Shown here one piece after another: positions 1 through 57,863 of a stretch of 57,863 bases of DNA. Source of the DNA: a virus (taxonomy: Duplodnaviria; Caudoviricetes). The stretch is taken from positions 1-57,863 of IMG/VR virus record IMGVR_UViG_3300037191_001144; one strand, given 5' to 3'. Numbering within the stretch: the first letter of the stretch is position 1; each line of letters opens with the position of its first letter. The translations under genes were made by a program, and so were the position numbers. The notes beneath the pieces are model-generated. The model saw only the letters and a list, made by a program, of their open reading frames with translations, did not search any database and was not told the origin of the DNA.

Positions 1-1434
1 GAAGAAGTTGTTTGCACCTAAAGTACATACACATCTCTCACTCAAGAAATTCACCTCCATAGCATCTAGTCCAGATGTACGAGCCCCGCCAGCAGATCCT
101 GTGATCCAGGTCTTGTAGCGACGATCCTCTGTCTCAGAAGCACGGTAACGAACGTGTAAGAATGGACGCTTTGCGTTCTTTCCTAAAACCTGGTCGTATA
201 CACTAGTAGAACCAGCAGGGACTAAGAGTCCGTTGATTGCTCCAGAAGAGATACCTCCACGCATAGTTGGATCGTTTAAGTATTTCCAGTCTGTCTTGTA
301 GAAGTCGTAACCTCTACGGAAGCCTGTAAAACCTAAGTTTAGAGCCATCTCTTTGTCGTTATCAAATAAACCAAATGAGCTACCGCCTGTCCCGTAGGAG
401 TTTTGTGCAGCTAACATATCGTCTATACCGAAAGACATTTCACGGTTTACAAAAAGAGCGTTCTCTTCGATTGCTCCTTGCTTGTCTAAGCGTTGAATAA
501 CCGTATCGAACTGCTCTAGGTCTACTGGGAACCCACCGCCGAATACATTTCCGCGAGTAGATACTGAGTGGAATACTCCCTCAGAACCAGCTTTTCCAGC
601 TGCTCCTGCGCCACCAGCAAGGTGAACTGCCGCTCCAGAAGCTGCAACCGCAGGCACCGCCTCGATCATTGCAGTCTCCAAGTAGTCGTCAAAACGTAGA
701 CGAGTATCGTGCTCAGACTTTAAGTACCATAGGTACCCTGAAGCCCCGTTCTCGCTAGTTACTTCTACCCATCCAATCTGAGCCATATCCGATCCGCTAA
801 CAGCGTACTTATCCTTAAGGATAATTGGCTTGTTCTCGAAGATGTAGTCATCAGACTCTAGAGAACCTTCCATACCTTCCGATCCTTTCTTGAACTCAGA
901 ACCGTAGATAAAGATAGTACATGCTGTAGCTGGCACTTTTTGTACGTCCTCGTAGTAAGCTACAGCTATAGTTCCTGCAGTGCCCGCTACAATAGGAGTG
1001 CTAACCGCCGTAATGACAGCCTTGTTAGTTAGTCCAGTGCCAGCATTGTCAGTAATCATAACCGTCTGACCTTTTCTTAAAGCCGCAGCCCCACTTCCTC
1101 CTGTAGTAGTAGTTCCTGCTGTAGTAAGCTGGTCATTGATTGTATACGTTGCAGTAGTAGAGGTGTTTTGAGTACCATCATTTGTACAGTCAACATACTT
1201 GATATGTAGTCTTCCTTGCTCTGCCCATTTAATCATGTCAGAGTTTGAAGGCATCTCTGCCCCTACCATTCTAAGGAATGATGATAGTGTTCGGTTTCCA
1301 TAACGCTCGAACTCTTTCTCGTAAGTATCAGGAAGATACTGATTCAAGAAATTGAAGTCGGTTATGTAATTCGTTGATACTGCAACCCGTTCTGCTGAAG
1401 GGATGAGATCAAATCCTGGTGTATTTAAAGCCAT
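1..1434 (-). CDS. Major capsid protein (3' end runs off the window; absent from ORF track)
   Basis: ATG at 1434 reads MALNTPGFDLIPSAERVAVSTNYITDFNFLNQYLPDTYEKEFERYGNRT..., and the same frame reads ...MEVNFLSERCVCTLGANNFF at the window edge. It follows terminase-portal-scaffold order. Confidence 0.85.
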   Translation of the reverse strand, partial: MALNTPGFDLIPSAERVAVSTNYITDFNFLNQYLPDTYEKEFERYGNRTLSSFLRMVGAEMPSNSDMIKWAEQGRLHIKYVDCTNDGTQNTSTTATYTINDQLTTAGTTTTGGSGAAALRKGQTVMITDNAGTGLTNKAVITAVSTPIVAGTAGTIAVAYYEDVQKVPATACTIFIYGSEFKKGSEGMEGSLESDDYIFENKPIILKDKYAVSGSDMAQIGWVEVTSENGASGYLWYLKSEHDTRLRFDDYLETAMIEAVPAVAASGAAVHLAGGAGAAGKAGSEGVFHSVSTRGNVFGGGFPVDLEQFDTVIQRLDKQGAIEENALFVNREMSFGIDDMLAAQNSYGTGGSSFGLFDNDKEMALNLGFTGFRRGYDFYKTDWKYLNDPTMRGGISSGAINGLLVPAGSTSVYDQVLGKNAKRPFLHVRYRASETEDRRYKTWITGSAGGARTSGLDAMEVNFLSERCVCTLGANNFF

Positions 1435-1473
1435 TGTTTCTTTTTACCTCCTACTTTGCTCGGAGGATTTTCT

Positions 1474-2568
1474 TTAATTATTTTTAATACTTCTAATCTT
1501 GAGTCCCTTTCCGCTGCTCGTATCTCCTACCGCTCGGATGGTGTTACCACCCTTGCTAGTCACTTGCGGAGTCTGGCGAATATCCATATTGATGTTCTTT
1601 GATTTTCTAGTAACATCGTCTACAGCATTTACCCTACCCTGCTCATAAAAATACTTGGCAAATTTCTCTGGCTGCATAGCCAACGCTAAAGCGCGATGGT
1701 ATCCCGAAGCATCTGACATCATCCCGTCCTTGTCTGTAAATTTCTTAACGAAATTATTGACATCAGACTGGACATTTTTCAGCTCTTCGCTTGTTCCAGG
1801 TTTGTAAGTAATATCGCGGTCTCCAACATTGAACTCAAAACCTTTGAACTCGTCAGAAAAAACCTCGTTAGTCTTTTGTAAAAACCAATCATACTTCTTT
1901 TGATTTGCCTCTCCTATGGAAGCGGACTCTTTTATATAACCTTTATATGCCTCGAGTGATTCTTGATCTTGCGATGACAACCCACCCCCACTTGACTCAA
2001 GGGGAGTTTTATATTGTTCGCGTTGTTCTTCGAAAAACTTTTTAGCTTTTGTAAGTTCACGTTTTTTTGCTATTTTTATTTTCTTTACTTCTTTCTCATC
2101 ATCAAAGTCTTCGTCAAAGGAAAACTTAGACTCTATTATATCGTCGATATCTTCTGCGTCTAGTCCCTCCTCGGTAGCGGTATAGTACCCCTTAAGCAGC
2201 TCATCACTATCCATAGTGTCAAAGTCCTGCTGAAGCTTCATAAAGTCCTGCATACCCCTCCCTGTGTCCTTCTTATATTTAAAGTACGCGGACACGTCTT
2301 CAGGTAGCTCTTCGTTATTTCCTCTTGCAGCTAATACTTCTTCTACAGAAGAAAAGTCTTTATCATATCTTTCCTTAATATAAGATAGTACCGAAGAGTC
2401 ATCTATCCCTGAACCTTCACTAGGAGTCTCCTCCTGTACATCCGAAGGCGTTTCTTCGCCTTGTGTTTCTGCTTGGAGTTTCTCTTCATGTTTTTCTAGG
2501 AGTGTTTCCTCTACCTGTGCTGCGGACTTCTCTTGCCCATCTTCTAAAGCTCTTACTTTAATTTCCAT
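1474..2568 (-). CDS. Capsid scaffolding protein
   Basis: Very acidic, helical 364-aa protein between portal and capsid. Confidence 0.7.
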   Translation of the reverse strand: MEIKVRALEDGQEKSAAQVEETLLEKHEEKLQAETQGEETPSDVQEETPSEGSGIDDSSVLSYIKERYDKDFSSVEEVLAARGNNEELPEDVSAYFKYKKDTGRGMQDFMKLQQDFDTMDSDELLKGYYTATEEGLDAEDIDDIIESKFSFDEDFDDEKEVKKIKIAKKRELTKAKKFFEEQREQYKTPLESSGGGLSSQDQESLEAYKGYIKESASIGEANQKKYDWFLQKTNEVFSDEFKGFEFNVGDRDITYKPGTSEELKNVQSDVNNFVKKFTDKDGMMSDASGYHRALALAMQPEKFAKYFYEQGRVNAVDDVTRKSKNINMDIRQTPQVTSKGGNTIRAVGDTSSGKGLKIRSIKNN

Positions 2569-2579
2569 ATTATTTAATT

Positions 2580-5021
2580 TTATCGTGGACTAAATTCTGC
2601 GAAGTCAAACCCGTCTAGGCTGTCTTCATTTGATTCGAAATTTATTGGAGGAAGATCGTTTTTCTTTTGCTGGATCATCTTAGACTGTTGCGTATTCATC
2701 TGACTAATACGCCCCGCCTTAGCCTCTTCTCTTTGGGTCTCTCTACTTTTAAGACCCTCTACCTCTGCGCCCTTAAGCTGCATCTGTAGATTAAACTCTA
2801 CCTGCATAAGCTCCTGCTTAAGCATCGCCTCGTTCTTCATCCTCTCTATATCGAAAGAAACCTCTGCCTGTTTGATCTGCATCTTAGACTGGGTCTCTGC
2901 CTGTATCTTCTGCTGTGCGGCTTGAGATGCGGCCTGTTGCGACTGCATATTCACCTGGGCCTGCATCTGCTGCTGTTGAGCTGCGGCCTGCTGCTCCTGA
3001 GCCTGCTTCTGCTTCCTCTTTAATTTTAATAGCTGATTAGCCATCTTAAGGTTCCTGACCTCTCTTATATCTAGAGCGTCCTCTAAGCTAATATCCTGAC
3101 GAGATAATGCCATCTGTATATTCTGCTCTAGAACAGCTTTATCCTCCTCATCGGGGGATATCTCTATAAATATTCCAAAGTCATATATGTACAGGTTCTT
3201 TATCTCTTCTAAAATATTCACACTGTACTTACCTATCTGCATAGCAAACTCATCCTTAAAGTTTGAGTACTCTAAGATGTCCGCGATACGTAATGACAGA
3301 GCCTCAGCTAATGTTCTTGTAAGGAACAGGCTACCGTCTAATATATGTCGTGTAGCAGTGTTCGAGTTTAGTGCCGCTAACTTCTGAACCCCAACCAAGG
3401 AGTTAGCGTCAGGAGTACTACCGTCTCTCGCTTCATTTAAGCCCGTTACAGACCTTATCATGTCTAAGTAATGGTTGTATGTGCTAACGAGCATTTGAAG
3501 CTTACTAGCGCCCGAGCTAGACGTTAACTGCTGAATAGGAACCCGAGCGTTATTGTATTCGCCCTCCTGAGTAAAGCTTCGCCCAACCACACTACCCGTC
3601 TGGAAGTACAAACGTAAAGCGTCAGCAGGGTCGTAAGAGTTGCCCGTCCCTAAATCTACCTCGTTAAGTCCATCCGCGTCAATAAAGACGCCGTCTGGTA
3701 CTACCCGAGAAATAACTTGTTGCATTTTTAAATGCGTGATCTGAATCAAATCAGCAAAAGGAATCATACGTCTAACTAAAGACTCTATATTCCCCTTATA
3801 CATACGAGGAGCTACAGCAACATAGTTAGCCATAGCAAACTGATTGGCAGAGTTAGGTCGCACCATGTTCTCCATCATGTCCCACTTAAGCAAGAAGTTT
3901 GTTCCCATAACCATTACCCCCTCATACCATACATCAATACGTTTCTCCACCCTCTCGAAATCGTTTTCATCCATCATGTCTTGAGGAGGATTAAACTCAT
4001 CATCCTTCTCTACAACCTTATAAGACCCATCGTCCACCTTCTTCTTCTTATACACAAAGCTATTGGTAGTCTTGTAATTAAAATATAAGAGAGTACACGT
4101 ATCCCGAGAGAACATACTGTTCTCATAAAACACCGCGCCATTATAATAGTTGTACCACGCCTGGCTATACTTAGCGATCTCTGACAGATCGTCCTGAGTA
4201 AGGTCAGGGTTTATCTTTAGCACCTCTGTTATTCCTACGTTCTTTATCTCTCCCCAATAAAAACAGTCTTTAAAATGAGGGTCTTCCGTATAGCTGTGTA
4301 TTACATTCGCAGGGTCTACGTAGTCTATCTTAACTCCGTCACCCGCCTGGAAAGTATGCTTGCATATTCCTATGCCTAAAGTAGCTATATCTAAATCACA
4401 CCTTCTACGAGTATCATCATAATGATTCTCTGCAAACATAGTGTTGATCGCCGTCTCCTCCGCTATCTCTATAGACGGCTTGTAATTCATTTGCATATAC
4501 AGCTCTAGCTCCTGATCATTTGCAGGGACACTCTCCTCCGCAATCTGGAAGGTCTGAATATCAAAGTCTTTCTGTATTTGTTTTAATAAGTCTTTTGAGA
4601 CCATAGTCTTCTCGACCATGTTCTGGAATTTATTCCTTTTCTCTGCTGACATACCATCCTCGGCATATGCCTTAACAGTAAACAATCTGTCTGACATACC
4701 GTTCACTACAATGTCCACAAACTTTGGGATAATAGGGACAGGAGTCCAATCTAAGTTTAAATAAGATAGGTCCCCATCAACTGCCAACTCGTTCTTATAC
4801 TTAGCTACAGACTGCTCTCCCCTCGCATATAGACGTAGCCTATTGTAGTCATTCCCCTGATCAAAAAACCTACCATTACCACTGCCCGAAGTCTTTCTAA
4901 ACCATTCGTACTGAATAGCTTGACCCACCTGAAGCCCAAACTCTTGAGTCTTTTTCTGGGCGTCAGGAGCAAACTGATCAGGGAACACAGCAGACTTGAG
5001 GTTTACCTTAACTTCTTTCAT
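2580..5021 (-). CDS. Portal protein
   Basis: 813 aa directly after terminase; Q/A-rich C-terminal coiled coil as in podovirus portal barrels. Confidence 0.8.
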   Translation of the reverse strand: MKEVKVNLKSAVFPDQFAPDAQKKTQEFGLQVGQAIQYEWFRKTSGSGNGRFFDQGNDYNRLRLYARGEQSVAKYKNELAVDGDLSYLNLDWTPVPIIPKFVDIVVNGMSDRLFTVKAYAEDGMSAEKRNKFQNMVEKTMVSKDLLKQIQKDFDIQTFQIAEESVPANDQELELYMQMNYKPSIEIAEETAINTMFAENHYDDTRRRCDLDIATLGIGICKHTFQAGDGVKIDYVDPANVIHSYTEDPHFKDCFYWGEIKNVGITEVLKINPDLTQDDLSEIAKYSQAWYNYYNGAVFYENSMFSRDTCTLLYFNYKTTNSFVYKKKKVDDGSYKVVEKDDEFNPPQDMMDENDFERVEKRIDVWYEGVMVMGTNFLLKWDMMENMVRPNSANQFAMANYVAVAPRMYKGNIESLVRRMIPFADLIQITHLKMQQVISRVVPDGVFIDADGLNEVDLGTGNSYDPADALRLYFQTGSVVGRSFTQEGEYNNARVPIQQLTSSSGASKLQMLVSTYNHYLDMIRSVTGLNEARDGSTPDANSLVGVQKLAALNSNTATRHILDGSLFLTRTLAEALSLRIADILEYSNFKDEFAMQIGKYSVNILEEIKNLYIYDFGIFIEISPDEEDKAVLEQNIQMALSRQDISLEDALDIREVRNLKMANQLLKLKRKQKQAQEQQAAAQQQQMQAQVNMQSQQAASQAAQQKIQAETQSKMQIKQAEVSFDIERMKNEAMLKQELMQVEFNLQMQLKGAEVEGLKSRETQREEAKAGRISQMNTQQSKMIQQKKNDLPPINFESNEDSLDGFDFAEFSPR

Positions 5022-7267
5022 TTAGTAATTAATTCGCTATAACGAGACTTGTTATTATACATTGCAAAGTTAACACTTATTTTTGTTTGCGTTTGAACGG
5101 GTAAATATACGTGCTTTTGGTTTGCCATTATAGCTAATCCCGAACTTATTGAGGCGTCATATTTAGTTCTATTGTTTATCTCAAACTTTGCCCAGTCCTC
5201 TAATGTCCTTATAAACGGCATCGTACCCATATCGTCTTTATCTCGGTAGTCCCCCATAAGATCTAGACCAATGTTTTTTTCTATGTAAGACTCTATCGCC
5301 GAAGCATGAGCCTGCTTAATATCTTCCGAGCTATTAGGTATACCCCCTAACTCTTTCTCTGTCTTAGATAACTTATTGAAGCGCTTATCGGGTCTATTCA
5401 TACAGAACCCTCGGTACCCCCTATTCTTAAAGTGATACAATAAACGTGGCTTATTGTTCTCGCATAGGATAGGCATGCCATAAAATACACAGGCCATAAG
5501 GACCTCCTCAAAAAATATCTCCGCCGTCTGTGGCCTAGCTATATACTCTAAGAAGAAAGCATTTGAAGGAGCGTCATCCATACTAAACTTTGTTAGACCA
5601 TGTAAGGACCCGTTGGACCCCTTACCTACAACCACTCCAGATATGTCATACGAGTCACACCCAAAAGATCCTATATGCTCATTGCCAGGATAGAATTTCC
5701 CGTTCTTATTTATTTTACAGTTTTGCAGTTCTTTTTTTGGTATCCAAGAAATACGGAAGCGACCCCTCTTATCTGGGGACCAAACAACCTTAGTGTCCTT
5801 CTGCCCGTTTAGCCAATGGAAAGATCCCTGAGTAACATGATGCGCCTCTATTAAAGAGTCGTTGTAATCTATTTGCTGATAAATTTTCGTAAGATTAAAC
5901 AAGGCCTGCTTACTCTCGTCCCTAAAAGCATGTGACTCAGTACGCGGAAACTGACGATAGAACTCATTAAGCGCGTCTGGGTCAGAGGACAAAGACTCTA
6001 CCTCATTCTTCCAGTAGTCTATAGCCCCAGTATATATCTTCTCCCCATCAATACCCTCTACTGGAAAGGCTTGAGTATGGAAGACGGGCATCCCGTGCTT
6101 ATCTATATAGCCCTCAAAGTTCCACTCCATCGGGACAAATAAGCTATACAACCCGCTCTTGGTCTGACCGTTTGCATTCCTCTTCCCTGGACTAGAGTCC
6201 TCAAAGAGAGACTTAAAGTTTCTTCCACCTTTATCTAAAGCGTTTGAGGTAGACCCCATCATACACTTCCCAATAATTTTACTTCCTAATCGTAGACAAG
6301 TCTTTGTAACGCGCCAGTTGTTCAATATATTCTCAGGCTTCTCCCACTTACCACTCTCATCATGAAGGAGCAGCTTTAGCTTCTCCCCGTCATAGCTATT
6401 GTCAGAAGTATTCTTCCAGTCTATAGTCGTATCCAACCCTTCTAGCCCTGAGTCTTCAAGGGTGTACATATTCTTTTTTGTTATCTTAGATGCAGGGACC
6501 CTGTACGCCAACTCCGTCTTAGGCTTATCCATACCATCTTGTATAGGCTTAAAGAAGAAGGGATAGTTATTAGAGATAGGCACAACCTTATCCGTAAACA
6601 TCTTCTTTGCGTCACTACCCGTCTTAGATAGTATCCCTACCCTTGCGTCACGGCTGATAGTAGCCTGGTTAACGCCCTCGCAAGAACTCATAAAAGAAAA
6701 CCCTGAACGACGTATCTTAAGATAGCACATACCAAAACTTCTTTTATCAACCTTACACGCTTCCCAAAAAATATAGAAGATTCGGTTAGCCTCCCTAAAG
6801 TCTGGACGACCCACATCAATCTTTGTCCACTGAAGGTACATATAGTGTGTACCAGTTAGGTACACGGGAGTCCCGTTGTTCATAAACCAGTCCCCGTGCT
6901 CTCTCTTATCAAACTCCTCTTCGATATAATCTACCCACTCAGCCTTAAAAGCAGCGGGGGCGTCATGCCATTGGAAAATAGAAGACAGTCGAGACAAGGC
7001 CTTAGGTAGGTCTGTTGCTTCCCAGTACTGATTCTCTCTTTTTTTATCACGAGTCTTTATTTTACTAGGTGCCTTAGGCAGCCCTACAAAAAGACCGTTG
7101 ATGTTATACACCTCCCCTAAGGTGCCATCGCGTGAGATAATAACCAAGTCATACTTCTCGTTATACCCATACGCCCAAGTGTGCGCCCTGTTTTTATTGG
7201 ACACTATATTCTTAGGGACGTAGTCTTCAACTACAGTATATAAACTATTTAGATCTTGACTCTGCAA
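5018..7267 (-). CDS. Terminase large subunit
   Basis: Walker A-like LKIRRSGFS, Walker B LLLHDESGK, coupling motif MGST, nuclease motif FGCDSYD; exact start uncertain. Confidence 0.88.
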   Translation of the reverse strand: MQSQDLNSLYTVVEDYVPKNIVSNKNRAHTWAYGYNEKYDLVIISRDGTLGEVYNINGLFVGLPKAPSKIKTRDKKRENQYWEATDLPKALSRLSSIFQWHDAPAAFKAEWVDYIEEEFDKREHGDWFMNNGTPVYLTGTHYMYLQWTKIDVGRPDFREANRIFYIFWEACKVDKRSFGMCYLKIRRSGFSFMSSCEGVNQATISRDARVGILSKTGSDAKKMFTDKVVPISNNYPFFFKPIQDGMDKPKTELAYRVPASKITKKNMYTLEDSGLEGLDTTIDWKNTSDNSYDGEKLKLLLHDESGKWEKPENILNNWRVTKTCLRLGSKIIGKCMMGSTSNALDKGGRNFKSLFEDSSPGKRNANGQTKSGLYSLFVPMEWNFEGYIDKHGMPVFHTQAFPVEGIDGEKIYTGAIDYWKNEVESLSSDPDALNEFYRQFPRTESHAFRDESKQALFNLTKIYQQIDYNDSLIEAHHVTQGSFHWLNGQKDTKVVWSPDKRGRFRISWIPKKELQNCKINKNGKFYPGNEHIGSFGCDSYDISGVVVGKGSNGSLHGLTKFSMDDAPSNAFFLEYIARPQTAEIFFEEVLMACVFYGMPILCENNKPRLLYHFKNRGYRGFCMNRPDKRFNKLSKTEKELGGIPNSSEDIKQAHASAIESYIEKNIGLDLMGDYRDKDDMGTMPFIRTLEDWAKFEINNRTKYDASISSGLAIMANQKHVYLPVQTQTKISVNFAMYNNKSRYSELITK

Positions 7268-7523
7268 ATCCCTTTGGGGTGTTTGTTTTCTTTTCTAATA
7301 CGTTTCCTTCTAACAGCTCCTTCTCCTCCTCTATTCTTTTTAATATCTCGAAAGCATCAAAGATAGCTAGCTTCTTAGTTGCCGCCGCGTTCTTTAATTT
7401 ATCCGCAGCCAAAGGGTCTTCTGCCTCGAGCTTTATAATTTCTTCTTTAGCAACCTTTACTAATTGCTTTACGGCCTTTTCCCCCGCCTCTATAATACTT
7501 AGCTTAAGCTCCCTGACGTTCAT
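7245..7523 (-). CDS. Putative terminase small subunit
   Basis: Small helical protein overlapping the TerL start; positional inference only. Confidence 0.45.
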   Translation of the reverse strand: MNVRELKLSIIEAGEKAVKQLVKVAKEEIIKLEAEDPLAADKLKNAAATKKLAIFDAFEILKRIEEEKELLEGNVLEKKTNTPKGFAESRSK

Positions 7524-7710
7524 CTTTTTCTTTAGATCTTTCTTCTAGCTTTTCTATTGCCTCGCTATATCCTGGCATAAGTTTTAAAACCTCTAAGCTC
7601 CCTATCGCAAGCTCTCTTGTTTTTTGCTCCTCCAGTATTAACTTCTTTAGGTTATCTGTTACCGCATCATTTTTCATCTTTAGCAGCGCAATATTTTTCT
7701 GTACTCCCAT
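7504..7710 (-). CDS. Hypothetical protein
   Basis: 68-aa ORF with AT-rich leader in late operon. Confidence 0.6.
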   Translation of the reverse strand: MGVQKNIALLKMKNDAVTDNLKKLILEEQKTRELAIGSLEVLKLMPGYSEAIEKLEERSKEKDERQGA

Positions 7711-7733
7711 AATTTAATTTTTAATTTTATATA

Positions 7734-8297
7734 TCATAAGATAAGGGTTATGTTTTTAGTAAACATTCGGTAAAGCTTCTCCCCCTCTACCTCAAAAGGA
7801 TACTCGCTTTCAGGCTGAAAAGAAACTCTATCGCCCTCCTTTACCCCTAAATCTAATAGCTCCTGGTTTATATATCTCACCACGCCCACTAGCGGCTCCT
7901 CCTCTAGAGGCTTTAAAATCACGGACTCTTCTGGGGAAACTGGCTTAATAAAACAGTACTTCCCATGAGAGCGCCACTTGTCTCCTCTTTTATATAAGAA
8001 GAACTGATCGTCATCTATAAAAAACAAGTCATCTTTAAAGAAGCTTTGACCACTCTTCTCTCTCCCCCTCATATCATAATAGAACTTAAAGACATTGTGA
8101 TGCACGAGTAAGGTGTCACCCACCTTAACCGCCCCCGCATACGCAAGAGGCAGGGCGGCGACTATACCAAACCTATTTGACACGGTATGGTCCTCCGTAG
8201 AAGAGCTTGTTATAAAATCCACGTCTCCTATAGTCTTTACGTTGTCGTATCGCCTAGAGTTCTTGGGTCTAACTAAGAAAAAATATGGTGATCTCAT
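7734..8297 (-). CDS. Tandem GroES-like (co-chaperonin fold) protein
   Basis: Two Cpn10-like segments: GIVAALP...VKVGDTLLV and GVVRY...GVKEGDRVSF...FEVEGEKLYRM. Confidence 0.55.
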   Translation of the reverse strand: MRSPYFFLVRPKNSRRYDNVKTIGDVDFITSSSTEDHTVSNRFGIVAALPLAYAGAVKVGDTLLVHHNVFKFYYDMRGREKSGQSFFKDDLFFIDDDQFFLYKRGDKWRSHGKYCFIKPVSPEESVILKPLEEEPLVGVVRYINQELLDLGVKEGDRVSFQPESEYPFEVEGEKLYRMFTKNITLIL

Positions 8298-8521
8298 TAG
8301 AAGTTTATATTATACTCTAAAGATATAGGCATTGAAGACTTAAACTCTTTCCATAACAGGACCTCATCTTCTCTTTCAACCCACACCTTAAATGAATCTG
8401 ACTCTAAATCCTGCTGAATAAGATGTATGTTATAGGACCCGCCTAGCACCTCCTGCCCTATTAAATAGTGCATAGCATTAGACTTGTAATCGCCCCCGAT
8501 AGAGATCTTACGGATAAGCAT
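8297..8521 (-). CDS. Hypothetical protein
   Basis: 74 aa, TAATG-coupled on both sides. Confidence 0.65.
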   Translation of the reverse strand: MLIRKISIGGDYKSNAMHYLIGQEVLGGSYNIHLIQQDLESDSFKVWVEREDEVLLWKEFKSSMPISLEYNINF

Positions 8522-8748
8522 TACTTCTCCTTTACTTCTCCCGTCTGTATATCTATTACGGAATCTTCACCATACTTTTTTATAAAACCCCCCTCTAATC
8601 CAGTAAAGGCGTCTTTGATAGTATCAACCTTTAGACACAAAGCATGCTTCTGTATCTCCAGTTCTCCGATCTTACCTTTTAGTTCGTGAAACTCTGCGTT
8701 TAGTTTCTGAAGAGTCTCTAACTCTTCTTTATTTAATTGCTTAGACAT
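8521..8748 (-). CDS. Hypothetical coiled-coil protein
   Basis: 75 aa; preceded by TATATTTG promoter box. Confidence 0.65.
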   Translation of the reverse strand: MSKQLNKEELETLQKLNAEFHELKGKIGELEIQKHALCLKVDTIKDAFTGLEGGFIKKYGEDSVIDIQTGEVKEK

Positions 8749-8769
8749 AGTAGATAAATTTAATTTCTA

Positions 8770-8777
8770 CAAATATA
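8770..8777 (-). promoter_or_regulatory. Bacteroidota sigma70 -7 element (TATATTTG)
   Basis: Matches TAnnTTTG, intergenic, upstream of head-gene operon. Confidence 0.6.
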
Positions 8778-8783
8778 AACCAT

Positions 8784-9014
8784 TTACTTTACCTCACGTA
8801 CCTCAAACATAGATAAGCACAATGGCAATATACCTAAGGCACATAAAACCACCCCCTCCCATGTGATGTCCCCATCCATTGCAGTTAAGGCATACGTGAC
8901 AATGACGCCCCCTACCGTCCGCTTTACCGACCAACGCCTACCGTCACCAAATTTTTTATCTTTGAACATCGCTGTAAAGTCCAAACTCTGAAGAAGAGAC
9001 ATAACCTTATTCAC
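8784..9014 (-). CDS. Putative holin
   Basis: Small protein with two hydrophobic segments adjacent to the endolysin. Confidence 0.5.
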   Translation of the reverse strand: MNKVMSLLQSLDFTAMFKDKKFGDGRRWSVKRTVGGVIVTYALTAMDGDITWEGVVLCALGILPLCLSMFEVREVK

Positions 9015-9478
9015 AGTACTGGGTTAGGGGCTACGTAAGTATAGGCTGTATCCCCCTCCGAGTCCTTATACGCCTCTAAAACATTTTTTCTATTACCTTC
9101 TTTTTTTAGGGAGATATGTATCCAAGAAAAATCAAACTCATTTATCATCTGATCAAACTCAACCCCCTGTGTCAGCACATAGTCGTACATACGGCTGTTG
9201 TTCATTACCCCTCCTTTATATATCTGTATGTCTGCGGCCTGTCCTTTGCAGTGCTGAGACTTAGTACTTCCGCCTATTGCCCTATTTAACGCAGGAGACC
9301 GATACCCCGAGGTTATACGTATTGGCCCTAAAGCATTACGCATAGGCTGTAAAATTTTAGAGACTAAGTACTGCAAGTTAACTATATCCTTATCGGAAGG
9401 AGTGTTATCTATCCCCTTGCGAGACGCGGTCGCACTCCTCGTGAACTCGCTTAGGGTAAAGTTTTTGCTTAGGCGCAT
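9011..9478 (-). CDS. Endolysin, peptidase M15A family
   Basis: LSKNFTLSEF start, ITSGYRS..LN.AIGG, SQHCKGQAAD, WIHIS Zn-binding motifs. Confidence 0.88.
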   Translation of the reverse strand: MRLSKNFTLSEFTRSATASRKGIDNTPSDKDIVNLQYLVSKILQPMRNALGPIRITSGYRSPALNRAIGGSTKSQHCKGQAADIQIYKGGVMNNSRMYDYVLTQGVEFDQMINEFDFSWIHISLKKEGNRKNVLEAYKDSEGDTAYTYVAPNPVL

Positions 9479-9696
9479 TAATCTTTTATTTTATTAGCTG
9501 CTAAAAGAATTTCTATATGATGCAATCGAGTAGAGATATCGGCTAAGATAACTTTAAGCTCCGCATCCGAATCCTCGAGATGATACATGCGAGCCTTTAT
9601 TTTAGTAACATCATTATTAAGGTTAACCCAAAACCCCAATATCGTAGCTAACAAAACGGCCACCGTTAAAACCAACTCCACTAATCCAATATTCAT
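9478..9696 (-). CDS. Membrane protein (holin/spanin-like candidate)
   Basis: N-terminal TM helix plus coiled coil, coupled to the endolysin. Confidence 0.5.
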   Translation of the reverse strand: MNIGLVELVLTVAVLLATILGFWVNLNNDVTKIKARMYHLEDSDAELKVILADISTRLHHIEILLAANKIKD

Positions 9697-9756
9697 CTTA
9701 CATATATATATTCAAAGTACAACTCTGGGTCTGAACAATTACAATTCCACATAGTA

Positions 9757-9764
9757 CAAAGATA
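9757..9764 (-). promoter_or_regulatory. -7 promoter element (TATCTTTG) for the lysis cassette
   Basis: TAnnTTTG 4 nt upstream of the ATG at 9752. Confidence 0.6.
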
Positions 9765-9863
9765 AGGAAAGGTTATGTAAAAAAAACTTAGACAAATTAT
9801 AAAAAATCTACATGTCTACTAGACTATCTATAAGCATATTGAGATAGAGATATCCATTTTGCG

Positions 9864-10352
9864 CTACCAGAGAGCGATTATATCCAAGTACGTAGAACCC
9901 GACCATAAGCGCGTAACCTGAATAGGGAGAAAGGCTCCCGCTGGGACTAGCTTAAATACGCTCTTGCTCCCCCCTGCCATCGTTACCGTAATATTAGCTG
10001 CCGTAGAATGACCTGCATATAACACCGCACCCTTCGTCGCTTCGTTATATATAGCAAAAGTCTGGCCTGTGGTTATTACATCCTTACTTAACACCAAGGT
10101 GTCGTTAGGGTTTGTAGTGGTAGCAAACGCTGTCACGTATGCCGCGTCCTCACTACTCGCCGTTGTGTTATATACAATAGCTCCTGACAAAACCCCTAAA
10201 GCCAGAAAGTCTTTGGTGTCGTCGACTAGGTTATCAGCAAGAGTACCAGAAGTAGTCCCGCTAGTAACAAAAGTAGTAGGGTTAGGGATGTCTACCGTAT
10301 CCGAGGGGATAGGGGCGAAAGAGGAACTTGCTTGTAATTTTTGATATGCCAT
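9864..10352 (-). CDS. Putative virion structural protein, paralog of 10370-11104
   Basis: Start reassigned to MAYQKLQ (10352); shares N- and C-termini (..DIIALW) with its neighbour. Confidence 0.65.
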   Translation of the reverse strand: MAYQKLQASSSFAPIPSDTVDIPNPTTFVTSGTTSGTLADNLVDDTKDFLALGVLSGAIVYNTTASSEDAAYVTAFATTTNPNDTLVLSKDVITTGQTFAIYNEATKGAVLYAGHSTAANITVTMAGGSKSVFKLVPAGAFLPIQVTRLWSGSTYLDIIALW

Positions 10353-10369
10353 ATTATTTATTTTTTTTG

Positions 10370-11104
10370 CTACCAGAGAGCTATTATATCTGTTGGAGCA
10401 GAGCTCGTTCCCCATACACGCTTTACCTGAAGTGGCAAATAAGCTCCTGTAGGAACACCTTTAAATGTATCTACAGTATTTGAGGCCATTGTTAATTTAA
10501 TATTTTGAGCGGCTCCGCCTGAGTATAGCACGGCAGCATCTGTAGCTTCGTTATATATCTGAAAGGCGTCTGTTGCGCCCGCTGCAGTGACGGGAGAGAT
10601 AGCGAGCTCCGTAGCAGAAACTACCGATGTGATAGTGTACGCTACAGAACCTCCAGTATTATATACTATAGCTCCAGGAAGGATTCCCGCAGTAGTAGCT
10701 AAAGAACAGACAGGCAGCGTTAATGTCCCCGCTACAGAAAAGTCTCCTGACGAAACTTTAAGTAGAGTAGGAGAGCATATCTTATAAGGGGCTGACCCTG
10801 GAGAGGTAGGCATTATATCTTTATCTATAAATAATCCATTATAAGGAGCGACAGGAGCTATAGTAACAATAGCAGTTTCCAAAGTCGTTAAGTTTGTAAG
10901 TTTGTCTCCCACCTCTACGTTAATAAAAGGAGTAGTGCTAAAGTCTATGATAACTGAGATACCAAGAAGACTAGTTCCCGCCGCCCCCTCGGCAGTCTTA
11001 GTCTCCTGCATTATAGTTAGCGCAGAAGTAGGGTTTGGTATATCCACAGTATTCGAAGGGATAACGTCTAAAGCGCTGCTGACCTGTAGTTTTTGATATG
11101 CCAT
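10370..11104 (-). CDS. Putative virion structural protein
   Basis: T/A/S/G-rich beta-type composition; paralog of 9864-10352. Confidence 0.65.
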   Translation of the reverse strand: MAYQKLQVSSALDVIPSNTVDIPNPTSALTIMQETKTAEGAAGTSLLGISVIIDFSTTPFINVEVGDKLTNLTTLETAIVTIAPVAPYNGLFIDKDIMPTSPGSAPYKICSPTLLKVSSGDFSVAGTLTLPVCSLATTAGILPGAIVYNTGGSVAYTITSVVSATELAISPVTAAGATDAFQIYNEATDAAVLYSGGAAQNIKLTMASNTVDTFKGVPTGAYLPLQVKRVWGTSSAPTDIIALW

Positions 11105-11106
11105 TT

Positions 11107-11310
11107 TTATTTATTATAGGGGACAGCCTTGTTTAAGGCCTCACGTCTTTTACCACAATTACACGGCTTCTTAGTTACCTCAGAGATTTTTTCCACCACA
11201 GCCTTAATACCTGTAGCAGTAGTTATCTTTTCGATAGTATCTCCGAGTCCCTGAGAAATCATTTCTTTCTGCGGTCTGTGATTATTGCATTGATTAGAAC
11301 ATCTATCCAT
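11107..11310 (-). CDS. Small phage protein (GLGDTIEK...CxC motif)
   Basis: Motif GLGDTIEKITTATGIK...PCNCGKRREALN; start may be the internal Met (MISQG). Confidence 0.6.
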   Translation of the reverse strand: MDRCSNQCNNHRPQKEMISQGLGDTIEKITTATGIKAVVEKISEVTKKPCNCGKRREALNKAVPYNK

Positions 11311-11416
11311 CCAAATACTTTATTGTCAGCCTCCGAAGGCGTTAAGTTTACAATTACCTTTGCTAGCGCCATTACAGCAACGAGGAGAGCTCCCCAGTTA
11401 TTTAATATAAAATCTA

Positions 11417-11656
11417 TCATAGTTCTTTATTTACTGATTTCATCATTTTCTTTCCTAACCTATTCTCTTTTCTTTCCGTTCTATTTTCCTGCCTGATCTC
11501 TTTCTTTACTTCCCTCTTTATTTGCCTCCCTTGTTTATTAAACGCTCTCTTTTCCTGACGGGCTTTTTTATTGGACGCTCTATCCTTTTGTCTCTCTTTC
11601 TTTTTTACAGGGTCCCCATATGTAGGGGCTAATGGTGTTGCTAAATTTCTTTTCAT
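11417..11656 (-). CDS. Highly basic small protein
   Basis: K/R-rich; -7 box TATATTTG (11661-11668) 4 nt before ATG. Confidence 0.6.
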   Translation of the reverse strand: MKRNLATPLAPTYGDPVKKKERQKDRASNKKARQEKRAFNKQGRQIKREVKKEIRQENRTERKENRLGKKMMKSVNKEL

Positions 11657-11672
11657 TTTACAAATATAAGTA

Positions 11673-12032
11673 TTATTTACAAGAAGGATCTCGACGTCTT
11701 TGACGCTGGTTGTTTCTTTTCTTGGTGAAATTACAACTCGCCTTCTCTGCCTTGGTTTTCTTATTCCTATTCTTCGGCGGCTTCTTGCGCTTATTAGGAT
11801 CCCAAACCTTCGGCTTTTTAACCTTAGGAGTCTTGGGCTTTAAATTTGATATCTTTTTAAGGATCTTTTTCTCCCTCTTATACACAGGCACCGTAGAAAC
11901 CCCCCCCCCTAAGTCACGAGGGTTAGAGTAGTTGAGAACTCTTCGAGTCCCTACTTGGGTATCCCCACGCTTAAGCGCTCTAGCATGAGCCCTTGCCGCC
12001 CGATTTGCGAGTCTTGTTTTTTTGTTTGGCAT
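11673..12032 (-). CDS. Highly basic protein
   Basis: Start reassigned to MPNKK (12032), 4 nt after -7 box TACATTTG (12037-12044). Confidence 0.6.
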   Translation of the reverse strand: MPNKKTRLANRAARAHARALKRGDTQVGTRRVLNYSNPRDLGGGVSTVPVYKREKKILKKISNLKPKTPKVKKPKVWDPNKRKKPPKNRNKKTKAEKASCNFTKKRNNQRQRRRDPSCK

Positions 12033-12076
12033 ATTACAAATGTACAACTATATTTTTTTGGACAAAAACAGGGAAA

Positions 12077-12331
12077 TTACCTTTTAGATTTTTTCCCAAC
12101 ACACTTCCACCTCTTGCGAGATAAATTGTTTGGGCTGTTAGGATTGTTTCTCTTACCTATAGGCAACCCCATTTTTATCCCATAGCTTCTTGCACAATAA
12201 GCATCCCCCTTTGACGTACCAGGCTTTACTCTTGGACCACCACCTTTAGCTTTGCCCGCTTGACCATAGCTAACCTTCTTGCCGCTTGCGGTAATTTTTA
12301 CTTTAGCTTTTCCTTTCCTGGGAGTTGCCAT
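12077..12331 (-). CDS. Basic phage protein (YCARS...RKRWKC motif)
   Basis: K/G-rich with a motif recurrent in aquatic phage proteins (recollection). Confidence 0.65.
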   Translation of the reverse strand: MATPRKGKAKVKITASGKKVSYGQAGKAKGGGPRVKPGTSKGDAYCARSYGIKMGLPIGKRNNPNSPNNLSRKRWKCVGKKSKR

Positions 12332-12450
12332 TACTTCTTGTGAGTATACCCTTTCTTTTTTAAAGACAAGTGCTGCTTAAGGGTAGAGGCGACTTTTTTA
12401 ATTCCCGCCTTACTATACATGTTATGTATTTTAAATTTCTTGATAGCCAT
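12331..12450 (-). CDS. 39-aa basic protein (not in ORF track)
   Basis: MAIKKFKIHNMYSKAG...GYTHKK; -7 box TATTTTTG 4 nt upstream; TAATG coupling to next gene. Confidence 0.55.
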   Translation of the reverse strand: MAIKKFKIHNMYSKAGIKKVASTLKQHLSLKKKGYTHKK

Positions 12451-12468
12451 AAGACAAAAATAGCAAAA

Positions 12469-13704
12469 TTAATATAACACAGTAATTGTTCCATTGAACT
12501 CGAACACGCCTGCGTTCATAGAGCTGTGAGCTGTTATAGTATATACGTACACTCCTGCCGCAACGTTTGCGTCCCACTCGTCTAAGTTAGAGGCACTAAT
12601 CCAAACAACCTCCCCCCATCTATTGTATATACGGGTTTCCCATTGATCCCAACAAGCGCCGTCCGCAAACACACCCCATGTATCATTCCACCCATCATCG
12701 TTTGGGGTTACAACATTTGGGGCAAAGATGGAAGTCTCACTACAAGGGAAGTCTTGGTTGCAAGTTTCCCCCGTTTCACAATCTATATATATAGACTCAG
12801 CAACAAACTCGGTTATCGTGTCTGTATTGTAGACGTATATATTCTCATACACTACCGTCTCGACGTACATAGTATCGGTTAAATAAATGTACTGAAGCTC
12901 TATTACCTGTACAGTATCTGGCGGTAATTGGACATATTCTATTAACGTGTCCACTTCATACATATACTCTACTATCTCGACAGTGTCTAACAGAACAACG
13001 GTGTCCCCAGGTAGATATATATAATCCGTTAACCAAAGAGTGTCCGTAGTTACCCACTCAACATCTACGTATTCTATTATAGTATCAGTAAGATATTCAA
13101 CAACATCTACATACACGGTGTCACACGCAGGAAGAGCACAGTTGAGGGCTAAATTGTTGGAAAGATCTACGTCAGGATAGTTCTGAGTCTGAGCCGCAAC
13201 GTTAGGGTTTACGGCCCAACCTCCTATAGATGTGGTAGAGGTTTGTGATAAGTTAATCTGCCATACAACGACCTCAGTGCATAGCGTATCGTTGGATAGC
13301 ATATCAGCCCAACAGTCGTTAGTAGAGCTATTATAATCATACACATTAGCACTCCACGTGTCACCACTTTCTAGTACCTGATTCCCAAATAGGGTAAACA
13401 CCTTAAACGTCCAGCCTGGGTGATTGACTCCAGTTAAGCAATCCATCCAATTGTAATCTAAGCCAGGAGAGTGCAGCCCTAAAACTATATGTGATACTGT
13501 TGTGTTGTTCGCAACATGAGGGCTCCCGCTAGCCTCACAAGAGCTCCCTTCAACGGTAAACTCATTACACCCACAGTTCTCACTGTTGAGAGCCTCGATA
13601 ACTATATCCCCAGTAATAGCATCCCAACTGCTTATACCCACATCGCACTGAGAGAAAAGTGCGCTAGAAAAAAGAGAAAAGAAAAGAAAGAGTTTTATCC
13701 TCAT
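12469..13704 (-). CDS. Secreted protein with T9SS type-B (gliding motility-associated, CHU_C) C-terminal sorting domain
   Basis: Sec signal peptide; DT(V/I/L)-rich repeats; C-terminal IFAPNVVTPNDDGWNDTW...IYNRWGEVV...WD...GVYVYTI...GTITVLY. Confidence 0.8.
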   Translation of the reverse strand: MRIKLFLFFSLFSSALFSQCDVGISSWDAITGDIVIEALNSENCGCNEFTVEGSSCEASGSPHVANNTTVSHIVLGLHSPGLDYNWMDCLTGVNHPGWTFKVFTLFGNQVLESGDTWSANVYDYNSSTNDCWADMLSNDTLCTEVVVWQINLSQTSTTSIGGWAVNPNVAAQTQNYPDVDLSNNLALNCALPACDTVYVDVVEYLTDTIIEYVDVEWVTTDTLWLTDYIYLPGDTVVLLDTVEIVEYMYEVDTLIEYVQLPPDTVQVIELQYIYLTDTMYVETVVYENIYVYNTDTITEFVAESIYIDCETGETCNQDFPCSETSIFAPNVVTPNDDGWNDTWGVFADGACWDQWETRIYNRWGEVVWISASNLDEWDANVAAGVYVYTITAHSSMNAGVFEFNGTITVLY

Positions 13705-16190
13705 GGCGTATCATCTGTTATAATCCACCCCCTACTTATCATAGCGTTCCTTGAGGTGAGGCCTCCTTTTGCAGCTATCGCCAAAGCAAAGTCCGCAGAC
13801 ATATTAGAGGTGTTAGCCGCGTTCCACGTTGCAAGAATCTGATTGTACTCCCCTCCAGTAAGGGTGTTTACCGTGCTAGTTAAAATTCCACTTAGAGCTC
13901 CTGTTCCCGTAGCCTGAGTAATATCCCAGTACCTCATACTAGCATATACAGAAGATGGTAAAACCGTAGTGGATAAGAAAAAATCGCTCAAGTCTGTTGC
14001 ACTAGAAGTATCTAACGACCCAGAAGCAGGCCACGTTACACTCGTTAGATAATAGCACTCACCGAAAAACCACTTCATATCCGTAACGTTGGAGGTATTC
14101 CAATTAGACAAGTCAATAGAGGTGATCTCTGATCTATAGAACATAGATTGCATATCTGTAACATCATCAACGTCCCAGTTGGTAACATCTATAGTAGCTA
14201 TTTTTAATCCGATAAACGTAGATCTGCACAGTAATAAAGAAGAGGTGTTCCAATTCGAAACATCTAAGACGCTTAACGTACCAACATTACCTACATACTG
14301 AAACGTTTGTCGCATATCCGTTACATTTGAAACATTCCAACTTGAGACATCTAACAGGGAGAGATCATAACAATTTTGAAAGGTTCTAAGCAGACTAGTA
14401 ACGAGACCCGTATTCCAATTAGATACATTCAAGGAGATAAGGTCTCCACAGGAAGCAAACGAATCTATCATGCTCGTTACGCTCGACACGTCCCATCCCG
14501 AGACATCTATAGTAGTTAACACACTACAGGATTGAAAGACGTAATCCATACCTACTAAAGAGGAGGTGTTCCAGTTTGTAGCCCCCGTAGCTCCGAGAGA
14601 GGTAAGGGAGGTGCAGTTTCTAAACATACGGGTGATATCGGTTACATTAGTCATAACCCAAGAAGAAACATCTATAGTAGTAAGAGAATTGCAATCATTA
14701 AACGCGGCTGACGTGTCAAGCATACTCGTGGAGACACCCCAAGTAGATACGTCTAATACAGTCAAGTCATAACACTGAGAAAACATAGAATCTATAGTAG
14801 TACAGCTAGACATATCCCAACCCGAGACGTCTAACGTAGTAAGAGAATTACAACCATTAAACATTAGATCTGCCAACCCTAAAAGAGGAGTACTCCAAAG
14901 GGCCGTGTCTATAGTAGTAAGAGAAGTACAATTATAAAACATTGAACCAACATCAGTTACTGTAGACATATCCCATCCCGCAACATCGGCACTCACCAAG
15001 TTTGCACAACTTGAAAAAGCTTCATGAGCATCTTCTAGGCTGTCTGTTTGCCACAGAGAACAAGGGGCCGTAGTTATAGTAGTACACGATCTGACAAAAC
15101 CATCTAAAGAAATTACCTCACGCACGTCCCATGCCTCCACCTTTAGGCTTGTCAAAACGGTACAGTACCCAAACATATTACCAACATCAATTACTGTAGA
15201 CATATCCCAAAGGGCCGTATCTATTTCTGTTAACTGTTCACAACTCTGGAATAGAGACCTCATTCTTTTTACCCCACTAACATCCCAGTCAGATACGTCT
15301 AGAGTTGTAAAGGAAGAACAGTTCTTAAAGAGACTGCTTAAATTTTTATTAACAACAGGATTTGTAAAGCGCCACCCACTCACATCTATATTCCCTAAAC
15401 TTACGCAGCCGTTAAAGCAGGACTCCATATTAATCATGCTGCTCAGAGTCCAGTTAGACACATCTATAGACGTGAGGCCAGAGTTACTGAACATAAATCC
15501 TGCAGCACTCAAATTAGAGACGTCCCAAGCAGAGGCGTCCACGGTAGTGAGGCTAGAGCAGGTACGGAAAGCGCTGACCATGGTGGTTACTATACTCATA
15601 TCCCAGTCGGAGGTATCTATAGTAGACAAAGAAGTACAACTGGAGAAGGTAGAGTTCATGGTGGTTACTATACTCATATCCCAGTCGGAGGTATTTATAG
15701 TAGACAAAGAAGTACAATTGTAGAAGGCAGAGTTCATATTTGTCGATTCCTGAGTTAACGTATCTGTAGCGGTACAATCTAAGTTTGTACACCCCTGGAA
15801 CCAACCCGAAGCAAACCCTGTAGTAAAGGTCCCCCAGTTAGAGACGTTGAGTATCTTTAGCTTATCCCCTGTATTACTAAAGGCCCAGACCTTAATAACT
15901 CCAAATATTGTTATATCGTACTGACCCGCCGCATCATACGTATGCTTCGCCTGAGAAGCAGACGTAATAGTTTCTGAAGTACCATCCCCCCAAGTGACAA
16001 CAAAGTCGTATGTACCATAAGATTTTAGAGGAAGGGTAATATTATCCGCAGCCGAGCTGCCAGTAGAAACATTAGAAGTCTCCCAAGTAGAGCGGAATCC
16101 CTGAGGTCCGTCTCCGCCGCCTCCAGGGTCGCCCCCGCCGCCACTAGTTGTCCCTGAATCTATCGCTATACGTGTTGCTATTCCGAGCAT
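13701..16190 (-). CDS. BspA-like/DUF285 26-residue repeat surface or receptor-binding protein
   Basis: Many W(D/N)(V/T/M)SxVTxMxxMFxxCxxLxxxD repeats after a PKD-like VTWGDG domain. Confidence 0.82.
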   Translation of the reverse strand: MLGIATRIAIDSGTTSGGGGDPGGGGDGPQGFRSTWETSNVSTGSSAADNITLPLKSYGTYDFVVTWGDGTSETITSASQAKHTYDAAGQYDITIFGVIKVWAFSNTGDKLKILNVSNWGTFTTGFASGWFQGCTNLDCTATDTLTQESTNMNSAFYNCTSLSTINTSDWDMSIVTTMNSTFSSCTSLSTIDTSDWDMSIVTTMVSAFRTCSSLTTVDASAWDVSNLSAAGFMFSNSGLTSIDVSNWTLSSMINMESCFNGCVSLGNIDVSGWRFTNPVVNKNLSSLFKNCSSFTTLDVSDWDVSGVKRMRSLFQSCEQLTEIDTALWDMSTVIDVGNMFGYCTVLTSLKVEAWDVREVISLDGFVRSCTTITTAPCSLWQTDSLEDAHEAFSSCANLVSADVAGWDMSTVTDVGSMFYNCTSLTTIDTALWSTPLLGLADLMFNGCNSLTTLDVSGWDMSSCTTIDSMFSQCYDLTVLDVSTWGVSTSMLDTSAAFNDCNSLTTIDVSSWVMTNVTDITRMFRNCTSLTSLGATGATNWNTSSLVGMDYVFQSCSVLTTIDVSGWDVSSVTSMIDSFASCGDLISLNVSNWNTGLVTSLLRTFQNCYDLSLLDVSSWNVSNVTDMRQTFQYVGNVGTLSVLDVSNWNTSSLLLCRSTFIGLKIATIDVTNWDVDDVTDMQSMFYRSEITSIDLSNWNTSNVTDMKWFFGECYYLTSVTWPASGSLDTSSATDLSDFFLSTTVLPSSVYASMRYWDITQATGTGALSGILTSTVNTLTGGEYNQILATWNAANTSNMSADFALAIAAKGGLTSRNAMISRGWIITDDTP
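15579..15737. repeat. Near-perfect 78-bp tandem duplication (one 26-aa repeat)
   Basis: CATGGTGGTTACTATACTCATATCCCAGTCGGAGGTAT... starts at 15579 and at 15657. Confidence 0.9.
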
Positions 16191-16543
16191 GTCCCGTAGT
16201 TAGATAAAAAAGTTAATAAATCGTTTACATCCACAAAACCGTCCTCATTGAAGTCCCCTACACAAGACGGGAGAAGACAAGACGGATAAGATGGGTGTTC
16301 TGTAAGTAAAGGGTATACAAACCCATCCCCGTTCAGAACAAAAGTAGTACCTATGTCAGCACAAAGTATAATACTATAACCCCCAGTAGGTAACCCAAAG
16401 TAATGAGCGCCTCCATCACAGTCTTGATATTGAAAGCTTGTCCACTTTTCCGCTCCAACAGAAGTAAAGACATGTTGGTTGCACTGAGATAAGAGCGAGA
16501 CAGATAACAGAAGATATAGTATAAGTAAGAATATAGATCGCAT
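16178..16543 (-). CDS. Secreted protein with C-terminal dockerin/EF-hand-like motif
   Basis: Signal peptide; CVGDFNEDGFVDVNDLLTFLSNYG. Confidence 0.65.
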   Translation of the reverse strand: MRSIFLLILYLLLSVSLLSQCNQHVFTSVGAEKWTSFQYQDCDGGAHYFGLPTGGYSIILCADIGTTFVLNGDGFVYPLLTEHPSYPSCLLPSCVGDFNEDGFVDVNDLLTFLSNYGTCSE

Positions 16544-16549
16544 TTGGGA

Positions 16550-16567
16550 TATCTTTGTACAAAGATA
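16550..16567. promoter_or_regulatory. Perfect 18-bp palindrome made of two opposed -7 boxes
   Basis: TATCTTTG-TA-CAAAGATA between divergent genes. Confidence 0.7.
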
Positions 16568-16578
16568 AACTATTATTT

Positions 16579-17061
16579 ATGAGAAAAGAAAGAGAAGGGA
16601 TAGTCCGCCAGAACTATAATCGAATAGAACCTAATAACGACTACCTAAAATATTACCGAGTAGTGAGGGGGTGGGCCAAGGCACAGTACGGACTCGGGAC
16701 CGCAGACCTAGAGATGTTATACTTCCTACACAGCGAGCAGGTATTTAAAAAGGAAAACTTTAAAGAGTACGAGCAGATGATGAGCTGGGATAAGAATAGG
16801 TTTCAGAGGCTACTACGGGAGGGGTGGATACAGACGTGGAGAGAAGGAAGAAGGGGACAGGCCGCACTGTACGATATCTCTCACAAGGGGAGGGCCGTAG
16901 TAAATACTATATACAGAAAACTTAACGGACAAGAGATAGCGGAAACCCAGATAGGGAATCCGCTATTCAAAACAGACGTGACCTATATGAGAAAAATATA
17001 TAGGAACGCAGTACGGGAGATGAATAAATTTATAAGACAACGACGACGTCGCGCTCTGTAA
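16579..17061 (+). CDS. Putative winged-helix DNA-binding protein
   Basis: Start reassigned to ATG 16579; MarR-like pattern RLLREGWIQ...ALYDISHKGR. Confidence 0.5.
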   Translation: MRKEREGIVRQNYNRIEPNNDYLKYYRVVRGWAKAQYGLGTADLEMLYFLHSEQVFKKENFKEYEQMMSWDKNRFQRLLREGWIQTWREGRRGQAALYDISHKGRAVVNTIYRKLNGQEIAETQIGNPLFKTDVTYMRKIYRNAVREMNKFIRQRRRRAL

Positions 17062-17287
17062 TTATAGTATATGACTCGTTATGAATAAGCATAGAGTGTC
17101 CCGCATGTCTGTCGTAGTATATGCTGTCCTTGGACTTTATTTCCTGGACCCCATCGCCTGTCTGGACTACCTCTCCTTTTTTATACCTAAAAGAATTGGC
17201 GTCCTCGTTAGAAAGGATAAGTCCTGACTTAGTCTTTATCTCCTCCTCGATAGCTTTAATTAAAATATATTTTCCTACTGGCTTCAT
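17030..17287 (-). CDS. groES: Co-chaperonin GroES
   Basis: MKPVGKYILI...TKSGLIL...GEVVQTG...ITERDVVVVL; coupled to groEL. Confidence 0.88.
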   Translation of the reverse strand: MKPVGKYILIKAIEEEIKTKSGLILSNEDANSFRYKKGEVVQTGDGVQEIKSKDSIYYDRHAGHSMLIHNESYTIITERDVVVVL

Positions 17288-18870
17288 GCTCGTGCGTGTG
17301 TTACAATTGCGTTAGTACTTAAGATAGTAGTCGCTACACTCACCGCGTTGCGGAGGGCGTGCTTAGTTACTTTCAATGGATCTATAATCCCCATCTCGTA
17401 CATATCCCCAGCACACTCGTTCTTGACGTCGTACCCCCAGCTATCGTTCTTCGCGTTATGGAGAAGGGACGAAGGCTTGCCCGCGTTCTCTAAGATCTGT
17501 ACCGCAGGAGCCGAGAGAGTATGTTGTAGGATAGCGGTAGCCGCATCCTTATTCTTCCCACTGATAGGTGAATCCCCTAAGGCCATGCCCTCGTTATATA
17601 ACGCGAGGCCCCCACCTGGAAGGATACCCTCCTGAAGGGCCGAGCGCACCGCGCAGACCGCATCGTCCACCCTGTCGAACTTCTCCTTCTGCTCTATGTC
17701 CGAGACTCCCCCAACATATATACACCCTATACCGCCAGCTAAACTCGCTATACGGGAGTTGATAAAGTCACGCTCCCCCTTGTTCTTAGTACTAGACTGC
17801 TGCTCCTTGAGCTGCTCGATCCGAGTAGAGATCTCATCCGTGACCTGGTTGCTCTTGATAAGTACCGCACTCTCCTTCCCCACTATAGCCTTGTCCGCGT
17901 GACCGAGGTCCCCAAGGTTTATAAGGGAGAGATCGTCTCCCGTCTTCTCACTGAAATATTTTGCACCTACCGCAAGGGCGATGTCTTGCATGAGCTCATG
18001 CTGGCGGAACCCAAAACTCGGCGGGGGGACAGCACACAGCTGTAACCCATTACGCGCAACGTTGGCCGCTAAAGTGTTCACTACGTTCCCACTACACGGA
18101 GCAATAAGCAGAAGCTTCAGCCCTCCCTTGATAATAGGCTCGAGCACCGTCTGGATCTGGAGTACGTTGTTAACCTCGTGGTCACACACCAGAACACGCA
18201 CATCCTCTAAGACACACTCATCCTTCTTGTGGTTGTTGATGAAAAGATTGGACGAGTACCCACGGTCCATGCGGATACCCGTCGTGACCTCAGCATACGT
18301 CTTGTCCGTTTGGGAACGCTCGACAGTAACAATACCGTCTGACCCGACCTCGTTATATGCAGAGGCTATAATCTTCCCTAGCTCCTTGTCATTATTGGCA
18401 GAGATAGTAGCAACGTCTAAAAGACGAGACTTAGTAATCTTCTTGGACTTCTTCTCTAGACGAGCAATCACCTGCTCACTAAGGTCCTGGATAAATCGAA
18501 TCACCTCCGTCTTGTTATGATCAGGAGAGATGTACTTCATCCCAGCCTTGACTAACGCCTCCGTTAATACGATCGCCGTAGTAGTCCCGTCCCCCGCTAC
18601 ACTAGCAGTCTTCTCCGAGGCCTGCTTCATCATGCGAACCGCTAAGTTCTCTACCGCGTCGTTGAGGTCTATACTCCGAGCTACAGTGACGCCGTCCTTT
18701 GTGACAGTCATACCCTGTAAATGGTCCGTAGACTCTATAAGAACAGTCTGGCCACGAGGACCTAACGTACTCTTCACTGCCTTGGATAGCGTAGTGATAC
18801 CGTTAATAAGTTTTGTGCGGGCCTCGTCGTCGAAGCACAGTTCCTTTGGGATGTATCCTAACTCACTCAT
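17284..18870 (-). CDS. groEL: Chaperonin GroEL
   Basis: AVKSTLGPRG, VTKDGVTVA, AGDGTTTA, GILPGGG, GIIDPLKV. Confidence 0.97.
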   Translation of the reverse strand: MSELGYIPKELCFDDEARTKLINGITTLSKAVKSTLGPRGQTVLIESTDHLQGMTVTKDGVTVARSIDLNDAVENLAVRMMKQASEKTASVAGDGTTTAIVLTEALVKAGMKYISPDHNKTEVIRFIQDLSEQVIARLEKKSKKITKSRLLDVATISANNDKELGKIIASAYNEVGSDGIVTVERSQTDKTYAEVTTGIRMDRGYSSNLFINNHKKDECVLEDVRVLVCDHEVNNVLQIQTVLEPIIKGGLKLLLIAPCSGNVVNTLAANVARNGLQLCAVPPPSFGFRQHELMQDIALAVGAKYFSEKTGDDLSLINLGDLGHADKAIVGKESAVLIKSNQVTDEISTRIEQLKEQQSSTKNKGERDFINSRIASLAGGIGCIYVGGVSDIEQKEKFDRVDDAVCAVRSALQEGILPGGGLALYNEGMALGDSPISGKNKDAATAILQHTLSAPAVQILENAGKPSSLLHNAKNDSWGYDVKNECAGDMYEMGIIDPLKVTKHALRNAVSVATTILSTNAIVTHARA

Positions 18871-18892
18871 GTAGATTTAATTTAATTTCACC

Positions 18893-18900
18893 CAAAGGTA
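18893..18900 (-). promoter_or_regulatory. -7 promoter element (TACCTTTG) for groEL-groES
   Basis: TAnnTTTG upstream of the AT-rich groEL leader. Confidence 0.6.
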
Positions 18901-18920
18901 CAACACTAAACCTAAATACT

Positions 18921-19116
18921 ACTATGACAGAATGTCGAAAATAACTCCCCCTATATATATATATATAAAACTATTGTGGAGAGTGTAAAAAAAATCCTAC
19001 AAAAGTGGGAACAAATCGACATTTCGACATAATTTCCCTTAACTATCTTATTACTATATCTTTAGACTAAATAAAATCGACATAAAAACGACATAGAAAT
19101 GACAGTTATCGACATA
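18921..19116. repeat. Iteron-like element copy 1 (CGACAT repeats plus (AT)n tract), putative origin
   Basis: Five CGACAT plus one inverted copy and an (AT)n run; same layout as 30041-30226. Confidence 0.6.
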
Positions 19117-19121
19117 ATAAA

Positions 19122-19409
19122 CTAATATCCAGCCCTTCTTCCCCTTCTTGTTACCCTTAACTTAGTCTTAGTCTTGCCACTTCTTCTTACTTTGTCCTTC
19201 TGTTTGACTAATAAGTTTCCGTTAGAATCAAAAACCTTGAATACATTCTTAGTCTTAGACTTACCACCACGGTCAGTTTGAGAAGACTCGTTAACAGTAG
19301 TCTCCCCAGTAGATGTGTTCGTAACCTTATTAGTTTGGGTAACCTTCTTCCTCTTGCCCTTAATCGTGCTAGAAGAATTAGAGCTTACATCGTAGGACTT
19401 ACCGCTCAT
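19122..19409 (-). CDS. Basic S/T/K-rich hypothetical protein
   Basis: Start reassigned to MSGKS (ATGA overlap with upstream stop). Confidence 0.55.
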   Translation of the reverse strand: MSGKSYDVSSNSSSTIKGKRKKVTQTNKVTNTSTGETTVNESSQTDRGGKSKTKNVFKVFDSNGNLLVKQKDKVRRSGKTKTKLRVTRRGRRAGY

Positions 19410-19537
19410 CCCGAACAAGACTCACAGTCCTCAGGAGACTCAGTGCTACATACAGTCTCCCCAGATAAGATCTTGTCGTCCTGCTCCTTTAACTTCTTCT
19501 GATCTAAGAACAGAGGAGCGTCCAGGTCCTTGATCAT
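19406..19537 (-). CDS. 43-aa peptide ending in a CxxC tail (not in ORF track)
   Basis: MIKDLDAPLFLDQKKLKEQDDKILSGETVCSTESPEDCESCSG; ATGA-coupled on both sides. Confidence 0.65.
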   Translation of the reverse strand: MIKDLDAPLFLDQKKLKEQDDKILSGETVCSTESPEDCESCSG

Positions 19538-19716
19538 AAAGGCTTACGCATCTCAGCTAACTGGATGCCCTCAGCAATGCACTCAACCTTGTACTGGTGC
19601 TTGCGGTTCTTACGGACACGAGCAGCCATAGCAATGCCCGTCTCTCCATCAGGTCTGTTGTTTATGAGGCGACCGTCTTGGACAGTCAAGCCTGGTGTGT
19701 AGTTCTTATGTATCAT
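19534..19716 (-). CDS. Hypothetical protein
   Basis: 60 aa; -7 box TATCTTTG (19721-19728) 4 nt before ATG. Confidence 0.65.
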   Translation of the reverse strand: MIHKNYTPGLTVQDGRLINNRPDGETGIAMAARVRKNRKHQYKVECIAEGIQLAEMRKPL

Positions 19717-20181
19717 GTAGCAAAGATAGTGAAAATTTTTTTACGAGATATCTGGAAGTTGAGGGTTCTAGGTGATGTGACAGGCTGTGTGCCTCATATG
19801 AAAGTCGATGTTGATTCCGATGGGGGTCTTCGGTTTCAGAATTTCTTGTGGATTGTTTCAGGATTCCGCATAGCCTCGCGCCCTCTGTCTATGGTCTCTG
19901 TCTGTGCGCCCTATGTACGCTACGTCTCACGCATCCCCGAGCATTAAGTGCAGTAGTAATGGTATAGGTCTCACGCCCCGTATCCCGCCCCCTGAAGGGG
20001 GTAAACAAGGGAGGAAGGTGTACACAACCTCTCCTTAACACCTCCCCGACCCCTCACCTCACAAAATACTTTCAGGTAAGACATCTCTCTGTATCCCCTA
20101 TCTATGCTCATTCTACGCACATTGAATAAACTATTTTCGAAAGTTTCTTGCACTCATAGCATCAATACCCATTCTGTGAAC

Positions 20182-20189
20182 TATATTTG
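20182..20189 (+). promoter_or_regulatory. Putative early promoter -7 element (TATATTTG)
   Basis: TAnnTTTG immediately upstream of the first + strand early gene; -33 element unclear. Confidence 0.55.
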
Positions 20190-20217
20190 CACAAACGTTA
20201 AACAAATCATATACACC

Positions 20218-20289
20218 ATGCCTATACTACTACTCATCACTACCATCTTCACAATAATCGCATTCATTATTTCATTCATCACAGATTAA
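20218..20289 (+). CDS. 23-aa membrane peptide
   Basis: MPILLLITTIFTIIAFIISFITD after an A/C-rich leader. Confidence 0.4.
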   Translation: MPILLLITTIFTIIAFIISFITD

Positions 20290-20300
20290 TACACAACACA

Positions 20301-20552
20301 ATGACTATAACTGCCCACAACAAGATGCACCAGAGCAATGTCAACAAGGCTACGCAATGGTTAGAGAAGCACAACACATTCAATGCAGAGCGAGACCTAA
20401 TCGAGGATAGCTTAGAAGGTTATCCTGACGAGGATACTGCTTGGAGACGCATCAACAAGAAGTGCGAGGATTCATACGACAAGTACTTGTGCTATATGGA
20501 TGAGCTACCAAAGCGTGAGCAAGACCAAATAACCAAATCAGAATTATACTGA
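20301..20552 (+). CDS. Early hypothetical protein
   Basis: 83 aa, AATACACAACACA-ATG leader. Confidence 0.7.
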   Translation: MTITAHNKMHQSNVNKATQWLEKHNTFNAERDLIEDSLEGYPDEDTAWRRINKKCEDSYDKYLCYMDELPKREQDQITKSELY

Positions 20553-20602
20553 GTAACACTGACGAGTCCTTACTGGACGAAACGTCGAGAGACGTCTGTT
20601 AC
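20553..20602 (+). ncRNA. Type I hammerhead ribozyme HH1 (cleaves after GUC, C20596)
   Basis: GUAACA-CUGACGA-GUCC(UUACU)GGAC-GAAA-CGUC(GAGA)GACG-UC-UGUUAC: full catalytic core and three stems. Confidence 0.93.
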
Positions 20603-20626
20603 ATTTATTCATCAATACACAACACC

Positions 20627-20875
20627 ATGAACAAATCCGAAGAACTAAACTACAAACTGCATCTAGACCGAATTGACGTGTGCTACAAGGTAGACGCAAA
20701 AGGAAGACCATATTACCAAGAACTTTTCCACGAGATGATATCTTGCATTATTGATGCGGAGCTATCAACTACTGAGGAGAACAGAGAGCTAAGGAAAGCG
20801 CTTAAGGTTGCTACTATTCAGATGAAAATTCAAGACCTTGAGAACGAACTTGACACCTTAACAATCACTGAGTAA
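20627..20875 (+). CDS. Early hypothetical protein flanked by HH1 and HH2
   Basis: 82 aa; stop TAA lies inside HH2 stem I. Confidence 0.7.
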   Translation: MNKSEELNYKLHLDRIDVCYKVDAKGRPYYQELFHEMISCIIDAELSTTEENRELRKALKVATIQMKIQDLENELDTLTITE

Positions 20876-20921
20876 CACTGACGAGACTTCAATAGTCGAA
20901 ACGCTGAGAAGCGTCTGTTAC
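20872..20921 (+). ncRNA. Type I hammerhead ribozyme HH2 (cleaves after GUC, C20915)
   Basis: GUAACA-CUGACGA-GACU(UCAAU)AGUC-GAAA-CGCU(GAGA)AGCG-UC-UGUUAC; stems II and III covary with HH1. Confidence 0.93.
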
Positions 20922-20948
20922 AAATTTTATTCACTAATACACAATACA

Positions 20949-21173
20949 ATGAACAATTTTAGAGTAGTAAGAACGAGAATGATTGACATCGATAATGTAC
21001 ACATAGACATACACTTTGGAAGTGATGACAAAATAGTCGCATCAGGTCAGTACAACATCCGTACCAATTGGGCACACGTTACTCGTGAGGAGGAGTATGA
21101 ACGTATGCTTGGCGATGATTGGGAGGACCAGATGCAAGAGGCCATCGAAGAGAGGACGATAGAGATAGGTTAA
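20949..21173 (+). CDS. Early hypothetical protein
   Basis: 74 aa after the conserved leader. Confidence 0.7.
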   Translation: MNNFRVVRTRMIDIDNVHIDIHFGSDDKIVASGQYNIRTNWAHVTREEEYERMLGDDWEDQMQEAIEERTIEIG

Positions 21174-21179
21174 CCAACA

Positions 21180-21226
21180 AGCGGAGTCAGTGCGTGACTC
21201 GAACGGATTCGCTCCCGTTCTCCGCT
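21180..21226 (+). ncRNA. 47-nt three-way-junction, tRNA-elbow-like RNA, copy B1
   Basis: AGCGGA-GUCA(GUGCG)UGAC-UC-GAACGG(AUUCGCUC)CCGUUC-UCCGCU; covaries with B2 and B3. Confidence 0.8.
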
Positions 21227-21255
21227 CTAATTATTATTCACTAATACCCAATACA

Positions 21256-21438
21256 ATGAACGATTTAATTACAATTCAAGGCTTACAAGATGCTCTCAAC
21301 CTTTCAATGAGAGAAGTGAAAGACCTAAGAGATAAGTTAGAGATTACGGAAAAGTATCTCCATAACTATGTTATCCAAGCAGAAAGGACCATAGACACCC
21401 TGATGAAGCCTTATAGCGAGGCAGTACAAACCAAGTAA
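21256..21438 (+). CDS. Early hypothetical coiled-coil protein
   Basis: Start reassigned to ATG 21256 after the conserved leader; stop inside HH3 stem I. Confidence 0.7.
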   Translation: MNDLITIQGLQDALNLSMREVKDLRDKLEITEKYLHNYVIQAERTIDTLMKPYSEAVQTK

Positions 21439-21484
21439 CACTGATGAGACCTGAATGGTCGAAACGTCGTGAGACGTATGTTAC
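21435..21484 (+). ncRNA. Type I hammerhead ribozyme HH3 (cleaves after GUA, A21478)
   Basis: GUAACA-CUGAUGA-GACC(UGAAU)GGUC-GAAA-CGUC(GUGA)GACG-UA-UGUUAC. Confidence 0.93.
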
Positions 21485-21510
21485 AAATTTTATTCACTAA
21501 TCTAATACCT

Positions 21511-21750
21511 ATGACATTACAAGACAAGATTGAACACACAACCGCGATAGCTGATGCTATCCAGCGCAGAGAGGACTACTACACCCTTGAGATTTTAATG
21601 GGTGAAAGCCACCCTTTAGGTTATAGTCCTCAGACATCAGAACTGAGACAAATCGAACTACCTGCACCACAGATTGCAGGTACGATGGTCCAGCGCAGAA
21701 GCTACGCGATGGGCAAAGCTATGGACATCCTTAACACCCTATCACTATGA
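21511..21750 (+). CDS. Early hypothetical protein
   Basis: Start reassigned to MTLQDK after the conserved leader. Confidence 0.65.
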   Translation: MTLQDKIEHTTAIADAIQRREDYYTLEILMGESHPLGYSPQTSELRQIELPAPQIAGTMVQRRSYAMGKAMDILNTLSL

Positions 21751-22022
21751 AAAAACTTTATAGTATACATAGAAAGTGTCACGCCATCTACGAAGAGTTT
21801 GGAGGATACGACTACAACGATAAGATGATTTATCAGCTACGCGGACTCGACGCTGACATCGAAGAGTGTAGCGAGTGTATGGAAGAGTTGTCCAGCCAAA
21901 GAGAAAGAGAGGTACTATACAAAGGGGCTCTTGCTAACGCAGACGCTACTCTCCTATGGTTTGAATGGGTGAAGAAGATGATGGTCCTTAAATCAAAAGA
22001 GCCATCTGCCATCTTTGGTTAG
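21747..22022 (+). CDS. Early hypothetical protein
   Basis: 91 aa, ATGA-coupled. Confidence 0.65.
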   Translation: MKKLYSIHRKCHAIYEEFGGYDYNDKMIYQLRGLDADIEECSECMEELSSQREREVLYKGALANADATLLWFEWVKKMMVLKSKEPSAIFG

Positions 22023-22029
22023 ACCTACA

Positions 22030-22076
22030 AGCGGAGGTAGTGCGTACCTCGAGATGATTCGCCTCGTCTCTCCGCT
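22030..22076 (+). ncRNA. 47-nt three-way-junction RNA, copy B2
   Basis: AGCGGA-GGUA(GUGCG)UACC-UC-GAGAUG(AUUCGCCU)CGUCUC-UCCGCU. Confidence 0.8.
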
Positions 22077-22105
22077 CTAATTATTATTCACTAATCTAAT
22101 ACAAT

Positions 22106-22261
22106 ATGAATTTAGGATACATAGAACACAGAAAGGGCAAGTACTCTGTCCTCGTAGACATTATAGATTTAGGGCCTTTCGGAATGTCGCCTTGCTTCAG
22201 CAAAGGCTTTGACACACGAACAGAGGCAGAAGAACACTCGAACAAATTAAATTTAAAATGA
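22106..22261 (+). CDS. 51-aa early protein (not in ORF track)
   Basis: MNLGYIEHRKGKYSV... directly after the conserved leader. Confidence 0.6.
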   Translation: MNLGYIEHRKGKYSVLVDIIDLGPFGMSPCFSKGFDTRTEAEEHSNKLNLK

Positions 22262-22410
22262 TGACTACACAAGAGAAATTCGAATACACAAGAGGTTTGG
22301 AGAAGCAAATCGAAAAGCAAGAAGCATTAATCGAACACCTTAGAAAGACCATACTTGCTTACTCAGAAAGAATGGAAACTATAACTAAAATCAAAAACCT
22401 ATTAAAATGA
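22258..22410 (+). CDS. 50-aa early protein (not in ORF track)
   Basis: MMTTQEKFEYTRG...; ATGA-coupled on both sides. Confidence 0.55.
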   Translation: MMTTQEKFEYTRGLEKQIEKQEALIEHLRKTILAYSERMETITKIKNLLK

Positions 22411-22646
22411 AATACAAATCAGTATACGCAGTACACCACCTAAGCCATCTACTTGGCGATTGTGAGACCGATCTATTTTTCTCAGAGGCTGACGCGAGAG
22501 CGTTCTTTCTTAAGCTAATGATGGAGGTCGAAGACTCTTCAGACGAGGTTGAGATACTAACCGACGAAGCAGATGAATTGTACTACTGCAATGAGTCTTC
22601 AGGAGAGTACATCAGAATCGTAATAGAACAAATTAAAATCAAATAA
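22407..22646 (+). CDS. Early acidic hypothetical protein
   Basis: 79 aa, ATGA-coupled. Confidence 0.65.
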   Translation: MKYKSVYAVHHLSHLLGDCETDLFFSEADARAFFLKLMMEVEDSSDEVEILTDEADELYYCNESSGEYIRIVIEQIKIK

Positions 22647-22652
22647 AACACA

Positions 22653-22740
22653 TACACGTAATCTGTGGTGGTTCGCAGATGGATTGTTACTCTTTACGCA
22701 TAGAGAATAGCAATGGGGTTCGACTCCCCTACGTGTACCA
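22653..22740 (+). ncRNA. 8/4 tRNA-like RNA C1, ending in CCA
   Basis: Acceptor UACACGUA/UACGUGUA, T arm GGGG(UUCGACU)CCCC, 7-bp D-like arm with GG loop, elongated anticodon-like arm. Confidence 0.7.
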
Positions 22741-22766
22741 ATTAATATTCACTAATACATAATACA

Positions 22767-23054
22767 ATGACAGATAATTTAGGACAATACACGCTCCGCG
22801 AAGTGGAGAAGTTATTTAAGAAGTTAGACCGAATGAATATCGCAGTCCAGAAGAACTACGGGTACGACTTCGAGCACGGAGACAGACCCGCTTTGTGGAT
22901 TTGGACCGAGGGCATTACGGAGGAGACAGAGATGCATATAGACTACTATGCCAATCACGGATGCCCGAGTGAGAAACTTGCTCAGGTCTTATATGACGCT
23001 GAGTCTTATGCTGAGTGGGATAACTCTGCGGTATGTTGTATTTACAAAGTTTAA
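22767..23054 (+). CDS. Early hypothetical protein
   Basis: 95 aa after the conserved leader. Confidence 0.7.
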   Translation: MTDNLGQYTLREVEKLFKKLDRMNIAVQKNYGYDFEHGDRPALWIWTEGITEETEMHIDYYANHGCPSEKLAQVLYDAESYAEWDNSAVCCIYKV

Positions 23055-23059
23055 TCAGT

Positions 23060-23275
23060 ATGGAAGAGAAATTTAGCGACTGCTGTGGAGTCTCCTCTAG
23101 CGAGGAGGATATCCTACGCGATACTTGTCCTGACTGCAAGGAACATTGCGAGTTTAATAACGTAGCACACACGTGCGTCAATTGTGGAGACACAGAAGTA
23201 GAGGTTGAGGGTCAACCTTGCTCAATAGAATGCCACCGAGAGTATTGGGGCGAAATGAACAGAGATGAAAGATAA
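23060..23275 (+). CDS. Small Cys-rich, zinc-finger-like protein
   Basis: SDCC, CPDCKEHC, CVNC, CSIEC; start reassigned to MEEKF. Confidence 0.65.
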   Translation: MEEKFSDCCGVSSSEEDILRDTCPDCKEHCEFNNVAHTCVNCGDTEVEVEGQPCSIECHREYWGEMNRDER

Positions 23276-23483
23276 CAATATGGAATTAATGGACAGAATA
23301 ATAGCCTATGAAGAGGGCAACATCGACGAAGCTGGTATCCTTCAGCTATTTGCGGAGTTAATCAAGTCAGGAATGGCTTGGTCTCTTCAGGGTCACTACG
23401 GCAGAACTGCGAAAGCCTTAATAGACGCAGAATACATAAGTGAGGATGGACAAACCATCTTCTACCAAGACATAGTACAATGA
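23265..23483 (+). CDS. Small phage protein (LIKSGMAWSLQGHYGRTA motif)
   Basis: 72 aa with a distinctive motif seen in many phages (recollection). Confidence 0.7.
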   Translation: MKDNNMELMDRIIAYEEGNIDEAGILQLFAELIKSGMAWSLQGHYGRTAKALIDAEYISEDGQTIFYQDIVQ

Positions 23484-23638
23484 ATCAAAATACAAGATCT
23501 TTCAGGTACTGCATAACGACCCTCGCAATATGGGCAGTAGCATTCTACCTTATCCTTTGCCTAGTCTCTTGCTCGGCAACCAAGTCAGCCAACGTATACG
23601 GCAATCCAAATACTGATAGGTGCGAGGCATATTACTAA
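23480..23638 (+). CDS. 52-aa putative lipoprotein (not in ORF track)
   Basis: Hydrophobic stretch followed by lipobox LVSC; ATGA-coupled. Confidence 0.55.
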   Translation: MNQNTRSFRYCITTLAIWAVAFYLILCLVSCSATKSANVYGNPNTDRCEAYY

Positions 23639-23645
23639 CCCAACA

Positions 23646-23692
23646 AGCAGTGGTAGTGCGTACCGAGAAGAGATTCGCCCCTCTTCACTGCT
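23646..23692 (+). ncRNA. 47-nt three-way-junction RNA, copy B3
   Basis: AGCAGU-GGUA(GUGCG)UACC-GA-GAAGAG(AUUCGCCC)CUCUUC-ACUGCU; compensatory changes in P1 and P3. Confidence 0.8.
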
Positions 23693-23782
23693 CAATTGTT
23701 AATAACTTTGATAATATAATTAGGAATTAGACAAAGTACGAACTATCTTTACACTATCTATAAACATTTAATCTAATACATT

Positions 23783-24007
23783 ATGATACAAGTAACAAGT
23801 AAACTATTCGGTAGCCTTGAGTTACCACTTACCTTAGCTGAGTTTAGCAAAGACCAAGACTCTTGGGGGGCATTGAGTAAGCACATAGTATACCACATAT
23901 ATACTGACGAAGCTATTCGAGTACTACTCTACGCAGTAAAAGATGGCGAGACAGACACAAGCCAAGAGTTAGAGATTATAACCGAAAGAAATATGATATT
24001 CAGATGA
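23783..24007 (+). CDS. Hypothetical protein
   Basis: 74 aa with AATCTAATACATT-ATG leader. Confidence 0.65.
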   Translation: MIQVTSKLFGSLELPLTLAEFSKDQDSWGALSKHIVYHIYTDEAIRVLLYAVKDGETDTSQELEIITERNMIFR

Positions 24008-24138
24008 AGGTTACAATACACACAGACAAGCCTGAGTATGCGGTAGCTAAGAAGGTATGGGATGACATATTCAACAACGACACATTGATATACGACAAGT
24101 TCGACGAGTACTTCTACCACGAATTTTATAAAAACTAA
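24004..24138 (+). CDS. 44-aa hypothetical protein (not in ORF track)
   Basis: MKVTIHTDKPEYAV...; ATGA-coupled. Confidence 0.5.
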   Translation: MKVTIHTDKPEYAVAKKVWDDIFNNDTLIYDKFDEYFYHEFYKN

Positions 24139-24142
24139 TCAG

Positions 24143-24391
24143 ATGAACTACAACAAAAGATACACGATGGAGGAGAACGGGGTCACATACGACTGCGAGG
24201 TAAACGTAAACACCGAAGAAAGCTACGGAAGTTTTGAAATCTACGACGTAGACGATTCAGATGGGTACTACGAGGCGGGTGGCTTATGGTTTGAGGGAAA
24301 CGTACTCAGAGACTACGATGGAGTATACGAACTACCTGAGTGCGTAAAGGCTACGCTCACACAATGGAACTTTAATTTAGAAGAGATATAA
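24143..24391 (+). CDS. Acidic hypothetical protein (GGLWF...DYDGVYELP)
   Basis: 82-aa ORF. Confidence 0.7.
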   Translation: MNYNKRYTMEENGVTYDCEVNVNTEESYGSFEIYDVDDSDGYYEAGGLWFEGNVLRDYDGVYELPECVKATLTQWNFNLEEI

Positions 24392-24396
24392 CAACA

Positions 24397-24506
24397 TACA
24401 CGTAGCATTGTAGGTTTGCAAAAACTTCAGGATACAATGTAGGCGTTCCCTCAATAGGTTTTCTGAATTTCCTATACGGGTGCGAGGTTCGACTCCTCTA
24501 CGTGTA
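24397..24506 (+). ncRNA. 8/4 tRNA-like RNA C2 with enlarged interior
   Basis: Same acceptor as C1 (UACACGUA/UACGUGUA); T arm GAGG(UUCGACU)CCUC; internal stems GCAUUGUA/UACAAUGU and a GCAA tetraloop hairpin. Confidence 0.68.
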
Positions 24507-24529
24507 CTCATTAATTAAACTCAAATAAA

Positions 24530-24817
24530 ATGAAAGACACAAACCAAGTACAAGAAGCCCTTGAAAGCAAGGCAAAGAAAGAACTGCAAAAGATTGTAGA
24601 CGAGTTTACGGAGGCGCTTACCAAACTAGATAGTACATACCGTTCAGCGACGTCGTATGTTATGAAAGAAAGTCGTAGCACAGAAGCCAAAGTGTTTACT
24701 TATGTCACACCTTCTAACTTAGACCATATGCTTCACGAGATGCTCGTAGACGCTTACCTAAAACCTATGGTACACAAAAAAACACAAGAGTTATTAAACA
24801 AACTTGAATTAATATAA
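24530..24817 (+). CDS. Hypothetical protein
   Basis: 95-aa ORF with AT-rich leader. Confidence 0.65.
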   Translation: MKDTNQVQEALESKAKKELQKIVDEFTEALTKLDSTYRSATSYVMKESRSTEAKVFTYVTPSNLDHMLHEMLVDAYLKPMVHKKTQELLNKLELI

Positions 24818-24821
24818 CATC

Positions 24822-25016
24822 ATGAAGAAGAAAGAAGAATTTACTTTTGAAGTCGTCCTCAAGGACGCAATGGAAAACACTAAGTACTACCAAGATCGAT
24901 TGATACAGAACGAAGACGAAAAGATGGAGAGATACTATCAGTCTAAGTATATGGAGGCTCTGTATTATCAGAAAGGATTAGTCGTAGGCCAGAAACTACT
25001 AAGCAAAGAGTCATGA
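24822..25016 (+). CDS. Hypothetical protein
   Basis: 64-aa ORF in operon. Confidence 0.6.
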   Translation: MKKKEEFTFEVVLKDAMENTKYYQDRLIQNEDEKMERYYQSKYMEALYYQKGLVVGQKLLSKES

Positions 25017-25303
25017 ATGATAAAGACAACAAAATAATTGCCCTATTCATGGGGTTGAAACCCCACCATCAGGATGCGGGTTACCTAATAGACGAGAGCA
25101 AAGATGAAGGCTACGAAGCCATACACGAATCGTGTTTCTTATACGACTCGTCATGGGATTGGTTAGTCCCCGTAGTACAGAAGATTGAGGAAGAGTGCGG
25201 GGGTGTACCTAAGCAATTGCTTGACGTCAGTTTCTATGATGAGATAGGAGATGTATACCAAGCAGTAGTAGAATTTATTAAAACATACAACGATGAAAAA
25301 TAA
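25013..25303 (+). CDS. SWDWLxPV-family paralog 1
   Basis: NKIIALFMG...YDSSWDWLVPVVQKI...AVVEFIK. Confidence 0.75.
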   Translation: MNDKDNKIIALFMGLKPHHQDAGYLIDESKDEGYEAIHESCFLYDSSWDWLVPVVQKIEEECGGVPKQLLDVSFYDEIGDVYQAVVEFIKTYNDEK

Positions 25304-25502
25304 TAAACTAATAGGAGACTTTATGGACATCCGAAGTACGGGGTTGTCTGTATATAAAGAGAGCGCATACAAATACCACGAGTCATGGGATTGGTTGATG
25401 CCCGTAGTTGAGAGGATAGGTGATGAGAATCTTTTATCTATTGACATAGACGTAGCATACGATAGAGTAGTAGAATTTATTAAAGAATATAACAATGAAT
25501 AG
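25293..25502 (+). CDS. SWDWLxPV-family paralog 2
   Basis: NKLIGDFM...YHESWDWLMPVVERI...VVEFIK. Confidence 0.75.
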   Translation: MKNNKLIGDFMDIRSTGLSVYKESAYKYHESWDWLMPVVERIGDENLLSIDIDVAYDRVVEFIKEYNNE

Positions 25503-25788
25503 AGAAATATATAACATCATTTTAATACACACCGCACGGACGTGGGAAAGGATACGTATAACACGACCTCATCAGGAGATGCCATTCGATAACATAGGTT
25601 CAGCGGAGCAGATAGAAAACATCGCGTCTACCATATACAACGGCGACATCATACAAGGTTTTCTTAACGCGCCTGATGATCTATCTAAGGATAGATGGTG
25701 GATAGACAAAACAATAGATGGGATGTCCGATGTGTACATAGAGAATGAGGCAGAACGAATTATTAACAACGTATACCTACGACTATGA
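25495..25788 (+). CDS. Hypothetical protein
   Basis: 97 aa, overlapping operon organisation. Confidence 0.6.
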   Translation: MNREIYNIILIHTARTWERIRITRPHQEMPFDNIGSAEQIENIASTIYNGDIIQGFLNAPDDLSKDRWWIDKTIDGMSDVYIENEAERIINNVYLRL

Positions 25789-26009
25789 AAGATAAAATAT
25801 ACATAGACAACTCACGATTCATGGAGTTAATAGATGAGATTGTAACGCAGATAACTGAGGCTGAATTTAAGGAGCAAACAAGTAAGTTAGCTGAAAATGG
25901 AGACTGGGTGTTACAAGGAGAAGCACAAGACTTCTATAACGAGAAGTACAAGGAGTACGAAAACCTATTTAATAACATAGCAAATATACTTAGCGATGCA
26001 AGACAATAA
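25785..26009 (+). CDS. Hypothetical protein
   Basis: 74 aa, ATGA-coupled. Confidence 0.6.
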   Translation: MKDKIYIDNSRFMELIDEIVTQITEAEFKEQTSKLAENGDWVLQGEAQDFYNEKYKEYENLFNNIANILSDARQ

Positions 26010-26096
26010 TTTAAGATACTGCCACGTGTTTACGGCAAAACCTACATCCGTTAACCAGCGAGGTTTGGTGGTGGTATCTTTCAAACCAATAACATC

Positions 26097-26369
26097 ATGA
26101 AAGATAACAAACTAATAGCAGAATTTATGGGAGGCGAAAAACCTGAACGAACATCAGACCTTCGCCACTTTATAGAAGAACATCATAACTACCACGACTC
26201 TTGGGATTGGTTGATGCCCGTAATAGAGAAGATCGAAAATAACGGACTCGATCCACACGGAATGATTGACAACTCTTTAAGGAAGAACAATCAAAAGAGA
26301 TGGCGTTCAATCGAGGACACATATAACGTAGCAGTATACTTAATAAACATATACAACAATGAAAGATAA
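26097..26369 (+). CDS. SWDWLxPV-family paralog 3
   Basis: MKDNKLIAEFMG...YHDSWDWLMPVIEKI. Confidence 0.75.
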   Translation: MKDNKLIAEFMGGEKPERTSDLRHFIEEHHNYHDSWDWLMPVIEKIENNGLDPHGMIDNSLRKNNQKRWRSIEDTYNVAVYLINIYNNER

Positions 26370-26670
26370 CAAACTAATAGCAGAATTTATGGGGTACAAC
26401 TACGACAAGTGTATAGCGTCAACAGACAAGTCTACACCCCTCGATATGCAAGGCGAATACCTTACGCCTGATGGAGACTCGGTATCCGAGAGTGAATTAG
26501 AATTTCACGAGTCGTGGGACTGGCTCATGCCAGTACTTAAAAAGATTAAACTTCAGATACACCCCAACAACATGGGTATGTGGCGAAAGGTAACTCAACC
26601 TATAGGGTACGACATCCACGAGGTACACCAAGAAGCAGTAGAGTTTATCAAAAGATATAGCAATGAGTAG
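26359..26670 (+). CDS. SWDWLxPV-family paralog 4
   Basis: MKDNKLIAEFMG...FHESWDWLMPVLKKI; first 34 nt identical to paralog 3. Confidence 0.75.
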   Translation: MKDNKLIAEFMGYNYDKCIASTDKSTPLDMQGEYLTPDGDSVSESELEFHESWDWLMPVLKKIKLQIHPNNMGMWRKVTQPIGYDIHEVHQEAVEFIKRYSNE

Positions 26671-26778
26671 TAAACGTGTACCAATTTGGTACACAAAGAA
26701 TACATGAGCAGTATAATGAAAACGATTGAGCAGTAAGTGAATGAACTCACCAAATAGCATAACGAAAAGAGAATTAAA

Positions 26779-27522
26779 ATGGAAATTACAAATTTTAAAA
26801 CACACGAAACTAAAAACTATGAGATGTTTGAGTTTCTTGATACAAACAGAGAGCCTAGTCAAAGAATTATTAACAACTTACTTAAAAGCATTAAGCAAAT
26901 CGGTGTGCAAATACCTATAATCGTTAATGAAGATAAATACATTGTCGATGGACAGCATAGGTTTTGGGCTTTAAGGCAACTTGGATATGTAGTGCCATAT
27001 ATTGTAAGCAAAGCTTGGAAAAATGACCAGCATACGATAGCTATAAACAACACTAGTTGTAAGTGGACGGCTATGGATTTCGCAAATTATGCATCTGAAA
27101 ACGGAAATCTTGACGTTCAAGAAGCAATAAAGATTGCTAAAGGTTGGAGAAAAGACTCTAAGAATAGATTAAGTTTAATAAGTGGGTTAGAAATACTAAT
27201 GAAGGGTAGATCACGCAATGGGTTATTATCAAAACTAAAAAACATGACATACAGAATAGACTGTAAGTCGGGGGCGGAAGTTTTTGATACGCTTGTTGTT
27301 ATGAACGAACACCAAATGAAAGCAAGTCCTTTTTCTCAGAAAATAACTAGGTCGATTAAAATATTGCACCACGACAAGGGTGGGTTAAACAATGATGCAA
27401 TTAATCTCATGTGTCAAAAGAACTATATACAAAATTATAGTAAAGAAAATGATCAGTTAGAATATTTTATAGACATATATAACGAGGCTTTAAGTAAGGG
27501 GACACTAGGAGTGAAAGGATAA
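26779..27522 (+). CDS. ParB/Srx N-terminal domain protein
   Basis: SIKQIGVQIPIIV...IVDGQHRFWAL motif. Confidence 0.75.
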   Translation: MEITNFKTHETKNYEMFEFLDTNREPSQRIINNLLKSIKQIGVQIPIIVNEDKYIVDGQHRFWALRQLGYVVPYIVSKAWKNDQHTIAINNTSCKWTAMDFANYASENGNLDVQEAIKIAKGWRKDSKNRLSLISGLEILMKGRSRNGLLSKLKNMTYRIDCKSGAEVFDTLVVMNEHQMKASPFSQKITRSIKILHHDKGGLNNDAINLMCQKNYIQNYSKENDQLEYFIDIYNEALSKGTLGVKG

Positions 27523-27532
27523 ATAAACGACC

Positions 27533-27617
27533 ATAGTAAGGCACGACTTGGAGGATGCTGGGTGTAGCGATTGTTGGTTCAGGAGTTACACACATGGGTT
27601 CGATTCCCACTTACTAT
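27533..27617 (+). ncRNA. 8/4 tRNA-like RNA C3
   Basis: Acceptor AUAGUAAG/CUUACUAU, T arm UGGG(UUCGAUU)CCCA, internal stem GUGUAGC/GUUACAC. Confidence 0.65.
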
Positions 27618-27636
27618 CTAAAAATAAATTAAACAT

Positions 27637-27670
27637 TTTGTCGAAACTTATTAAAGGTTTTGTACCTTTG
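27637..27670 (+). promoter_or_regulatory. Bacteroidota sigma70 promoter (-33 TTTG, -7 TACCTTTG)
   Basis: Both elements present (22-nt spacer) upstream of the recombination operon. Confidence 0.6.
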
Positions 27671-27687
27671 TTTTAAAATTAAATTAA

Positions 27688-27993
27688 ATGAAAAAGAAAA
27701 TATTTATGCAGTACGCAGACGCAGTAGCCGAGCAGTTCCATCTAAGTCTAGATCAAATGTTTGAGAAGTCTAAGCGGAGAGAGTGTGTTGATGCTAGACA
27801 GATGCTATACTACCTATGTATGGAGAGACCTATACGGGTCAGCTACATACAAAGATTTATGGAGGAAGAGGGTCATACTATATGTCACTCAACTATTATC
27901 CATGGGTACAAACGAGCAAAGAAAATTATAGAAAGTGATAAAGACTTCTGTAATGTAGCAAACAATATACAAGAAGGAATATGTACACCTTAG
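27688..27993 (+). CDS. DnaA C-terminal (domain IV)-like HTH protein
   Basis: VAEQF.LS.DQM...SKRRECVDARQMLYYLC...HSTIIHGYKR. Confidence 0.7.
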   Translation: MKKKIFMQYADAVAEQFHLSLDQMFEKSKRRECVDARQMLYYLCMERPIRVSYIQRFMEEEGHTICHSTIIHGYKRAKKIIESDKDFCNVANNIQEGICTP

Positions 27994-28376
27994 AGGATGT
28001 GTTTGAACAAGCAGAAAATGATAACTACTCCACCTCCTTACCTCTACAAAACGGGAAGTCTTACATACGACCCTCTGTTATAATAAAAAAATTCCCCACA
28101 CACATAGACATACTCAACGTCGGAAAGGGGGGAGCATACTACAAGGCTATAACAGAGTCAGAGTTAGAGTACTTCCTCCAGCATGGGTGGGTAAAGGGAT
28201 CGGTTAACGTTAGCCTAAACAACTGCACACACAAGCTACGACTAGTAGAACTTGGGATTAAGAAGGAGGTTAACACTAGGAAGAATGATAAATACATTAA
28301 AGGATTAAAGAATAAGAGAGATAACATACTAAAAAAGTACGCAGTTTTAAAAATTAAATTAAATAAAATTATATGA
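27981..28376 (+). CDS. Hypothetical protein
   Basis: 131-aa ORF in operon. Confidence 0.65.
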   Translation: MYTLEDVFEQAENDNYSTSLPLQNGKSYIRPSVIIKKFPTHIDILNVGKGGAYYKAITESELEYFLQHGWVKGSVNVSLNNCTHKLRLVELGIKKEVNTRKNDKYIKGLKNKRDNILKKYAVLKIKLNKII

Positions 28377-28948
28377 AAGATATTTTCAAGGACTTGTCAT
28401 CCATTAACATCAACGACAAAGTAGAGAAGAAAGGTCAGCACAAGTACCTATCATGGGCACACGCATGGACACTAGCCAAGCAGAAGTTCCCTGAGATTCA
28501 GCGAGTAGTATACGAGTCTGAGCATACGGGACTGAACTACTTTACCGATGGTAACTCAGCCTATGTAAAGGTGGGCATTACGATCGAAGGGTTAGAGCAT
28601 ATAGACTACCTACCCGTAATGGACTTTCGAAACAACGCTCTAGCGTTAGATAAGGTCACGTCTATGGAGGTAAACAAAACTATTCAGAGGTCTACAACGA
28701 AAGCTATTGCTATGCATGGCCTAGGACTAAGCCTATGGAGTGGGGAGGATATAGTACAGACAACCACAGAGGAAGCCCCTAAGAAGGAGGAGAAGATAGA
28801 GCTTATTATTAACACAGATAACTGGGCTAATGTCTTAAAGTATATCGCCTCTAACAAGGAGCTAGGTCTACCTAAAATTATTAAGAACCTAGAGACTAAG
28901 TACAATCTAAAGGCTACTATTAAGAAGGAACTCTCTAAGCATGTTTGA
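28373..28948 (+). CDS. Single-strand annealing protein, DUF1071/Sak3-like
   Basis: EKKGQHKYLSWAHAW...LPVMDFRN...NKTIQRSTTKAIAMHGLGLSLWSGED. Confidence 0.78.
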   Translation: MKDIFKDLSSININDKVEKKGQHKYLSWAHAWTLAKQKFPEIQRVVYESEHTGLNYFTDGNSAYVKVGITIEGLEHIDYLPVMDFRNNALALDKVTSMEVNKTIQRSTTKAIAMHGLGLSLWSGEDIVQTTTEEAPKKEEKIELIINTDNWANVLKYIASNKELGLPKIIKNLETKYNLKATIKKELSKHV

Positions 28949-29669
28949 TGTAGAGAAACTAAAGGACGATGCCCACTACTACGGAGCATACGGGAGGAAG
29001 TACCTCTCCAACTCAGACATAGGCGCACTCCTTACACGACCTACTGAGTATGGAAAACCTAGTGAGCAGACTAAACCTATGCTTATAGGTAGCTACTTAC
29101 ATACCCACATCCTAGAGCCTGATAAGGTAAAGAACTTTGAGGTCATAGACGTAGCTAGTCGTAACACTAAGGTATATAAGGAGGCTCTCGCCAACAGCAC
29201 AGAGAAGATGATCTTACTTAACAACGAGGCAGAGGAGGTTAAGTCCTTAGTAAAAGTTATCAAGGGAAACCTACCTTTCTATGAGGCTATATACAATGAG
29301 TCCAATCAGTTTGAGGTTCCAGCCGTACAGAATATACATGGCGAACTTTGGAAGGGTAAGGCGGACGTAGTGTGTAAGGATATGCTCATAGATTTAAAGA
29401 CTACCTCTAACATGAAAGACTTTAAGTGGTCAGCCAAGAAGTACAACTACGATAGTCAGTGCTATATATACCAGTCCCTATTTGGGAAACCTTTAGTGTT
29501 CTATGTAATAGATAAGGTAAGCCATCAGCTAGGGATCTTCCACGCCTCGCAAGACTTCCTCATGAGGGGGAAGGCTAAGGTAGAGGAGGCGGTAGAGGTA
29601 TACCAAAAGTTTTTCAAGGAGGGTAGCCCAGAAGATATAGAAACATATCTCCACACAGAAATTTTATAG
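28941..29669 (+). CDS. PD-(D/E)XK exonuclease (RecE/ExoVIII, DUF3799-like)
   Basis: LSNSDI...GSYLHTHILEP...KGKAD...IDLKTT...YNYDSQCYIY. Confidence 0.8.
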   Translation: MFDVEKLKDDAHYYGAYGRKYLSNSDIGALLTRPTEYGKPSEQTKPMLIGSYLHTHILEPDKVKNFEVIDVASRNTKVYKEALANSTEKMILLNNEAEEVKSLVKVIKGNLPFYEAIYNESNQFEVPAVQNIHGELWKGKADVVCKDMLIDLKTTSNMKDFKWSAKKYNYDSQCYIYQSLFGKPLVFYVIDKVSHQLGIFHASQDFLMRGKAKVEEAVEVYQKFFKEGSPEDIETYLHTEIL

Positions 29670-29721
29670 GATAGTGTATGGTCCAAACACTATTTATTTT
29701 TAACGGACAAAATAATTAATC

Positions 29722-29985
29722 ATGTCAAACGACACAAAAGAAAAAGTATTCCTCGATGGATTACTATTTAAACCACCTAATAACGAGGCTCCAGAGTGGG
29801 TACTAAGCAAGGTATCTATGAAAGTAGACGAGATGATCACGTCATTAAAGAACCATGAGTCTAATGGTTGGGTAAACCTCGAGCTAAAAAAAGGGCAGAA
29901 GGGAAACTACTACATGGAGGTAGACACATGGAAGCCTGACCCATCTAAGAGGTCACAACCTAAAGAAGAGAAGGCAGACTTCTAA
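29722..29985 (+). CDS. Putative ssDNA-binding protein
   Basis: Follows SSAP and exonuclease; aromatic beta core, short acidic/aromatic C-terminus (..EEKADF). Confidence 0.45.
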   Translation: MSNDTKEKVFLDGLLFKPPNNEAPEWVLSKVSMKVDEMITSLKNHESNGWVNLELKKGQKGNYYMEVDTWKPDPSKRSQPKEEKADF

Positions 29986-30001
29986 GAACCAGTCCTAGAG
30001 T

Positions 30002-30034
30002 AAGGGGGTGGGGGAAACCCTACCCCTTTATTAT
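30002..30034 (+). terminator. Intrinsic terminator
   Basis: AAGGGGGTGGGG-GAAA-CCCTACCCCTTT hairpin followed by an AT tract. Confidence 0.6.
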
Positions 30035-30040
30035 GCTCTA

Positions 30041-30226
30041 GACTATGTCGAATGACAGAAATACCTCCTCATATATATATATATAGAAAATATATTTACA
30101 GAGAGAGAAGTTTTTTACTAGAAACATGACTACTTTTCGACATATCGACATAAAAGAATACAAAGAATAGAGTATCAGCTCTTTAACTAAAATAAAATCG
30201 ACATAAAATCGACATAACCCTGACAT
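30041..30226. repeat. Iteron-like element copy 2, directly upstream of the primase-helicase
   Basis: Four TCGACAT, one TGACAT, one inverted copy and an (AT)n run; same layout as 18921-19116. Confidence 0.62.
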
Positions 30227-30230
30227 ATAA

Positions 30231-32630
30231 ATGCAAATAACTATATTTAAAGACATTAAGTCTACATCCCAGCCCTTCTACCGAGAGGTAGATCTTATTT
30301 TAAACAGAATAAAAGATGGTGCGTCGAAGGATTTAGTAAAGATGATACGCACCGAGAAGGATAAGACTAAAAGAAATTTACTCAAGCAATCTCTTCCAGC
30401 AGTATGCTTTAGTGGTACGTTTTCTAAACGTAACGATGCCTCTGTCTCTGAGCATAGCGGGTTGATATGTTTAGACTTCGATGACTACTCCAACAACAAG
30501 GAGCTACTCCAGGAGAAGGAGAGAATATGTAAGGATAAGCACGTCTACTCAGTCTTCATCTCCCCTAGCGGGAAAGGTTTAAAGGTTCTCGTTAAGATAC
30601 CTAAGGACGTGGACCAGCACAAAAATTATTTCAACTCGTTAGAGAAACATTTCAATAGCCCTCACTTTGATAAGACATGTAAGAACCTGTCTCGTGTATG
30701 CTATGAGTCATTCGACCCGCTTATATATGTCAATGAGCAGTCCAGCCTATGGGATAAGATCGCGGAGCAAGAGTACACTGAGGTAACTAAGTACCGAGAC
30801 GCGCCTACCTTCCCTATCACAGACGAGAAGAAAATTATAGACTACCTCATGAGGTGGTGGGTAAAGAAGTACGGGATGATAGATGGGGAGAGGAACAACA
30901 ACGTATACGTTCTTGCCTCTGCCTTCAACGACTTCGGGGTGAACCAGAACATCGCTGAGTTTGTGATGCAAGAGTTTGCAACCAAAGACTTCCCCTTGTC
31001 TGAGATAAATAGAACCATTAAGTCTGCTTATTCTAACAAGCAAAACTTCGGGACGAAGTACTACGAGGATGAGGACAGAGTCAACCAAGTAAGACAGAAG
31101 ATAAGGAGAGGTATATCAAAAAAAGAAATCCGTTCGCAATTAGAGGAGTCGAATATTGAGGACGGAGTAATACAGAATGTAATAACTCGACTAGAGGATG
31201 AGCAGTCTTCAAATAAATTTTGGAGCAAGAGTGATAAGGGCGTCATAAAGATCATACATATCCTATTCAAAAACTTTCTAGAGGACAATGGGTTCTATAA
31301 GTTTTGTCCAGAGGGTGGTAAGAACTATGTGTTTGTAAAGGTGACGAACAATCTAATAGACCACACGTCAGAGAAAGAGATCAAGGACTTTATCTTAGAC
31401 CACCTCCTAGAGTTGGATGATGTGAGTATATACAACTACTTCGCAGAGCACACGAGATACTTTAAGGAAGAGTTCCTTACGCTTCTCGCCTCTATAGACG
31501 TGTACTTTATTGAGGATAGCAAGGAGGTAGCGTACCTATACTACCTAAACGCGGCGGTTAAAATAACTAAGAACACTGTCACACCTATAGACTACCTCGA
31601 TCTAGGTGGGTACGTATGGAAGGACCATGTGATAAATAGAAACTATATTACATGTGACATTAAGGAGTGTGACTACGGGGTGTTTATAAACAACATAAGC
31701 GGAAACTCTGCCACGAGGATACAATCGATGCGGTCTACGATAGGGTACATGCTACACGCATGGAAGAACCTCTCCTACTGCCCCGCTATCATCCTTAACG
31801 ATGAGGTAATCTCCGACAACCCTGAGGGTGGTACGGGTAAAGGGCTGTTCATGAACGGGATATCCTGCATGAAGAAGCTGGTCGTAATAGACGGGAAGTC
31901 TTTTAACTTTGAGAAGTCCTTCGCCTACCAGCTCGTGTCCGCAGACACACAGATACTATGCTTCGATGATGTGCGTAGGCACTTTGATTTCGAGAGGTTG
32001 TTTAGTGTGGTAACAGAGGGTCTTACCCTAGAGAAGAAGAACAAGGACGCTATTAAAATTCCTTTTTCTAAGTCCCCTAAGGTAGCCATCACTACGAACT
32101 ACGCTATAAAAGGAAAGGGCTCCTCGTTTGAGAGACGCAAGTGGGAACTTGAGTTAACTCAGCACTACAACAAGGAGTTCACTCCGCTCATAGAGTTCGG
32201 CAAGCTTATGTTTGGGGAGTGGGATGACGATGAGTGGTGTCTCTTTGATAACTACATGATCTCTAACCTTCAGCTATACCTTGAGAACGGACTTATGAAG
32301 AGCACGTTTGTGAATCTAAAAATAAGGAAGCTATCCGCAGACACATGCCATGAGTTTATAGAATGGTGTGGGTTAATCGCGGGTCATCAAGAGCACGTAG
32401 ACCTCGAGCCTAACCATAGGATATACAAGCAGAAGTTGTACTTAGACTTCGTAGATGAGTACCCAGACTACGGACCAAAAGCTAAGATGACAATCTCTCG
32501 AACTAAATTTTACAAGTGGCTTACCTCATACGGAGAGTTTAAATATAGGAGTACGCCCGAGGAGGGGAGGGATATGTCAGGGAGATGGATGATGTTTCAT
32601 CAGGAGTTACCACCAGAAGATATAAAATAG
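30231..32630 (+). CDS. Primase-helicase (BT4734/VirE N-terminal primase, PriCT-like domain, P-loop helicase)
   Basis: LKQSLPAVCFSG, HSGLICLDFD, FISPSGKGLK, GERNN, Walker A GGTGKG, Walker B LCFDD. Confidence 0.85.
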   Translation: MQITIFKDIKSTSQPFYREVDLILNRIKDGASKDLVKMIRTEKDKTKRNLLKQSLPAVCFSGTFSKRNDASVSEHSGLICLDFDDYSNNKELLQEKERICKDKHVYSVFISPSGKGLKVLVKIPKDVDQHKNYFNSLEKHFNSPHFDKTCKNLSRVCYESFDPLIYVNEQSSLWDKIAEQEYTEVTKYRDAPTFPITDEKKIIDYLMRWWVKKYGMIDGERNNNVYVLASAFNDFGVNQNIAEFVMQEFATKDFPLSEINRTIKSAYSNKQNFGTKYYEDEDRVNQVRQKIRRGISKKEIRSQLEESNIEDGVIQNVITRLEDEQSSNKFWSKSDKGVIKIIHILFKNFLEDNGFYKFCPEGGKNYVFVKVTNNLIDHTSEKEIKDFILDHLLELDDVSIYNYFAEHTRYFKEEFLTLLASIDVYFIEDSKEVAYLYYLNAAVKITKNTVTPIDYLDLGGYVWKDHVINRNYITCDIKECDYGVFINNISGNSATRIQSMRSTIGYMLHAWKNLSYCPAIILNDEVISDNPEGGTGKGLFMNGISCMKKLVVIDGKSFNFEKSFAYQLVSADTQILCFDDVRRHFDFERLFSVVTEGLTLEKKNKDAIKIPFSKSPKVAITTNYAIKGKGSSFERRKWELELTQHYNKEFTPLIEFGKLMFGEWDDDEWCLFDNYMISNLQLYLENGLMKSTFVNLKIRKLSADTCHEFIEWCGLIAGHQEHVDLEPNHRIYKQKLYLDFVDEYPDYGPKAKMTISRTKFYKWLTSYGEFKYRSTPEEGRDMSGRWMMFHQELPPEDIK

Positions 32631-32631
32631 C

Positions 32632-33858
32632 ATGGAATTTAGAGACTATCAAGTAGATATTATAGACCGAGGTCTTAAGATCTTAACTAAAACAGGATTG
32701 CTGTACCTATCTATGGAGGTAAGGACGGGCAAGACCCTGACTAGCCTAGGCATAGCAGAGAAGCTAGGGTTAAAGAACGTTCTCTTTATCACCAAGAAGA
32801 AGGCTATGTCCTCTATAGGGGATGACTACAACTTGCTTTGCCCGAGCTTCTTTATGTACGTGATAAACTACGAGAGCCTACACAAAATACCTGATGAGAA
32901 GTGGGATCTAATTGTATGTGATGAGGCCCATAGTATGGGTGCATTCCCTAAGCCTAGTAAGAGGGCGAAGCAGGTAAGGGGGTTGCTAAGTAAGCTATCC
33001 CCTTATGTTATCCTTATGTCAGGCACCCCTACGCCTGAGTCTTATAGCCAGATGTACCATCAGGTATATGGGGTAGAGAACAATCCGTTCAGTAGATATA
33101 AAAACTTCTATAGTTTCTGTAAGGACTACGTAAACGTTACTCAAAAAAAAATCAACGGGTTCTCTATAAACGACTACTCAGGTGGGCGTGAGAATATCCT
33201 CGAGATGATGAGGCCCTATAGCATTAGCTATACTCAGAAGCTAGCTGGGTTTAAGACTGAGATAAATGAAAACATTTTAGAGGTAGAGATAGAGGATAAG
33301 ACCTTAGATCTAATCGCTAAACTAAAAAAGGATTTAGTTGTTGAGGGTAGGGAGGAGACTATCCTTGCGGACACTGCCGTAAAGCTAATGACTAAGGTGC
33401 ATCAGTTATGCTCTGGTACTGTAAAGTTTGAGAGCGGGAACTCTATGGTCCTGGACTATAGCAAGGCTAACTTTATACGGGATAAATTTTTAGGCAAGAA
33501 GATAGGGATCTTCTATAAGTTTAAGGAGGAACTTAACGCACTCAAGGTAGTGTATGGGGACAACCTTGTGACAGAGCTAGAAGATTTTAATGGTAGTGAT
33601 AAGACTATCGCCCTTCAGATTGTAAGTGGGCGAGAGGGGATCTCTCTGAGGGAGGCTGAGTGCTTGGTGTACTACAACATAGACTTTAGTGCTACCTCTT
33701 ACTGGCAGAGCCGAGACAGGATGACCACAAAGGACAGGCTTAAGAACTCTATATACTGGGTGTTCTCTAAGGGTGGTATAGAGAAGGATATATACAAGGC
33801 TGTCATAAAGAAAAAGGACTATACCTTAACACACTTCCGTAAGGATTTTATATCTTAG
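32632..33858 (+). CDS. SF2 (SNF2-like) helicase
   Basis: RDYQ, RTGKT, INYESL, CDEAH, MSGTP, GREGISL, QSRDR. Confidence 0.85.
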   Translation: MEFRDYQVDIIDRGLKILTKTGLLYLSMEVRTGKTLTSLGIAEKLGLKNVLFITKKKAMSSIGDDYNLLCPSFFMYVINYESLHKIPDEKWDLIVCDEAHSMGAFPKPSKRAKQVRGLLSKLSPYVILMSGTPTPESYSQMYHQVYGVENNPFSRYKNFYSFCKDYVNVTQKKINGFSINDYSGGRENILEMMRPYSISYTQKLAGFKTEINENILEVEIEDKTLDLIAKLKKDLVVEGREETILADTAVKLMTKVHQLCSGTVKFESGNSMVLDYSKANFIRDKFLGKKIGIFYKFKEELNALKVVYGDNLVTELEDFNGSDKTIALQIVSGREGISLREAECLVYYNIDFSATSYWQSRDRMTTKDRLKNSIYWVFSKGGIEKDIYKAVIKKKDYTLTHFRKDFIS

Positions 33859-33862
33859 TATA

Positions 33863-34102
33863 ATGACAGAGCAGCAGATACAATCTAAGCGGATAAAACA
33901 ATTAGAAGATGAGGGGTACTACGTGCTTAAGTTAATCAAGACTAATAAGAATGGTATCCCAGACCTGATAGCTATCCCGCCTGACTCAGGCGTGTTGTTC
34001 TCTGAGATTAAAACCCCTAAGGGTCGGCTCTCTCGCCTACAAGAATATAGATTAAAAGAACTCTCCCAACATGGAATTAGAACAGAAGTTTATAAAGGAT
34101 AG
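33863..34102 (+). CDS. VRR-NUC nuclease / Holliday junction resolvase
   Basis: EQQIQ...GIPDLI...SEIKTPKGRLSRLQ. Confidence 0.8.
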   Translation: MTEQQIQSKRIKQLEDEGYYVLKLIKTNKNGIPDLIAIPPDSGVLFSEIKTPKGRLSRLQEYRLKELSQHGIRTEVYKG

Positions 34103-34400
34103 AGGCTTTGAGATAGAGCCCCAGGTATTTGAATCTCTTCAGGAGATAAATATTTTAGAGGCGATAGCTATATCCAACTTCTTAATGGAGGTGGACTATG
34201 ACGCTGTCTCTATTAACAGCTTTGTATCCACGGTGTTAGGTGGAGTAACATATGATAAACATAAGAACCCAATCACCTTCGCAGTGGAGATGGTTGTAAC
34301 AGAAGATGATAAGATTGCTCTGTCCGATGTCTCTCTTATTTCCATGGACGAATACTTAGACTTAATAAATTTAAAATTAAATATAAATGAATTACGATAA
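34071..34400 (+). CDS. Hypothetical protein
   Basis: 109-aa ORF. Confidence 0.6.
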   Translation: MELEQKFIKDRGFEIEPQVFESLQEINILEAIAISNFLMEVDYDAVSINSFVSTVLGGVTYDKHKNPITFAVEMVVTEDDKIALSDVSLISMDEYLDLINLKLNINELR

Positions 34401-34893
34401 CATTGAATCAATAATAAATATAGTGCGCGTAGTACGTGGCGTTAACGTTATGGCTAAGTGTAGGTCTCTTGATCACATCCAGTCTAGAGCTATGTGCTAT
34501 AAGATATTAAGGGAGGATGTCGGTATGACATACACGGCTATAGCAAAGGTGTTCGGAAAGAACCACGCTACTATAAGACATGGTATAATTGAGTTCCCTT
34601 ACATGATGAAGATCGATCCTAGAATGCAAAGGGATTACTACGTTGTGCAAAACACGTGGAAAACTAAGGGCTCTGAACACCAAGGTCTAAGCATAATAGA
34701 GCTAAAAGATAGTAATAACCACTTGCTTAAGCAGATGAATGAATTATCTTTGGAGCTATTCGATATGAAAGATCGATATAAAAAGTTTGAACCTATCATT
34801 ACAATGCTGAAGGACAGAGTTCCACATAATAGACTAGAGGAGGTGGAGCTAAGAGTGTCAACATTAATAAATAAGATGAGCCTATCTAAATAA
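34387..34893 (+). CDS. Second DnaA C-terminal-like HTH protein with coiled coil
   Basis: SRAMCYKILRE..GMTYTAIAKVFGKNHATIRHG. Confidence 0.65.
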   Translation: MNYDNIESIINIVRVVRGVNVMAKCRSLDHIQSRAMCYKILREDVGMTYTAIAKVFGKNHATIRHGIIEFPYMMKIDPRMQRDYYVVQNTWKTKGSEHQGLSIIELKDSNNHLLKQMNELSLELFDMKDRYKKFEPIITMLKDRVPHNRLEEVELRVSTLINKMSLSK

Positions 34894-34897
34894 TTTT

Positions 34898-35086
34898 ATG
34901 AAAATTTCTAAAGACGACATAGAGTCTATCACTAATATAAACTTTACGTGTAACAACCTACACGATTTAAGTAACGATATCTACGAGTCTTTAATGGACG
35001 GAGACTATCCTGAGGTTAGGATGTACTCCCAGACATTAATACAATCACTTGCTGAACTAATCCAATCCTTAGACGACGAACTATAG
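34898..35086 (+). CDS. Hypothetical protein
   Basis: 62-aa acidic ORF. Confidence 0.6.
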   Translation: MKISKDDIESITNINFTCNNLHDLSNDIYESLMDGDYPEVRMYSQTLIQSLAELIQSLDDEL

Positions 35087-35087
35087 A

Positions 35088-36221
35088 ATGACGAAATCCG
35101 AAATAAAAGAATTTTTAAAAGACAATACGGGCTACCTAAAAAAGGGGGCGGAGTTTCTTTCAGAGAAGTTTAACTGCAGTGTTGAGACCTGTAAGCTTGC
35201 GCTTAGGGAGTCTAAGACAGAGGTAAAGGGGGAGGAGTTTGATATAGATAACGTAAGTAGCAATGAGATCAGTGAGTTTACCACGTTCCTAAAAAGAAAC
35301 GAGATAGACAAGGCAGACATAAAGTCTGTAAAGTTTTGGCAGAACATGACGGGGGACCATAGGTTCTCGGTGGTAGTCAAGGGGGAGGAGGATGCTATGA
35401 TCTCTGCCAAGCAGGAGCTTATCGATCTGTTAGAAAAAAATAGTGAGGTGGTTGAGGGGGTGTATGAGCCTGAGTTTACCCAGCCTATAGCATATGAGGT
35501 TTCCCTGCCAGATATCCATTACGGAAAGGAAGTGGGAGATACCTTAGAGGTGCTGGAGGATGAGTACATGTACCGCATCAAGTCTTTAATGGCGAAGGCG
35601 GATGGCTTAGATGTCGAAAGAATAATACTACCTATAGGTAACGACGGTATGAACTCGGAAGGGTACTCACGTGCCACTACTAAGGGGACCCCGCAACAAG
35701 ACCACGGAGAATGGCAACAAACATTTGTTGGCTACTGTGCCCTAATAGTTAGGGCCATTAAGTACCTGTCCACTATAGCCCCAGTAGATGTGATAGTTAT
35801 CCAAGGTAACCACGACTTCGAGAGGATGTTCTACGCGGGAGAGTTCCTTCGTGCATACTTTCTAAATAACAAAACTGTAAGTGTAGATAATGGGTTTGAT
35901 ACCCGCAAGTACTATGAGTATGGGGTTAACATGATCATGTATACTCACGGAGATAAGGAGAAGCCAGCCGAGATGCCACTTATAATGGCGACTGAGAGAC
36001 CCATGATGTTTGCTAAGTCTAAGTTCAGGGAGGTGCACTGTGGCCACCTACACAAGGAGATGGTGAACGAGTACCGAGGGGTGAAGGTTAGGTTCTTGCC
36101 TTCGATATGTAAGAACGATGCTTGGCATAAGTCTATGGGGTACGAGGCAAAACGTGTAGCCCAGGCCCATATATGGAATAAGAGTACAGGATACGAAGGA
36201 TACTTACAAACGAACCTATGA
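35088..36221 (+). CDS. Calcineurin-like metallophosphoesterase
   Basis: PDIHYG, GND, GNHD, HGD, GHLH motifs. Confidence 0.82.
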   Translation: MTKSEIKEFLKDNTGYLKKGAEFLSEKFNCSVETCKLALRESKTEVKGEEFDIDNVSSNEISEFTTFLKRNEIDKADIKSVKFWQNMTGDHRFSVVVKGEEDAMISAKQELIDLLEKNSEVVEGVYEPEFTQPIAYEVSLPDIHYGKEVGDTLEVLEDEYMYRIKSLMAKADGLDVERIILPIGNDGMNSEGYSRATTKGTPQQDHGEWQQTFVGYCALIVRAIKYLSTIAPVDVIVIQGNHDFERMFYAGEFLRAYFLNNKTVSVDNGFDTRKYYEYGVNMIMYTHGDKEKPAEMPLIMATERPMMFAKSKFREVHCGHLHKEMVNEYRGVKVRFLPSICKNDAWHKSMGYEAKRVAQAHIWNKSTGYEGYLQTNL

Positions 36222-36418
36222 GCTACAAAACAAACAAGAAGACTAAGGCTAAGATAGATAACCTATTGGATCGCAACGCTGCGTACCAGGCCTCTCAGAT
36301 GTGCAAGACGAACAGTAAGACTAGGCGTGAAGAGATTAATAGGCACTGCAGGGTGCAGTTTATAAATCCTATTAAGGAGTACGACTTAGAGTTCTTCCGA
36401 ACGATTCAACTAGGGTAG
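36218..36418 (+). CDS. Hypothetical basic protein
   Basis: 66 aa, ATGA-coupled; last + strand gene. Confidence 0.6.
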   Translation: MSYKTNKKTKAKIDNLLDRNAAYQASQMCKTNSKTRREEINRHCRVQFINPIKEYDLEFFRTIQLG

Positions 36419-36673
36419 TATCTCAGAACGATCCACTAGGCTCAAGACTTTTTTGATACCCTGTAGCTCTCTGCATTTTTCATACTCTTCCCTCTCCTCG
36501 AAGTACTCTGTGAGTATATCGTATATGTCCCCGTCCATTATCTTTAATTCTAAAAAGGGATTGTACTCTAAGATTATAGGGTCATAAAATTTAGCTAACT
36601 CTTCTACTGTGCTCTTCCCCGTAAGGACCATATAGCTTAAGCTTATTGCTAGATCTTTATCGTAGTCTTCCAT
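36410..36673 (-). CDS. Hypothetical protein (EEYEKC motif)
   Basis: 87 aa; YFEEREEYEKC resembles a UVR-like helix. Confidence 0.6.
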   Translation of the reverse strand: MEDYDKDLAISLSYMVLTGKSTVEELAKFYDPIILEYNPFLELKIMDGDIYDILTEYFEEREEYEKCRELQGIKKVLSLVDRSEILP

Positions 36674-36674
36674 C

Positions 36675-39600
36675 TCATTCTCTTATAGATTCTAAGTACT
36701 CTTCCCTTTGCTCGTCTTGATACGCCTTCTCCTCGGCTTCGTACTCCTCCTGTTCGGGGTCGTAGTATAGCTCCTCAAGGTATGCCTCTAACTCCTGCTC
36801 CTCTTTGTACTGTTCAGGGAAATACTCTTTCATCTCTTTCTTTGTGGTTTTCTTCTTCTTCTTTTTCTTCTTCTTTTCTTCAGGTCCATCTATAACGTAG
36901 TCGCTATACTGAAGGACTCGTAGCATAGCCTCCTTGGGTTCCATCCCCCCCTCGGTAAGCTTAGTGAAGTTGTTAAAGATCTTCTCTATATTTGAGGCTG
37001 GGATTCCAAACATAGCAAGGCCCTCGTTTATTGCTTTGCGTGTCCACTTCTCCTTAGTCTCAGGGGTCTTGGCCTTCGCTGCGTTATTCATATATAGGGC
37101 TACGTTCTTTGGCATATCCAGGGCAGGGATAGCTGGCATGTTAAATGCCCACGGCTTTCCTTGTATAGCGTCAGCTACCATACCTATAACATCCCCTGCT
37201 ATAAATAGGGAGTTGAAGTTACCAATTATCGCGGCTCTCATCATATCCTCCTCGTCCTCCTCGTCCCAGTCAGATCCAAGAGGGAACCCTAGGGATACCC
37301 ACTGGAAGAACATAGGCATAACAAAGTGGTAGGTGAGTATGGTTCTCGCATTACTAATCAACGTCCCCTTCCCCTCCTTACCGCCTGATCTAATAATTCT
37401 AGAAAGGTTTCTAAGAGACCTAAAGACTTTACGGTTGTATTGTTTTGGCGTAGTCATGAACATGTTAAGAACCCTCATGTACCCGTCACCCGTTTGATAA
37501 AGGTCTTTGTTCTGAATGTCTGATGACTGCTGTGTGTTCTTAGTGTCCTTCTCAAACCTGCGTATAGCATAGTCGATAGCCTGCTGCTCCGTAGCTCCAG
37601 GGTTATTCTTTTTAAACTGTGCCTTATGGTAAGAGTAGTTCGGCATACCCCCAATATATATCGCGGCCTTGTCCCCGAACTTAGTGGTCCACATAGCCAT
37701 ATTTATAAGAGCATTTTGAATGGGTTGAGGCATGAATTTCTGAACCCTCTCTGGAGCGTATGTCTCTATGGCCTTCATGATACTCTGGTAGTTACGGTCG
37801 TCCATGTATACTGAGTTAGCCTTGATCTCTTTAAAGATCTGTCTCATCTGTACTATATTAACAGCTGCGTACTTTACCCAGTTTGCGTATCCTATATCAC
37901 TTGCGTAGGTGAAGAACGAGGTAAGCTGCTTTATCATAACGACAGGGTTAAGTCCTAGGCGAGAGGTAATGAATGCGCTATTCATAAAGTTCACAAACCT
38001 TGCCCCCTTGTTTACCTTACCCTTGTTTGCTACACGCTCTATGCTAAGTCGAACCCCCTCTAGCACATCCGATCCGTATATTGCTTTAATAGTGGCGGCC
38101 ATCTTAGGGTTTAGGAGAAGCTTATTGATATAGTTAATAGGCTCTGCCATGCCCGCGAGGTGGTTCATCTCCTCTATGTAGAACATTAGGTTTGCCGTTC
38201 CGTCTACCCCTTCCTTGATAGGGTCTTTGGTCTGCACTCGATACTTCGAGGACCCTGCTGTTACTACAGTGTTGGACCCTTTGTTTGCCAGCAGGTCGAG
38301 GTCTTGTATTACCTGGCCATCATGCATCAAGGGTCCTGCATAGAACTCGTTCCATGGCATGTCTGTTTTGTATACCTTTAGGTACGCCTCATTAAAGATA
38401 GGGTATACCATAGGGAAGAACTCGTCCACCTGCCAGTCTGCAAATGCCTTTGTCTCTGGGTCTAGTGTGGATGTAAGTTCCCCCATGATACGTTCGTAAT
38501 CTTTCCCAAACCTAGACTCGAAAGAGGGGTGGTTAGATGGGTCCTTAAATTGATTGTATAGATAGTACGCCTCGCCCTGAGACATCGATATCTCCTGGTT
38601 TCTCTTAGCCTCTCTTAGGTCTACCTTATTCTCAGACGTAGGGTTGTCATCGTAGGTTTTCTGAGCCTTATCAACGGCAGCCTGGTCTATATATATTCCC
38701 GTCTTGTTAACGTTAGCTAATGCCCCTACCTTAAACTTCCACAACTTCCCCCACAACTCCTTCATCTTGCCCTCTACTGAGCGCTTCATCATAAGGTTAT
38801 TGGCCTTCTCTACTCGTGTCCCCTCGTCGATCCTGTCCACCACCTGCTGATCTGTGATGCCACCGAATATCTCTCCTGGGAGTTTAGATATTTTATTTAT
38901 CATCCCTCCCAGATCCTGCTGCTTAAAGAAGTAGTTCTTTACCATGTCGGTAAAGCTCCTTAGCACTCTTACTAATCTGTTTTGTGTTTCTTTTGCTCGG
39001 GCTCTGTTCTTCTTCGCTAATACTTTCAGGTCCACCGCATCGAAATTTATGTCCCCTTTCTCGTGGATAACTTTGCCATCGTCGTCTAGTACGTCCTCCT
39101 CGTATAGAGGGAGGTCCTCCCCTGTAATGTCCTTATGTATCTCCTTATAGCTCTCGTCAAACTCTGCCTTCTCCTTAGCTAAGGTCTCCTTAAGGTTGCT
39201 TCGTCCCCCGTCTACTAGTCCTTTTATAGCTGCGTATGCGCGGTCTAAAGCAATCGCCTTATTAGGGTCATTGTCCTCCATCAACATAGCATTATTGAGA
39301 TTAATAGCTGCGATCAATCCCTCCATCTGCTGCCTCTCTTCTGGGGTGGTCTCCATCTTGTTGGCTAATTCGTTGAACTCTTCCAGGAGCTGAACGTTTC
39401 TATCATTAACCTCCTTTGCGAGAACTGTCTTAGCAAACTTAATATTAGAGATCAAGTTCTTCACAACTCTTCGCGTTGTATTATCTATGCTTGTCCCCTT
39501 TAGTCTTCCGCTCTGCTTACTCTCATATGGCTTAAGGATTTTGCTTATAGCGCGAGAGAGTATCCCTACATTTTTCTTTGTAGAAAGCTGTATCACCTCA

Positions 39601-42600
39601 TGCATTAGGCCGTTCATATCCTTACTTGTTGCTTGGGCTATCCTACGTGCTAGGCTCAGGGCCTCCTGCTTAGAGTACACTGTCTTCGGTAGCGTCTGAC
39701 GCATGAATCGTAGTAGCTCTCTCTTCGCCTCCTGTAGTTGGCGGGCCCCTTGGTTACGGAAACGTACCATCTGGCGTAGCTTAGTTAAAGCCTGACGCAT
39801 GTTCTTCGTTGGTCGTACACCTAAAGTTTTTTGTAGCTCGTTCACCATCTCTGCCTGGAGTGTGGCGGCGTCTTTCATTGCTACGTCCTTGCCCTTTACC
39901 TTGCGGGTATCTGCTAGTTTTTTATATGCAGGGTGTTCCATTAGGCGCTCGATAGCTAGGTCCATTATCTCCTGGTCAGAAAGCTTCGCCTTCTTCGTCG
40001 CGTTAGACTTCTCTAGCTTTGTCTCAAAGGCTCCTACCGCCTTGTCTACTTCTACCTTCGCGGATATATTCTCTAGTCTTTTTATTTCGTATAGCTCCTT
40101 AACCTTCGCGTCAACCTCGCTCTTTGAGCGGGGGTTTACCCTCATCTTGTTTGTCTTCTCTACTCGCTCTCGGATCTTACGTTTTATCTCACGCATCTCG
40201 TCACCCGTCTTAACCTTAGCCTTCGTTAGCTCCTTCCTCTTCTCTCTTACCTTAGTCTTTAGTTGAGCCGCGGTCTCCTTCGTCCTCTTGACGTTAGCCT
40301 TTGTCTCCTTTGCTATAAAGTCTTGTATGTTTTTAAACAAACGCAATCCTTCTAGCAGGCCTCCCTCTACCTCAGCAAAACTCTTTGGCAGTTTGGAGAA
40401 TAAATCTACATCAAACTCTAGAAGTTTTTTAACTACATTCTTTGGGATCTTCTTAATCCTGTTAAGGTAACTACCTATAGCTGAGTCCTTTAGTCCCGCT
40501 CCTCTTCCCTCTGTTATCACCTCTTGTATAGAGGCGTCAGCTCCGTCAACATCTAGCTGGAACTTTACTGGGCTACCCTCCTTGTCTAGGACAGGGTCAG
40601 TAAACGTCTCACCCGTAGACCTGTCAGCGGCTACAACTTTAGCCTTACCCTTCTTGTCTGTGACAACCTTCCCCTTTACAGTGAAGCTTGAGTCATCCAT
40701 AGATAAGTACTCTGGGTTCTTAGCGTATACTAATCCTCCTATCTGTATAATTTCTTCTGCCGATCCTAAAGGTTGCCCCGTGCTACGGTCCCAGAAAGAT
40801 GAGTGTCTGAATGGATTCATTCCCACCTGCACCCAGTCAGAATTATTTGCAACCTCCTCAATCATGGACTGAGCATTAGTTCCTACCTCCTCTACCGTGT
40901 TGCCTTCTATAGCTACGGGCTCCCCAAACATCTTAGCGAAGGTCGTCTTGCCCTGTGCCCCTGAAGCTATGTTCGCAGCTATACGTGCGTCTGTTTCAAA
41001 GGTTACGTTCTTAAGTCTTACGGCTGGACCATATGATATAGGCTTCCCCTTAGAGCTAGGCTCATGTACTGTCACGATCCATGCGTTGGATCTAAGGTAT
41101 GCGGGGATGTCTAGTCTAGCCCCTACTCTTTTTAATTTCTTACCTGTATCTGGGTCTACTAATGGAGCTAGGATCTTCTCCGATTGGTTACGGGTCAGGG
41201 CCTTATCCATTCTCTCCCTAGACACGGGTGCAAAGAACTCCTCTATGGGTCCTATAGGGCTGTTCTTAGCCACTATCTTTCTGTAGTCAGCGTTGGTTAT
41301 CTCTCCTCGTAGAAGACGGCTTACAGCCTCCTCTACCTTAGAGGTTCTCTTCGCTATCTTAGACTCCTTCATGTTCATCTCAGGGGTCTCCTTCCATGCG
41401 AGCTGGTACTTTGCTCTACCTGATGGCCCTACTCTAGGAGTTTTATATGCGCCCCCATATGCTGAGTGTGATCTACTCTGCTTAAGTCTTTGAGGGTTAG
41501 ATACTTTAGATTTAAAGTTCCATCCCTTAAGTTTCTCTATGTCAATAGGCTGAGTCGTAGACCTTATCTCATCTATCTTCTTCCATGAGTCGTCCTGTCT
41601 CTGAGTCTTACGTGTGATAGTCTCGCTATCCGTGTGCGCCGTAAAGTTAGAGAGGTAGTCCCACTCCCCGTCATTAGTTGCTTTCCTCCAGAAGTTTACA
41701 AAGTGTTGCCCGTTATTAAACTTCCGCTCTCTAGTTACACGGTCTCCCCATGTGCTCTCCTCCTCCCACGTTACAGTAAATTCTTTCTTAGGAAGCTTCG
41801 CTGGGTTTAGTGGGTCGGTTATATTATTGTTACTTATGTAAGCGTCAGGTAGGATGTCTCCCTTCTTGTATTTAGTGTCCTCCTCTAGCTTAGACAGGTC
41901 ATTACCCTGGTCGTCTAGTTGGAACTTTACTTTAGCTCCCTTAACCTGTATGTCTTTAGGAACCTTTGCTACGTACTGTCCTCCCATAGCAGAACGTGCC
42001 GCCAGAGGTTTAGTTCTTTCTCCTAACGGAGTTTGGTTTGCTTCAAGTGAGGCAGGCTTTGCATTTGGGTATATTTTTCTTACGTCAACAGCCTTGTCAA
42101 ATACCATCAATGGTTTCCCTGGGATCGCCCAAGGGTAAGCTGGGTGGTACCCTGGGTCTCCTTCCTTTAACTTAAAAGGCTTCGCCCCTTTCTCAAACTC
42201 TATCGCTGAGACAACGTCTCCATACCCCACACCTTTTAGAGATGGGTCATTAACTACCTCAGATATATTTGTTGGTACACTTTTTAAAGGAGTAAAAGGA
42301 GAGATGTTAAACTTTTCATACGACTCTTTGCTTAAAAATGTTTTGGCAAAACTCCCTCGTTGCTCAAAATTGAGAGGAGACAATAAGGTTTGAAGTTCTT
42401 CTATACTACTTATCTGACTCGGTAGCCCTTTCTTTTTCAGGCCCTTTGCTACCGTCGTTAGCTTTAACTTTCTGTTGATATAGTTAATCATCTCTTTTGG
42501 AGACGCACCATTCTCAATAGCATATGCCACCTCAGCGTTTAGGTAGTCATAGAACTGCATGTTCCCCGTGATTCCGTCAGGGGCCTGGGACATTACAAGG

Positions 42601-45600
42601 CCTACCCCATCGCTGTTGTTTGCTTTGTTAATAATTTTATTTGCAGAGTCTTCTGTTGAGAATACCCATGCCGCATTACTCCCTTGAGACTGAGCTCCGT
42701 AAGGGTATAAGAACCCTCCATTAAACATATATTTAAGTCCCGAAGGGCTCTGTGACATACCGTATGTGGCTTGGTCAGCCGCAAAAACAAAAGCATTTAT
42801 TCCTTCTAACTTATTGACAGATCCTCTCTTGATGCTACTCATATCAATCCCACCCCTATCTAAGTTGAATTTAGTTTTCGTTTTTAAATCTATAGATGGC
42901 CCATCAGAGTCTGGGATGTTTGTAGGGATAGGTCCTTCGGCATCCTCAACAGCCTCTCCTGGTACTACTTCCCCTCCTCCTAATTGATTCTTAGTTCGTC
43001 CCTTCTCTAAGGCATTTAGTTTATTAGTCACATCAACCTCCTTCATCCCTGAGGTGTCACCTAACGCATCTATCTTAGCCTTAAGGTCAGCCTTTACTTC
43101 TTGCTGCACCTCTACTAAGTATGCGTCTCTCTGCTCCTCACTCATCCCATCCATAGCAGACTGGTCTACTACGACGGTTGAGTATATAGACGAGGTGCCT
43201 CTGCTCCCTGGCAGTACGTTGCCTGCACTATCCGTAGTGGCTCTAGCTTGAACTATAGTCTCGCCTTCTACTGCAGGAGAAACTTCAGTGGTTTTTCTGC
43301 CTAGCAATCCTGACTTCTTAGTCACAGCTTCCTTACCCTTAGTCTCAGTAACTACTAGAGACTTACCTGGAGAGTACTCGCCACCCTTATCATGTCTATT
43401 CTCTAGGCCGCTGCGGTATAAACTCTTTCCCGCAGGCTTATCGCCTTGATACTTATACCCGTCACCTAGGTTGGTACTACCTATAACCTTGCTCTTAGGT
43501 GCAGCAGGAGCTGCCTCCTTAGTCTTTTTAGTCCCGTCCTCTTTAAGCTCTTGACGCTTAGTAGTGTCATTGATATCGAACTCCTCTTTCGCGGATGTCT
43601 CCTTTGGCTTAGGGGCTACCTTCTTTTTTGGAGCAGCCTCTTTAGCTCTCGCTTTAGGAGCCACCTTCTTATCAACTGGTTTAGCATATTGTTCTAAAGT
43701 TTCTAAGTCAGAATCTGTAATCTCTTCTCCCGATATAGTCTTGCGGGCTATAGTATTTAATAGGTCTATGACGGCCTGGTTCTTAGACGCGGCATCCCCT
43801 TTGTTGCTGAAGACTCTGTCTAAAACAGTTGGGCTTAACCCTAAAGTTTTAGAGATCTTCTTGAGCCATGTAACGATCGCACTCTTAGTCTCAGAGTTTG
43901 CCTCAGAGTAATGCTCTGCTAGTATAGCAGTAACCTCCGCTAACTGCTCCTCGTTTAACACCTCTATAAAACCCTCTGACTCATTGTTCGCTTCCTCTAT
44001 CTGCTCAAGAAGAGAGTCTAGTTTAGCTTGACCCTCAGGCGTTGAGTTAACTTCTTGTGCTTCAGCCAGTTGGTTGTACTCGCTTTGTAAAGAAGCCGAT
44101 CTCTCACCCGCCTGCTGAGAAGCCGTCTCATATAAGAGTCTAAATTTCTCAAGTCTTTTAAGGATATCTTTATCTGTAATGCTATTCATCACAGTCTCTA
44201 GCATGTCCTTAGTTGCCAGTTGAATACGTGAATCCGTACCTAGCTTTTCGCTTAGGACGGCATGGAATATCTCGTGTGATATAGTCCCTAGGGTAGCGGT
44301 TGAAAGGTTTATATGTATGGTATTACCTTTATACATTCCCTTACCTCTTCCCCCTAGTTTCTTATAGCTTTCAGGAGAGCTATGTAAGACTATCTTAGTA
44401 TCAGGAAGGATCTTAGCTAAAGCTTTAGCGGATGTGTTAGCGATCTTAACTACAGCCCTCTCCAGTAGAGACCTCTTCTTCTTAACGGTAGGGTCTGAGA
44501 CTATACCAACGTTAGCCTCTAGCTTCTCTACCTCCAACTCCGTACCGTCAGGAGTCTCTATCTTAGTCTTCTCCCCTACCTCTATAGTCTCATCTGTTTC
44601 CCCCTCTGCCTTTCTCTTCCCTGTATCACCACCAAAGAGGCTCTCAAGTATAGCTACCTCCTCTTGCTCCGAGGTATCCTCACCCGTGACGTCCGTAGTT
44701 TGTTCGGTGCCGTCCTGGGTAGCGTCCCCGTCGGTGTCTCCGCCTCCCACTGCTTCGCCATCTCTGGTTTGTTCTGGTGCATCCACCTTCTCTGTGCTTG
44801 ACTCTTGAACGGCATCTTGTTTTTGTTTTAATAATTTTTTACTTAATTTTTTTCCTTTCCCGTCTTGAGTGTCTTCAAACTGATCAATAAACTTAATGTC
44901 TTTTACAACTGTAACATCTTGAGGAACGGAAGGTCCGTCTTTAATATTTTTTAACACCACGGCATCAAATCCTTCTGCAAAAGCCTCTTGAATAATAGCG
45001 TTTTTATCCATAGCAGAGCTGGAACTTTCTCCATTAAACTCTACCTCTTTAATATTTTCCGTGTTTAATACAGCGGAATATATAGTGGGTTCAATACCTT
45101 TAAGTTTACCTAAGCCTAACATATTAAGTAACTGGCCCATCCCGTCACCATTAACTTCGTTAGCATAAAACCCAGCAACACCAGGATCATTGCTGAAAAA
45201 TATACCTTTGGGAGATCCCCCGTCAGCATTAGAGCCCACCTTGCTCATGTCAAACGTATTAAACTTACGAGGAGAGCCCGTGAAAAGAAGTTTTTTCCCT
45301 CCCTTTTTATATACAGGGGCTTTATCTTTTCTGGGGCTAGCCTCTGCTTCTACAGTAATAACGTCCGCGTCTGCCTCTACGTCTGCCTCTACATCTGCTT
45401 CTACACCTACCTCTTCGCCTACTTCTTTTAGGCTCTCGTTGATAGCGTCTATCTCCGTCTGCTGTTTAGTTACAAGCTGTTTATCTGAAGCGTCTACCTG
45501 CTTCTGTAGTTTTGCCCTACGTAGTAGAAGGCCTAACGCTTTTTTCTTTTGATCCCCCGTATAGTCGCTAGGGATCTGAGACGTCATACCAGCAATACTC

Positions 45601-47798
45601 TCTGCCTCCTGTAAGGCTCTCTTACCCTGAAGGGAGGTCAATTCCCCTGATACTATCTTCTGCTTTATGCTCTCTATGTATGCCTCTTTCAAAGGCCCCT
45701 CCTGCATGACCGCCTCGAAGGCCGCGAAGGTCTCGTCAGATATCTCTGTTAAGTTGTTCCCCACAACCCCAGATACTACAGCTCCAGGCGTACCCATAGC
45801 AAAACCTCCTATAGCCTCTGCCGCACCCGCCTCTAGTACCTGAATGAAGGCGTCCCCTAAGGTCTCAGGGGTCTGGAATAGGTCCTGATCCTTCATCGTA
45901 TTGTAGATCTTCTTCATAGTTATGTCACTCACCTCCTGTAGGGCTCCTGTCTCAGCCTCCGCCAAACCAGAAGACGCCATCTTTAATAGGAACCTCGAGC
46001 CTCCTCGCTCTACCTCGTGCTCTACAAACTCAGCAAAGGTTCTTGTAGTAGAGGATACCCCAAACTTTTTTAACATACTAAGGGTCATCCCTGACATTGC
46101 TGATGTTCCTCCGATAGCTTTTGTTAGACCCACCTTCTCTAGTATACCAGCAACAATACCTATAGGTGCTGCGATAGCTAGCTTCTCAAACTCACTGACA
46201 CCCTCAAAGAGGGGGTTGTTCTCCGTCTCTGCGCTTACCATGTCTACACCCTGTAATATAAGGCCAGGGATCCCTGTAACCATAGCAGGGATAGAAGAGG
46301 CTACTCCGTACAACGCGCTCTGCACAAACCCTGCTGAGTCCGTATACTCTTTCGAGGTGCCTGATCCCATACCCTGGGCCACAGCAGTTCCCCGCTCACG
46401 TATTAATCTTTGTGTACCTTTACGGTCCTGCGACATAAAACCGCTAGCCGCCTGAGAAAACTCATTAACTTCTCCCCCTCCTCTATCTAGTCCCTTAGCG
46501 TGTTTAGCCCACTTATCTCCTACTGTTGTTGACCCTAATTTTGAGCTCATAATACCCGCCACTACGTCTACTGATGCGCCATATACACCAGAAAATAAAG
46601 ACCCAAAACCCTCCTGAACACTATTCACGACGCCTCCCATAAAGCTCCCCTCCTCTGACCTCATCGATACGTACTCTCCTACCATGCGGTCTAGTTTCTT
46701 TCCTTGAAACTTCATGTCTTCTATCGCCCCCTCAAGCTCCCCGCCTTCTGCTTTTATGTTTGCTGATTCAACTAACCACTGGTCGTATGCTACCTGGTTC
46801 CTTGCTAGCTCTGCCTGTCCCATCCTAGAAAACTCCTTACCCAGTCTATCCGAAGCTACTTTCCTCTCAGTAAAGTCTTTTATATTTTTCTTTAGGTCTC
46901 TCGTTCCTGTCTGCATGGAGAGCATTCTCTCCTCATAGTCTTTCTTCCCAAGGATCTTTTTCTCATTACCTAAAGCCTCTGACTCTATTCTATCTAGTCC
47001 TGTCTTCTCAATAGGCTTGTTCTGCTGCATAAACTTCTTTAACTTCTTAGACTCTGACGCGTCTTTAGCGTCCGTCCAGTTATCTAAAGAAATCTCTATA
47101 GTGTCTACCCCATTTGGAGATGTTACTTTCATAAAGTCTCCTGTTCCTCCCGTCTCCTCAAACTTAAAACCATACTCCTTAAAGTGGTAATTCATTTCCC
47201 CTACTACCTCCTCCTCCTCTAGGTCAGCGATGCTTCCCCCTACTACATAGTCTCTATCTCTAAAGTTTAGTCCTAGCTTACTCTCTTGCTCGTGCGCTCT
47301 ATTATCTATTATATCTAAGGACCTATCGAACTCGCTTCTCTGATCTTTAGCATCGTCCTCTGCGGCTAGCGCTACAGCTACTCTTTCGTCTGCGTCAAAC
47401 TGTGTCTCGCCCTCCTGAAGGGCAACAAGGTTAGGGTCCGCTACTGCGACCCCCTCCTGTGGCGCCGTTACAGGCGTGTTCTGGTATGCATCTAACTCAG
47501 CCTCAGCTTCTTGCGGAGCGGAAGCATCCGATGAGCCAGACTCTGGCTGAGGTTGCGATACTGATTCCGTACCTTCCTCCACCACAGTGGACTCGGAAGT
47601 TCCATCTTTTTTTTTTACTCCCATTAACTCTTCATACTCCTCAATACTCTTGGCGTACCCTCCCGTTTTAAATATAGTATATGAGTCCTCAAGGGCTTGA
47701 GGGTTAGAGTTGATAAGCTCTACAAACTCCTCATAAGACCTAGAGTACCCCCCCGTCTTAAACAGTTCATACGAATCTTTAATTGCTTGCTCGTTCAT
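36675..47798 (-). CDS. Giant 3707-aa polyvalent virion/ejection protein with ADP-ribosyltransferase-like and zincin-like domains
   Basis: Last gene of the ejection-protein block; ART-like LFTGS...GIFFS...A..Y...GFDAVV; HEIFH at 44262-44276. Confidence 0.75.
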   Translation of the reverse strand: MNEQAIKDSYELFKTGGYSRSYEEFVELINSNPQALEDSYTIFKTGGYAKSIEEYEELMGVKKKDGTSESTVVEEGTESVSQPQPESGSSDASAPQEAEAELDAYQNTPVTAPQEGVAVADPNLVALQEGETQFDADERVAVALAAEDDAKDQRSEFDRSLDIIDNRAHEQESKLGLNFRDRDYVVGGSIADLEEEEVVGEMNYHFKEYGFKFEETGGTGDFMKVTSPNGVDTIEISLDNWTDAKDASESKKLKKFMQQNKPIEKTGLDRIESEALGNEKKILGKKDYEERMLSMQTGTRDLKKNIKDFTERKVASDRLGKEFSRMGQAELARNQVAYDQWLVESANIKAEGGELEGAIEDMKFQGKKLDRMVGEYVSMRSEEGSFMGGVVNSVQEGFGSLFSGVYGASVDVVAGIMSSKLGSTTVGDKWAKHAKGLDRGGGEVNEFSQAASGFMSQDRKGTQRLIRERGTAVAQGMGSGTSKEYTDSAGFVQSALYGVASSIPAMVTGIPGLILQGVDMVSAETENNPLFEGVSEFEKLAIAAPIGIVAGILEKVGLTKAIGGTSAMSGMTLSMLKKFGVSSTTRTFAEFVEHEVERGGSRFLLKMASSGLAEAETGALQEVSDITMKKIYNTMKDQDLFQTPETLGDAFIQVLEAGAAEAIGGFAMGTPGAVVSGVVGNNLTEISDETFAAFEAVMQEGPLKEAYIESIKQKIVSGELTSLQGKRALQEAESIAGMTSQIPSDYTGDQKKKALGLLLRRAKLQKQVDASDKQLVTKQQTEIDAINESLKEVGEEVGVEADVEADVEADADVITVEAEASPRKDKAPVYKKGGKKLLFTGSPRKFNTFDMSKVGSNADGGSPKGIFFSNDPGVAGFYANEVNGDGMGQLLNMLGLGKLKGIEPTIYSAVLNTENIKEVEFNGESSSSAMDKNAIIQEAFAEGFDAVVLKNIKDGPSVPQDVTVVKDIKFIDQFEDTQDGKGKKLSKKLLKQKQDAVQESSTEKVDAPEQTRDGEAVGGGDTDGDATQDGTEQTTDVTGEDTSEQEEVAILESLFGGDTGKRKAEGETDETIEVGEKTKIETPDGTELEVEKLEANVGIVSDPTVKKKRSLLERAVVKIANTSAKALAKILPDTKIVLHSSPESYKKLGGRGKGMYKGNTIHINLSTATLGTISHEIFHAVLSEKLGTDSRIQLATKDMLETVMNSITDKDILKRLEKFRLLYETASQQAGERSASLQSEYNQLAEAQEVNSTPEGQAKLDSLLEQIEEANNESEGFIEVLNEEQLAEVTAILAEHYSEANSETKSAIVTWLKKISKTLGLSPTVLDRVFSNKGDAASKNQAVIDLLNTIARKTISGEEITDSDLETLEQYAKPVDKKVAPKARAKEAAPKKKVAPKPKETSAKEEFDINDTTKRQELKEDGTKKTKEAAPAAPKSKVIGSTNLGDGYKYQGDKPAGKSLYRSGLENRHDKGGEYSPGKSLVVTETKGKEAVTKKSGLLGRKTTEVSPAVEGETIVQARATTDSAGNVLPGSRGTSSIYSTVVVDQSAMDGMSEEQRDAYLVEVQQEVKADLKAKIDALGDTSGMKEVDVTNKLNALEKGRTKNQLGGGEVVPGEAVEDAEGPIPTNIPDSDGPSIDLKTKTKFNLDRGGIDMSSIKRGSVNKLEGINAFVFAADQATYGMSQSPSGLKYMFNGGFLYPYGAQSQGSNAAWVFSTEDSANKIINKANNSDGVGLVMSQAPDGITGNMQFYDYLNAEVAYAIENGASPKEMINYINRKLKLTTVAKGLKKKGLPSQISSIEELQTLLSPLNFEQRGSFAKTFLSKESYEKFNISPFTPLKSVPTNISEVVNDPSLKGVGYGDVVSAIEFEKGAKPFKLKEGDPGYHPAYPWAIPGKPLMVFDKAVDVRKIYPNAKPASLEANQTPLGERTKPLAARSAMGGQYVAKVPKDIQVKGAKVKFQLDDQGNDLSKLEEDTKYKKGDILPDAYISNNNITDPLNPAKLPKKEFTVTWEEESTWGDRVTRERKFNNGQHFVNFWRKATNDGEWDYLSNFTAHTDSETITRKTQRQDDSWKKIDEIRSTTQPIDIEKLKGWNFKSKVSNPQRLKQSRSHSAYGGAYKTPRVGPSGRAKYQLAWKETPEMNMKESKIAKRTSKVEEAVSRLLRGEITNADYRKIVAKNSPIGPIEEFFAPVSRERMDKALTRNQSEKILAPLVDPDTGKKLKRVGARLDIPAYLRSNAWIVTVHEPSSKGKPISYGPAVRLKNVTFETDARIAANIASGAQGKTTFAKMFGEPVAIEGNTVEEVGTNAQSMIEEVANNSDWVQVGMNPFRHSSFWDRSTGQPLGSAEEIIQIGGLVYAKNPEYLSMDDSSFTVKGKVVTDKKGKAKVVAADRSTGETFTDPVLDKEGSPVKFQLDVDGADASIQEVITEGRGAGLKDSAIGSYLNRIKKIPKNVVKKLLEFDVDLFSKLPKSFAEVEGGLLEGLRLFKNIQDFIAKETKANVKRTKETAAQLKTKVREKRKELTKAKVKTGDEMREIKRKIRERVEKTNKMRVNPRSKSEVDAKVKELYEIKRLENISAKVEVDKAVGAFETKLEKSNATKKAKLSDQEIMDLAIERLMEHPAYKKLADTRKVKGKDVAMKDAATLQAEMVNELQKTLGVRPTKNMRQALTKLRQMVRFRNQGARQLQEAKRELLRFMRQTLPKTVYSKQEALSLARRIAQATSKDMNGLMHEVIQLSTKKNVGILSRAISKILKPYESKQSGRLKGTSIDNTTRRVVKNLISNIKFAKTVLAKEVNDRNVQLLEEFNELANKMETTPEERQQMEGLIAAINLNNAMLMEDNDPNKAIALDRAYAAIKGLVDGGRSNLKETLAKEKAEFDESYKEIHKDITGEDLPLYEEDVLDDDGKVIHEKGDINFDAVDLKVLAKKNRARAKETQNRLVRVLRSFTDMVKNYFFKQQDLGGMINKISKLPGEIFGGITDQQVVDRIDEGTRVEKANNLMMKRSVEGKMKELWGKLWKFKVGALANVNKTGIYIDQAAVDKAQKTYDDNPTSENKVDLREAKRNQEISMSQGEAYYLYNQFKDPSNHPSFESRFGKDYERIMGELTSTLDPETKAFADWQVDEFFPMVYPIFNEAYLKVYKTDMPWNEFYAGPLMHDGQVIQDLDLLANKGSNTVVTAGSSKYRVQTKDPIKEGVDGTANLMFYIEEMNHLAGMAEPINYINKLLLNPKMAATIKAIYGSDVLEGVRLSIERVANKGKVNKGARFVNFMNSAFITSRLGLNPVVMIKQLTSFFTYASDIGYANWVKYAAVNIVQMRQIFKEIKANSVYMDDRNYQSIMKAIETYAPERVQKFMPQPIQNALINMAMWTTKFGDKAAIYIGGMPNYSYHKAQFKKNNPGATEQQAIDYAIRRFEKDTKNTQQSSDIQNKDLYQTGDGYMRVLNMFMTTPKQYNRKVFRSLRNLSRIIRSGGKEGKGTLISNARTILTYHFVMPMFFQWVSLGFPLGSDWDEEDEEDMMRAAIIGNFNSLFIAGDVIGMVADAIQGKPWAFNMPAIPALDMPKNVALYMNNAAKAKTPETKEKWTRKAINEGLAMFGIPASNIEKIFNNFTKLTEGGMEPKEAMLRVLQYSDYVIDGPEEKKKKKKKKKTTKKEMKEYFPEQYKEEQELEAYLEELYYDPEQEEYEAEEKAYQDEQREEYLESIRE

Positions 47799-47803
47799 TT
47801 ACT

Positions 47804-49687
47804 TTAGTATTGCGAAGTATCTGTTCCTGAAGTATCACCTGTCCCTGGGGACCCTCCCGATCTTTTTTTATCCTGAGCCTTCCTGGCTTTTGCCTCAATG
47901 TTTTTTAACTTAGACCATATCTCTCCTGGGGTGTCTGTCCCTACTATCGTTATAGGGTCTTGAGCCTCTCCGTCAATCGTGACCGTCATGACTCGGTCAT
48001 TAACCTCTAGATCTACACCTCCCAACTCTCCTGCGTCCCAGTACGAGTCTATAAGTTGTTGATAGGCGTCTGTTATCTCTCCGTCTGTCTTCTTCGCCCC
48101 CCAAAATCCTCCATCAATAGTAGCAGTCAACTTGTCTTTAAGGAAGGTTGCAGCGTCTGGACTCTCGTCGTCACCACGGACCATCCCACGGTTGTACCTT
48201 GGTGCTCGCAATGTTCCCTCACTCTTTTGTACTGCAAAGGCTTCTGTGTTAAACGTTCCAAGCTTTACACCTTGATCTTTAAACCTCTGACGTATGTCTT
48301 TTTCGGATAGTCCCAAGGCGGTTGCAAACTTCTGCGCGATAATATCATCAGCAAGCTGAACCTTCTCTCCGTCAATCGTTTCAAATACATTAACGTCTGC
48401 TGTTGTACCATCCTCAAGGGTGAATATAAATCCATCCTCCGTTCTCTGCATGCCTCCTGGAGCAATCTTCGACTTATCCTCGGACATAGTGTCGTTGAAC
48501 ATGCTAACTAAGGCTCCACCAACAGACTCCCCTACTTTTACTGTTCCGCTAAACGCATCTCTAAGATTGTTTGCGTCAAACATTTTAGGAGCATCGTCTT
48601 GTATATCCTTTTTAGCCCTCGCTAATTCTATCTGTTCATCTTTGTTCAAAGCTTTGCTAGCCTCCGATCGGCTACCTGTCTTTGTTTCTTTAGCGTCTAC
48701 CTGTCCCTCTATAGTGGTTCTGATATACTCTTTCGCTATGTTTTCTTGCTCCTCCGTAAGGACGGGCTGCATAAGTCCACGCTTATCTGGCTCCATTAAG
48801 ATCATATTCCCCCCCTGCTCATCAGGGTTTCGAGTATAGTCATACCCCCCTACGTTATCCGCTAGGATACTTAGTGTCTGGCGGGGGTTGGCTGTGTACT
48901 TATCTACAATACCTGTGAGATATTTCTGATATCCAGGAGCGTTCCTTGCGTCCTCGATCTGCTCTACTCTGCTACCATACGCTCCAGGAGCCCACTTAGA
49001 GTCTATAAACCCTGCCATAAGATCCACGTCAGGCGCGATATCTAGGTTCAAATCAATCTTATTTATCTGGTCGTTTATACGAACGTTCATAGAGTTGACG
49101 TTTACATACTTAGATCTATCAGGCTCTCCGTTAGGGAGCAAAGGGATCTGGCCGTTTTCATCTAGCTCTATAACGCTCATGTCCCCTGTCTGTGGGTCTA
49201 TAAAAGTAGATACATTTTCTAGGTTTCCAAAGGCCTCGTTCTGTTCGTTTATCCACCACTCCGCAGCGCTGGAGTCCCCAGCCTCTAGTCTCTCTCTCGC
49301 CTTAAGGTCCGCCGCGTTCCAGTTCTTTACTGCTCCACTAAAATTAGACCACTGATCCTTTTGGTTCTGTAGCCCTACCATATAGTCTGTTGGATTAATT
49401 TCTCCAGATTTTAACAGGTCGTTCTGCATCATAAGGTATGACGCACTTTGGTCAGACCCCCTTAGAGCCAACTCCCCGAGCTGTTGGTTATCTACGGGGT
49501 CAAGAGTCCTTAGTTCTTTAAGAGTCTTCTGAGTATCTGTCTCTATTTGTGACCTTGTGTTTGCCCGATCCTCACGGATTTCCTTTAGGTCAGTCGTTAT
49601 AGTTTTTGCCGCATCCGCCCAGTTTACCTGTGACTTATCGACGTCCCTCTCCGCGTATACTTTATATTTATTTGGATCTACAGCCAT
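47804..49687 (-). CDS. Internal virion (ejection) protein
   Basis: 627 aa, helical N-terminal part, podovirus core-protein position. Confidence 0.55.
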   Translation of the reverse strand: MAVDPNKYKVYAERDVDKSQVNWADAAKTITTDLKEIREDRANTRSQIETDTQKTLKELRTLDPVDNQQLGELALRGSDQSASYLMMQNDLLKSGEINPTDYMVGLQNQKDQWSNFSGAVKNWNAADLKARERLEAGDSSAAEWWINEQNEAFGNLENVSTFIDPQTGDMSVIELDENGQIPLLPNGEPDRSKYVNVNSMNVRINDQINKIDLNLDIAPDVDLMAGFIDSKWAPGAYGSRVEQIEDARNAPGYQKYLTGIVDKYTANPRQTLSILADNVGGYDYTRNPDEQGGNMILMEPDKRGLMQPVLTEEQENIAKEYIRTTIEGQVDAKETKTGSRSEASKALNKDEQIELARAKKDIQDDAPKMFDANNLRDAFSGTVKVGESVGGALVSMFNDTMSEDKSKIAPGGMQRTEDGFIFTLEDGTTADVNVFETIDGEKVQLADDIIAQKFATALGLSEKDIRQRFKDQGVKLGTFNTEAFAVQKSEGTLRAPRYNRGMVRGDDESPDAATFLKDKLTATIDGGFWGAKKTDGEITDAYQQLIDSYWDAGELGGVDLEVNDRVMTVTIDGEAQDPITIVGTDTPGEIWSKLKNIEAKARKAQDKKRSGGSPGTGDTSGTDTSQY

Positions 49688-49696
49688 GATGCTTTT

Positions 49697-50428
49697 TTAG
49701 TTACGACGGTGTAAGCCTCTGTTTTCTAAGCTTAACGCCCCCACTCCGTAATATGGGTTTTCAATATTGGTATGTAATCCCCTGTTTTGAAGATCTCCAT
49801 ACCCTCGGTTTTCAATTGTAGCTGGAGGCTGTACCCCCTGAAGAGGGTCCACAACCCCCCCATACGGGTTTTCTACCGTAGTCTTCTTATAAAGATCCTG
49901 ACCCTCCGCGTATGCGTTAGCGCCCTGACCCAAAGCACTCACCGCGTTAGTCATAGCTGCCGTTCTAGCCTCTTGAGCGTCACGGGCTCTAAGGTTGGCG
50001 TCTGCTGCCCCAGCCACATCCATTGAGACTATCTCGTCCCGTATATTTTCCTTCGACTGTATCTTTAGTTTCTGTAAGTCACTAAGCTCCTGACCCATAG
50101 CGATACGTCTCTGCTCTGCGGCGTCCTGACCCACCTGAGTTACTGCCCCAGACTGGAGGCCTCTCTGGTCCCCCTCTCTTATAGCCTGTATAGACTGGTT
50201 CTGTAGAGCGACATTCTCTTTAGAGGCTGCCTCGAAAGCGTCAAGAGGAACGGTGAGCTCCTCCATATAGTCTTTTTCAATGTTCTTCTTTGCCTCGTCC
50301 ATAAGGTTCTTCGCGTCTGTTTCTGCGGTCTGTGCAGCTGTCTTCGCCTCTGCCGCCTGTTTGAAAGACATGCCCGCCCCTATTGCGGATGTAGTAAGGC
50401 CTATTATTGTTGCTGTTGCTAATGCCAT
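49697..50428 (-). CDS. Internal virion/pilot protein
   Basis: Hydrophobic G/A-rich N-terminus, A/Q-rich coiled coil. Confidence 0.55.
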   Translation of the reverse strand: MALATATIIGLTTSAIGAGMSFKQAAEAKTAAQTAETDAKNLMDEAKKNIEKDYMEELTVPLDAFEAASKENVALQNQSIQAIREGDQRGLQSGAVTQVGQDAAEQRRIAMGQELSDLQKLKIQSKENIRDEIVSMDVAGAADANLRARDAQEARTAAMTNAVSALGQGANAYAEGQDLYKKTTVENPYGGVVDPLQGVQPPATIENRGYGDLQNRGLHTNIENPYYGVGALSLENRGLHRRN

Positions 50429-50430
50429 TA

Positions 50431-50841
50431 TTAAAATACTTTTATCATTTCAGATGAGTATGTTGCGCCCTCCTGGAACCCTATATTTTTATATATATTT
50501 ATCAAAGGTTTATTTTTTATAAGAGCGTACACATATTTTTTACCTAAAGACTGAGCCTCATCAGTGATCGTCTTAACTAATAGGTTAAGTGCGTTACGTC
50601 TATTCTCTCTATCCTTATACTTTAAATCAGAAATAATCCAGTCACACCAAACAGCTTTAGAGTTGGTAAGATACATAAAACCAGCACATATAGGGGTGTC
50701 CCCATCATATACCATATACCCTCCCGTCCCGTCCTCAGGTAAAAAGTCTTTAGACGGGGGCTCCCATCTCCAGTCTCTCCACCACTGACACAGAATTTCT
50801 TCGTAGTCAGAGGGCTTAAGTGGAACTATAATTAATTTCAT
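50431..50841 (-). CDS. GNAT-fold protein in tail/ejection module
   Basis: PICAGF...WIISD...LINIYKNIGF; -7 box TATCTTTG at 50847-50854. Confidence 0.6.
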   Translation of the reverse strand: MKLIIVPLKPSDYEEILCQWWRDWRWEPPSKDFLPEDGTGGYMVYDGDTPICAGFMYLTNSKAVWCDWIISDLKYKDRENRRNALNLLVKTITDEAQSLGKKYVYALIKNKPLINIYKNIGFQEGATYSSEMIKVF

Positions 50842-50862
50842 TCCCCCAAAGATACAAAAGTT

Positions 50863-51666
50863 TTACGGATAACTTTGCATAACATCTGCCCCAACAGCAA
50901 ATAATTCCATAGGGATGGTGTCGTCGTTTTTCAAAGTGAAGGATAAATAGAATCCTCTTGCTCCGTGAGACTCTGAGACAGCGTTCTTATAGAAGAATAT
51001 AAAGTCTGTTACACTAGGGAGCGTCCCCACAGGGCCTGGAGGATTATCCGAGGGTTCGGTTACGGTCATATCTACTTGAATAAACCCACTTACTTTGTCT
51101 ACAGCAACCACCTGACCCACATACAAAGAAGTTCCAGTAGCTACACCAGAGCCATCGATCGCCGTAGAGTACGCGTAGTCCCCTACGCTTAGTATATCAC
51201 CCAAAGGGACAGTAAAGAATAACTGCAAAGAAGTGCCAGAGCCAATTACTTGAGTACACTGCCCTATACCGTTTGTCGATCGAAGCTTAAAGTCTTTGGT
51301 CCCGATGTTAGAGCGGATAAAAGTAAACCACTCGCCCTCCTTCTCCTCAAAGTAAGTGTCAAGCATAGAGCCTACACTTAAATTAGTGGAGAGAGCCGTG
51401 CACTCCCAGGACCGATCCCCCTCTAAAGACATAGTCTTGAATAGTTTAATATTCTGGGGAGTGTCGTTTATTACGCTCTGCATAGTAGAAGAGTACTGTA
51501 CGCCGTAGTAGTTATTCCGTATAGCGTTAGTATTATGACGGTACATGTCCCCGTCCTTCCAGGTATAGAAGAAGCTGTTCATGCCCCTCATGTACTCAGG
51601 TTCAAAACTATAGAACGAGGGCCACCCCTGGGCATTATTGCTATATGATAATGTATAATCTGCCAT
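50863..51666 (-). CDS. Tail protein (resembles the C-terminal part of a nozzle/stabilisation protein)
   Basis: TLSYS...GWPSFYSFEPEYM...KLFKTMSLEG...EKEGEWF...GARGFY. Confidence 0.55.
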   Translation of the reverse strand: MADYTLSYSNNAQGWPSFYSFEPEYMRGMNSFFYTWKDGDMYRHNTNAIRNNYYGVQYSSTMQSVINDTPQNIKLFKTMSLEGDRSWECTALSTNLSVGSMLDTYFEEKEGEWFTFIRSNIGTKDFKLRSTNGIGQCTQVIGSGTSLQLFFTVPLGDILSVGDYAYSTAIDGSGVATGTSLYVGQVVAVDKVSGFIQVDMTVTEPSDNPPGPVGTLPSVTDFIFFYKNAVSESHGARGFYLSFTLKNDDTIPMELFAVGADVMQSYP

Positions 51667-51677
51667 TGTTATTTATT

Positions 51678-52616
51678 TTATGGTCCACAAGGGGATGAGA
51701 CAGAAAGAACAACTCCATTGGATACCTCTACTGCCACATGTCCTGTGGCAACTGTTACTCCGTAATACCCGTCGTCTAGCTTAGTGCTTCCCTTATTATC
51801 TGAAAAAACCCAGTCGTCAACACCTATCTCAACCGCTGTACTAACCTGGCCCCTATATATAGTGGTAGTGATTGAAGCGGCACAAGCATTAGGCTCATTC
51901 GCTTGTACTGCCGTTGAGGGGAGAGCAGGAGTTATTAACCTAGGACAGGGGATGTCTACCGTCCACTCAGGAGTGGTTAAACAGTTCTCTATAGTTATAG
52001 TTACTATGGAGTTTGCTACTGTAATAGGTATTGGAAGATAGCACTCTTTCATGTTATTCGTCGAAGGCACAAGCGTACACCCTCCCGCAGGAAAAGGGGG
52101 GATAGTATAAGCCGTGCTCTGCTCCCAAGAGAGAGACGTGCTGTTCCAGTTGTAATCAAACCCAGGGAAATCAACTCCCCCACTGCCCGCTATATTTGTT
52201 ATCCCTCCTGCTTCAGAGCCTACAAACCCTGTAACAAACCCTTCTACTTGAGAAGAGTAAAGGCCTACCGAGTCTGACGCCCCACCCTCGATACTCCATG
52301 TAAGTTTTGTGGGTTTTAAGCCAGGGCTAAACTCAATCATCATAAGGCCGATGGTTGACCCAGAGTCTACTTTTAACTCCATCCTTCCTACGTCACTTCC
52401 TAAGCTAACCACAGCGTTCCCTTGCGGGTTACCGCATGTGATGAAACACCCAGGACATGTGACGGCTGTTAATAATAGCCCGCTAACCTGGCGCCTTACT
52501 ATACCCCCTCCTGAGTAGTACCCGTCAGGAGCAACCACGCTCATTAGAGCGTCTGTATATAAGGTGGTCGCAACAGCGAAATCTAACCCTTCAAAATAGT
52601 ATGTTGTTAAAGGCAT
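51678..52616 (-). CDS. Tail appendage/structural protein
   Basis: Beta-rich, Cys-bounded modules with DGYY motifs. Confidence 0.55.
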   Translation of the reverse strand: MPLTTYYFEGLDFAVATTLYTDALMSVVAPDGYYSGGGIVRRQVSGLLLTAVTCPGCFITCGNPQGNAVVSLGSDVGRMELKVDSGSTIGLMMIEFSPGLKPTKLTWSIEGGASDSVGLYSSQVEGFVTGFVGSEAGGITNIAGSGGVDFPGFDYNWNSTSLSWEQSTAYTIPPFPAGGCTLVPSTNNMKECYLPIPITVANSIVTITIENCLTTPEWTVDIPCPRLITPALPSTAVQANEPNACAASITTTIYRGQVSTAVEIGVDDWVFSDNKGSTKLDDGYYGVTVATGHVAVEVSNGVVLSVSSPCGP

Positions 52617-52626
52617 ATTTTAAATT

Positions 52627-55600
52627 TTATCTGCAAACATCAATTGCTGTTATAATTCCATTGTTCCCTACAAAAATAGGGTAATCATCCGTAGCCCCAA
52701 TACCTAATACCTTATACCACCCTGAAGGTAGCCAGTATGCAGAGGCGCAGGCCGTAGTATATACTCGGTCCCCTACCTCTAGGTCGTCTGGTTGAGCTCT
52801 GTTAGTTTTAAAGGTAAGGTTTACGCTCGTGTCGTTACATGCAGCAGCACTGCTAGAGTGTTGCTTTGTAGCTGTAAACGTATCGCAGTCCTCTGTGCAG
52901 TCACAGCAGGCGTCGGTTAAAGACGCTGCACTGTAGCAAAGATCAGCATTGAAATAGTCCCGTAAATCCCAGACCAAATACAGGTACTGGTTTACAATAG
53001 GTATGCTTGCGAAACTCTCTGTTGCCTGACTGACTCCAGTAGATGGGCTGCTAACACCCGTGATGCTAGCCATAGCGTTAATTAACGAAGATATATCCGT
53101 AGATGAATTAGTGTATAAAGTATTGGAAGATAGCCAGTTAAGGGTGTTTGTTCCTATAACAAAATCAAACGTGTCTGTCCCAGTTTTCTCTGTATTTAAA
53201 ACTAGATTCACTCCATCATAAGGGAAGATTCCAGAACCTCTCGGCCCAGACTGGGCATTGTAATATGCGGGAGAGGTAGCCTGGAAGTTTACAAGGAAGT
53301 TGTCTACAGGACTCGTAGTAGTCCCGTCGTTCCAGTAAAAGTTGCTATGTATAGAAGCGCCCTGATCGCCTGCAGATGTAAGAACTACAGACACAACTGT
53401 TATAAGAGTCTCCTCTACGCACGGCACGGTTATGTCAAAGTCTGAGGCTTCAGTAGGGGTGATTACAATATCTACTGTTGTAGGTTGAGGCGTTGTTTTG
53501 CTAATAGTAATAGACCCAGGGCTAGCAGCCGCAGTAACTGTTAATGGAATAGCTACTCCGTTCCAAGTTGCAGTAACAGCAATTTCTCCTACCGATACAT
53601 TAATGGGTATAACCACGTCCCCTACTGCCTCTCCAACATCTACCGTATATGATAGCACAGTGTTCTTGCCCGTGTATGCTAGAGTTACCCCACAAGGTAT
53701 TGGAGGGGCAACTAGAGGAAGCTGTATGCTGTTGGCCGTAAGAACGTACTCGTTCATGTACGGGTCGTATGCGCCTAGCTTCTGCGTAGTAAGCTTATCA
53801 TAAAACAGATCACGAAACCACGACTCCATACCTAAACTAGATATCTCTTCTAGCTGCTGTCCGCGACCGTCTCCTATAAGCTTTATTACTGCCCCACGTT
53901 TAGCGTCAGTAAAGAACATATTCTGTCCCCACTCAGAAAAGCTTTCTGGATTAAAGCTAATGCCAAAGTCTTCTACTCTAGCTATCTGCTGTCCCAAAAC
54001 GTATGGCACAGAGGTTAGTGCGCCTCCACCACCCGCGTCAGACAGAAGGTCTTTTCCCACCATGACGTAAGAAATTTTATCCTCCTGTAAAACAAGCACG
54101 TCCGTAGACATACCGTGTAATACCTGAATAGGTCCAAAGCTTTCGTCGCAGGTTTTATAGTTAGCCTGTCCAAGGTTAAAAACATTTAGGTTGTTTACAT
54201 TAGAGTTGTCGTTAAACACCCCGCTATATGTAATATCATTAACACGATCCGCTTCTACGAAGTCCTGCCCTAAAACAGACGTTGTCCTTTCCCCTAAATA
54301 GAAAGGGCGCCCAGACATACTATCCAGTATACGGTAGCTTTCTACCCCGTTCCCAAAACTGTAACAATTAGAAAAAGCCGTTGTAATAAGAGCGGGATCT
54401 GAAGACGTTTGGTCCTGGTTCCCCGCAGCTATCTGCTCTGCGGTACCTCCCATATGCAGATCGTTTTCAATCTTATACATCTGAGAAGACTCAAAGAATA
54501 CGTCTGCCCCTATCGCCTCAGGCTGAGTCTCCCACACAATTAAGCTGTTTGCCCTCTGAACGATAATCTCAACACTTAAATTAGACCTCTTGCCTCTACA
54601 CTTATCTAGTTGAGACTGGATGGTAAGAAAAATAGGGCAGTCAGCCCCAGAGCCTGTATACTTCTCAAAATAAATATCTGTGCTGCTGCATGATCGAGCA
54701 GGCGCAGCGGCTGTAGCGCAAGCGCTGTCACTACCTCTTATCCCTGTGTCGGTGCCAGAAACAGTACCGTTAAGACTGATATTATTAAAGTTTAAAACAA
54801 ACGTGCCAAAGTTATTCTCACTACCTACCGTAATATCTATAAGGTTTGCTCGGTACCAGTCATAGAAAGAATCGTAGTCCGCATCCGCGACGAAAGTCTT
54901 ACTGAATTGATAATCTACTCCTGGGCAATCGTAGCTTTTATGATCCCTATCTATAGACCAGTCTATCTGTATAACAGATCCGCTAGGGACAGTATAGTTA
55001 GTACCACTATCAGTTATTGGATACCTTACCTTAGGGTTGTCGTCACAACTAGTACTATTACTAGTTGAGCTCCTAGTTCCAGATGTAATTGTGGCGTTTT
55101 CATCTTCACTTACAATCCATCCCCTAGGAAGCATCTCCATATATAGTCCCGCTAATTCACCACCGCCCAGGAAATCGCTCGACTGTGCCGCTATGTCCAA
55201 CACCGTTGCTGTCACATAAGAGTTTACCGCACCGTTGGTGTCTCTCTTAACGATAAGGGTATCTCCCGTCTGAACTTTTGTTTGGTTCTCTCCCTCAAGT
55301 CTAAAAAAGACATGGCTATCCGAATCTCTTTTATATGAGATATTAGAGTACACCGTATTATAGTTTCCCGCGCTAGGCTGGCATACAAACTTATAGTTAG
55401 TCGCCCAAGATGGTGGGATCTGTACTGTAGGAATAGTTACCTTTATCTGATTCTTATCGCTAGAAGTGTTTGGGTCAAAAAACACGGTGTTGCTACGAGA
55501 AACAAGGGCCGTAGTAGACCTCCCGTAAGTATCCATATAAACAATCCCTATCTCATAGTCTCTATTGCTGTGTAAGCTTCTAATAGAGGCTGTGCTTCTT

Positions 55601-57405
55601 AAGTCAACACTACCTGAGTTAAACTGGAACTTCTCCGCGAACACATTGTTATCACTTCCCACTGGATTATACGTATACCGCATAGCTGGGAGATCCAGAG
55701 ATAAGACATCTCCTGTAACAGAGATCCCAAAGCCCTGATTGTAAGAGCAGTTAGTCCGCCCATAAAAATCTTTTTCCCAAACGCCAGTGGGCGAAGCGCA
55801 AGTATATGCGGCCCCAGGTGGCTGAAGGTATGTGTTAAATCTATCCGTTAAAGAAGTGCCCTGGTCTGACGTAGTAAGGGGGTTCATATTAACATCTAGC
55901 ACAGTCCCTATAGCGTTTTGAAACTCGACACTATTTGCAAAAGCACTTACGTCATCTACAAAATCTTGCTGTAAAGTTACAGATACCGTAAAGGTTTCAA
56001 GAGGGTTACCTGGCCATAGGTCAGGATCGAACCACCCATCACATGTCCAGGGGGTACTTGAAGTAGAATAAAAACCTTGGTGGGCGATTTCTAAACTAAA
56101 AAACACAGTAGTCCCTGATTTAAGCTCTGCTTTAGAATCTTCAAAATCAAAAGATATTTTGTTGTTTACGCCAGTGCTGTTATACTGGCTACATACCACC
56201 AGATATGCAGTGCCATTTGTTATAGTAGGTTCGTCATCGACGACTTGAGTGGTGATAGAAGAGCTGATCCCCTCTGTTGTATATGCTAGATTTAAAGCGT
56301 TTCCTAAGCTGTCAGTTAAATTATATCCATCAACATAGTTTCCGTACATAAGGCGATTACCCATAATAGTCTGGGCCTGCGCTGTGCGAGGAACATTGTC
56401 ATACAGCCTAAGAAGCTCGGACGTAAGTAGCGTAGTAAAAATTTTACTGTTATTAAAGCGTATAGTACGTAGGCTGTTATCACCCCACCCCTGGTCCTCT
56501 TTATTAAAGTTTTCTATAACAAAAAGAGTAGAGTCACCTGCTAACTTAAAGATTAGCTCTACCTCTGTAACGTGTTTTGACCCTGTATTAAAAGATACGT
56601 CTGCTCCGTTATATCGGTTCTCCATCCCCGAGTTATTAAAGTCAGAAGTGCTAAATGCAAAAACTCCTGGAGAAAATGCGGATAAAGAATATAGTGAAGT
56701 TGCGCTATACTCACCGTTGAGGTATCTGTATCTATAGGCAAAAGAAATAAACCTATCTAACATAAAGTTCTCCTCCCCCTCTAAGACTAGAGAGACCGTT
56801 GGAGAAGCGACCTCTGAACCCTGAAATCCTGGGGGCCTCTGTATAACGCTTATATCTTCTTCTTTAAGCTTATCTACGTGAGCCGCAGAAGGAGTAGGGT
56901 ATGAGGAGTTAACGTTTATTTTGCGGGGAGGGTTTAAGTTGTCTGTAAAGAAAAGCAGGTCCCCAACTAAATTAACTCCTGTAATAAGATATGCAGGATT
57001 AAAGTTTAAAGTGCTCGCTGTTCCTGAGCCTAATCCCCCATTGGTGCTAATGACATGGTACCGAAGAGTCTGGCTTGTCGTGTTGTATGAGACGATCATA
57101 TCTAACGGGGCCTTACTGGTAGCGTTTTTTCTCTGGTGTACAAACCAGTACATAGTCTCCGTCATCCCGTCCTCAAAAGCCCCAATACACTGAGGCGTAG
57201 ATACTTGAGACGATAAGGCAAGGCCGTTATATGACAGCGTAGTAAGCTGAGTATTCCCCTTAGAGTTCTCTACAGCCCCCACCTCGGAGAGCTCCGTAGA
57301 GCCTAGGCGTACATTTAACGCATCGACATACTCTCCAGGGGGGATAAGGCGCTCATCGAACGACTTATTCATTCGCCCTTTAATAAAGTTTCTTAATAGC
57401 TTCAT
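52627..57405 (-). CDS. Tail nozzle/stabilisation protein (tail tubular B / P22 gp10-like)
   Basis: FIKGRMNKSFDERLIPPGEYVDALNVR, LFFTDNLNPPRKIN, GNRLMYGNYVDGY, FGISFNPESF, FFTDAKRGAV. Confidence 0.72.
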   Translation of the reverse strand: MKLLRNFIKGRMNKSFDERLIPPGEYVDALNVRLGSTELSEVGAVENSKGNTQLTTLSYNGLALSSQVSTPQCIGAFEDGMTETMYWFVHQRKNATSKAPLDMIVSYNTTSQTLRYHVISTNGGLGSGTASTLNFNPAYLITGVNLVGDLLFFTDNLNPPRKINVNSSYPTPSAAHVDKLKEEDISVIQRPPGFQGSEVASPTVSLVLEGEENFMLDRFISFAYRYRYLNGEYSATSLYSLSAFSPGVFAFSTSDFNNSGMENRYNGADVSFNTGSKHVTEVELIFKLAGDSTLFVIENFNKEDQGWGDNSLRTIRFNNSKIFTTLLTSELLRLYDNVPRTAQAQTIMGNRLMYGNYVDGYNLTDSLGNALNLAYTTEGISSSITTQVVDDEPTITNGTAYLVVCSQYNSTGVNNKISFDFEDSKAELKSGTTVFFSLEIAHQGFYSTSSTPWTCDGWFDPDLWPGNPLETFTVSVTLQQDFVDDVSAFANSVEFQNAIGTVLDVNMNPLTTSDQGTSLTDRFNTYLQPPGAAYTCASPTGVWEKDFYGRTNCSYNQGFGISVTGDVLSLDLPAMRYTYNPVGSDNNVFAEKFQFNSGSVDLRSTASIRSLHSNRDYEIGIVYMDTYGRSTTALVSRSNTVFFDPNTSSDKNQIKVTIPTVQIPPSWATNYKFVCQPSAGNYNTVYSNISYKRDSDSHVFFRLEGENQTKVQTGDTLIVKRDTNGAVNSYVTATVLDIAAQSSDFLGGGELAGLYMEMLPRGWIVSEDENATITSGTRSSTSNSTSCDDNPKVRYPITDSGTNYTVPSGSVIQIDWSIDRDHKSYDCPGVDYQFSKTFVADADYDSFYDWYRANLIDITVGSENNFGTFVLNFNNISLNGTVSGTDTGIRGSDSACATAAAPARSCSSTDIYFEKYTGSGADCPIFLTIQSQLDKCRGKRSNLSVEIIVQRANSLIVWETQPEAIGADVFFESSQMYKIENDLHMGGTAEQIAAGNQDQTSSDPALITTAFSNCYSFGNGVESYRILDSMSGRPFYLGERTTSVLGQDFVEADRVNDITYSGVFNDNSNVNNLNVFNLGQANYKTCDESFGPIQVLHGMSTDVLVLQEDKISYVMVGKDLLSDAGGGGALTSVPYVLGQQIARVEDFGISFNPESFSEWGQNMFFTDAKRGAVIKLIGDGRGQQLEEISSLGMESWFRDLFYDKLTTQKLGAYDPYMNEYVLTANSIQLPLVAPPIPCGVTLAYTGKNTVLSYTVDVGEAVGDVVIPINVSVGEIAVTATWNGVAIPLTVTAAASPGSITISKTTPQPTTVDIVITPTEASDFDITVPCVEETLITVVSVVLTSAGDQGASIHSNFYWNDGTTTSPVDNFLVNFQATSPAYYNAQSGPRGSGIFPYDGVNLVLNTEKTGTDTFDFVIGTNTLNWLSSNTLYTNSSTDISSLINAMASITGVSSPSTGVSQATESFASIPIVNQYLYLVWDLRDYFNADLCYSAASLTDACCDCTEDCDTFTATKQHSSSAAACNDTSVNLTFKTNRAQPDDLEVGDRVYTTACASAYWLPSGWYKVLGIGATDDYPIFVGNNGIITAIDVCR

Positions 57406-57406
57406 A

Positions 57407-57862
57407 CTACTTTAACCATTTATCTTGCCCGCGCAAATTCATTAGGAGACGACCTGGGTGGATATTACTTAATCTAATCTTCGCGTTACGAAGGAGAGAG
57501 GACTTGTCTTTCCGTGCTCTATTGACAATATATTCCTGTACCCCTATCTGACTATTCAAGATAGAAAACTTTATGTAAGCATATATAAACTCTTCGAAAA
57601 GTTTATTTACCTGTATAGGAGTTTTTGATCCTGTTCTCATCCCATCGGATACATACTCTAAAAGTATATCCGCTCCCGAAACCCCCGAGCTAAAGTTTAT
57701 TACTCCGTTAGCTTTATCTATACGGAACGTAGGGTTTATATTTGCCGTCTCGGTGTTCAACCCAAAGCGCGTAGGGGGGGAGTCGAAGTACCATATGCCG
57801 TCACAGCAGAACCCAAGCGTGTTATTGTAGGGGCCTCCGTTAAGGTAGATACTTCTTTTGGT
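57407..57862 (-). CDS. Tail adaptor/ring structural protein (5' end outside window)
   Basis: Frame is open to the window edge (TKRSIYLNGG...FGLNTETAN...LEYVSDG...RNAKIRLSNI). Confidence 0.6.
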   Translation of the reverse strand, partial: TKRSIYLNGGPYNNTLGFCCDGIWYFDSPPTRFGLNTETANINPTFRIDKANGVINFSSGVSGADILLEYVSDGMRTGSKTPIQVNKLFEEFIYAYIKFSILNSQIGVQEYIVNRARKDKSSLLRNAKIRLSNIHPGRLLMNLRGQDKWLK

Positions 57863-57863
57863 A

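What the first reader, a model, noticed from the sequence alone, without database searches (positions are those of the whole stretch)
21180..23692. Unrecognised 47-nt three-way-junction RNA motif (B1-B3)
Three copies have identical geometry: P1 6 bp, P2 4 bp with invariant loop GUGCG, a 2-nt linker, and P3 6 bp with loop AUUCGCNN stacked directly on P1, followed by C. All three stems show compensatory changes (AGCGGA/UCCGCU vs AGCAGU/ACUGCU; GUCA/UGAC vs GGUA/UACC; three different P3 sequences). P1+P3 equals 12 bp, the tRNA acceptor+T ruler. The loops could form a D/T-like elbow or pair GCG with CGC. It occupies the same slot as the hammerheads, so it is either a minimal tRNA mimic (mascRNA- or Y RNA-like) or a candidate new self-cleaving ribozyme.
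Basis: partly seen in the sequence, partly recalled or inferred. Interest (0 to 1): 0.85.

Follow-up and report, generated by a model that had tools for sequence, protein, structure and literature searches.

The report
Mini tRNA-like RNA punctuating phage genes
A 47-base folded RNA repeated between small genes of a marine phage is a real, conserved and undescribed RNA family that most likely mimics the top half of a tRNA, so that host tRNA-processing enzymes cut the phage's long transcripts where other copies of the same slot use self-cutting hammerhead ribozymes.

Summary
Three copies (21180-21226, 22030-22076, 23646-23692, + strand) share a three-way junction: P1 6 bp, P2 4 bp with loop GUGCG, a 2-nt linker, and P3 6 bp with loop AUUCGCYY. 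No Rfam family matches them. Pattern and covariance-model searches found about 80 distinct relatives, nearly all in marine viral or metagenome contigs. Covariation is strong: 98.2% of cells pair, 10 of 16 pairs carry double changes, and 0 of 500 shuffles reach this. The two loops can form 3 Watson-Crick pairs, one of which covaries.

The phage probably infects Flavobacteriia. Its small early genes are separated by gaps of about 80 nt that hold one of three elements: a type I hammerhead, this motif, or a tRNA-like element with a canonical T arm. The tRNA-like elements include 40-44-nt minis. Orthologous genes are preceded by different element types in different genomes, and the motif and the hammerhead core never share a gap (0 of 78).

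My best reading (about 0.5) is an anticodon-arm-less tRNA mimic that acts as an RNase P/RNase Z processing signal. A new self-cleaving ribozyme is not excluded (about 0.12). No processing data could be obtained.

The parts
21180..21226 (+). B1: the 47-nt three-way-junction RNA. P1 21180-21185/21221-21226; P2 21186-21189/21195-21198 with loop GUGCG 21190-21194; linker UC 21199-21200; P3 21201-21206/21215-21220 with loop AUUCGCUC 21207-21214. It lies 6 nt after the stop codon of ORF 20949-21173 and is followed by C-UAAU and the leader.
   Evidence: (92.4 bits, E 3e-29)
22030..22076 (+). B2: same architecture, with P2 GGUA/UACC and P3 GAGAUG/CGUCUC (includes G-U pairs, so it is read on the + strand). 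It lies 7 nt after the stop codon of ORF 21747-22022.
   Evidence: (89.8 bits)
23646..23692 (+). B3: a subtype with P1 AGCAGU/ACUGCU and linker GA. It lies after the last small ORF of a gene block (23480-23638). It is followed not by the leader but by about 90 nt that contain a promoter-like box.
   Evidence: 76.3 bits; MFE equals the proposed fold; the same subtype occurs in L146, L160, L178
20553..20602 (+). Type I hammerhead HH1 in the same kind of slot. Stem I contains the stop codon. Core CUGACGAG ... CGAAAC ... GUC, then the cleavage site.
   Evidence: (RF00163, 31.0 bits, below the gathering score of 34)
20872..20921 (+). Type I hammerhead HH2.
   Evidence: (27.6 bits, below the gathering score)
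21437..21486 (+). Type I hammerhead HH3 (core CUGAUGAG ... CGAAAC ... GUA). It was found by consensus pattern and by eye only; Rfam did not report it.
22654..22740 (+). TLS1: a tRNA-shaped RNA in the same slot. It has a 7-8-bp acceptor stem, a long D-like stem, an 'anticodon' arm closed by a 4-nt loop, the T arm GGGG UUCGACU CCCC, and the tail ACCA. It cannot decode.
   Evidence: tRNA-Sec model, 31.8 bits, below the gathering score of 47; ARAGORN finds none; MFE cloverleaf, z -3.9
24398..24506 (+). TLS2: a larger tRNA-like element with acceptor ACACGUAG/CUACGUGU and T arm GAGG UUCGACU CCUC.
27533..27617 (+). TLS3: a tRNA-like element with acceptor AUAGUAAG/CUUACUAU and T arm UGGG UUCGAUU CCCA, followed by CUAAAA.
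   Evidence: 15-nt match to the tmRNA 3' end, 12 bits; z only -0.6
21234..21245 (+). Conserved leader TTATTCACTAAT, 10-15 nt before the ATG. The same 12-mer follows HH2 (20927), HH3 (21490), B2 (22084) and, with 1 mismatch, TLS1 (22745).
   Evidence: 5 copies within 1 mismatch, all + strand, all within 20.9-22.8 kb
23744..23751 (+). TAtcTTTa box downstream of B3. It resembles the Bacteroidota -7 promoter element (consensus TAnnTTTG, recalled from memory). Clearer copies (CTATATTTGCA, CTATCTTTGC) occupy the same place in relatives.
   Evidence: inference only

Best explanation
The motif is a cis-acting RNA-processing ('punctuation') signal. It imitates the acceptor/T half and elbow of a tRNA without being a tRNA.

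Proposed structure: P1 (6 bp) stacks on P3 (6 bp) to give the 12-bp helix that tRNA-processing enzymes measure. P2 folds back beside P3. Its loop GUGCG pairs with CGC of the P3 loop (3 Watson-Crick pairs), capping the helix as the D-loop/T-loop elbow does.

Proposed action: host RNase P cuts at the 5' edge of P1, and/or RNase Z or another endonuclease cuts just after P1, near C-UAAU. This splits the phage's polycistronic early transcript into single-gene mRNAs that begin with the conserved short leader. It may also leave a folded cap on the upstream mRNA. Type I hammerheads do the same job autonomously in neighbouring slots.

Shown here: the fold, its covariation, the family, the shared slot and its interchangeability.
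Inferred: the stacking, the elbow mimicry, the enzymes involved and the cut sites.
For: 1. The fold is real and selected. 98.2% of cells pair, 10 of 16 pairs have double changes, and 0 of 500 shuffles reach this. G-U pairs occur only when the + strand is read.
2. The loop-loop helix (A4 columns 25-45, 26-44, 27-43) can form in 77 of 77 sequences. Pair 27-43 changes from G-C to A-U in 2 sequences. The same GCA/UGC state appears in 5 weaker, P2-degenerate hits.
3. The slot is shared. Gaps of about 80 nt between small co-directional ORFs hold a hammerhead, this motif, or a T-arm element. The window holds 3 of each.
4. The elements are interchangeable. Of 29 downstream-gene clusters with 2 or more members, 9 have mixed upstream element types. 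Examples after deduplication: one family has 15 B and 7 hammerhead; another has 9 hammerhead and 3 B; another has 2 T-arm, 1 B and 1 hammerhead.
5. The elements are mutually exclusive. None of 78 distinct motif copies has a hammerhead core within 90 nt.
6. The neighbours form a graded tRNA-like series: an 87-nt cloverleaf with a 4-nt 'anticodon' loop, and 40-44-nt minis with a 6-7-bp acceptor, about 11 nt of single strand containing AUGGU, and a T arm with UUCGAUU. One mini type shares the acceptor AGCAGT/ACTGCT with B3.
7. Conservation follows the tRNA pattern. P3's loop-closing G-C is kept in 75 of 77 and the junction G-C in 74 of 77, while the four inner pairs vary freely. P2's first pair is G-C or G-U in 77 of 77.
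8. A relative (L210, identical to L180) carries a 13-nt hairpin between P2 and P3, where the anticodon arm sits in a tRNA.
9. Established knowledge (recalled, not tested here): bacterial RNase P and RNase Z accept acceptor/T-arm minihelices. tRNA-like structures serve as processing signals in mitochondrial tRNA punctuation, in plant mitochondrial t-elements and in MALAT1/mascRNA.
Against: - There is no direct evidence of cleavage. The only RNA data were assembled contigs from one study, which cannot show RNA ends. One such contig spans B3 with both flanks.
- L3 (AUUCGCYY, 8 nt) is not a canonical T loop: the position equivalent to A58 is C.
- No tRNA model scores the motif.
- P2 abuts P1 with no spacer, unlike U8/N9 in tRNA, so the three-dimensional shape may be a 'tuning fork' rather than an L.
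- The loop-loop covariation rests on what may be a single evolutionary event.
- The first P1 pair (A-U) never varies in the main family and is unpaired in the divergent subtype (3 of 77). The stack may therefore be 11 bp, not 12.
- Some minis sit right after promoter-like boxes, and B3 sits at the end of a gene block. This fits end-protection or release of a small RNA as well as it fits punctuation.
- The 5' flank CCAACA and the two loops are more conserved than a purely shape-read signal seems to need. However, the family is young and most members were retrieved with loop-containing patterns.
Confidence: 0.5

Rival explanations
1. A new class of small self-cleaving ribozyme. The kissing loops and the conserved flanks (ACA before P1, C-UAAU after it) would build an active site, and the RNA would cut itself as the hammerheads in the neighbouring slots do.
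For: - It occupies the same slot as hammerheads, is interchangeable with them at orthologous genes, and is never found together with one. This kind of association led to twister-sister, pistol and hatchet (recalled).
- It has many near-invariant unpaired nucleotides.
- It has no Rfam match.
Against: - The junction has only a 2-nt linker, which varies (UC, UA, UU, GA), and tolerates a 13-nt hairpin insertion.
- The conserved loop nucleotides are accounted for by pairing with each other.
- The slot is also filled by plainly tRNA-shaped RNAs, which need host enzymes. Sharing the slot therefore does not imply self-cleavage.
- Loop invariance is partly due to how sequences were retrieved.
- One RNA-library contig spans B3 uncut, though it could be DNA or precursor.
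Confidence: 0.12
2. An uncleaved structural element. It would be a folded cap that stabilises mRNA ends against exonucleases, or a binding site for a phage or host protein that regulates the neighbouring genes.
For: - B3 sits at the 3' end of a gene block, before a promoter-like region, and related minis sit right after promoter-like boxes.
- The loops are strongly conserved.
- A contig from an RNA library spans B3 intact.
Against: - It does not explain why a hammerhead, whose only known activity is cleavage, replaces it before orthologous genes, or why the two never co-occur.
- No candidate binding protein was identified.
Confidence: 0.15
3. The released 47-nt RNA is itself the product. It would be an abundant tRNA-elbow decoy, with 3-6 copies per operon, that titrates a host tRNA-binding factor such as a defence nuclease or a processing or modification enzyme.
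For: - There are several nearly identical copies per genome (3 in the window; 5 in L263/L135).
- The surface-forming loops are conserved more than the stems.
- The neighbouring tRNA-shaped RNAs cannot decode.
Against: - Hammerheads in the same slot release no such product.
- The motif has no anticodon arm, which is the usual target of tRNA-directed defence nucleases (recalled).
- No data show accumulation of a small RNA.
Confidence: 0.1
4. A riboswitch-like aptamer, or a DNA-level site such as a recombination or protein-binding site.
For: - The overall shape (P1 with two side-by-side hairpins joined by loop-loop pairs) resembles the purine-riboswitch aptamer (recalled).
- Cassette boundaries in relatives fall at these elements (joints).
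Against: - The junction has no room for a pocket (0, 2 and 0 nt) and its 2 nt vary.
- No Rfam riboswitch matches.
- Compensatory changes and strand-specific G-U pairs point to RNA rather than DNA.
- All copies are co-directional with the genes.
Confidence: 0.03

Closest known systems
tRNA-like processing signals: the mitochondrial tRNA punctuation model, plant mitochondrial t-elements, and MALAT1/mascRNA (recalled from knowledge; punctuation papers seen only as search listings)
   Same: A tRNA-shaped fold inside a long transcript marks where RNase P and RNase Z cut, defining mRNA ends. The element need not decode. The 12-bp acceptor/T stack is kept.
   Different: Those elements keep a recognisable T loop and usually a cloverleaf. 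This motif has no anticodon arm, has an 8-nt non-T loop, and replaces the D/T elbow by 3 Watson-Crick loop-loop pairs. It lies in a DNA phage of bacteria and alternates with ribozymes. Cleavage has not been shown here.
The tRNA-like domain of tmRNA and the 40-44-nt mini tRNA-like elements found here in relatives
   Same: An acceptor stem stacked on a T-type arm, the D region reduced to a short element that contacts the T-type loop, and no anticodon arm. They occupy the same genomic slot and, in one case, have the same acceptor sequence.
   Different: tmRNA and the minis have the canonical UUCGAnU T loop and a single-stranded GG element. The motif has a P2 hairpin with loop GUGCG and the loop AUUCGCYY. 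There is no evidence of aminoacylation or of an encoded CCA.
Type I hammerhead ribozyme (Rfam RF00163); arrays of hammerheads flanking phage genes (Perreault et al. 2011, PMC3088659, passages read)
   Same: A three-way junction of about 50 nt between phage genes. It is interchangeable with hammerheads before orthologous genes. The presumed result is the same: processing of long phage transcripts.
   Different: The motif has none of the hammerhead core (CUGANGA, GAAA, UH) and essentially no unpaired junction. No hammerhead model matches it.
Purine riboswitch aptamer 'tuning fork' (recalled)
   Same: P1 coaxial with P3, and P2 packed beside P3 through Watson-Crick loop-loop pairs.
   Different: The riboswitch has long, conserved junction strands that form a ligand pocket. 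Here the junction is 0/2/0 nt and variable. Rfam gives no match.
Model hairpin substrates of bacterial RNase P (acceptor/T-stem-loop minihelices; recalled; review PMC11143913 seen only as a search listing)
   Same: A 12-bp helix capped by a loop with a single-stranded 3' tail is enough for RNase P cleavage in vitro.
   Different: Those are laboratory constructs with a 3' RCCA tail. The natural motif has a C-UAA tail and an extra P2 hairpin.

Membership tests
tRNA (Rfam CL00001; ARAGORN) | Cloverleaf with an anticodon arm and a 7-nt anticodon loop | tested here: not met
   ARAGORN finds 0 genes in the window. No tRNA-clan hit falls on the three copies at E up to 10 or up to 5. Only 2 nt lie between P2 and P3.
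tRNA (Rfam CL00001; ARAGORN) | T loop UUCRANY (7 nt, with a U54-A58 pair) closed by G53-C61 | tested here: not met
   L3 is AUUCGCYY (8 nt), with C where A58 would be. The closing G-C pair is present in 75 of 77.
tRNA-like structure (functional class) | An acceptor-type stem stacked on a T-type stem, 12 bp in all, with no nucleotide between their 3' strands | tested here: met
   P1 6 bp and P3 6 bp are contiguous on the 3' side in all 66 sequences of A1. Caveat: the first P1 pair never varies and is unpaired in 3 of 77.
tRNA-like structure (functional class) | A tertiary contact between the D-type and T-type loops (elbow) | tested here: inconclusive
   Three loop-loop Watson-Crick pairs are possible in 77 of 77. 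Only one pair covaries, in 2 sequences. There is no structural probing.
tRNA-like structure (functional class) | Recognition and cleavage by RNase P and/or RNase Z | not testable with these tools
   The RNA runs were available only as assembled contigs.
Hammerhead ribozyme (RF00163, RF00008, RF03152) | Conserved core CUGANGA ... GAAA ... UH at a three-way junction | tested here: not met
   The core is absent from the sequence. cmscan hits fall only on 20553-20602 and 20872-20921, not on the motif.
Other described self-cleaving ribozymes in Rfam 15 (twister, twister-sister, pistol, hatchet, HDV-like, hairpin, and others) | A match to the family covariance model | tested here: not met
   No match on the three copies at gathering score, at E up to 10 in 18000-27000, or at E up to 5 in the whole window.
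Self-cleaving ribozyme (any class) | Site-specific self-scission that gives 2',3'-cyclic phosphate and 5'-OH ends | not testable with these tools
   This needs in vitro transcription or end-specific RNA-seq.
Purine-type riboswitch | Conserved junction strands that form a ligand pocket | tested here: not met
   The junction is 0/2/0 nt and the linker varies among UC, UA, UU and GA. There is no Rfam hit.

The most novel reading that the evidence does not exclude
The motif is a previously unknown class of small self-cleaving ribozyme. It would be the smallest three-way-junction ribozyme known, with an active site built by a 3-bp loop-loop kiss and the conserved flanks, used by marine Flavobacteriia phages interchangeably with hammerheads. 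Even if it is not a ribozyme, the phage group may show a new 'mixed punctuation' system, in which ribozymes and progressively miniaturised tRNA mimics are swapped freely at the same gene boundaries.
Probability: 0.12. Interest if true: 0.9.

Novelty: new variant of a known kind. Interest (0 to 1): 0.62.

Why it matters
If the reading is right, this is the most reduced natural tRNA mimic used as a processing signal in a bacterial virus. At 47 nt it has no anticodon arm and no T loop, and its elbow is rebuilt from a loop-loop helix.

The mimic sits in a system where ribozyme-based and host-enzyme-based cleavage modules replace each other before the same genes. That gives a natural experiment on what RNase P and RNase Z minimally need, and a compact part for RNA engineering. 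It would also explain how phages of SD-poor Bacteroidota turn long early transcripts into single-gene mRNAs with a uniform leader.

The family is absent from Rfam, and six literature searches found no description of it. If instead it cleaves itself, it is a new ribozyme class.

Tried and rejected
- Rfam: no hit on the motif at gathering score or in E-value scans.
- ARAGORN: 0 tRNAs in the window. In 36 related loci it found one ordinary tRNA-Arg in L190.
- The loose 14-base pattern in viral contigs returned mostly chance matches: only 3 of the first 80 loci had the fold.
- The cellular-genome scan gave 14 pattern matches. Thirteen had no fold and one lay on a 61.6-kb phage-like contig in a MAG. 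This gave no host assignment.
- blastn of the region against cultured phages found no match.
- Regions of two GenBank relatives lack the motif with filters off, best E 0.19. One relative is uncultured (primase 70% identical); the other is the cultured Flavobacterium phage elemoE.
- Of 80 primase-related viral loci, only 1 has canonical copies and 4 have a divergent form. The motif is therefore confined to a sub-lineage.
- RNA runs: the look-up of sequencing runs was busy three times and then answered. The 4 metatranscriptome runs, all from one study, are kept only as contigs of 90-95% similar relatives. They show no ends. Contig breaks inside TLS1 look like repeat-induced assembly breaks. One contig spans B3. 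This is no evidence for or against processing or transcription.
- A terminator is rejected because no U tract follows P1.
- A riboswitch and a DNA-level site are rejected (see rival explanations).
- The idea that a C(U/C/A)A tail after the acceptor mimics CCA in all tRNA-like elements did not hold up. Only 12 of 23 automatically parsed T-arm elements have it, and that parser was imperfect.
- Supplementary tables of PMC10690425 (10,006 candidate viral structured RNAs from IMG/VR) could not be opened, so I cannot say whether the motif is listed there.

Full report
**1. What is there**

The window is a 57,863-bp IMG/VR virus record. Between 20.3 and 27.7 kb lies a block of small + strand ORFs. 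Each has P1 of 6 bp, P2 of 4 bp with loop GUGCG, a 2-nt linker, and P3 of 6 bp with loop AUUCGCYY. P3's 3' strand runs directly into P1's 3' strand, and a C follows.

The loop-only pattern occurs 3 times against 0.18 expected. Folded alone, the RNAs are moderately stable (z -1.95 to -2.6). For B1 and B2 the MFE shifts the register by two pairs, whereas for B3 the MFE is the proposed fold.

**2. It is a family, with covariation**

Retrieval:
- Pattern scans were run on viral contigs, metagenome contigs and one genome per prokaryote species.
- When 207 loci were held, 98 structured instances (at least 13 of 16 pairs) gave 47 distinct cores.
- Nearly all came from marine viral or metagenome contigs.
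- In cellular genomes, 13 of 14 pattern matches had no fold. The single real one lies on a 61.6-kb phage-like contig. This doubles as a negative control.

Covariation in 66 distinct 69-nt sequences (alignment A1):
- 98.2% of cells pair, and 10 of 16 pairs carry changes on both sides.
- The covariation score is 0.497 against 0.172 for shuffles, and 0 of 500 shuffles reach it.
- With partners slid by 1-3 columns, only 41-56% of cells pair.
- The inner P3 pairs take 3-5 different pair types.
- G-U pairs fit only the + strand.

A covariance model (R1) finds only the three copies in the window with filters off. It gives 129 matches in 96 related loci.

Rfam 15 has nothing on the motif at gathering score or at permissive E-values.

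**3. Variants that inform the structure**

Most relatives were retrieved with patterns that contain the loops, so loop invariance is partly ascertainment. A flank-only pattern and the model recovered variants:
- Of 92 distinct sequences in alignment A2, 76 parse as the canonical architecture.
- Of those 76, 69 have L2 GUGCG and L3 AUUCGC: 58 with linker UC, 3 with UA, 3 with GA (the B3 subtype) and 2 with UU. A further 3 combine L2 GUGCG with L3 ACUCGC.
- 5 have L2 GCGCG.
- 2 have L2 GCGCA together with L3 AUUUGC.
- A more distant form in four primase-related phages has L2 AUGCG and L3 CUUCGCAA.

Written as a pseudoknot, the loop-loop helix (A4 columns 25-45, 26-44, 27-43) is paired in 77 of 77 sequences. 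Pair 27-43 switches from G-C to A-U in 2 of them. Five weaker, P2-degenerate hits also carry GCA...UGC.

One relative (L210, identical to L180) has a 13-nt hairpin inserted between P2 and P3, which makes a four-way junction.

**4. Surroundings: a punctuated operon**

The window holds three kinds of element in the same kind of gap:
- Type I hammerheads at 20553-20602 and 20872-20921 score 31.0 and 27.6 bits, just under the gathering score of 34. A third at 21437-21486 has the full consensus core.
- tRNA-shaped RNAs lie at 22654-22740, 24398-24506 and 27533-27617, all with canonical T arms.
- The first of these folds as a cloverleaf (z -3.9) whose 'anticodon' loop has 4 nt, so it cannot decode. 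ARAGORN reports none of them.
- The three copies of the motif.

Hammerheads, the motif and TLS1 are each followed by the same leader TTATTCACTAAT, 10-15 nt before the ATG.

In relatives the same picture recurs. For example, L151 has gaps of 71-95 nt that hold, in order: a hammerhead, B, B, a B variant, B, a 42-nt mini tRNA-like element, and another hammerhead.

Among 78 distinct motif copies with full flanks:
- The stop codon lies 6-7 nt before P1 in 65.
- The downstream context is the leader in 46, a conserved GAGTCTCC-type hairpin in 18, a promoter-like region in 5, and other in 9.
- None has a hammerhead core within 90 nt.

**5. Interchangeability**

I clustered the first ORF downstream of every element, after removing duplicates: 79 B, 47 hammerhead and 39 T-arm. 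Of 29 clusters with two or more members, 9 are preceded by different element types in different genomes:
- One family has 15 B and 7 hammerhead. The window's own copy has HH3.
- Another has 9 hammerhead and 3 B.
- Another has 2 T-arm, 1 B and 1 hammerhead.

The element detectors were regular expressions, so counts are approximate. The qualitative result is robust.

**6. The tRNA-like series**

Relatives carry 40-44-nt minis. Each has:
- an acceptor stem of 6-7 bp;
- about 11 nt of single strand that always contains AUGGU, which I read as the D-loop GG (inference);
- a T arm of 5-6 bp with UUCGAUU or UUCGACU.

Their stacks are 7+5 = 12 bp, and the motif's is 6+6. One mini type has the acceptor (U)AGCAGU/ACUGCU(A), the same as B3.

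In the motif, the conserved pairs are P3's loop-closing G-C (75 of 77), P3's junction G-C (74 of 77) and P2's first G-C or G-U (77 of 77). The pairs between them vary. From memory, this mirrors G53-C61 and G10-C25 of tRNAs.

Taken together, the motif looks like the end of a reduction series: cloverleaf, then mini with T loop, then mini in which the elbow is rebuilt from a loop-loop helix.

**7. Host**

- Portal, terminase, GroEL and primase/helicase families were found.
- So were a crAss-type muzzle domain and a CHU_C type IX secretion signal domain.
- The nearest cultured phages by primase all infect Flavobacteriia: Flavobacterium, Nonlabens, Polaribacter, Cellulophaga, Maribacter and Tenacibaculum.
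- Promoter-like TAnnTTTG boxes (consensus recalled) and the absence of Shine-Dalgarno sequences before the ATGs fit Bacteroidota.

**8. Mechanism**

Best reading, about 0.5: a tRNA-elbow/minihelix mimic that recruits host RNase P and/or RNase Z (or another endonuclease acting next to it). This splits the polycistronic early RNA into mRNAs with a uniform leader, the same outcome that hammerheads give autonomously.

- Shown: the fold, the family, the slot, interchangeability and mutual exclusion.
- Inferred: coaxial stacking, elbow mimicry, the enzymes and the cut sites.

Rivals:
- a new self-cleaving ribozyme (0.12);
- an uncleaved cap or protein site (0.15);
- a released decoy RNA (0.10);
- a riboswitch or DNA site (0.03).

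The ribozyme rival is weakened by three things: the near-absence of junction nucleotides, the variable linker and tolerated insertion, and the presence in the same slot of RNAs that clearly depend on host enzymes. It cannot be excluded without a cleavage assay.

**9. RNA data**

Four metatranscriptome runs from one study hold parts of the region, but only as assembled contigs of 90-95% similar relatives.
- They cannot show RNA ends.
- One contig spans B3 with both flanks.
- Joints in these contigs show that relatives have the same cassettes in other orders, with breakpoints at the leader and punctuation elements.

This is no evidence on processing.

**10. Literature**

Six full-text searches found no description of this motif, or of tRNA-like elements alternating with hammerheads in phages.
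- Perreault et al. 2011 (PMC3088659, passages) report multiple hammerheads flanking genes in prophages and propose processing of long phage transcripts.
- PMC10690425 (passages) lists 10,006 candidate structured RNAs from IMG/VR, including tRNA-like ones. Its supplements were closed, so overlap cannot be checked.
- Weinberg et al. 2017 (PMC5737381, term search only) has no relevant passage.

**11. Verdict**

- Novelty: a new variant of a known kind (tRNA-like processing signals), undescribed in Rfam.
- Interest: 0.62.

Noticed in passing
window 22654-22740, 24398-24506, 27533-27617 (+): Three tRNA-shaped RNAs with canonical T arms but non-decoding bodies. TLS1 has a 4-nt 'anticodon' loop. ARAGORN misses all three, and only TLS1 gets a sub-threshold tRNA-Sec hit. 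They occupy the same slot as the hammerheads and the motif.
   Followed up: partly
L151:3884-3925, L136:616-658, L131(-), L129(-), L296:3355-3394 and 5314-5353: A class of 40-44-nt mini tRNA-like elements: a 6-7-bp acceptor, about 11 nt of single strand containing AUGGU, and a T arm with UUCGAUU. In relatives they sit between genes, right after promoter-like boxes, or at operon ends. They may deserve their own family model.
   Followed up: partly
window 26013-26080 (+): A conserved long hairpin or multibranch element (GAUACUGCCAC ... GUGGUGGUAUC, MFE -22.1 kcal/mol, z -2.1) lies in an intergenic gap. Clear homologues with compensatory-looking changes occur in L151 and L132.
   Followed up: partly
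window 20927, 21234, 21490, 22084, 22745 (+): A 12-nt leader, TTATTCACTAAT, sits 10-15 nt upstream of the start codons of the punctuated genes. Its role is untested: it could be a translation-initiation leader or a promoter for a phage polymerase.
   Followed up: no
relatives, e.g. L186, L144, L191, L131 (gaps listed): In a sister lineage the leader is replaced by a conserved perfect hairpin (GAGUCUCC-loop-GGAGACUC, or GAGUUCAC-CGA-GUGAACUC) directly before start codons. It occurs with or without a preceding motif.
   Followed up: no
window 20603/21234, 20903/21234, 22253/21171, 23767/24143 (joints): Contigs of related phages join these points, so whole gene cassettes are present, absent or reordered between relatives. 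The breakpoints fall at the punctuation element or leader, which suggests these repeats act as recombination seams.
   Followed up: no
window 36675-47798 (-) and 52627-57405 (-): Two giant ORFs of 3707 and 1592 aa lie beside a protein with a crAss-type muzzle C-terminal domain (50863-51666). They may be ejected cargo proteins or a virion RNA polymerase of a crAss-like podovirus. They were not analysed.
   Followed up: no
window 17284-18870 (-): A phage-encoded GroEL-type chaperonin (PHROG 5725, E 5e-134).
   Followed up: no
L133:574-640, L191:2082-2148, L169, L124:586-652, L196:1686-1752: Weak model hits (24-33 bits) keep P1, P3 and the GCA/UGC loop complementarity but have lost P2 pairing. 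They may be decaying copies or a two-stem subtype.
   Followed up: partly

What the first reader, a model, noticed from the sequence alone, without database searches (positions are those of the whole stretch)
22653..27620. Three non-canonical 8/4 tRNA-like RNAs (C1-C3)
Each has an 8-bp acceptor-like stem, a 4-bp T stem and a canonical 7-nt UUCGA(C/U)U T loop (again 12 bp), followed by C; C1 ends in CCA. The interiors differ widely and show no standard 5-bp/7-nt anticodon arm. C1 and C2 share the acceptor sequence exactly. An 8/4 fold is known from allo-tRNAs and SelC* tRNA-Cys, but those keep an anticodon arm. These look like processing signals or decoys, for example against anticodon-nuclease defences, rather than decoding tRNAs.
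Basis: partly seen in the sequence, partly recalled or inferred. Interest (0 to 1): 0.72.

Follow-up and report, generated by a model that had tools for sequence, protein, structure and literature searches.

The report
Phage tRNA-like mRNA punctuation elements
Three conserved tRNA-shaped RNAs that lack an anticodon sit between early genes of a marine flavobacterial phage, in slots that related phages fill with self-cutting hammerhead ribozymes, so they are most likely cutting marks for the host's tRNA-processing enzymes.

Summary
C1 (22653-22737), C2 (24397-24506) and C3 (27533-27617), all on the + strand, each have a perfect 8-bp acceptor helix, a 4-bp T stem and a UUCGAYU T loop. That is 3 in the window against a mean of 0.04 in 200 shuffles. 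ARAGORN and Rfam (gathering threshold) call no tRNA. None has an anticodon arm. For C1 a long 13-pair hairpin is backed by covariation, and a canonical anticodon stem is not.

The elements are conserved: 93-97% identical to a relative whose flanking genes are 65-80% identical or unrelated. They belong to a family found on more than 60 marine contigs. The family keeps a near-fixed minihelix and has about ten different interiors.

Context points to function. The window's early operon has 11 long spacers: 3 hold type I hammerhead ribozymes, 3 hold a 47-nt mini tRNA-like repeat (D2) and 3 hold C1-C3. In relatives, homologous gene junctions carry a hammerhead, D2 or C1 interchangeably.

Best reading (confidence 0.55): these are anticodon-less tRNA "top halves" that host RNase P and RNase Z use to cut the polycistronic early mRNA. 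The excised RNAs may have a further role. No RNA-end data exist. A role as decoys for anticodon nucleases is not supported.

The parts
22653..22737 (+). C1, 85-nt tRNA-like RNA. Acceptor 22653-60 with 22730-37; linker AU; 6-bp D stem 22663-68 with 22673-78 and loop UGGU; linker AUGG 22679-82; long arm 3 at 22683-22714 (13 pairs, apex UUACGCAUA); T stem 22715-18 with 22726-29; T loop 22719-25.
   Evidence: MFE -33.8 kcal/mol, z -3.9; 26 homologues, 97.5% of cells paired, 13 of 31 pairs with changes on both sides, 0 of 500 shuffles as high.
24397..24506 (+). C2, 110-nt tRNA-like RNA. Same acceptor as C1 (24397-404 with 24499-506); arm 2 at 24405-40 follows with no linker; linker AGGC 24441-44; arm 3 at 24445-83 with a 12-nt loop; T stem 24484-87 with 24495-98; T loop 24488-94.
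   Evidence: z -2.3; 10 homologues, 34 pairs kept, 1 compensatory; CM R1 35 bits, E 2e-5.
27533..27617 (+). C3, 85-nt tRNA-like RNA. Acceptor 27533-40 with 27610-17; 3-bp arm 2 with a 12-nt GG-containing loop at 27541-58; arm 3 at 27559-94, with tandem G.A pairs and an invariant apex UGUUGGUUCAGG; T stem 27595-98 with 27606-09; T loop 27599-605.
   Evidence: z -0.7 on its own; 4 homologues, 95.4% paired, 2 pairs changed on both sides, not significant; one DNA contig matches only 27533-27622, with unrelated flanks on both sides.
20553..20602 (+). Type I hammerhead ribozyme 1, in the equivalent intergenic slot.
   Evidence: Rfam Hammerhead_1, 31.0 bits, E 6.5e-5, gathering score 34.
20872..20921 (+). 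Type I hammerhead ribozyme 2.
   Evidence: 27.6 bits, E 8.6e-4.
21435..21484 (+). Type I hammerhead ribozyme 3 (CUGAUGAG...CGAAAC...GUA).
   Evidence: (family D4).
21180..21226 (+). D2 copy 1: 47-nt mini tRNA-like element with a 7-bp closing helix and two hairpins (loops GUGCG and AUUCGCYY).
   Evidence: (family D2).
22030..22076 (+). D2 copy 2.
23646..23692 (+). D2 copy 3 (closing helix AGCAGUG/CACUGCU, compensatory relative to copies 1 and 2).
22738..22769 (+). Conserved A/U-rich leader (..UUAAUAUUCACUAAUACAUAAUACAAUG) shared by the genes downstream of hammerheads, D2 and C1.
   Evidence: families D7-D11.

Best explanation
C1-C3 are transcribed as parts of a long early polycistronic RNA of a roughly 58-kb phage of marine Flavobacteriia. 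Each folds into the 'top half' of a tRNA. This is a 12-bp acceptor/T coaxial helix split 8/4, with a canonical T loop and a GG-containing loop or linker that could form the elbow. The anticodon arm is replaced by a long, class-specific hairpin.

Inferred mechanism: host RNase P measures from the elbow and cuts at the 5' end of the acceptor helix. A 3' tRNA-processing activity (RNase Z or equivalent) cuts after the nucleotide that follows the helix. The operon is thereby cut into separate mRNAs. The downstream mRNA starts about 15-40 nt before its ATG, as it does when a hammerhead ribozyme sits in that slot. C3 would do the same at the 3' end of the unit.

What is shown: the structures, their conservation and covariation, their positions, and their interchangeability with hammerheads and with D2.

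What is inferred: transcription, cleavage by RNase P and RNase Z, and any later life of the excised 85-110-nt RNA (CCA addition, stability, a role of its own).
For: 1. Real, selected RNA structures.
- For C1, 26 distinct homologues give 97.5% paired cells. 13 of 31 pairs change on both sides (5 of 6 D-stem pairs, 7 of 13 arm-3 pairs), 0 of 500 shuffles are as high, and slid controls give 37-53% paired.
- Many G.U pairs fix the strand as +.
- Against relative L040, C1 is 96.9%, C2 92.9% and C3 94.4% identical, while neighbouring genes are 65-80% identical or have no match.

2. What stays constant across the family is the part RNase P reads.
- 76 loci (not de-replicated) share the 8/4 minihelix and T loop, with about ten unrelated interiors of 82-144 nt.
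- RNase P binds the T-stem-loop/acceptor stack and measures a fixed distance from the elbow rather than reading sequence (PMC4919913, passages read).

3. Same slot as ribozymes.
- Of the window's 11 early-operon spacers longer than 25 nt, 3 hold type I hammerheads, 3 hold D2 and 3 hold C1-C3. The other junctions overlap or are 11 nt or less.
- Distance from the element's 3' end, or from the hammerhead cut, to the next ATG: hammerhead 18-37 nt (29 of 29); D2 26-40 (20 of 24); C1 23-40 (24 of 28); C2-like 14-35 (28 of 35).
- The upstream stop codon mostly lies 0-12 nt before the element.

4. Interchangeability at homologous junctions.
- Hammerhead/D2: two downstream gene families (59.5% and 65.8% protein identity) and one upstream family.
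- C1/D2: three downstream families (for example L098 C1 against window D2 at 23646, protein 93% identical over 74 aa) and one upstream family.
- C1/hammerhead: one upstream family (L077 hammerhead against six C1 loci, 39% identity, E 6e-15).

5. All elements of a locus lie on one strand, in arrays with the order C1, C2, C3 kept.
Against: - There are no RNA-end data. The two metatranscriptome runs are assembled contigs, cannot show ends, and are not shown to be transcripts.
- The interiors are better conserved than a mere RNase P handle needs. Examples are the C1 apex ACGCAUA, the C3 apex UGUUGGUUCAGG and the AGGY linker. This hints at a further or different function.
- The acceptor sequence UACACGUA is nearly invariant in C1 and C2-like members. 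That includes all 5 C1 members found with a pattern that did not specify it. Recognition by structure alone does not explain this.
- C3 lies 59-75 nt from the next ATG. Some C1 homologues have no ATG nearby (distances of 68-118 nt).
- D2 lacks a canonical T loop.
- The family is patchy. Covariance model R1 finds it in 1 of 57 related loci besides the window, and a cultured Elemovirus has none. It is therefore dispensable.
- That a hammerhead in this slot serves mRNA processing is itself an inference.
Confidence: 0.55

Rival explanations
1. C1-C3 are genes for stable small tRNA-like RNAs with a trans function of their own. Examples would be sponges or decoys for host proteins that bind the acceptor/T half of tRNA (CCA-adding enzyme, EF-Tu, synthetases, toxins acting on the acceptor end), or scaffolds that display class-specific arms. 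Their intergenic position would simply be where non-coding genes fit. This can coexist with the processing role.
For: Interior sequence is conserved beyond structure: apices are invariant in C1 (24 of 26) and in C3 (4 of 4). Arms are swapped as modules between classes while the minihelix is kept. Six of 27 C1 variants encode N73-CCA in register. One contig holds C3 alone, with unrelated flanks.
Against: This does not explain why hammerheads and D2 replace C1 at homologous junctions, nor the fixed distance to the next ATG. No antisense targets of the apical loops exist in the phage genome. There is no anticodon loop, so they cannot be decoys for anticodon nucleases.
Confidence: 0.2
2. The elements act mainly at the DNA level, as conserved linkers at which early-gene cassettes recombine. 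On this reading the RNA folds are secondary.
For: Mosaic breakpoints coincide with elements. Examples are a contig joining 22709 to 24484 (C1 5' part to C2 T arm), a contig that keeps only C3, and L098, which goes from C1 to the gene that follows D2 in the window. C1 and C2 share a 30-nt 3' segment.
Against: Compensatory changes and abundant G.U pairs show selection on a + strand RNA fold. Hammerhead catalytic cores are kept. Recombination at repeats is an expected by-product of any repeated element.
Confidence: 0.1
3. C-type elements (and/or D2) are a new class of self-cleaving ribozyme that needs no host enzyme.
For: They alternate with hammerheads at the same junctions, which is the kind of association that led to earlier ribozyme classes (recalled). 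Unpaired nucleotides are conserved (AGGY linker; D2 loops GUGCG and AUUCGC; D2 5' flank CCAACA). The helix sequence is invariant.
Against: The canonical T loop and the 12-bp acceptor/T stack are fully explained by tRNA mimicry. There is no Rfam ribozyme hit at E up to 10 over C1-C3 or over two D2 copies. Members with other acceptor sequences exist (C3, mini40).
Confidence: 0.06
4. They are decoding tRNAs of unusual shape (8/4 allo-tRNA-like, perhaps with an intron or an odd anticodon loop).
For: The 8/4 branch and the 6-bp D stem with a 4-nt loop in C1 resemble tRNA-Sec and allo-tRNA. ARAGORN at lowered thresholds forces calls of Asn-GUU, Leu and others.
Against: For C1 the canonical anticodon stem is 71.5% paired, has 0 compensatory changes and is no better than slid controls. 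The 'anticodon' bases covary as part of a helix. Arm 3 has 10-14 pairs, and loops of 4, 6, 8 or 12 nt. ARAGORN gives nothing at default settings or with introns. All scores are below Rfam gathering thresholds.
Confidence: 0.02

Closest known systems
(8/4) allo-tRNAs, selC* tRNA-Cys and tRNA-Sec (Mukai et al. 2017, PMC5389517; abstract and passages read)
   Same: A 12-bp acceptor/T branch split 8/4. C1 also has the 6-bp D stem with a 4-nt D loop and scores 31.8 bits on Rfam tRNA-Sec. 8/4 tRNAs are reported from phages.
   Different: Those RNAs keep an anticodon arm and decode. C1-C3 have none. There is no long variable arm beside an anticodon arm.
mascRNA / MEN-beta tRNA-like structures of MALAT1 and NEAT1 (recalled, not read here)
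   Same: A tRNA-like fold embedded in a long transcript that does not decode. It is cut by RNase P at its 5' side and RNase Z at its 3' side, which defines the ends of the flanking RNA. This is the proposed working model.
   Different: Eukaryotic nuclear lncRNAs. No sequence relation. A single element rather than an array between ORFs.
Mitochondrial tRNA punctuation model (for example PMC8601606; abstract seen in the listing)
   Same: Polycistronic transcripts are cut into mRNAs by excising tRNA-shaped units between genes.
   Different: There the units are functional tRNAs. Here they lack anticodons and alternate with hammerhead ribozymes.
tmRNA tRNA-like domain and plant-virus 3' tRNA-like structures (PMC3929946, PMC7749636; abstracts seen in the listing)
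   Same: An upper-half tRNA mimic (acceptor plus T arm) without an anticodon. The C3 T arm matches the tmRNA model locally (12.1 bits).
   Different: No mRNA-like tag region, no G3.U70, no conserved CCA, and an internal rather than 3'-terminal position.
Hammerhead ribozymes (type I) in the same operon; theta (HDV-like) ribozymes next to phage tRNAs (PMC10879173; title and abstract start seen)
   Same: Small RNA-cleavage elements in phage intergenic spacers. Hammerheads occupy slots interchangeable with C1 and D2.
   Different: C1-C3 have no ribozyme core. Theta ribozymes trim real tRNAs.
Phage T4 stable RNAs C and D, and PeSL cassettes of T4-type phages (both recalled, not read here)
   Same: T4 RNAs C and D are tRNA-like RNAs of unknown function made with tRNA-processing enzymes. 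PeSLs are repeated regulatory motifs that flank small early ORFs and mediate cassette shuffling.
   Different: No sequence relation was tested. PeSLs are promoter plus stem-loop, not tRNA mimics.

Membership tests
canonical tRNA | Cloverleaf with a 5-bp anticodon stem and a 7-nt loop, detected by tRNA finders | tested here: not met
   ARAGORN finds 0 genes in the window, and none at default settings or with introns on the three elements. For C1 the canonical stem is 71.5% paired with 0 compensatory changes, against 95% paired and 7 covarying pairs for the long hairpin.
canonical tRNA | Acceptor/T coaxial branch of 12 bp with a UUCRANY T loop | tested here: met
   8 + 4 bp and a UUCGAYU loop in all three. 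Kept in 26 C1, 10 C2 and 4 C3 homologues.
tRNA-Sec / allo-tRNA (8/4) | Rfam tRNA-Sec gathering score | tested here: not met
   C1 scores 31.8 bits against 47. C2 and C3 have no hit at E up to 10.
tRNA-Sec / allo-tRNA (8/4) | Anticodon arm plus long variable arm | tested here: not met
   There is only one hairpin between the D arm and the T arm.
tmRNA | tRNA-like domain plus tag reading frame; Rfam or ARAGORN tmRNA call | tested here: not met
   ARAGORN finds no tmRNA. The Rfam tmRNA match covers only the 15-nt T arm of C3.
known self-cleaving ribozymes (hammerhead, twister, twister-sister, pistol, hatchet, HDV-like) | Match to the Rfam covariance model | tested here: not met
   No such hit over 22300-27900 at E up to 10.
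RNase P / RNase Z substrate (works-like claim) | Cleavage at the acceptor 5' end and after N73 | not testable with these tools
   The only RNA data are assembled contigs. The structural prerequisites are present (12-bp stack, T loop, GG for an elbow).

The most novel reading that the evidence does not exclude
Marine Flavobacteriia phages carry a modular family of anticodon-less 8/4 tRNA 'top halves': a near-fixed minihelix with swappable arms. Together with a 47-nt mini version (D2), these are functionally interchangeable with hammerhead ribozymes as punctuation of early polycistronic mRNA. This would be a phage counterpart of mitochondrial tRNA punctuation. The excised, possibly CCA-tailed RNAs would in addition act on the host through their class-specific arms.
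Probability: 0.25. Interest if true: 0.85.

Novelty: new variant of a known kind. Interest (0 to 1): 0.72.

Why it matters
If the model holds, it has four consequences.

- It would show that phages can hand operon segmentation to the host's tRNA-processing enzymes by using tRNA mimics that never decode.
- It would show that a protein-independent ribozyme and an RNase P handle are evolutionarily exchangeable solutions at the same junction.
- It gives a concrete, testable role for bacterial and phage hammerheads, whose biology is largely unknown (recalled).
- It offers natural, compact processing parts and tRNA-scaffold designs.

The sharp element boundaries also mark the units in which early (probably host-takeover) genes are shuffled. 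The literature searches (listings and abstracts only) turned up no description of such elements. Supplementary files could not be opened and may list related motifs.

Tried and rejected
- **Similarity to deposited phages.** No DNA similarity of 22000-28000 to 50,697 deposited phages.
- **Cultured relatives.** Flavobacterium phage elemoE (45 kb of 59.7 kb) and part of MW202828 have no hammerhead or tRNA-like element under my scanners, only a tRNA-Met.
- **Host origin.** A scan of one genome for each of 185,579 species with the C1/C2 3' half gave 5 stretches. None is a host tRNA. One is the phage contig binned in a MAG. The minihelix is therefore not a copy of a host tRNA 3' half (attP-like).
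- **RNA evidence.** Two metatranscriptome runs hold 8-9% of the sampled words. Laid down, they are contigs of diverged relatives, with no table of ends and no proof of transcription.
- **Antisense targets.** The reverse complements of the C1, C2 and C3 apical loops occur nowhere else in the window at up to 2 mismatches for the 16-17-mers, and only at chance-like levels for the shorter ones.
- **Canonical anticodon arm for C1.** ARAGORN at ps80 calls Asn-GUU. Covariation rejects this stem.
- **D2 as a known ribozyme.** By hand the helices do not fit an HDV-like or pistol fold, and there is no Rfam hit.
- **Terminator after C3.** The hairpin AAAGGU/ACCUUU plus GUUUU (27653-27674) is not called by the scan, and relatives differ there.
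- **Promoters and terminators.** Sigma-70-type promoter matches are not enriched in 18800-30300 (23 found against 30.2 expected). The scan does not model Bacteroidota promoters.
- **Phage-encoded RNA enzymes.** PHROGs and Pfam on 26 larger ORFs show no RNA ligase, CCA-adding enzyme or RNase.
- **Earlier findings.** The store was not open.

Full report
**What the window is.** It is a complete IMG/VR virus record of 57,863 nt, estimated 94% complete. It encodes a portal, a large terminase, GroEL/GroES, an endolysin, a 1592-aa virion protein and a 3707-aa ORF. Its replication module has a Sak-type annealing protein, a PDDEXK nuclease, a BT4734-like/PriCT primase-helicase and an SNF2 helicase. The primase is 70% identical to an uncultured podovirus and 43% identical, over its N-terminal third, to Flavobacterium phages of the genus Elemovirus. 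Other hits are phages of Nonlabens, Polaribacter, Cellulophaga and Maribacter. The host is therefore a member of the Flavobacteriia. Run metadata and related contigs are marine.

**The observation.** C1 (22653-22737), C2 (24397-24506) and C3 (27533-27617) lie on the + strand between + strand ORFs. Each has a perfect 8-bp acceptor-like helix. Its 3' strand abuts a 4-bp stem that closes a 7-nt UUCGAYU loop. A scan for exactly this arrangement finds 3 on the + strand and none on the - strand. In 200 dinucleotide shuffles the mean is 0.04 and the maximum 1. ARAGORN finds no tRNA or tmRNA anywhere in the window. Rfam gives no match at gathering thresholds. At permissive thresholds C1 aligns end to end with tRNA-Sec (31.8 bits, gathering score 47, E 0.002), thanks to its 8-bp acceptor, its 6-bp D stem and its 4-nt D loop. 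C2 gives nothing. C3 gives only its T arm. On its own, C1 folds much better than shuffles (z -3.9), C2 moderately (z -2.3) and C3 not significantly (z -0.7).

**Homologues and structure of C1.** The primase brought in 80 of 243 related viral loci. Only one of them, L040, carries C1, C2 and C3, in the same order. Pattern scans added viral contigs and 83 metagenome stretches. A pattern that left the acceptor unspecified recovered 11 stretches. Five were C1-like and all five had the acceptor UACACGUA. The other six look like ordinary tRNAs.

For C1, 26 distinct sequences support the fold:
- 97.5% of cells are paired, and 13 of 31 pairs change on both sides.
- No shuffle out of 500 is as high, and slid controls give 37-53% paired.
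- The D stem has 5 of 6 pairs with double changes.
- The 13-pair middle arm has 7 pairs with double changes.
- The T stem has one.
- The acceptor does not vary.

The only canonical-looking alternative is a 5-bp stem that presents UUGUUAC as an anticodon loop, which ARAGORN reports at lowered thresholds. It is 71.5% paired, has no compensatory change and does no better than slid controls. Its 'anticodon' bases covary as helix partners. C1 therefore has no anticodon arm.

**Structure of C2 and C3.** Both have few and close homologues. Their folds are kept (C2 all 34 predicted pairs, C3 95.4% of cells), but covariation is thin.

**A family.** My script pulled out 76 loci with the C1/C2 minihelix. 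These are not de-replicated: the window is nearly the same as L140, L040 as L085 and L107, and L153 as L184. About 17 further pattern matches had no 5' partner, and most of those lie in a conserved protein-coding gene. I dropped them.

The interiors fall into C1 (82-88 nt), C2 (110 nt, with a 94-nt form lacking an inserted hairpin) and other classes of 84, 90, 93, 94, 99, 120-123 and 144 nt. Constrained folding gives one plan for the non-C1 classes:
- the 8-bp acceptor runs straight into arm 2;
- a 4-nt linker AGGY follows;
- arm 3 (about 10 pairs, often with a 12-nt loop) runs straight into the 4-bp T stem.

C1 has AU and AUGG linkers. C3 has the same plan with UGGG or UGAG. Arms recur in different combinations. 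One arm 3, for example, occurs with two different arm 2s. The constant part is thus the acceptor/T minihelix, the T loop and a GG-containing linker or loop. This is the upper half of a tRNA.

**Context.** The early region (about 20.1-27.7 kb) is a run of some 30 small + strand ORFs that mostly overlap or lie within 11 nt of each other. It has eleven spacers longer than 25 nt:
- Three hold type I hammerhead ribozymes. Two score 31.0 and 27.6 bits on Rfam Hammerhead_1, just under its gathering score of 34, with E 6.5e-5 and 8.6e-4. The third has the full core.
- Three hold a 47-nt repeat, D2. It has a 7-bp closing helix and two hairpins, all covarying among 16 distinct copies.
- Three hold C1-C3.
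- One holds another conserved structured element (26013-26085).
- One holds a palindromic hairpin.

Hammerheads, D2 and C1 are followed by the same A/U-rich leader (families D7-D11). The distance from the hammerhead cut site, or from the 3' end of the tRNA-like helix, to the next ATG is alike: 18-37 nt for hammerheads, 26-40 for D2, 23-40 for C1 and 14-35 for C2-like elements, in most cases. Upstream stop codons lie a few nucleotides before the element, or inside the hammerhead's stem I. My scanner finds 24 + strand type I hammerheads in the window plus 15 related loci, all upstream of the primase.

**Interchangeability.** I clustered the proteins encoded just downstream or upstream of each element. 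Several families have different elements at the same junction in different genomes:
- Two downstream families have a hammerhead in the window/L140 (and in L153 or L143) but D2 in L040/L107 (and L143). Protein identities are 59.5% and 65.8%.
- Three downstream families have D2 in some genomes and C1 in others (93%, 67% and 75% identity).
- One upstream family is followed by a hammerhead in L077 and by C1 in six loci (39% identity, E 6e-15).
- One upstream family is followed by D2, C1 or a C2-like element.
- A 40-nt mini tRNA-like element in six loci alternates with a hammerhead in L067.

The elements are the best-conserved segments of the region, and mosaic breakpoints fall at them.

**Interpretation.** A hammerhead cuts its own transcript. 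Elements that replace it at the same junction, at the same distance from the start codon, most simply do the same job by other means. What C1-C3 and their relatives conserve is what RNase P reads: the T-stem-loop/acceptor stack, measured from the elbow and independent of sequence (PMC4919913, passages read). RNase Z and the CCA-adding enzyme use the same measure (same paper). I therefore rate RNase P/Z-dependent punctuation of the early polycistronic RNA as the best explanation, at confidence 0.55.

No step beyond structure, conservation, position and interchangeability is shown. The strong conservation of apical sequences, and of the acceptor sequence itself, suggests that the excised RNAs, or their recognition, involve something more. 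I give a stand-alone small-RNA function 0.2, and the two readings can coexist. DNA-level cassette recombination (0.1) is probably a real by-product. I give a new self-cleaving class 0.06, more plausible for D2 than for C1-C3. I give decoding tRNAs 0.02.

**Comparison with what is known.** The 8/4 split matches allo-tRNAs and related species (PMC5389517), but those decode. Functionally the nearest analogues are the mascRNA-type tRNA-like structures and mitochondrial tRNA punctuation. Structurally the nearest are the tmRNA tRNA-like domain and the plant-virus tRNA-like structures. Six literature searches (listings and abstracts only) found no report of anticodon-less tRNA mimics alternating with hammerheads in phage operons. 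Supplements were closed. I class the finding as a new variant of a known kind.

Noticed in passing
window 20553-20602, 20872-20921, 21435-21484 (+): Three type I hammerhead ribozymes between early genes. The same type occurs in 15 of the related loci examined, always on the gene strand upstream of the primase.
   Followed up: yes
window 21180-21226, 22030-22076, 23646-23692 (+): D2, a 47-nt repeat with a covarying 7-bp closing helix, two covarying hairpins, invariant loops GYGCG and AUUCGC, and a conserved 5' flank CCAACA. It has no Rfam match, it replaces hammerheads at homologous junctions, and it could be a minimal RNase P substrate or a new ribozyme.
   Followed up: partly
window 26013-26085 (+); L040 6587-6650: Another structured element. 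The outer stem of 11-13 bp covaries completely between the window and L040, while the 42-nt interior (…ACGGCAAAACCU.CAU.CGUUAA.CAGCGAGGUUUG) is conserved and can form a pseudoknot. Function unknown.
   Followed up: partly
window 26672-26697 (+): A perfect 9-bp palindromic hairpin, GUGUACCAA-U-UUGGUACAC. Its 5' arm repeats the 3' end of C1 (ACGUGUACCAAU), so it may be a remnant of a C1-type element.
   Followed up: no
window 25013-25303, 25293-25502, 26097-26369, 26359-26670 (+): Four paralogous small ORFs sharing an ...ESWDWLMPV... core and similar starts (repeat families D1, D3, D5).
   Followed up: no
window 19010-19104 and 30123-30236: Clusters of short direct repeats (AAATCGACAT / TCGACATA) at both borders of the early and replication regions. 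These are candidate promoter, operator or origin iterons.
   Followed up: no
L021 1235-1274, L023, L056, L063-L065; L094 (- strand, 617-674 in reverse-complement coordinates): Still smaller tRNA-like elements. One is 40 nt (6-bp acceptor, 11-nt linker, 5-bp T arm GGAGG/UUCGAUU/CCUCC). Another is 58 nt with an 8-bp acceptor, lying about 150 nt upstream of a C1 homologue.
   Followed up: partly
metagenome loci L108, L116, L117, L122, L123, L174, L176 and others: Arms of the tRNA-like family recombine as modules. The same arm 3 (GAAGUAGUGGAUGAUUCAAUUCCUAUUACUUC) is found with a 17-nt arm 2 and with a 56-nt arm 2.
   Followed up: partly
window 36675-47798 (-): A 3707-aa ORF next to virion genes. 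A similar giant structural protein is annotated in Elemovirus. I did not test whether it is an N4-like virion RNA polymerase.
   Followed up: no
Read laying, loose end before window 21434 in runs X19 and X20: In a relative, the hammerhead at this junction is directly preceded by ...AGUGGGGGUUCAAACCCCCACUC. This is a T-arm-like hairpin plus acceptor-like strand, so a tRNA or tRNA-like element and a hammerhead may sit in tandem.
   Followed up: no
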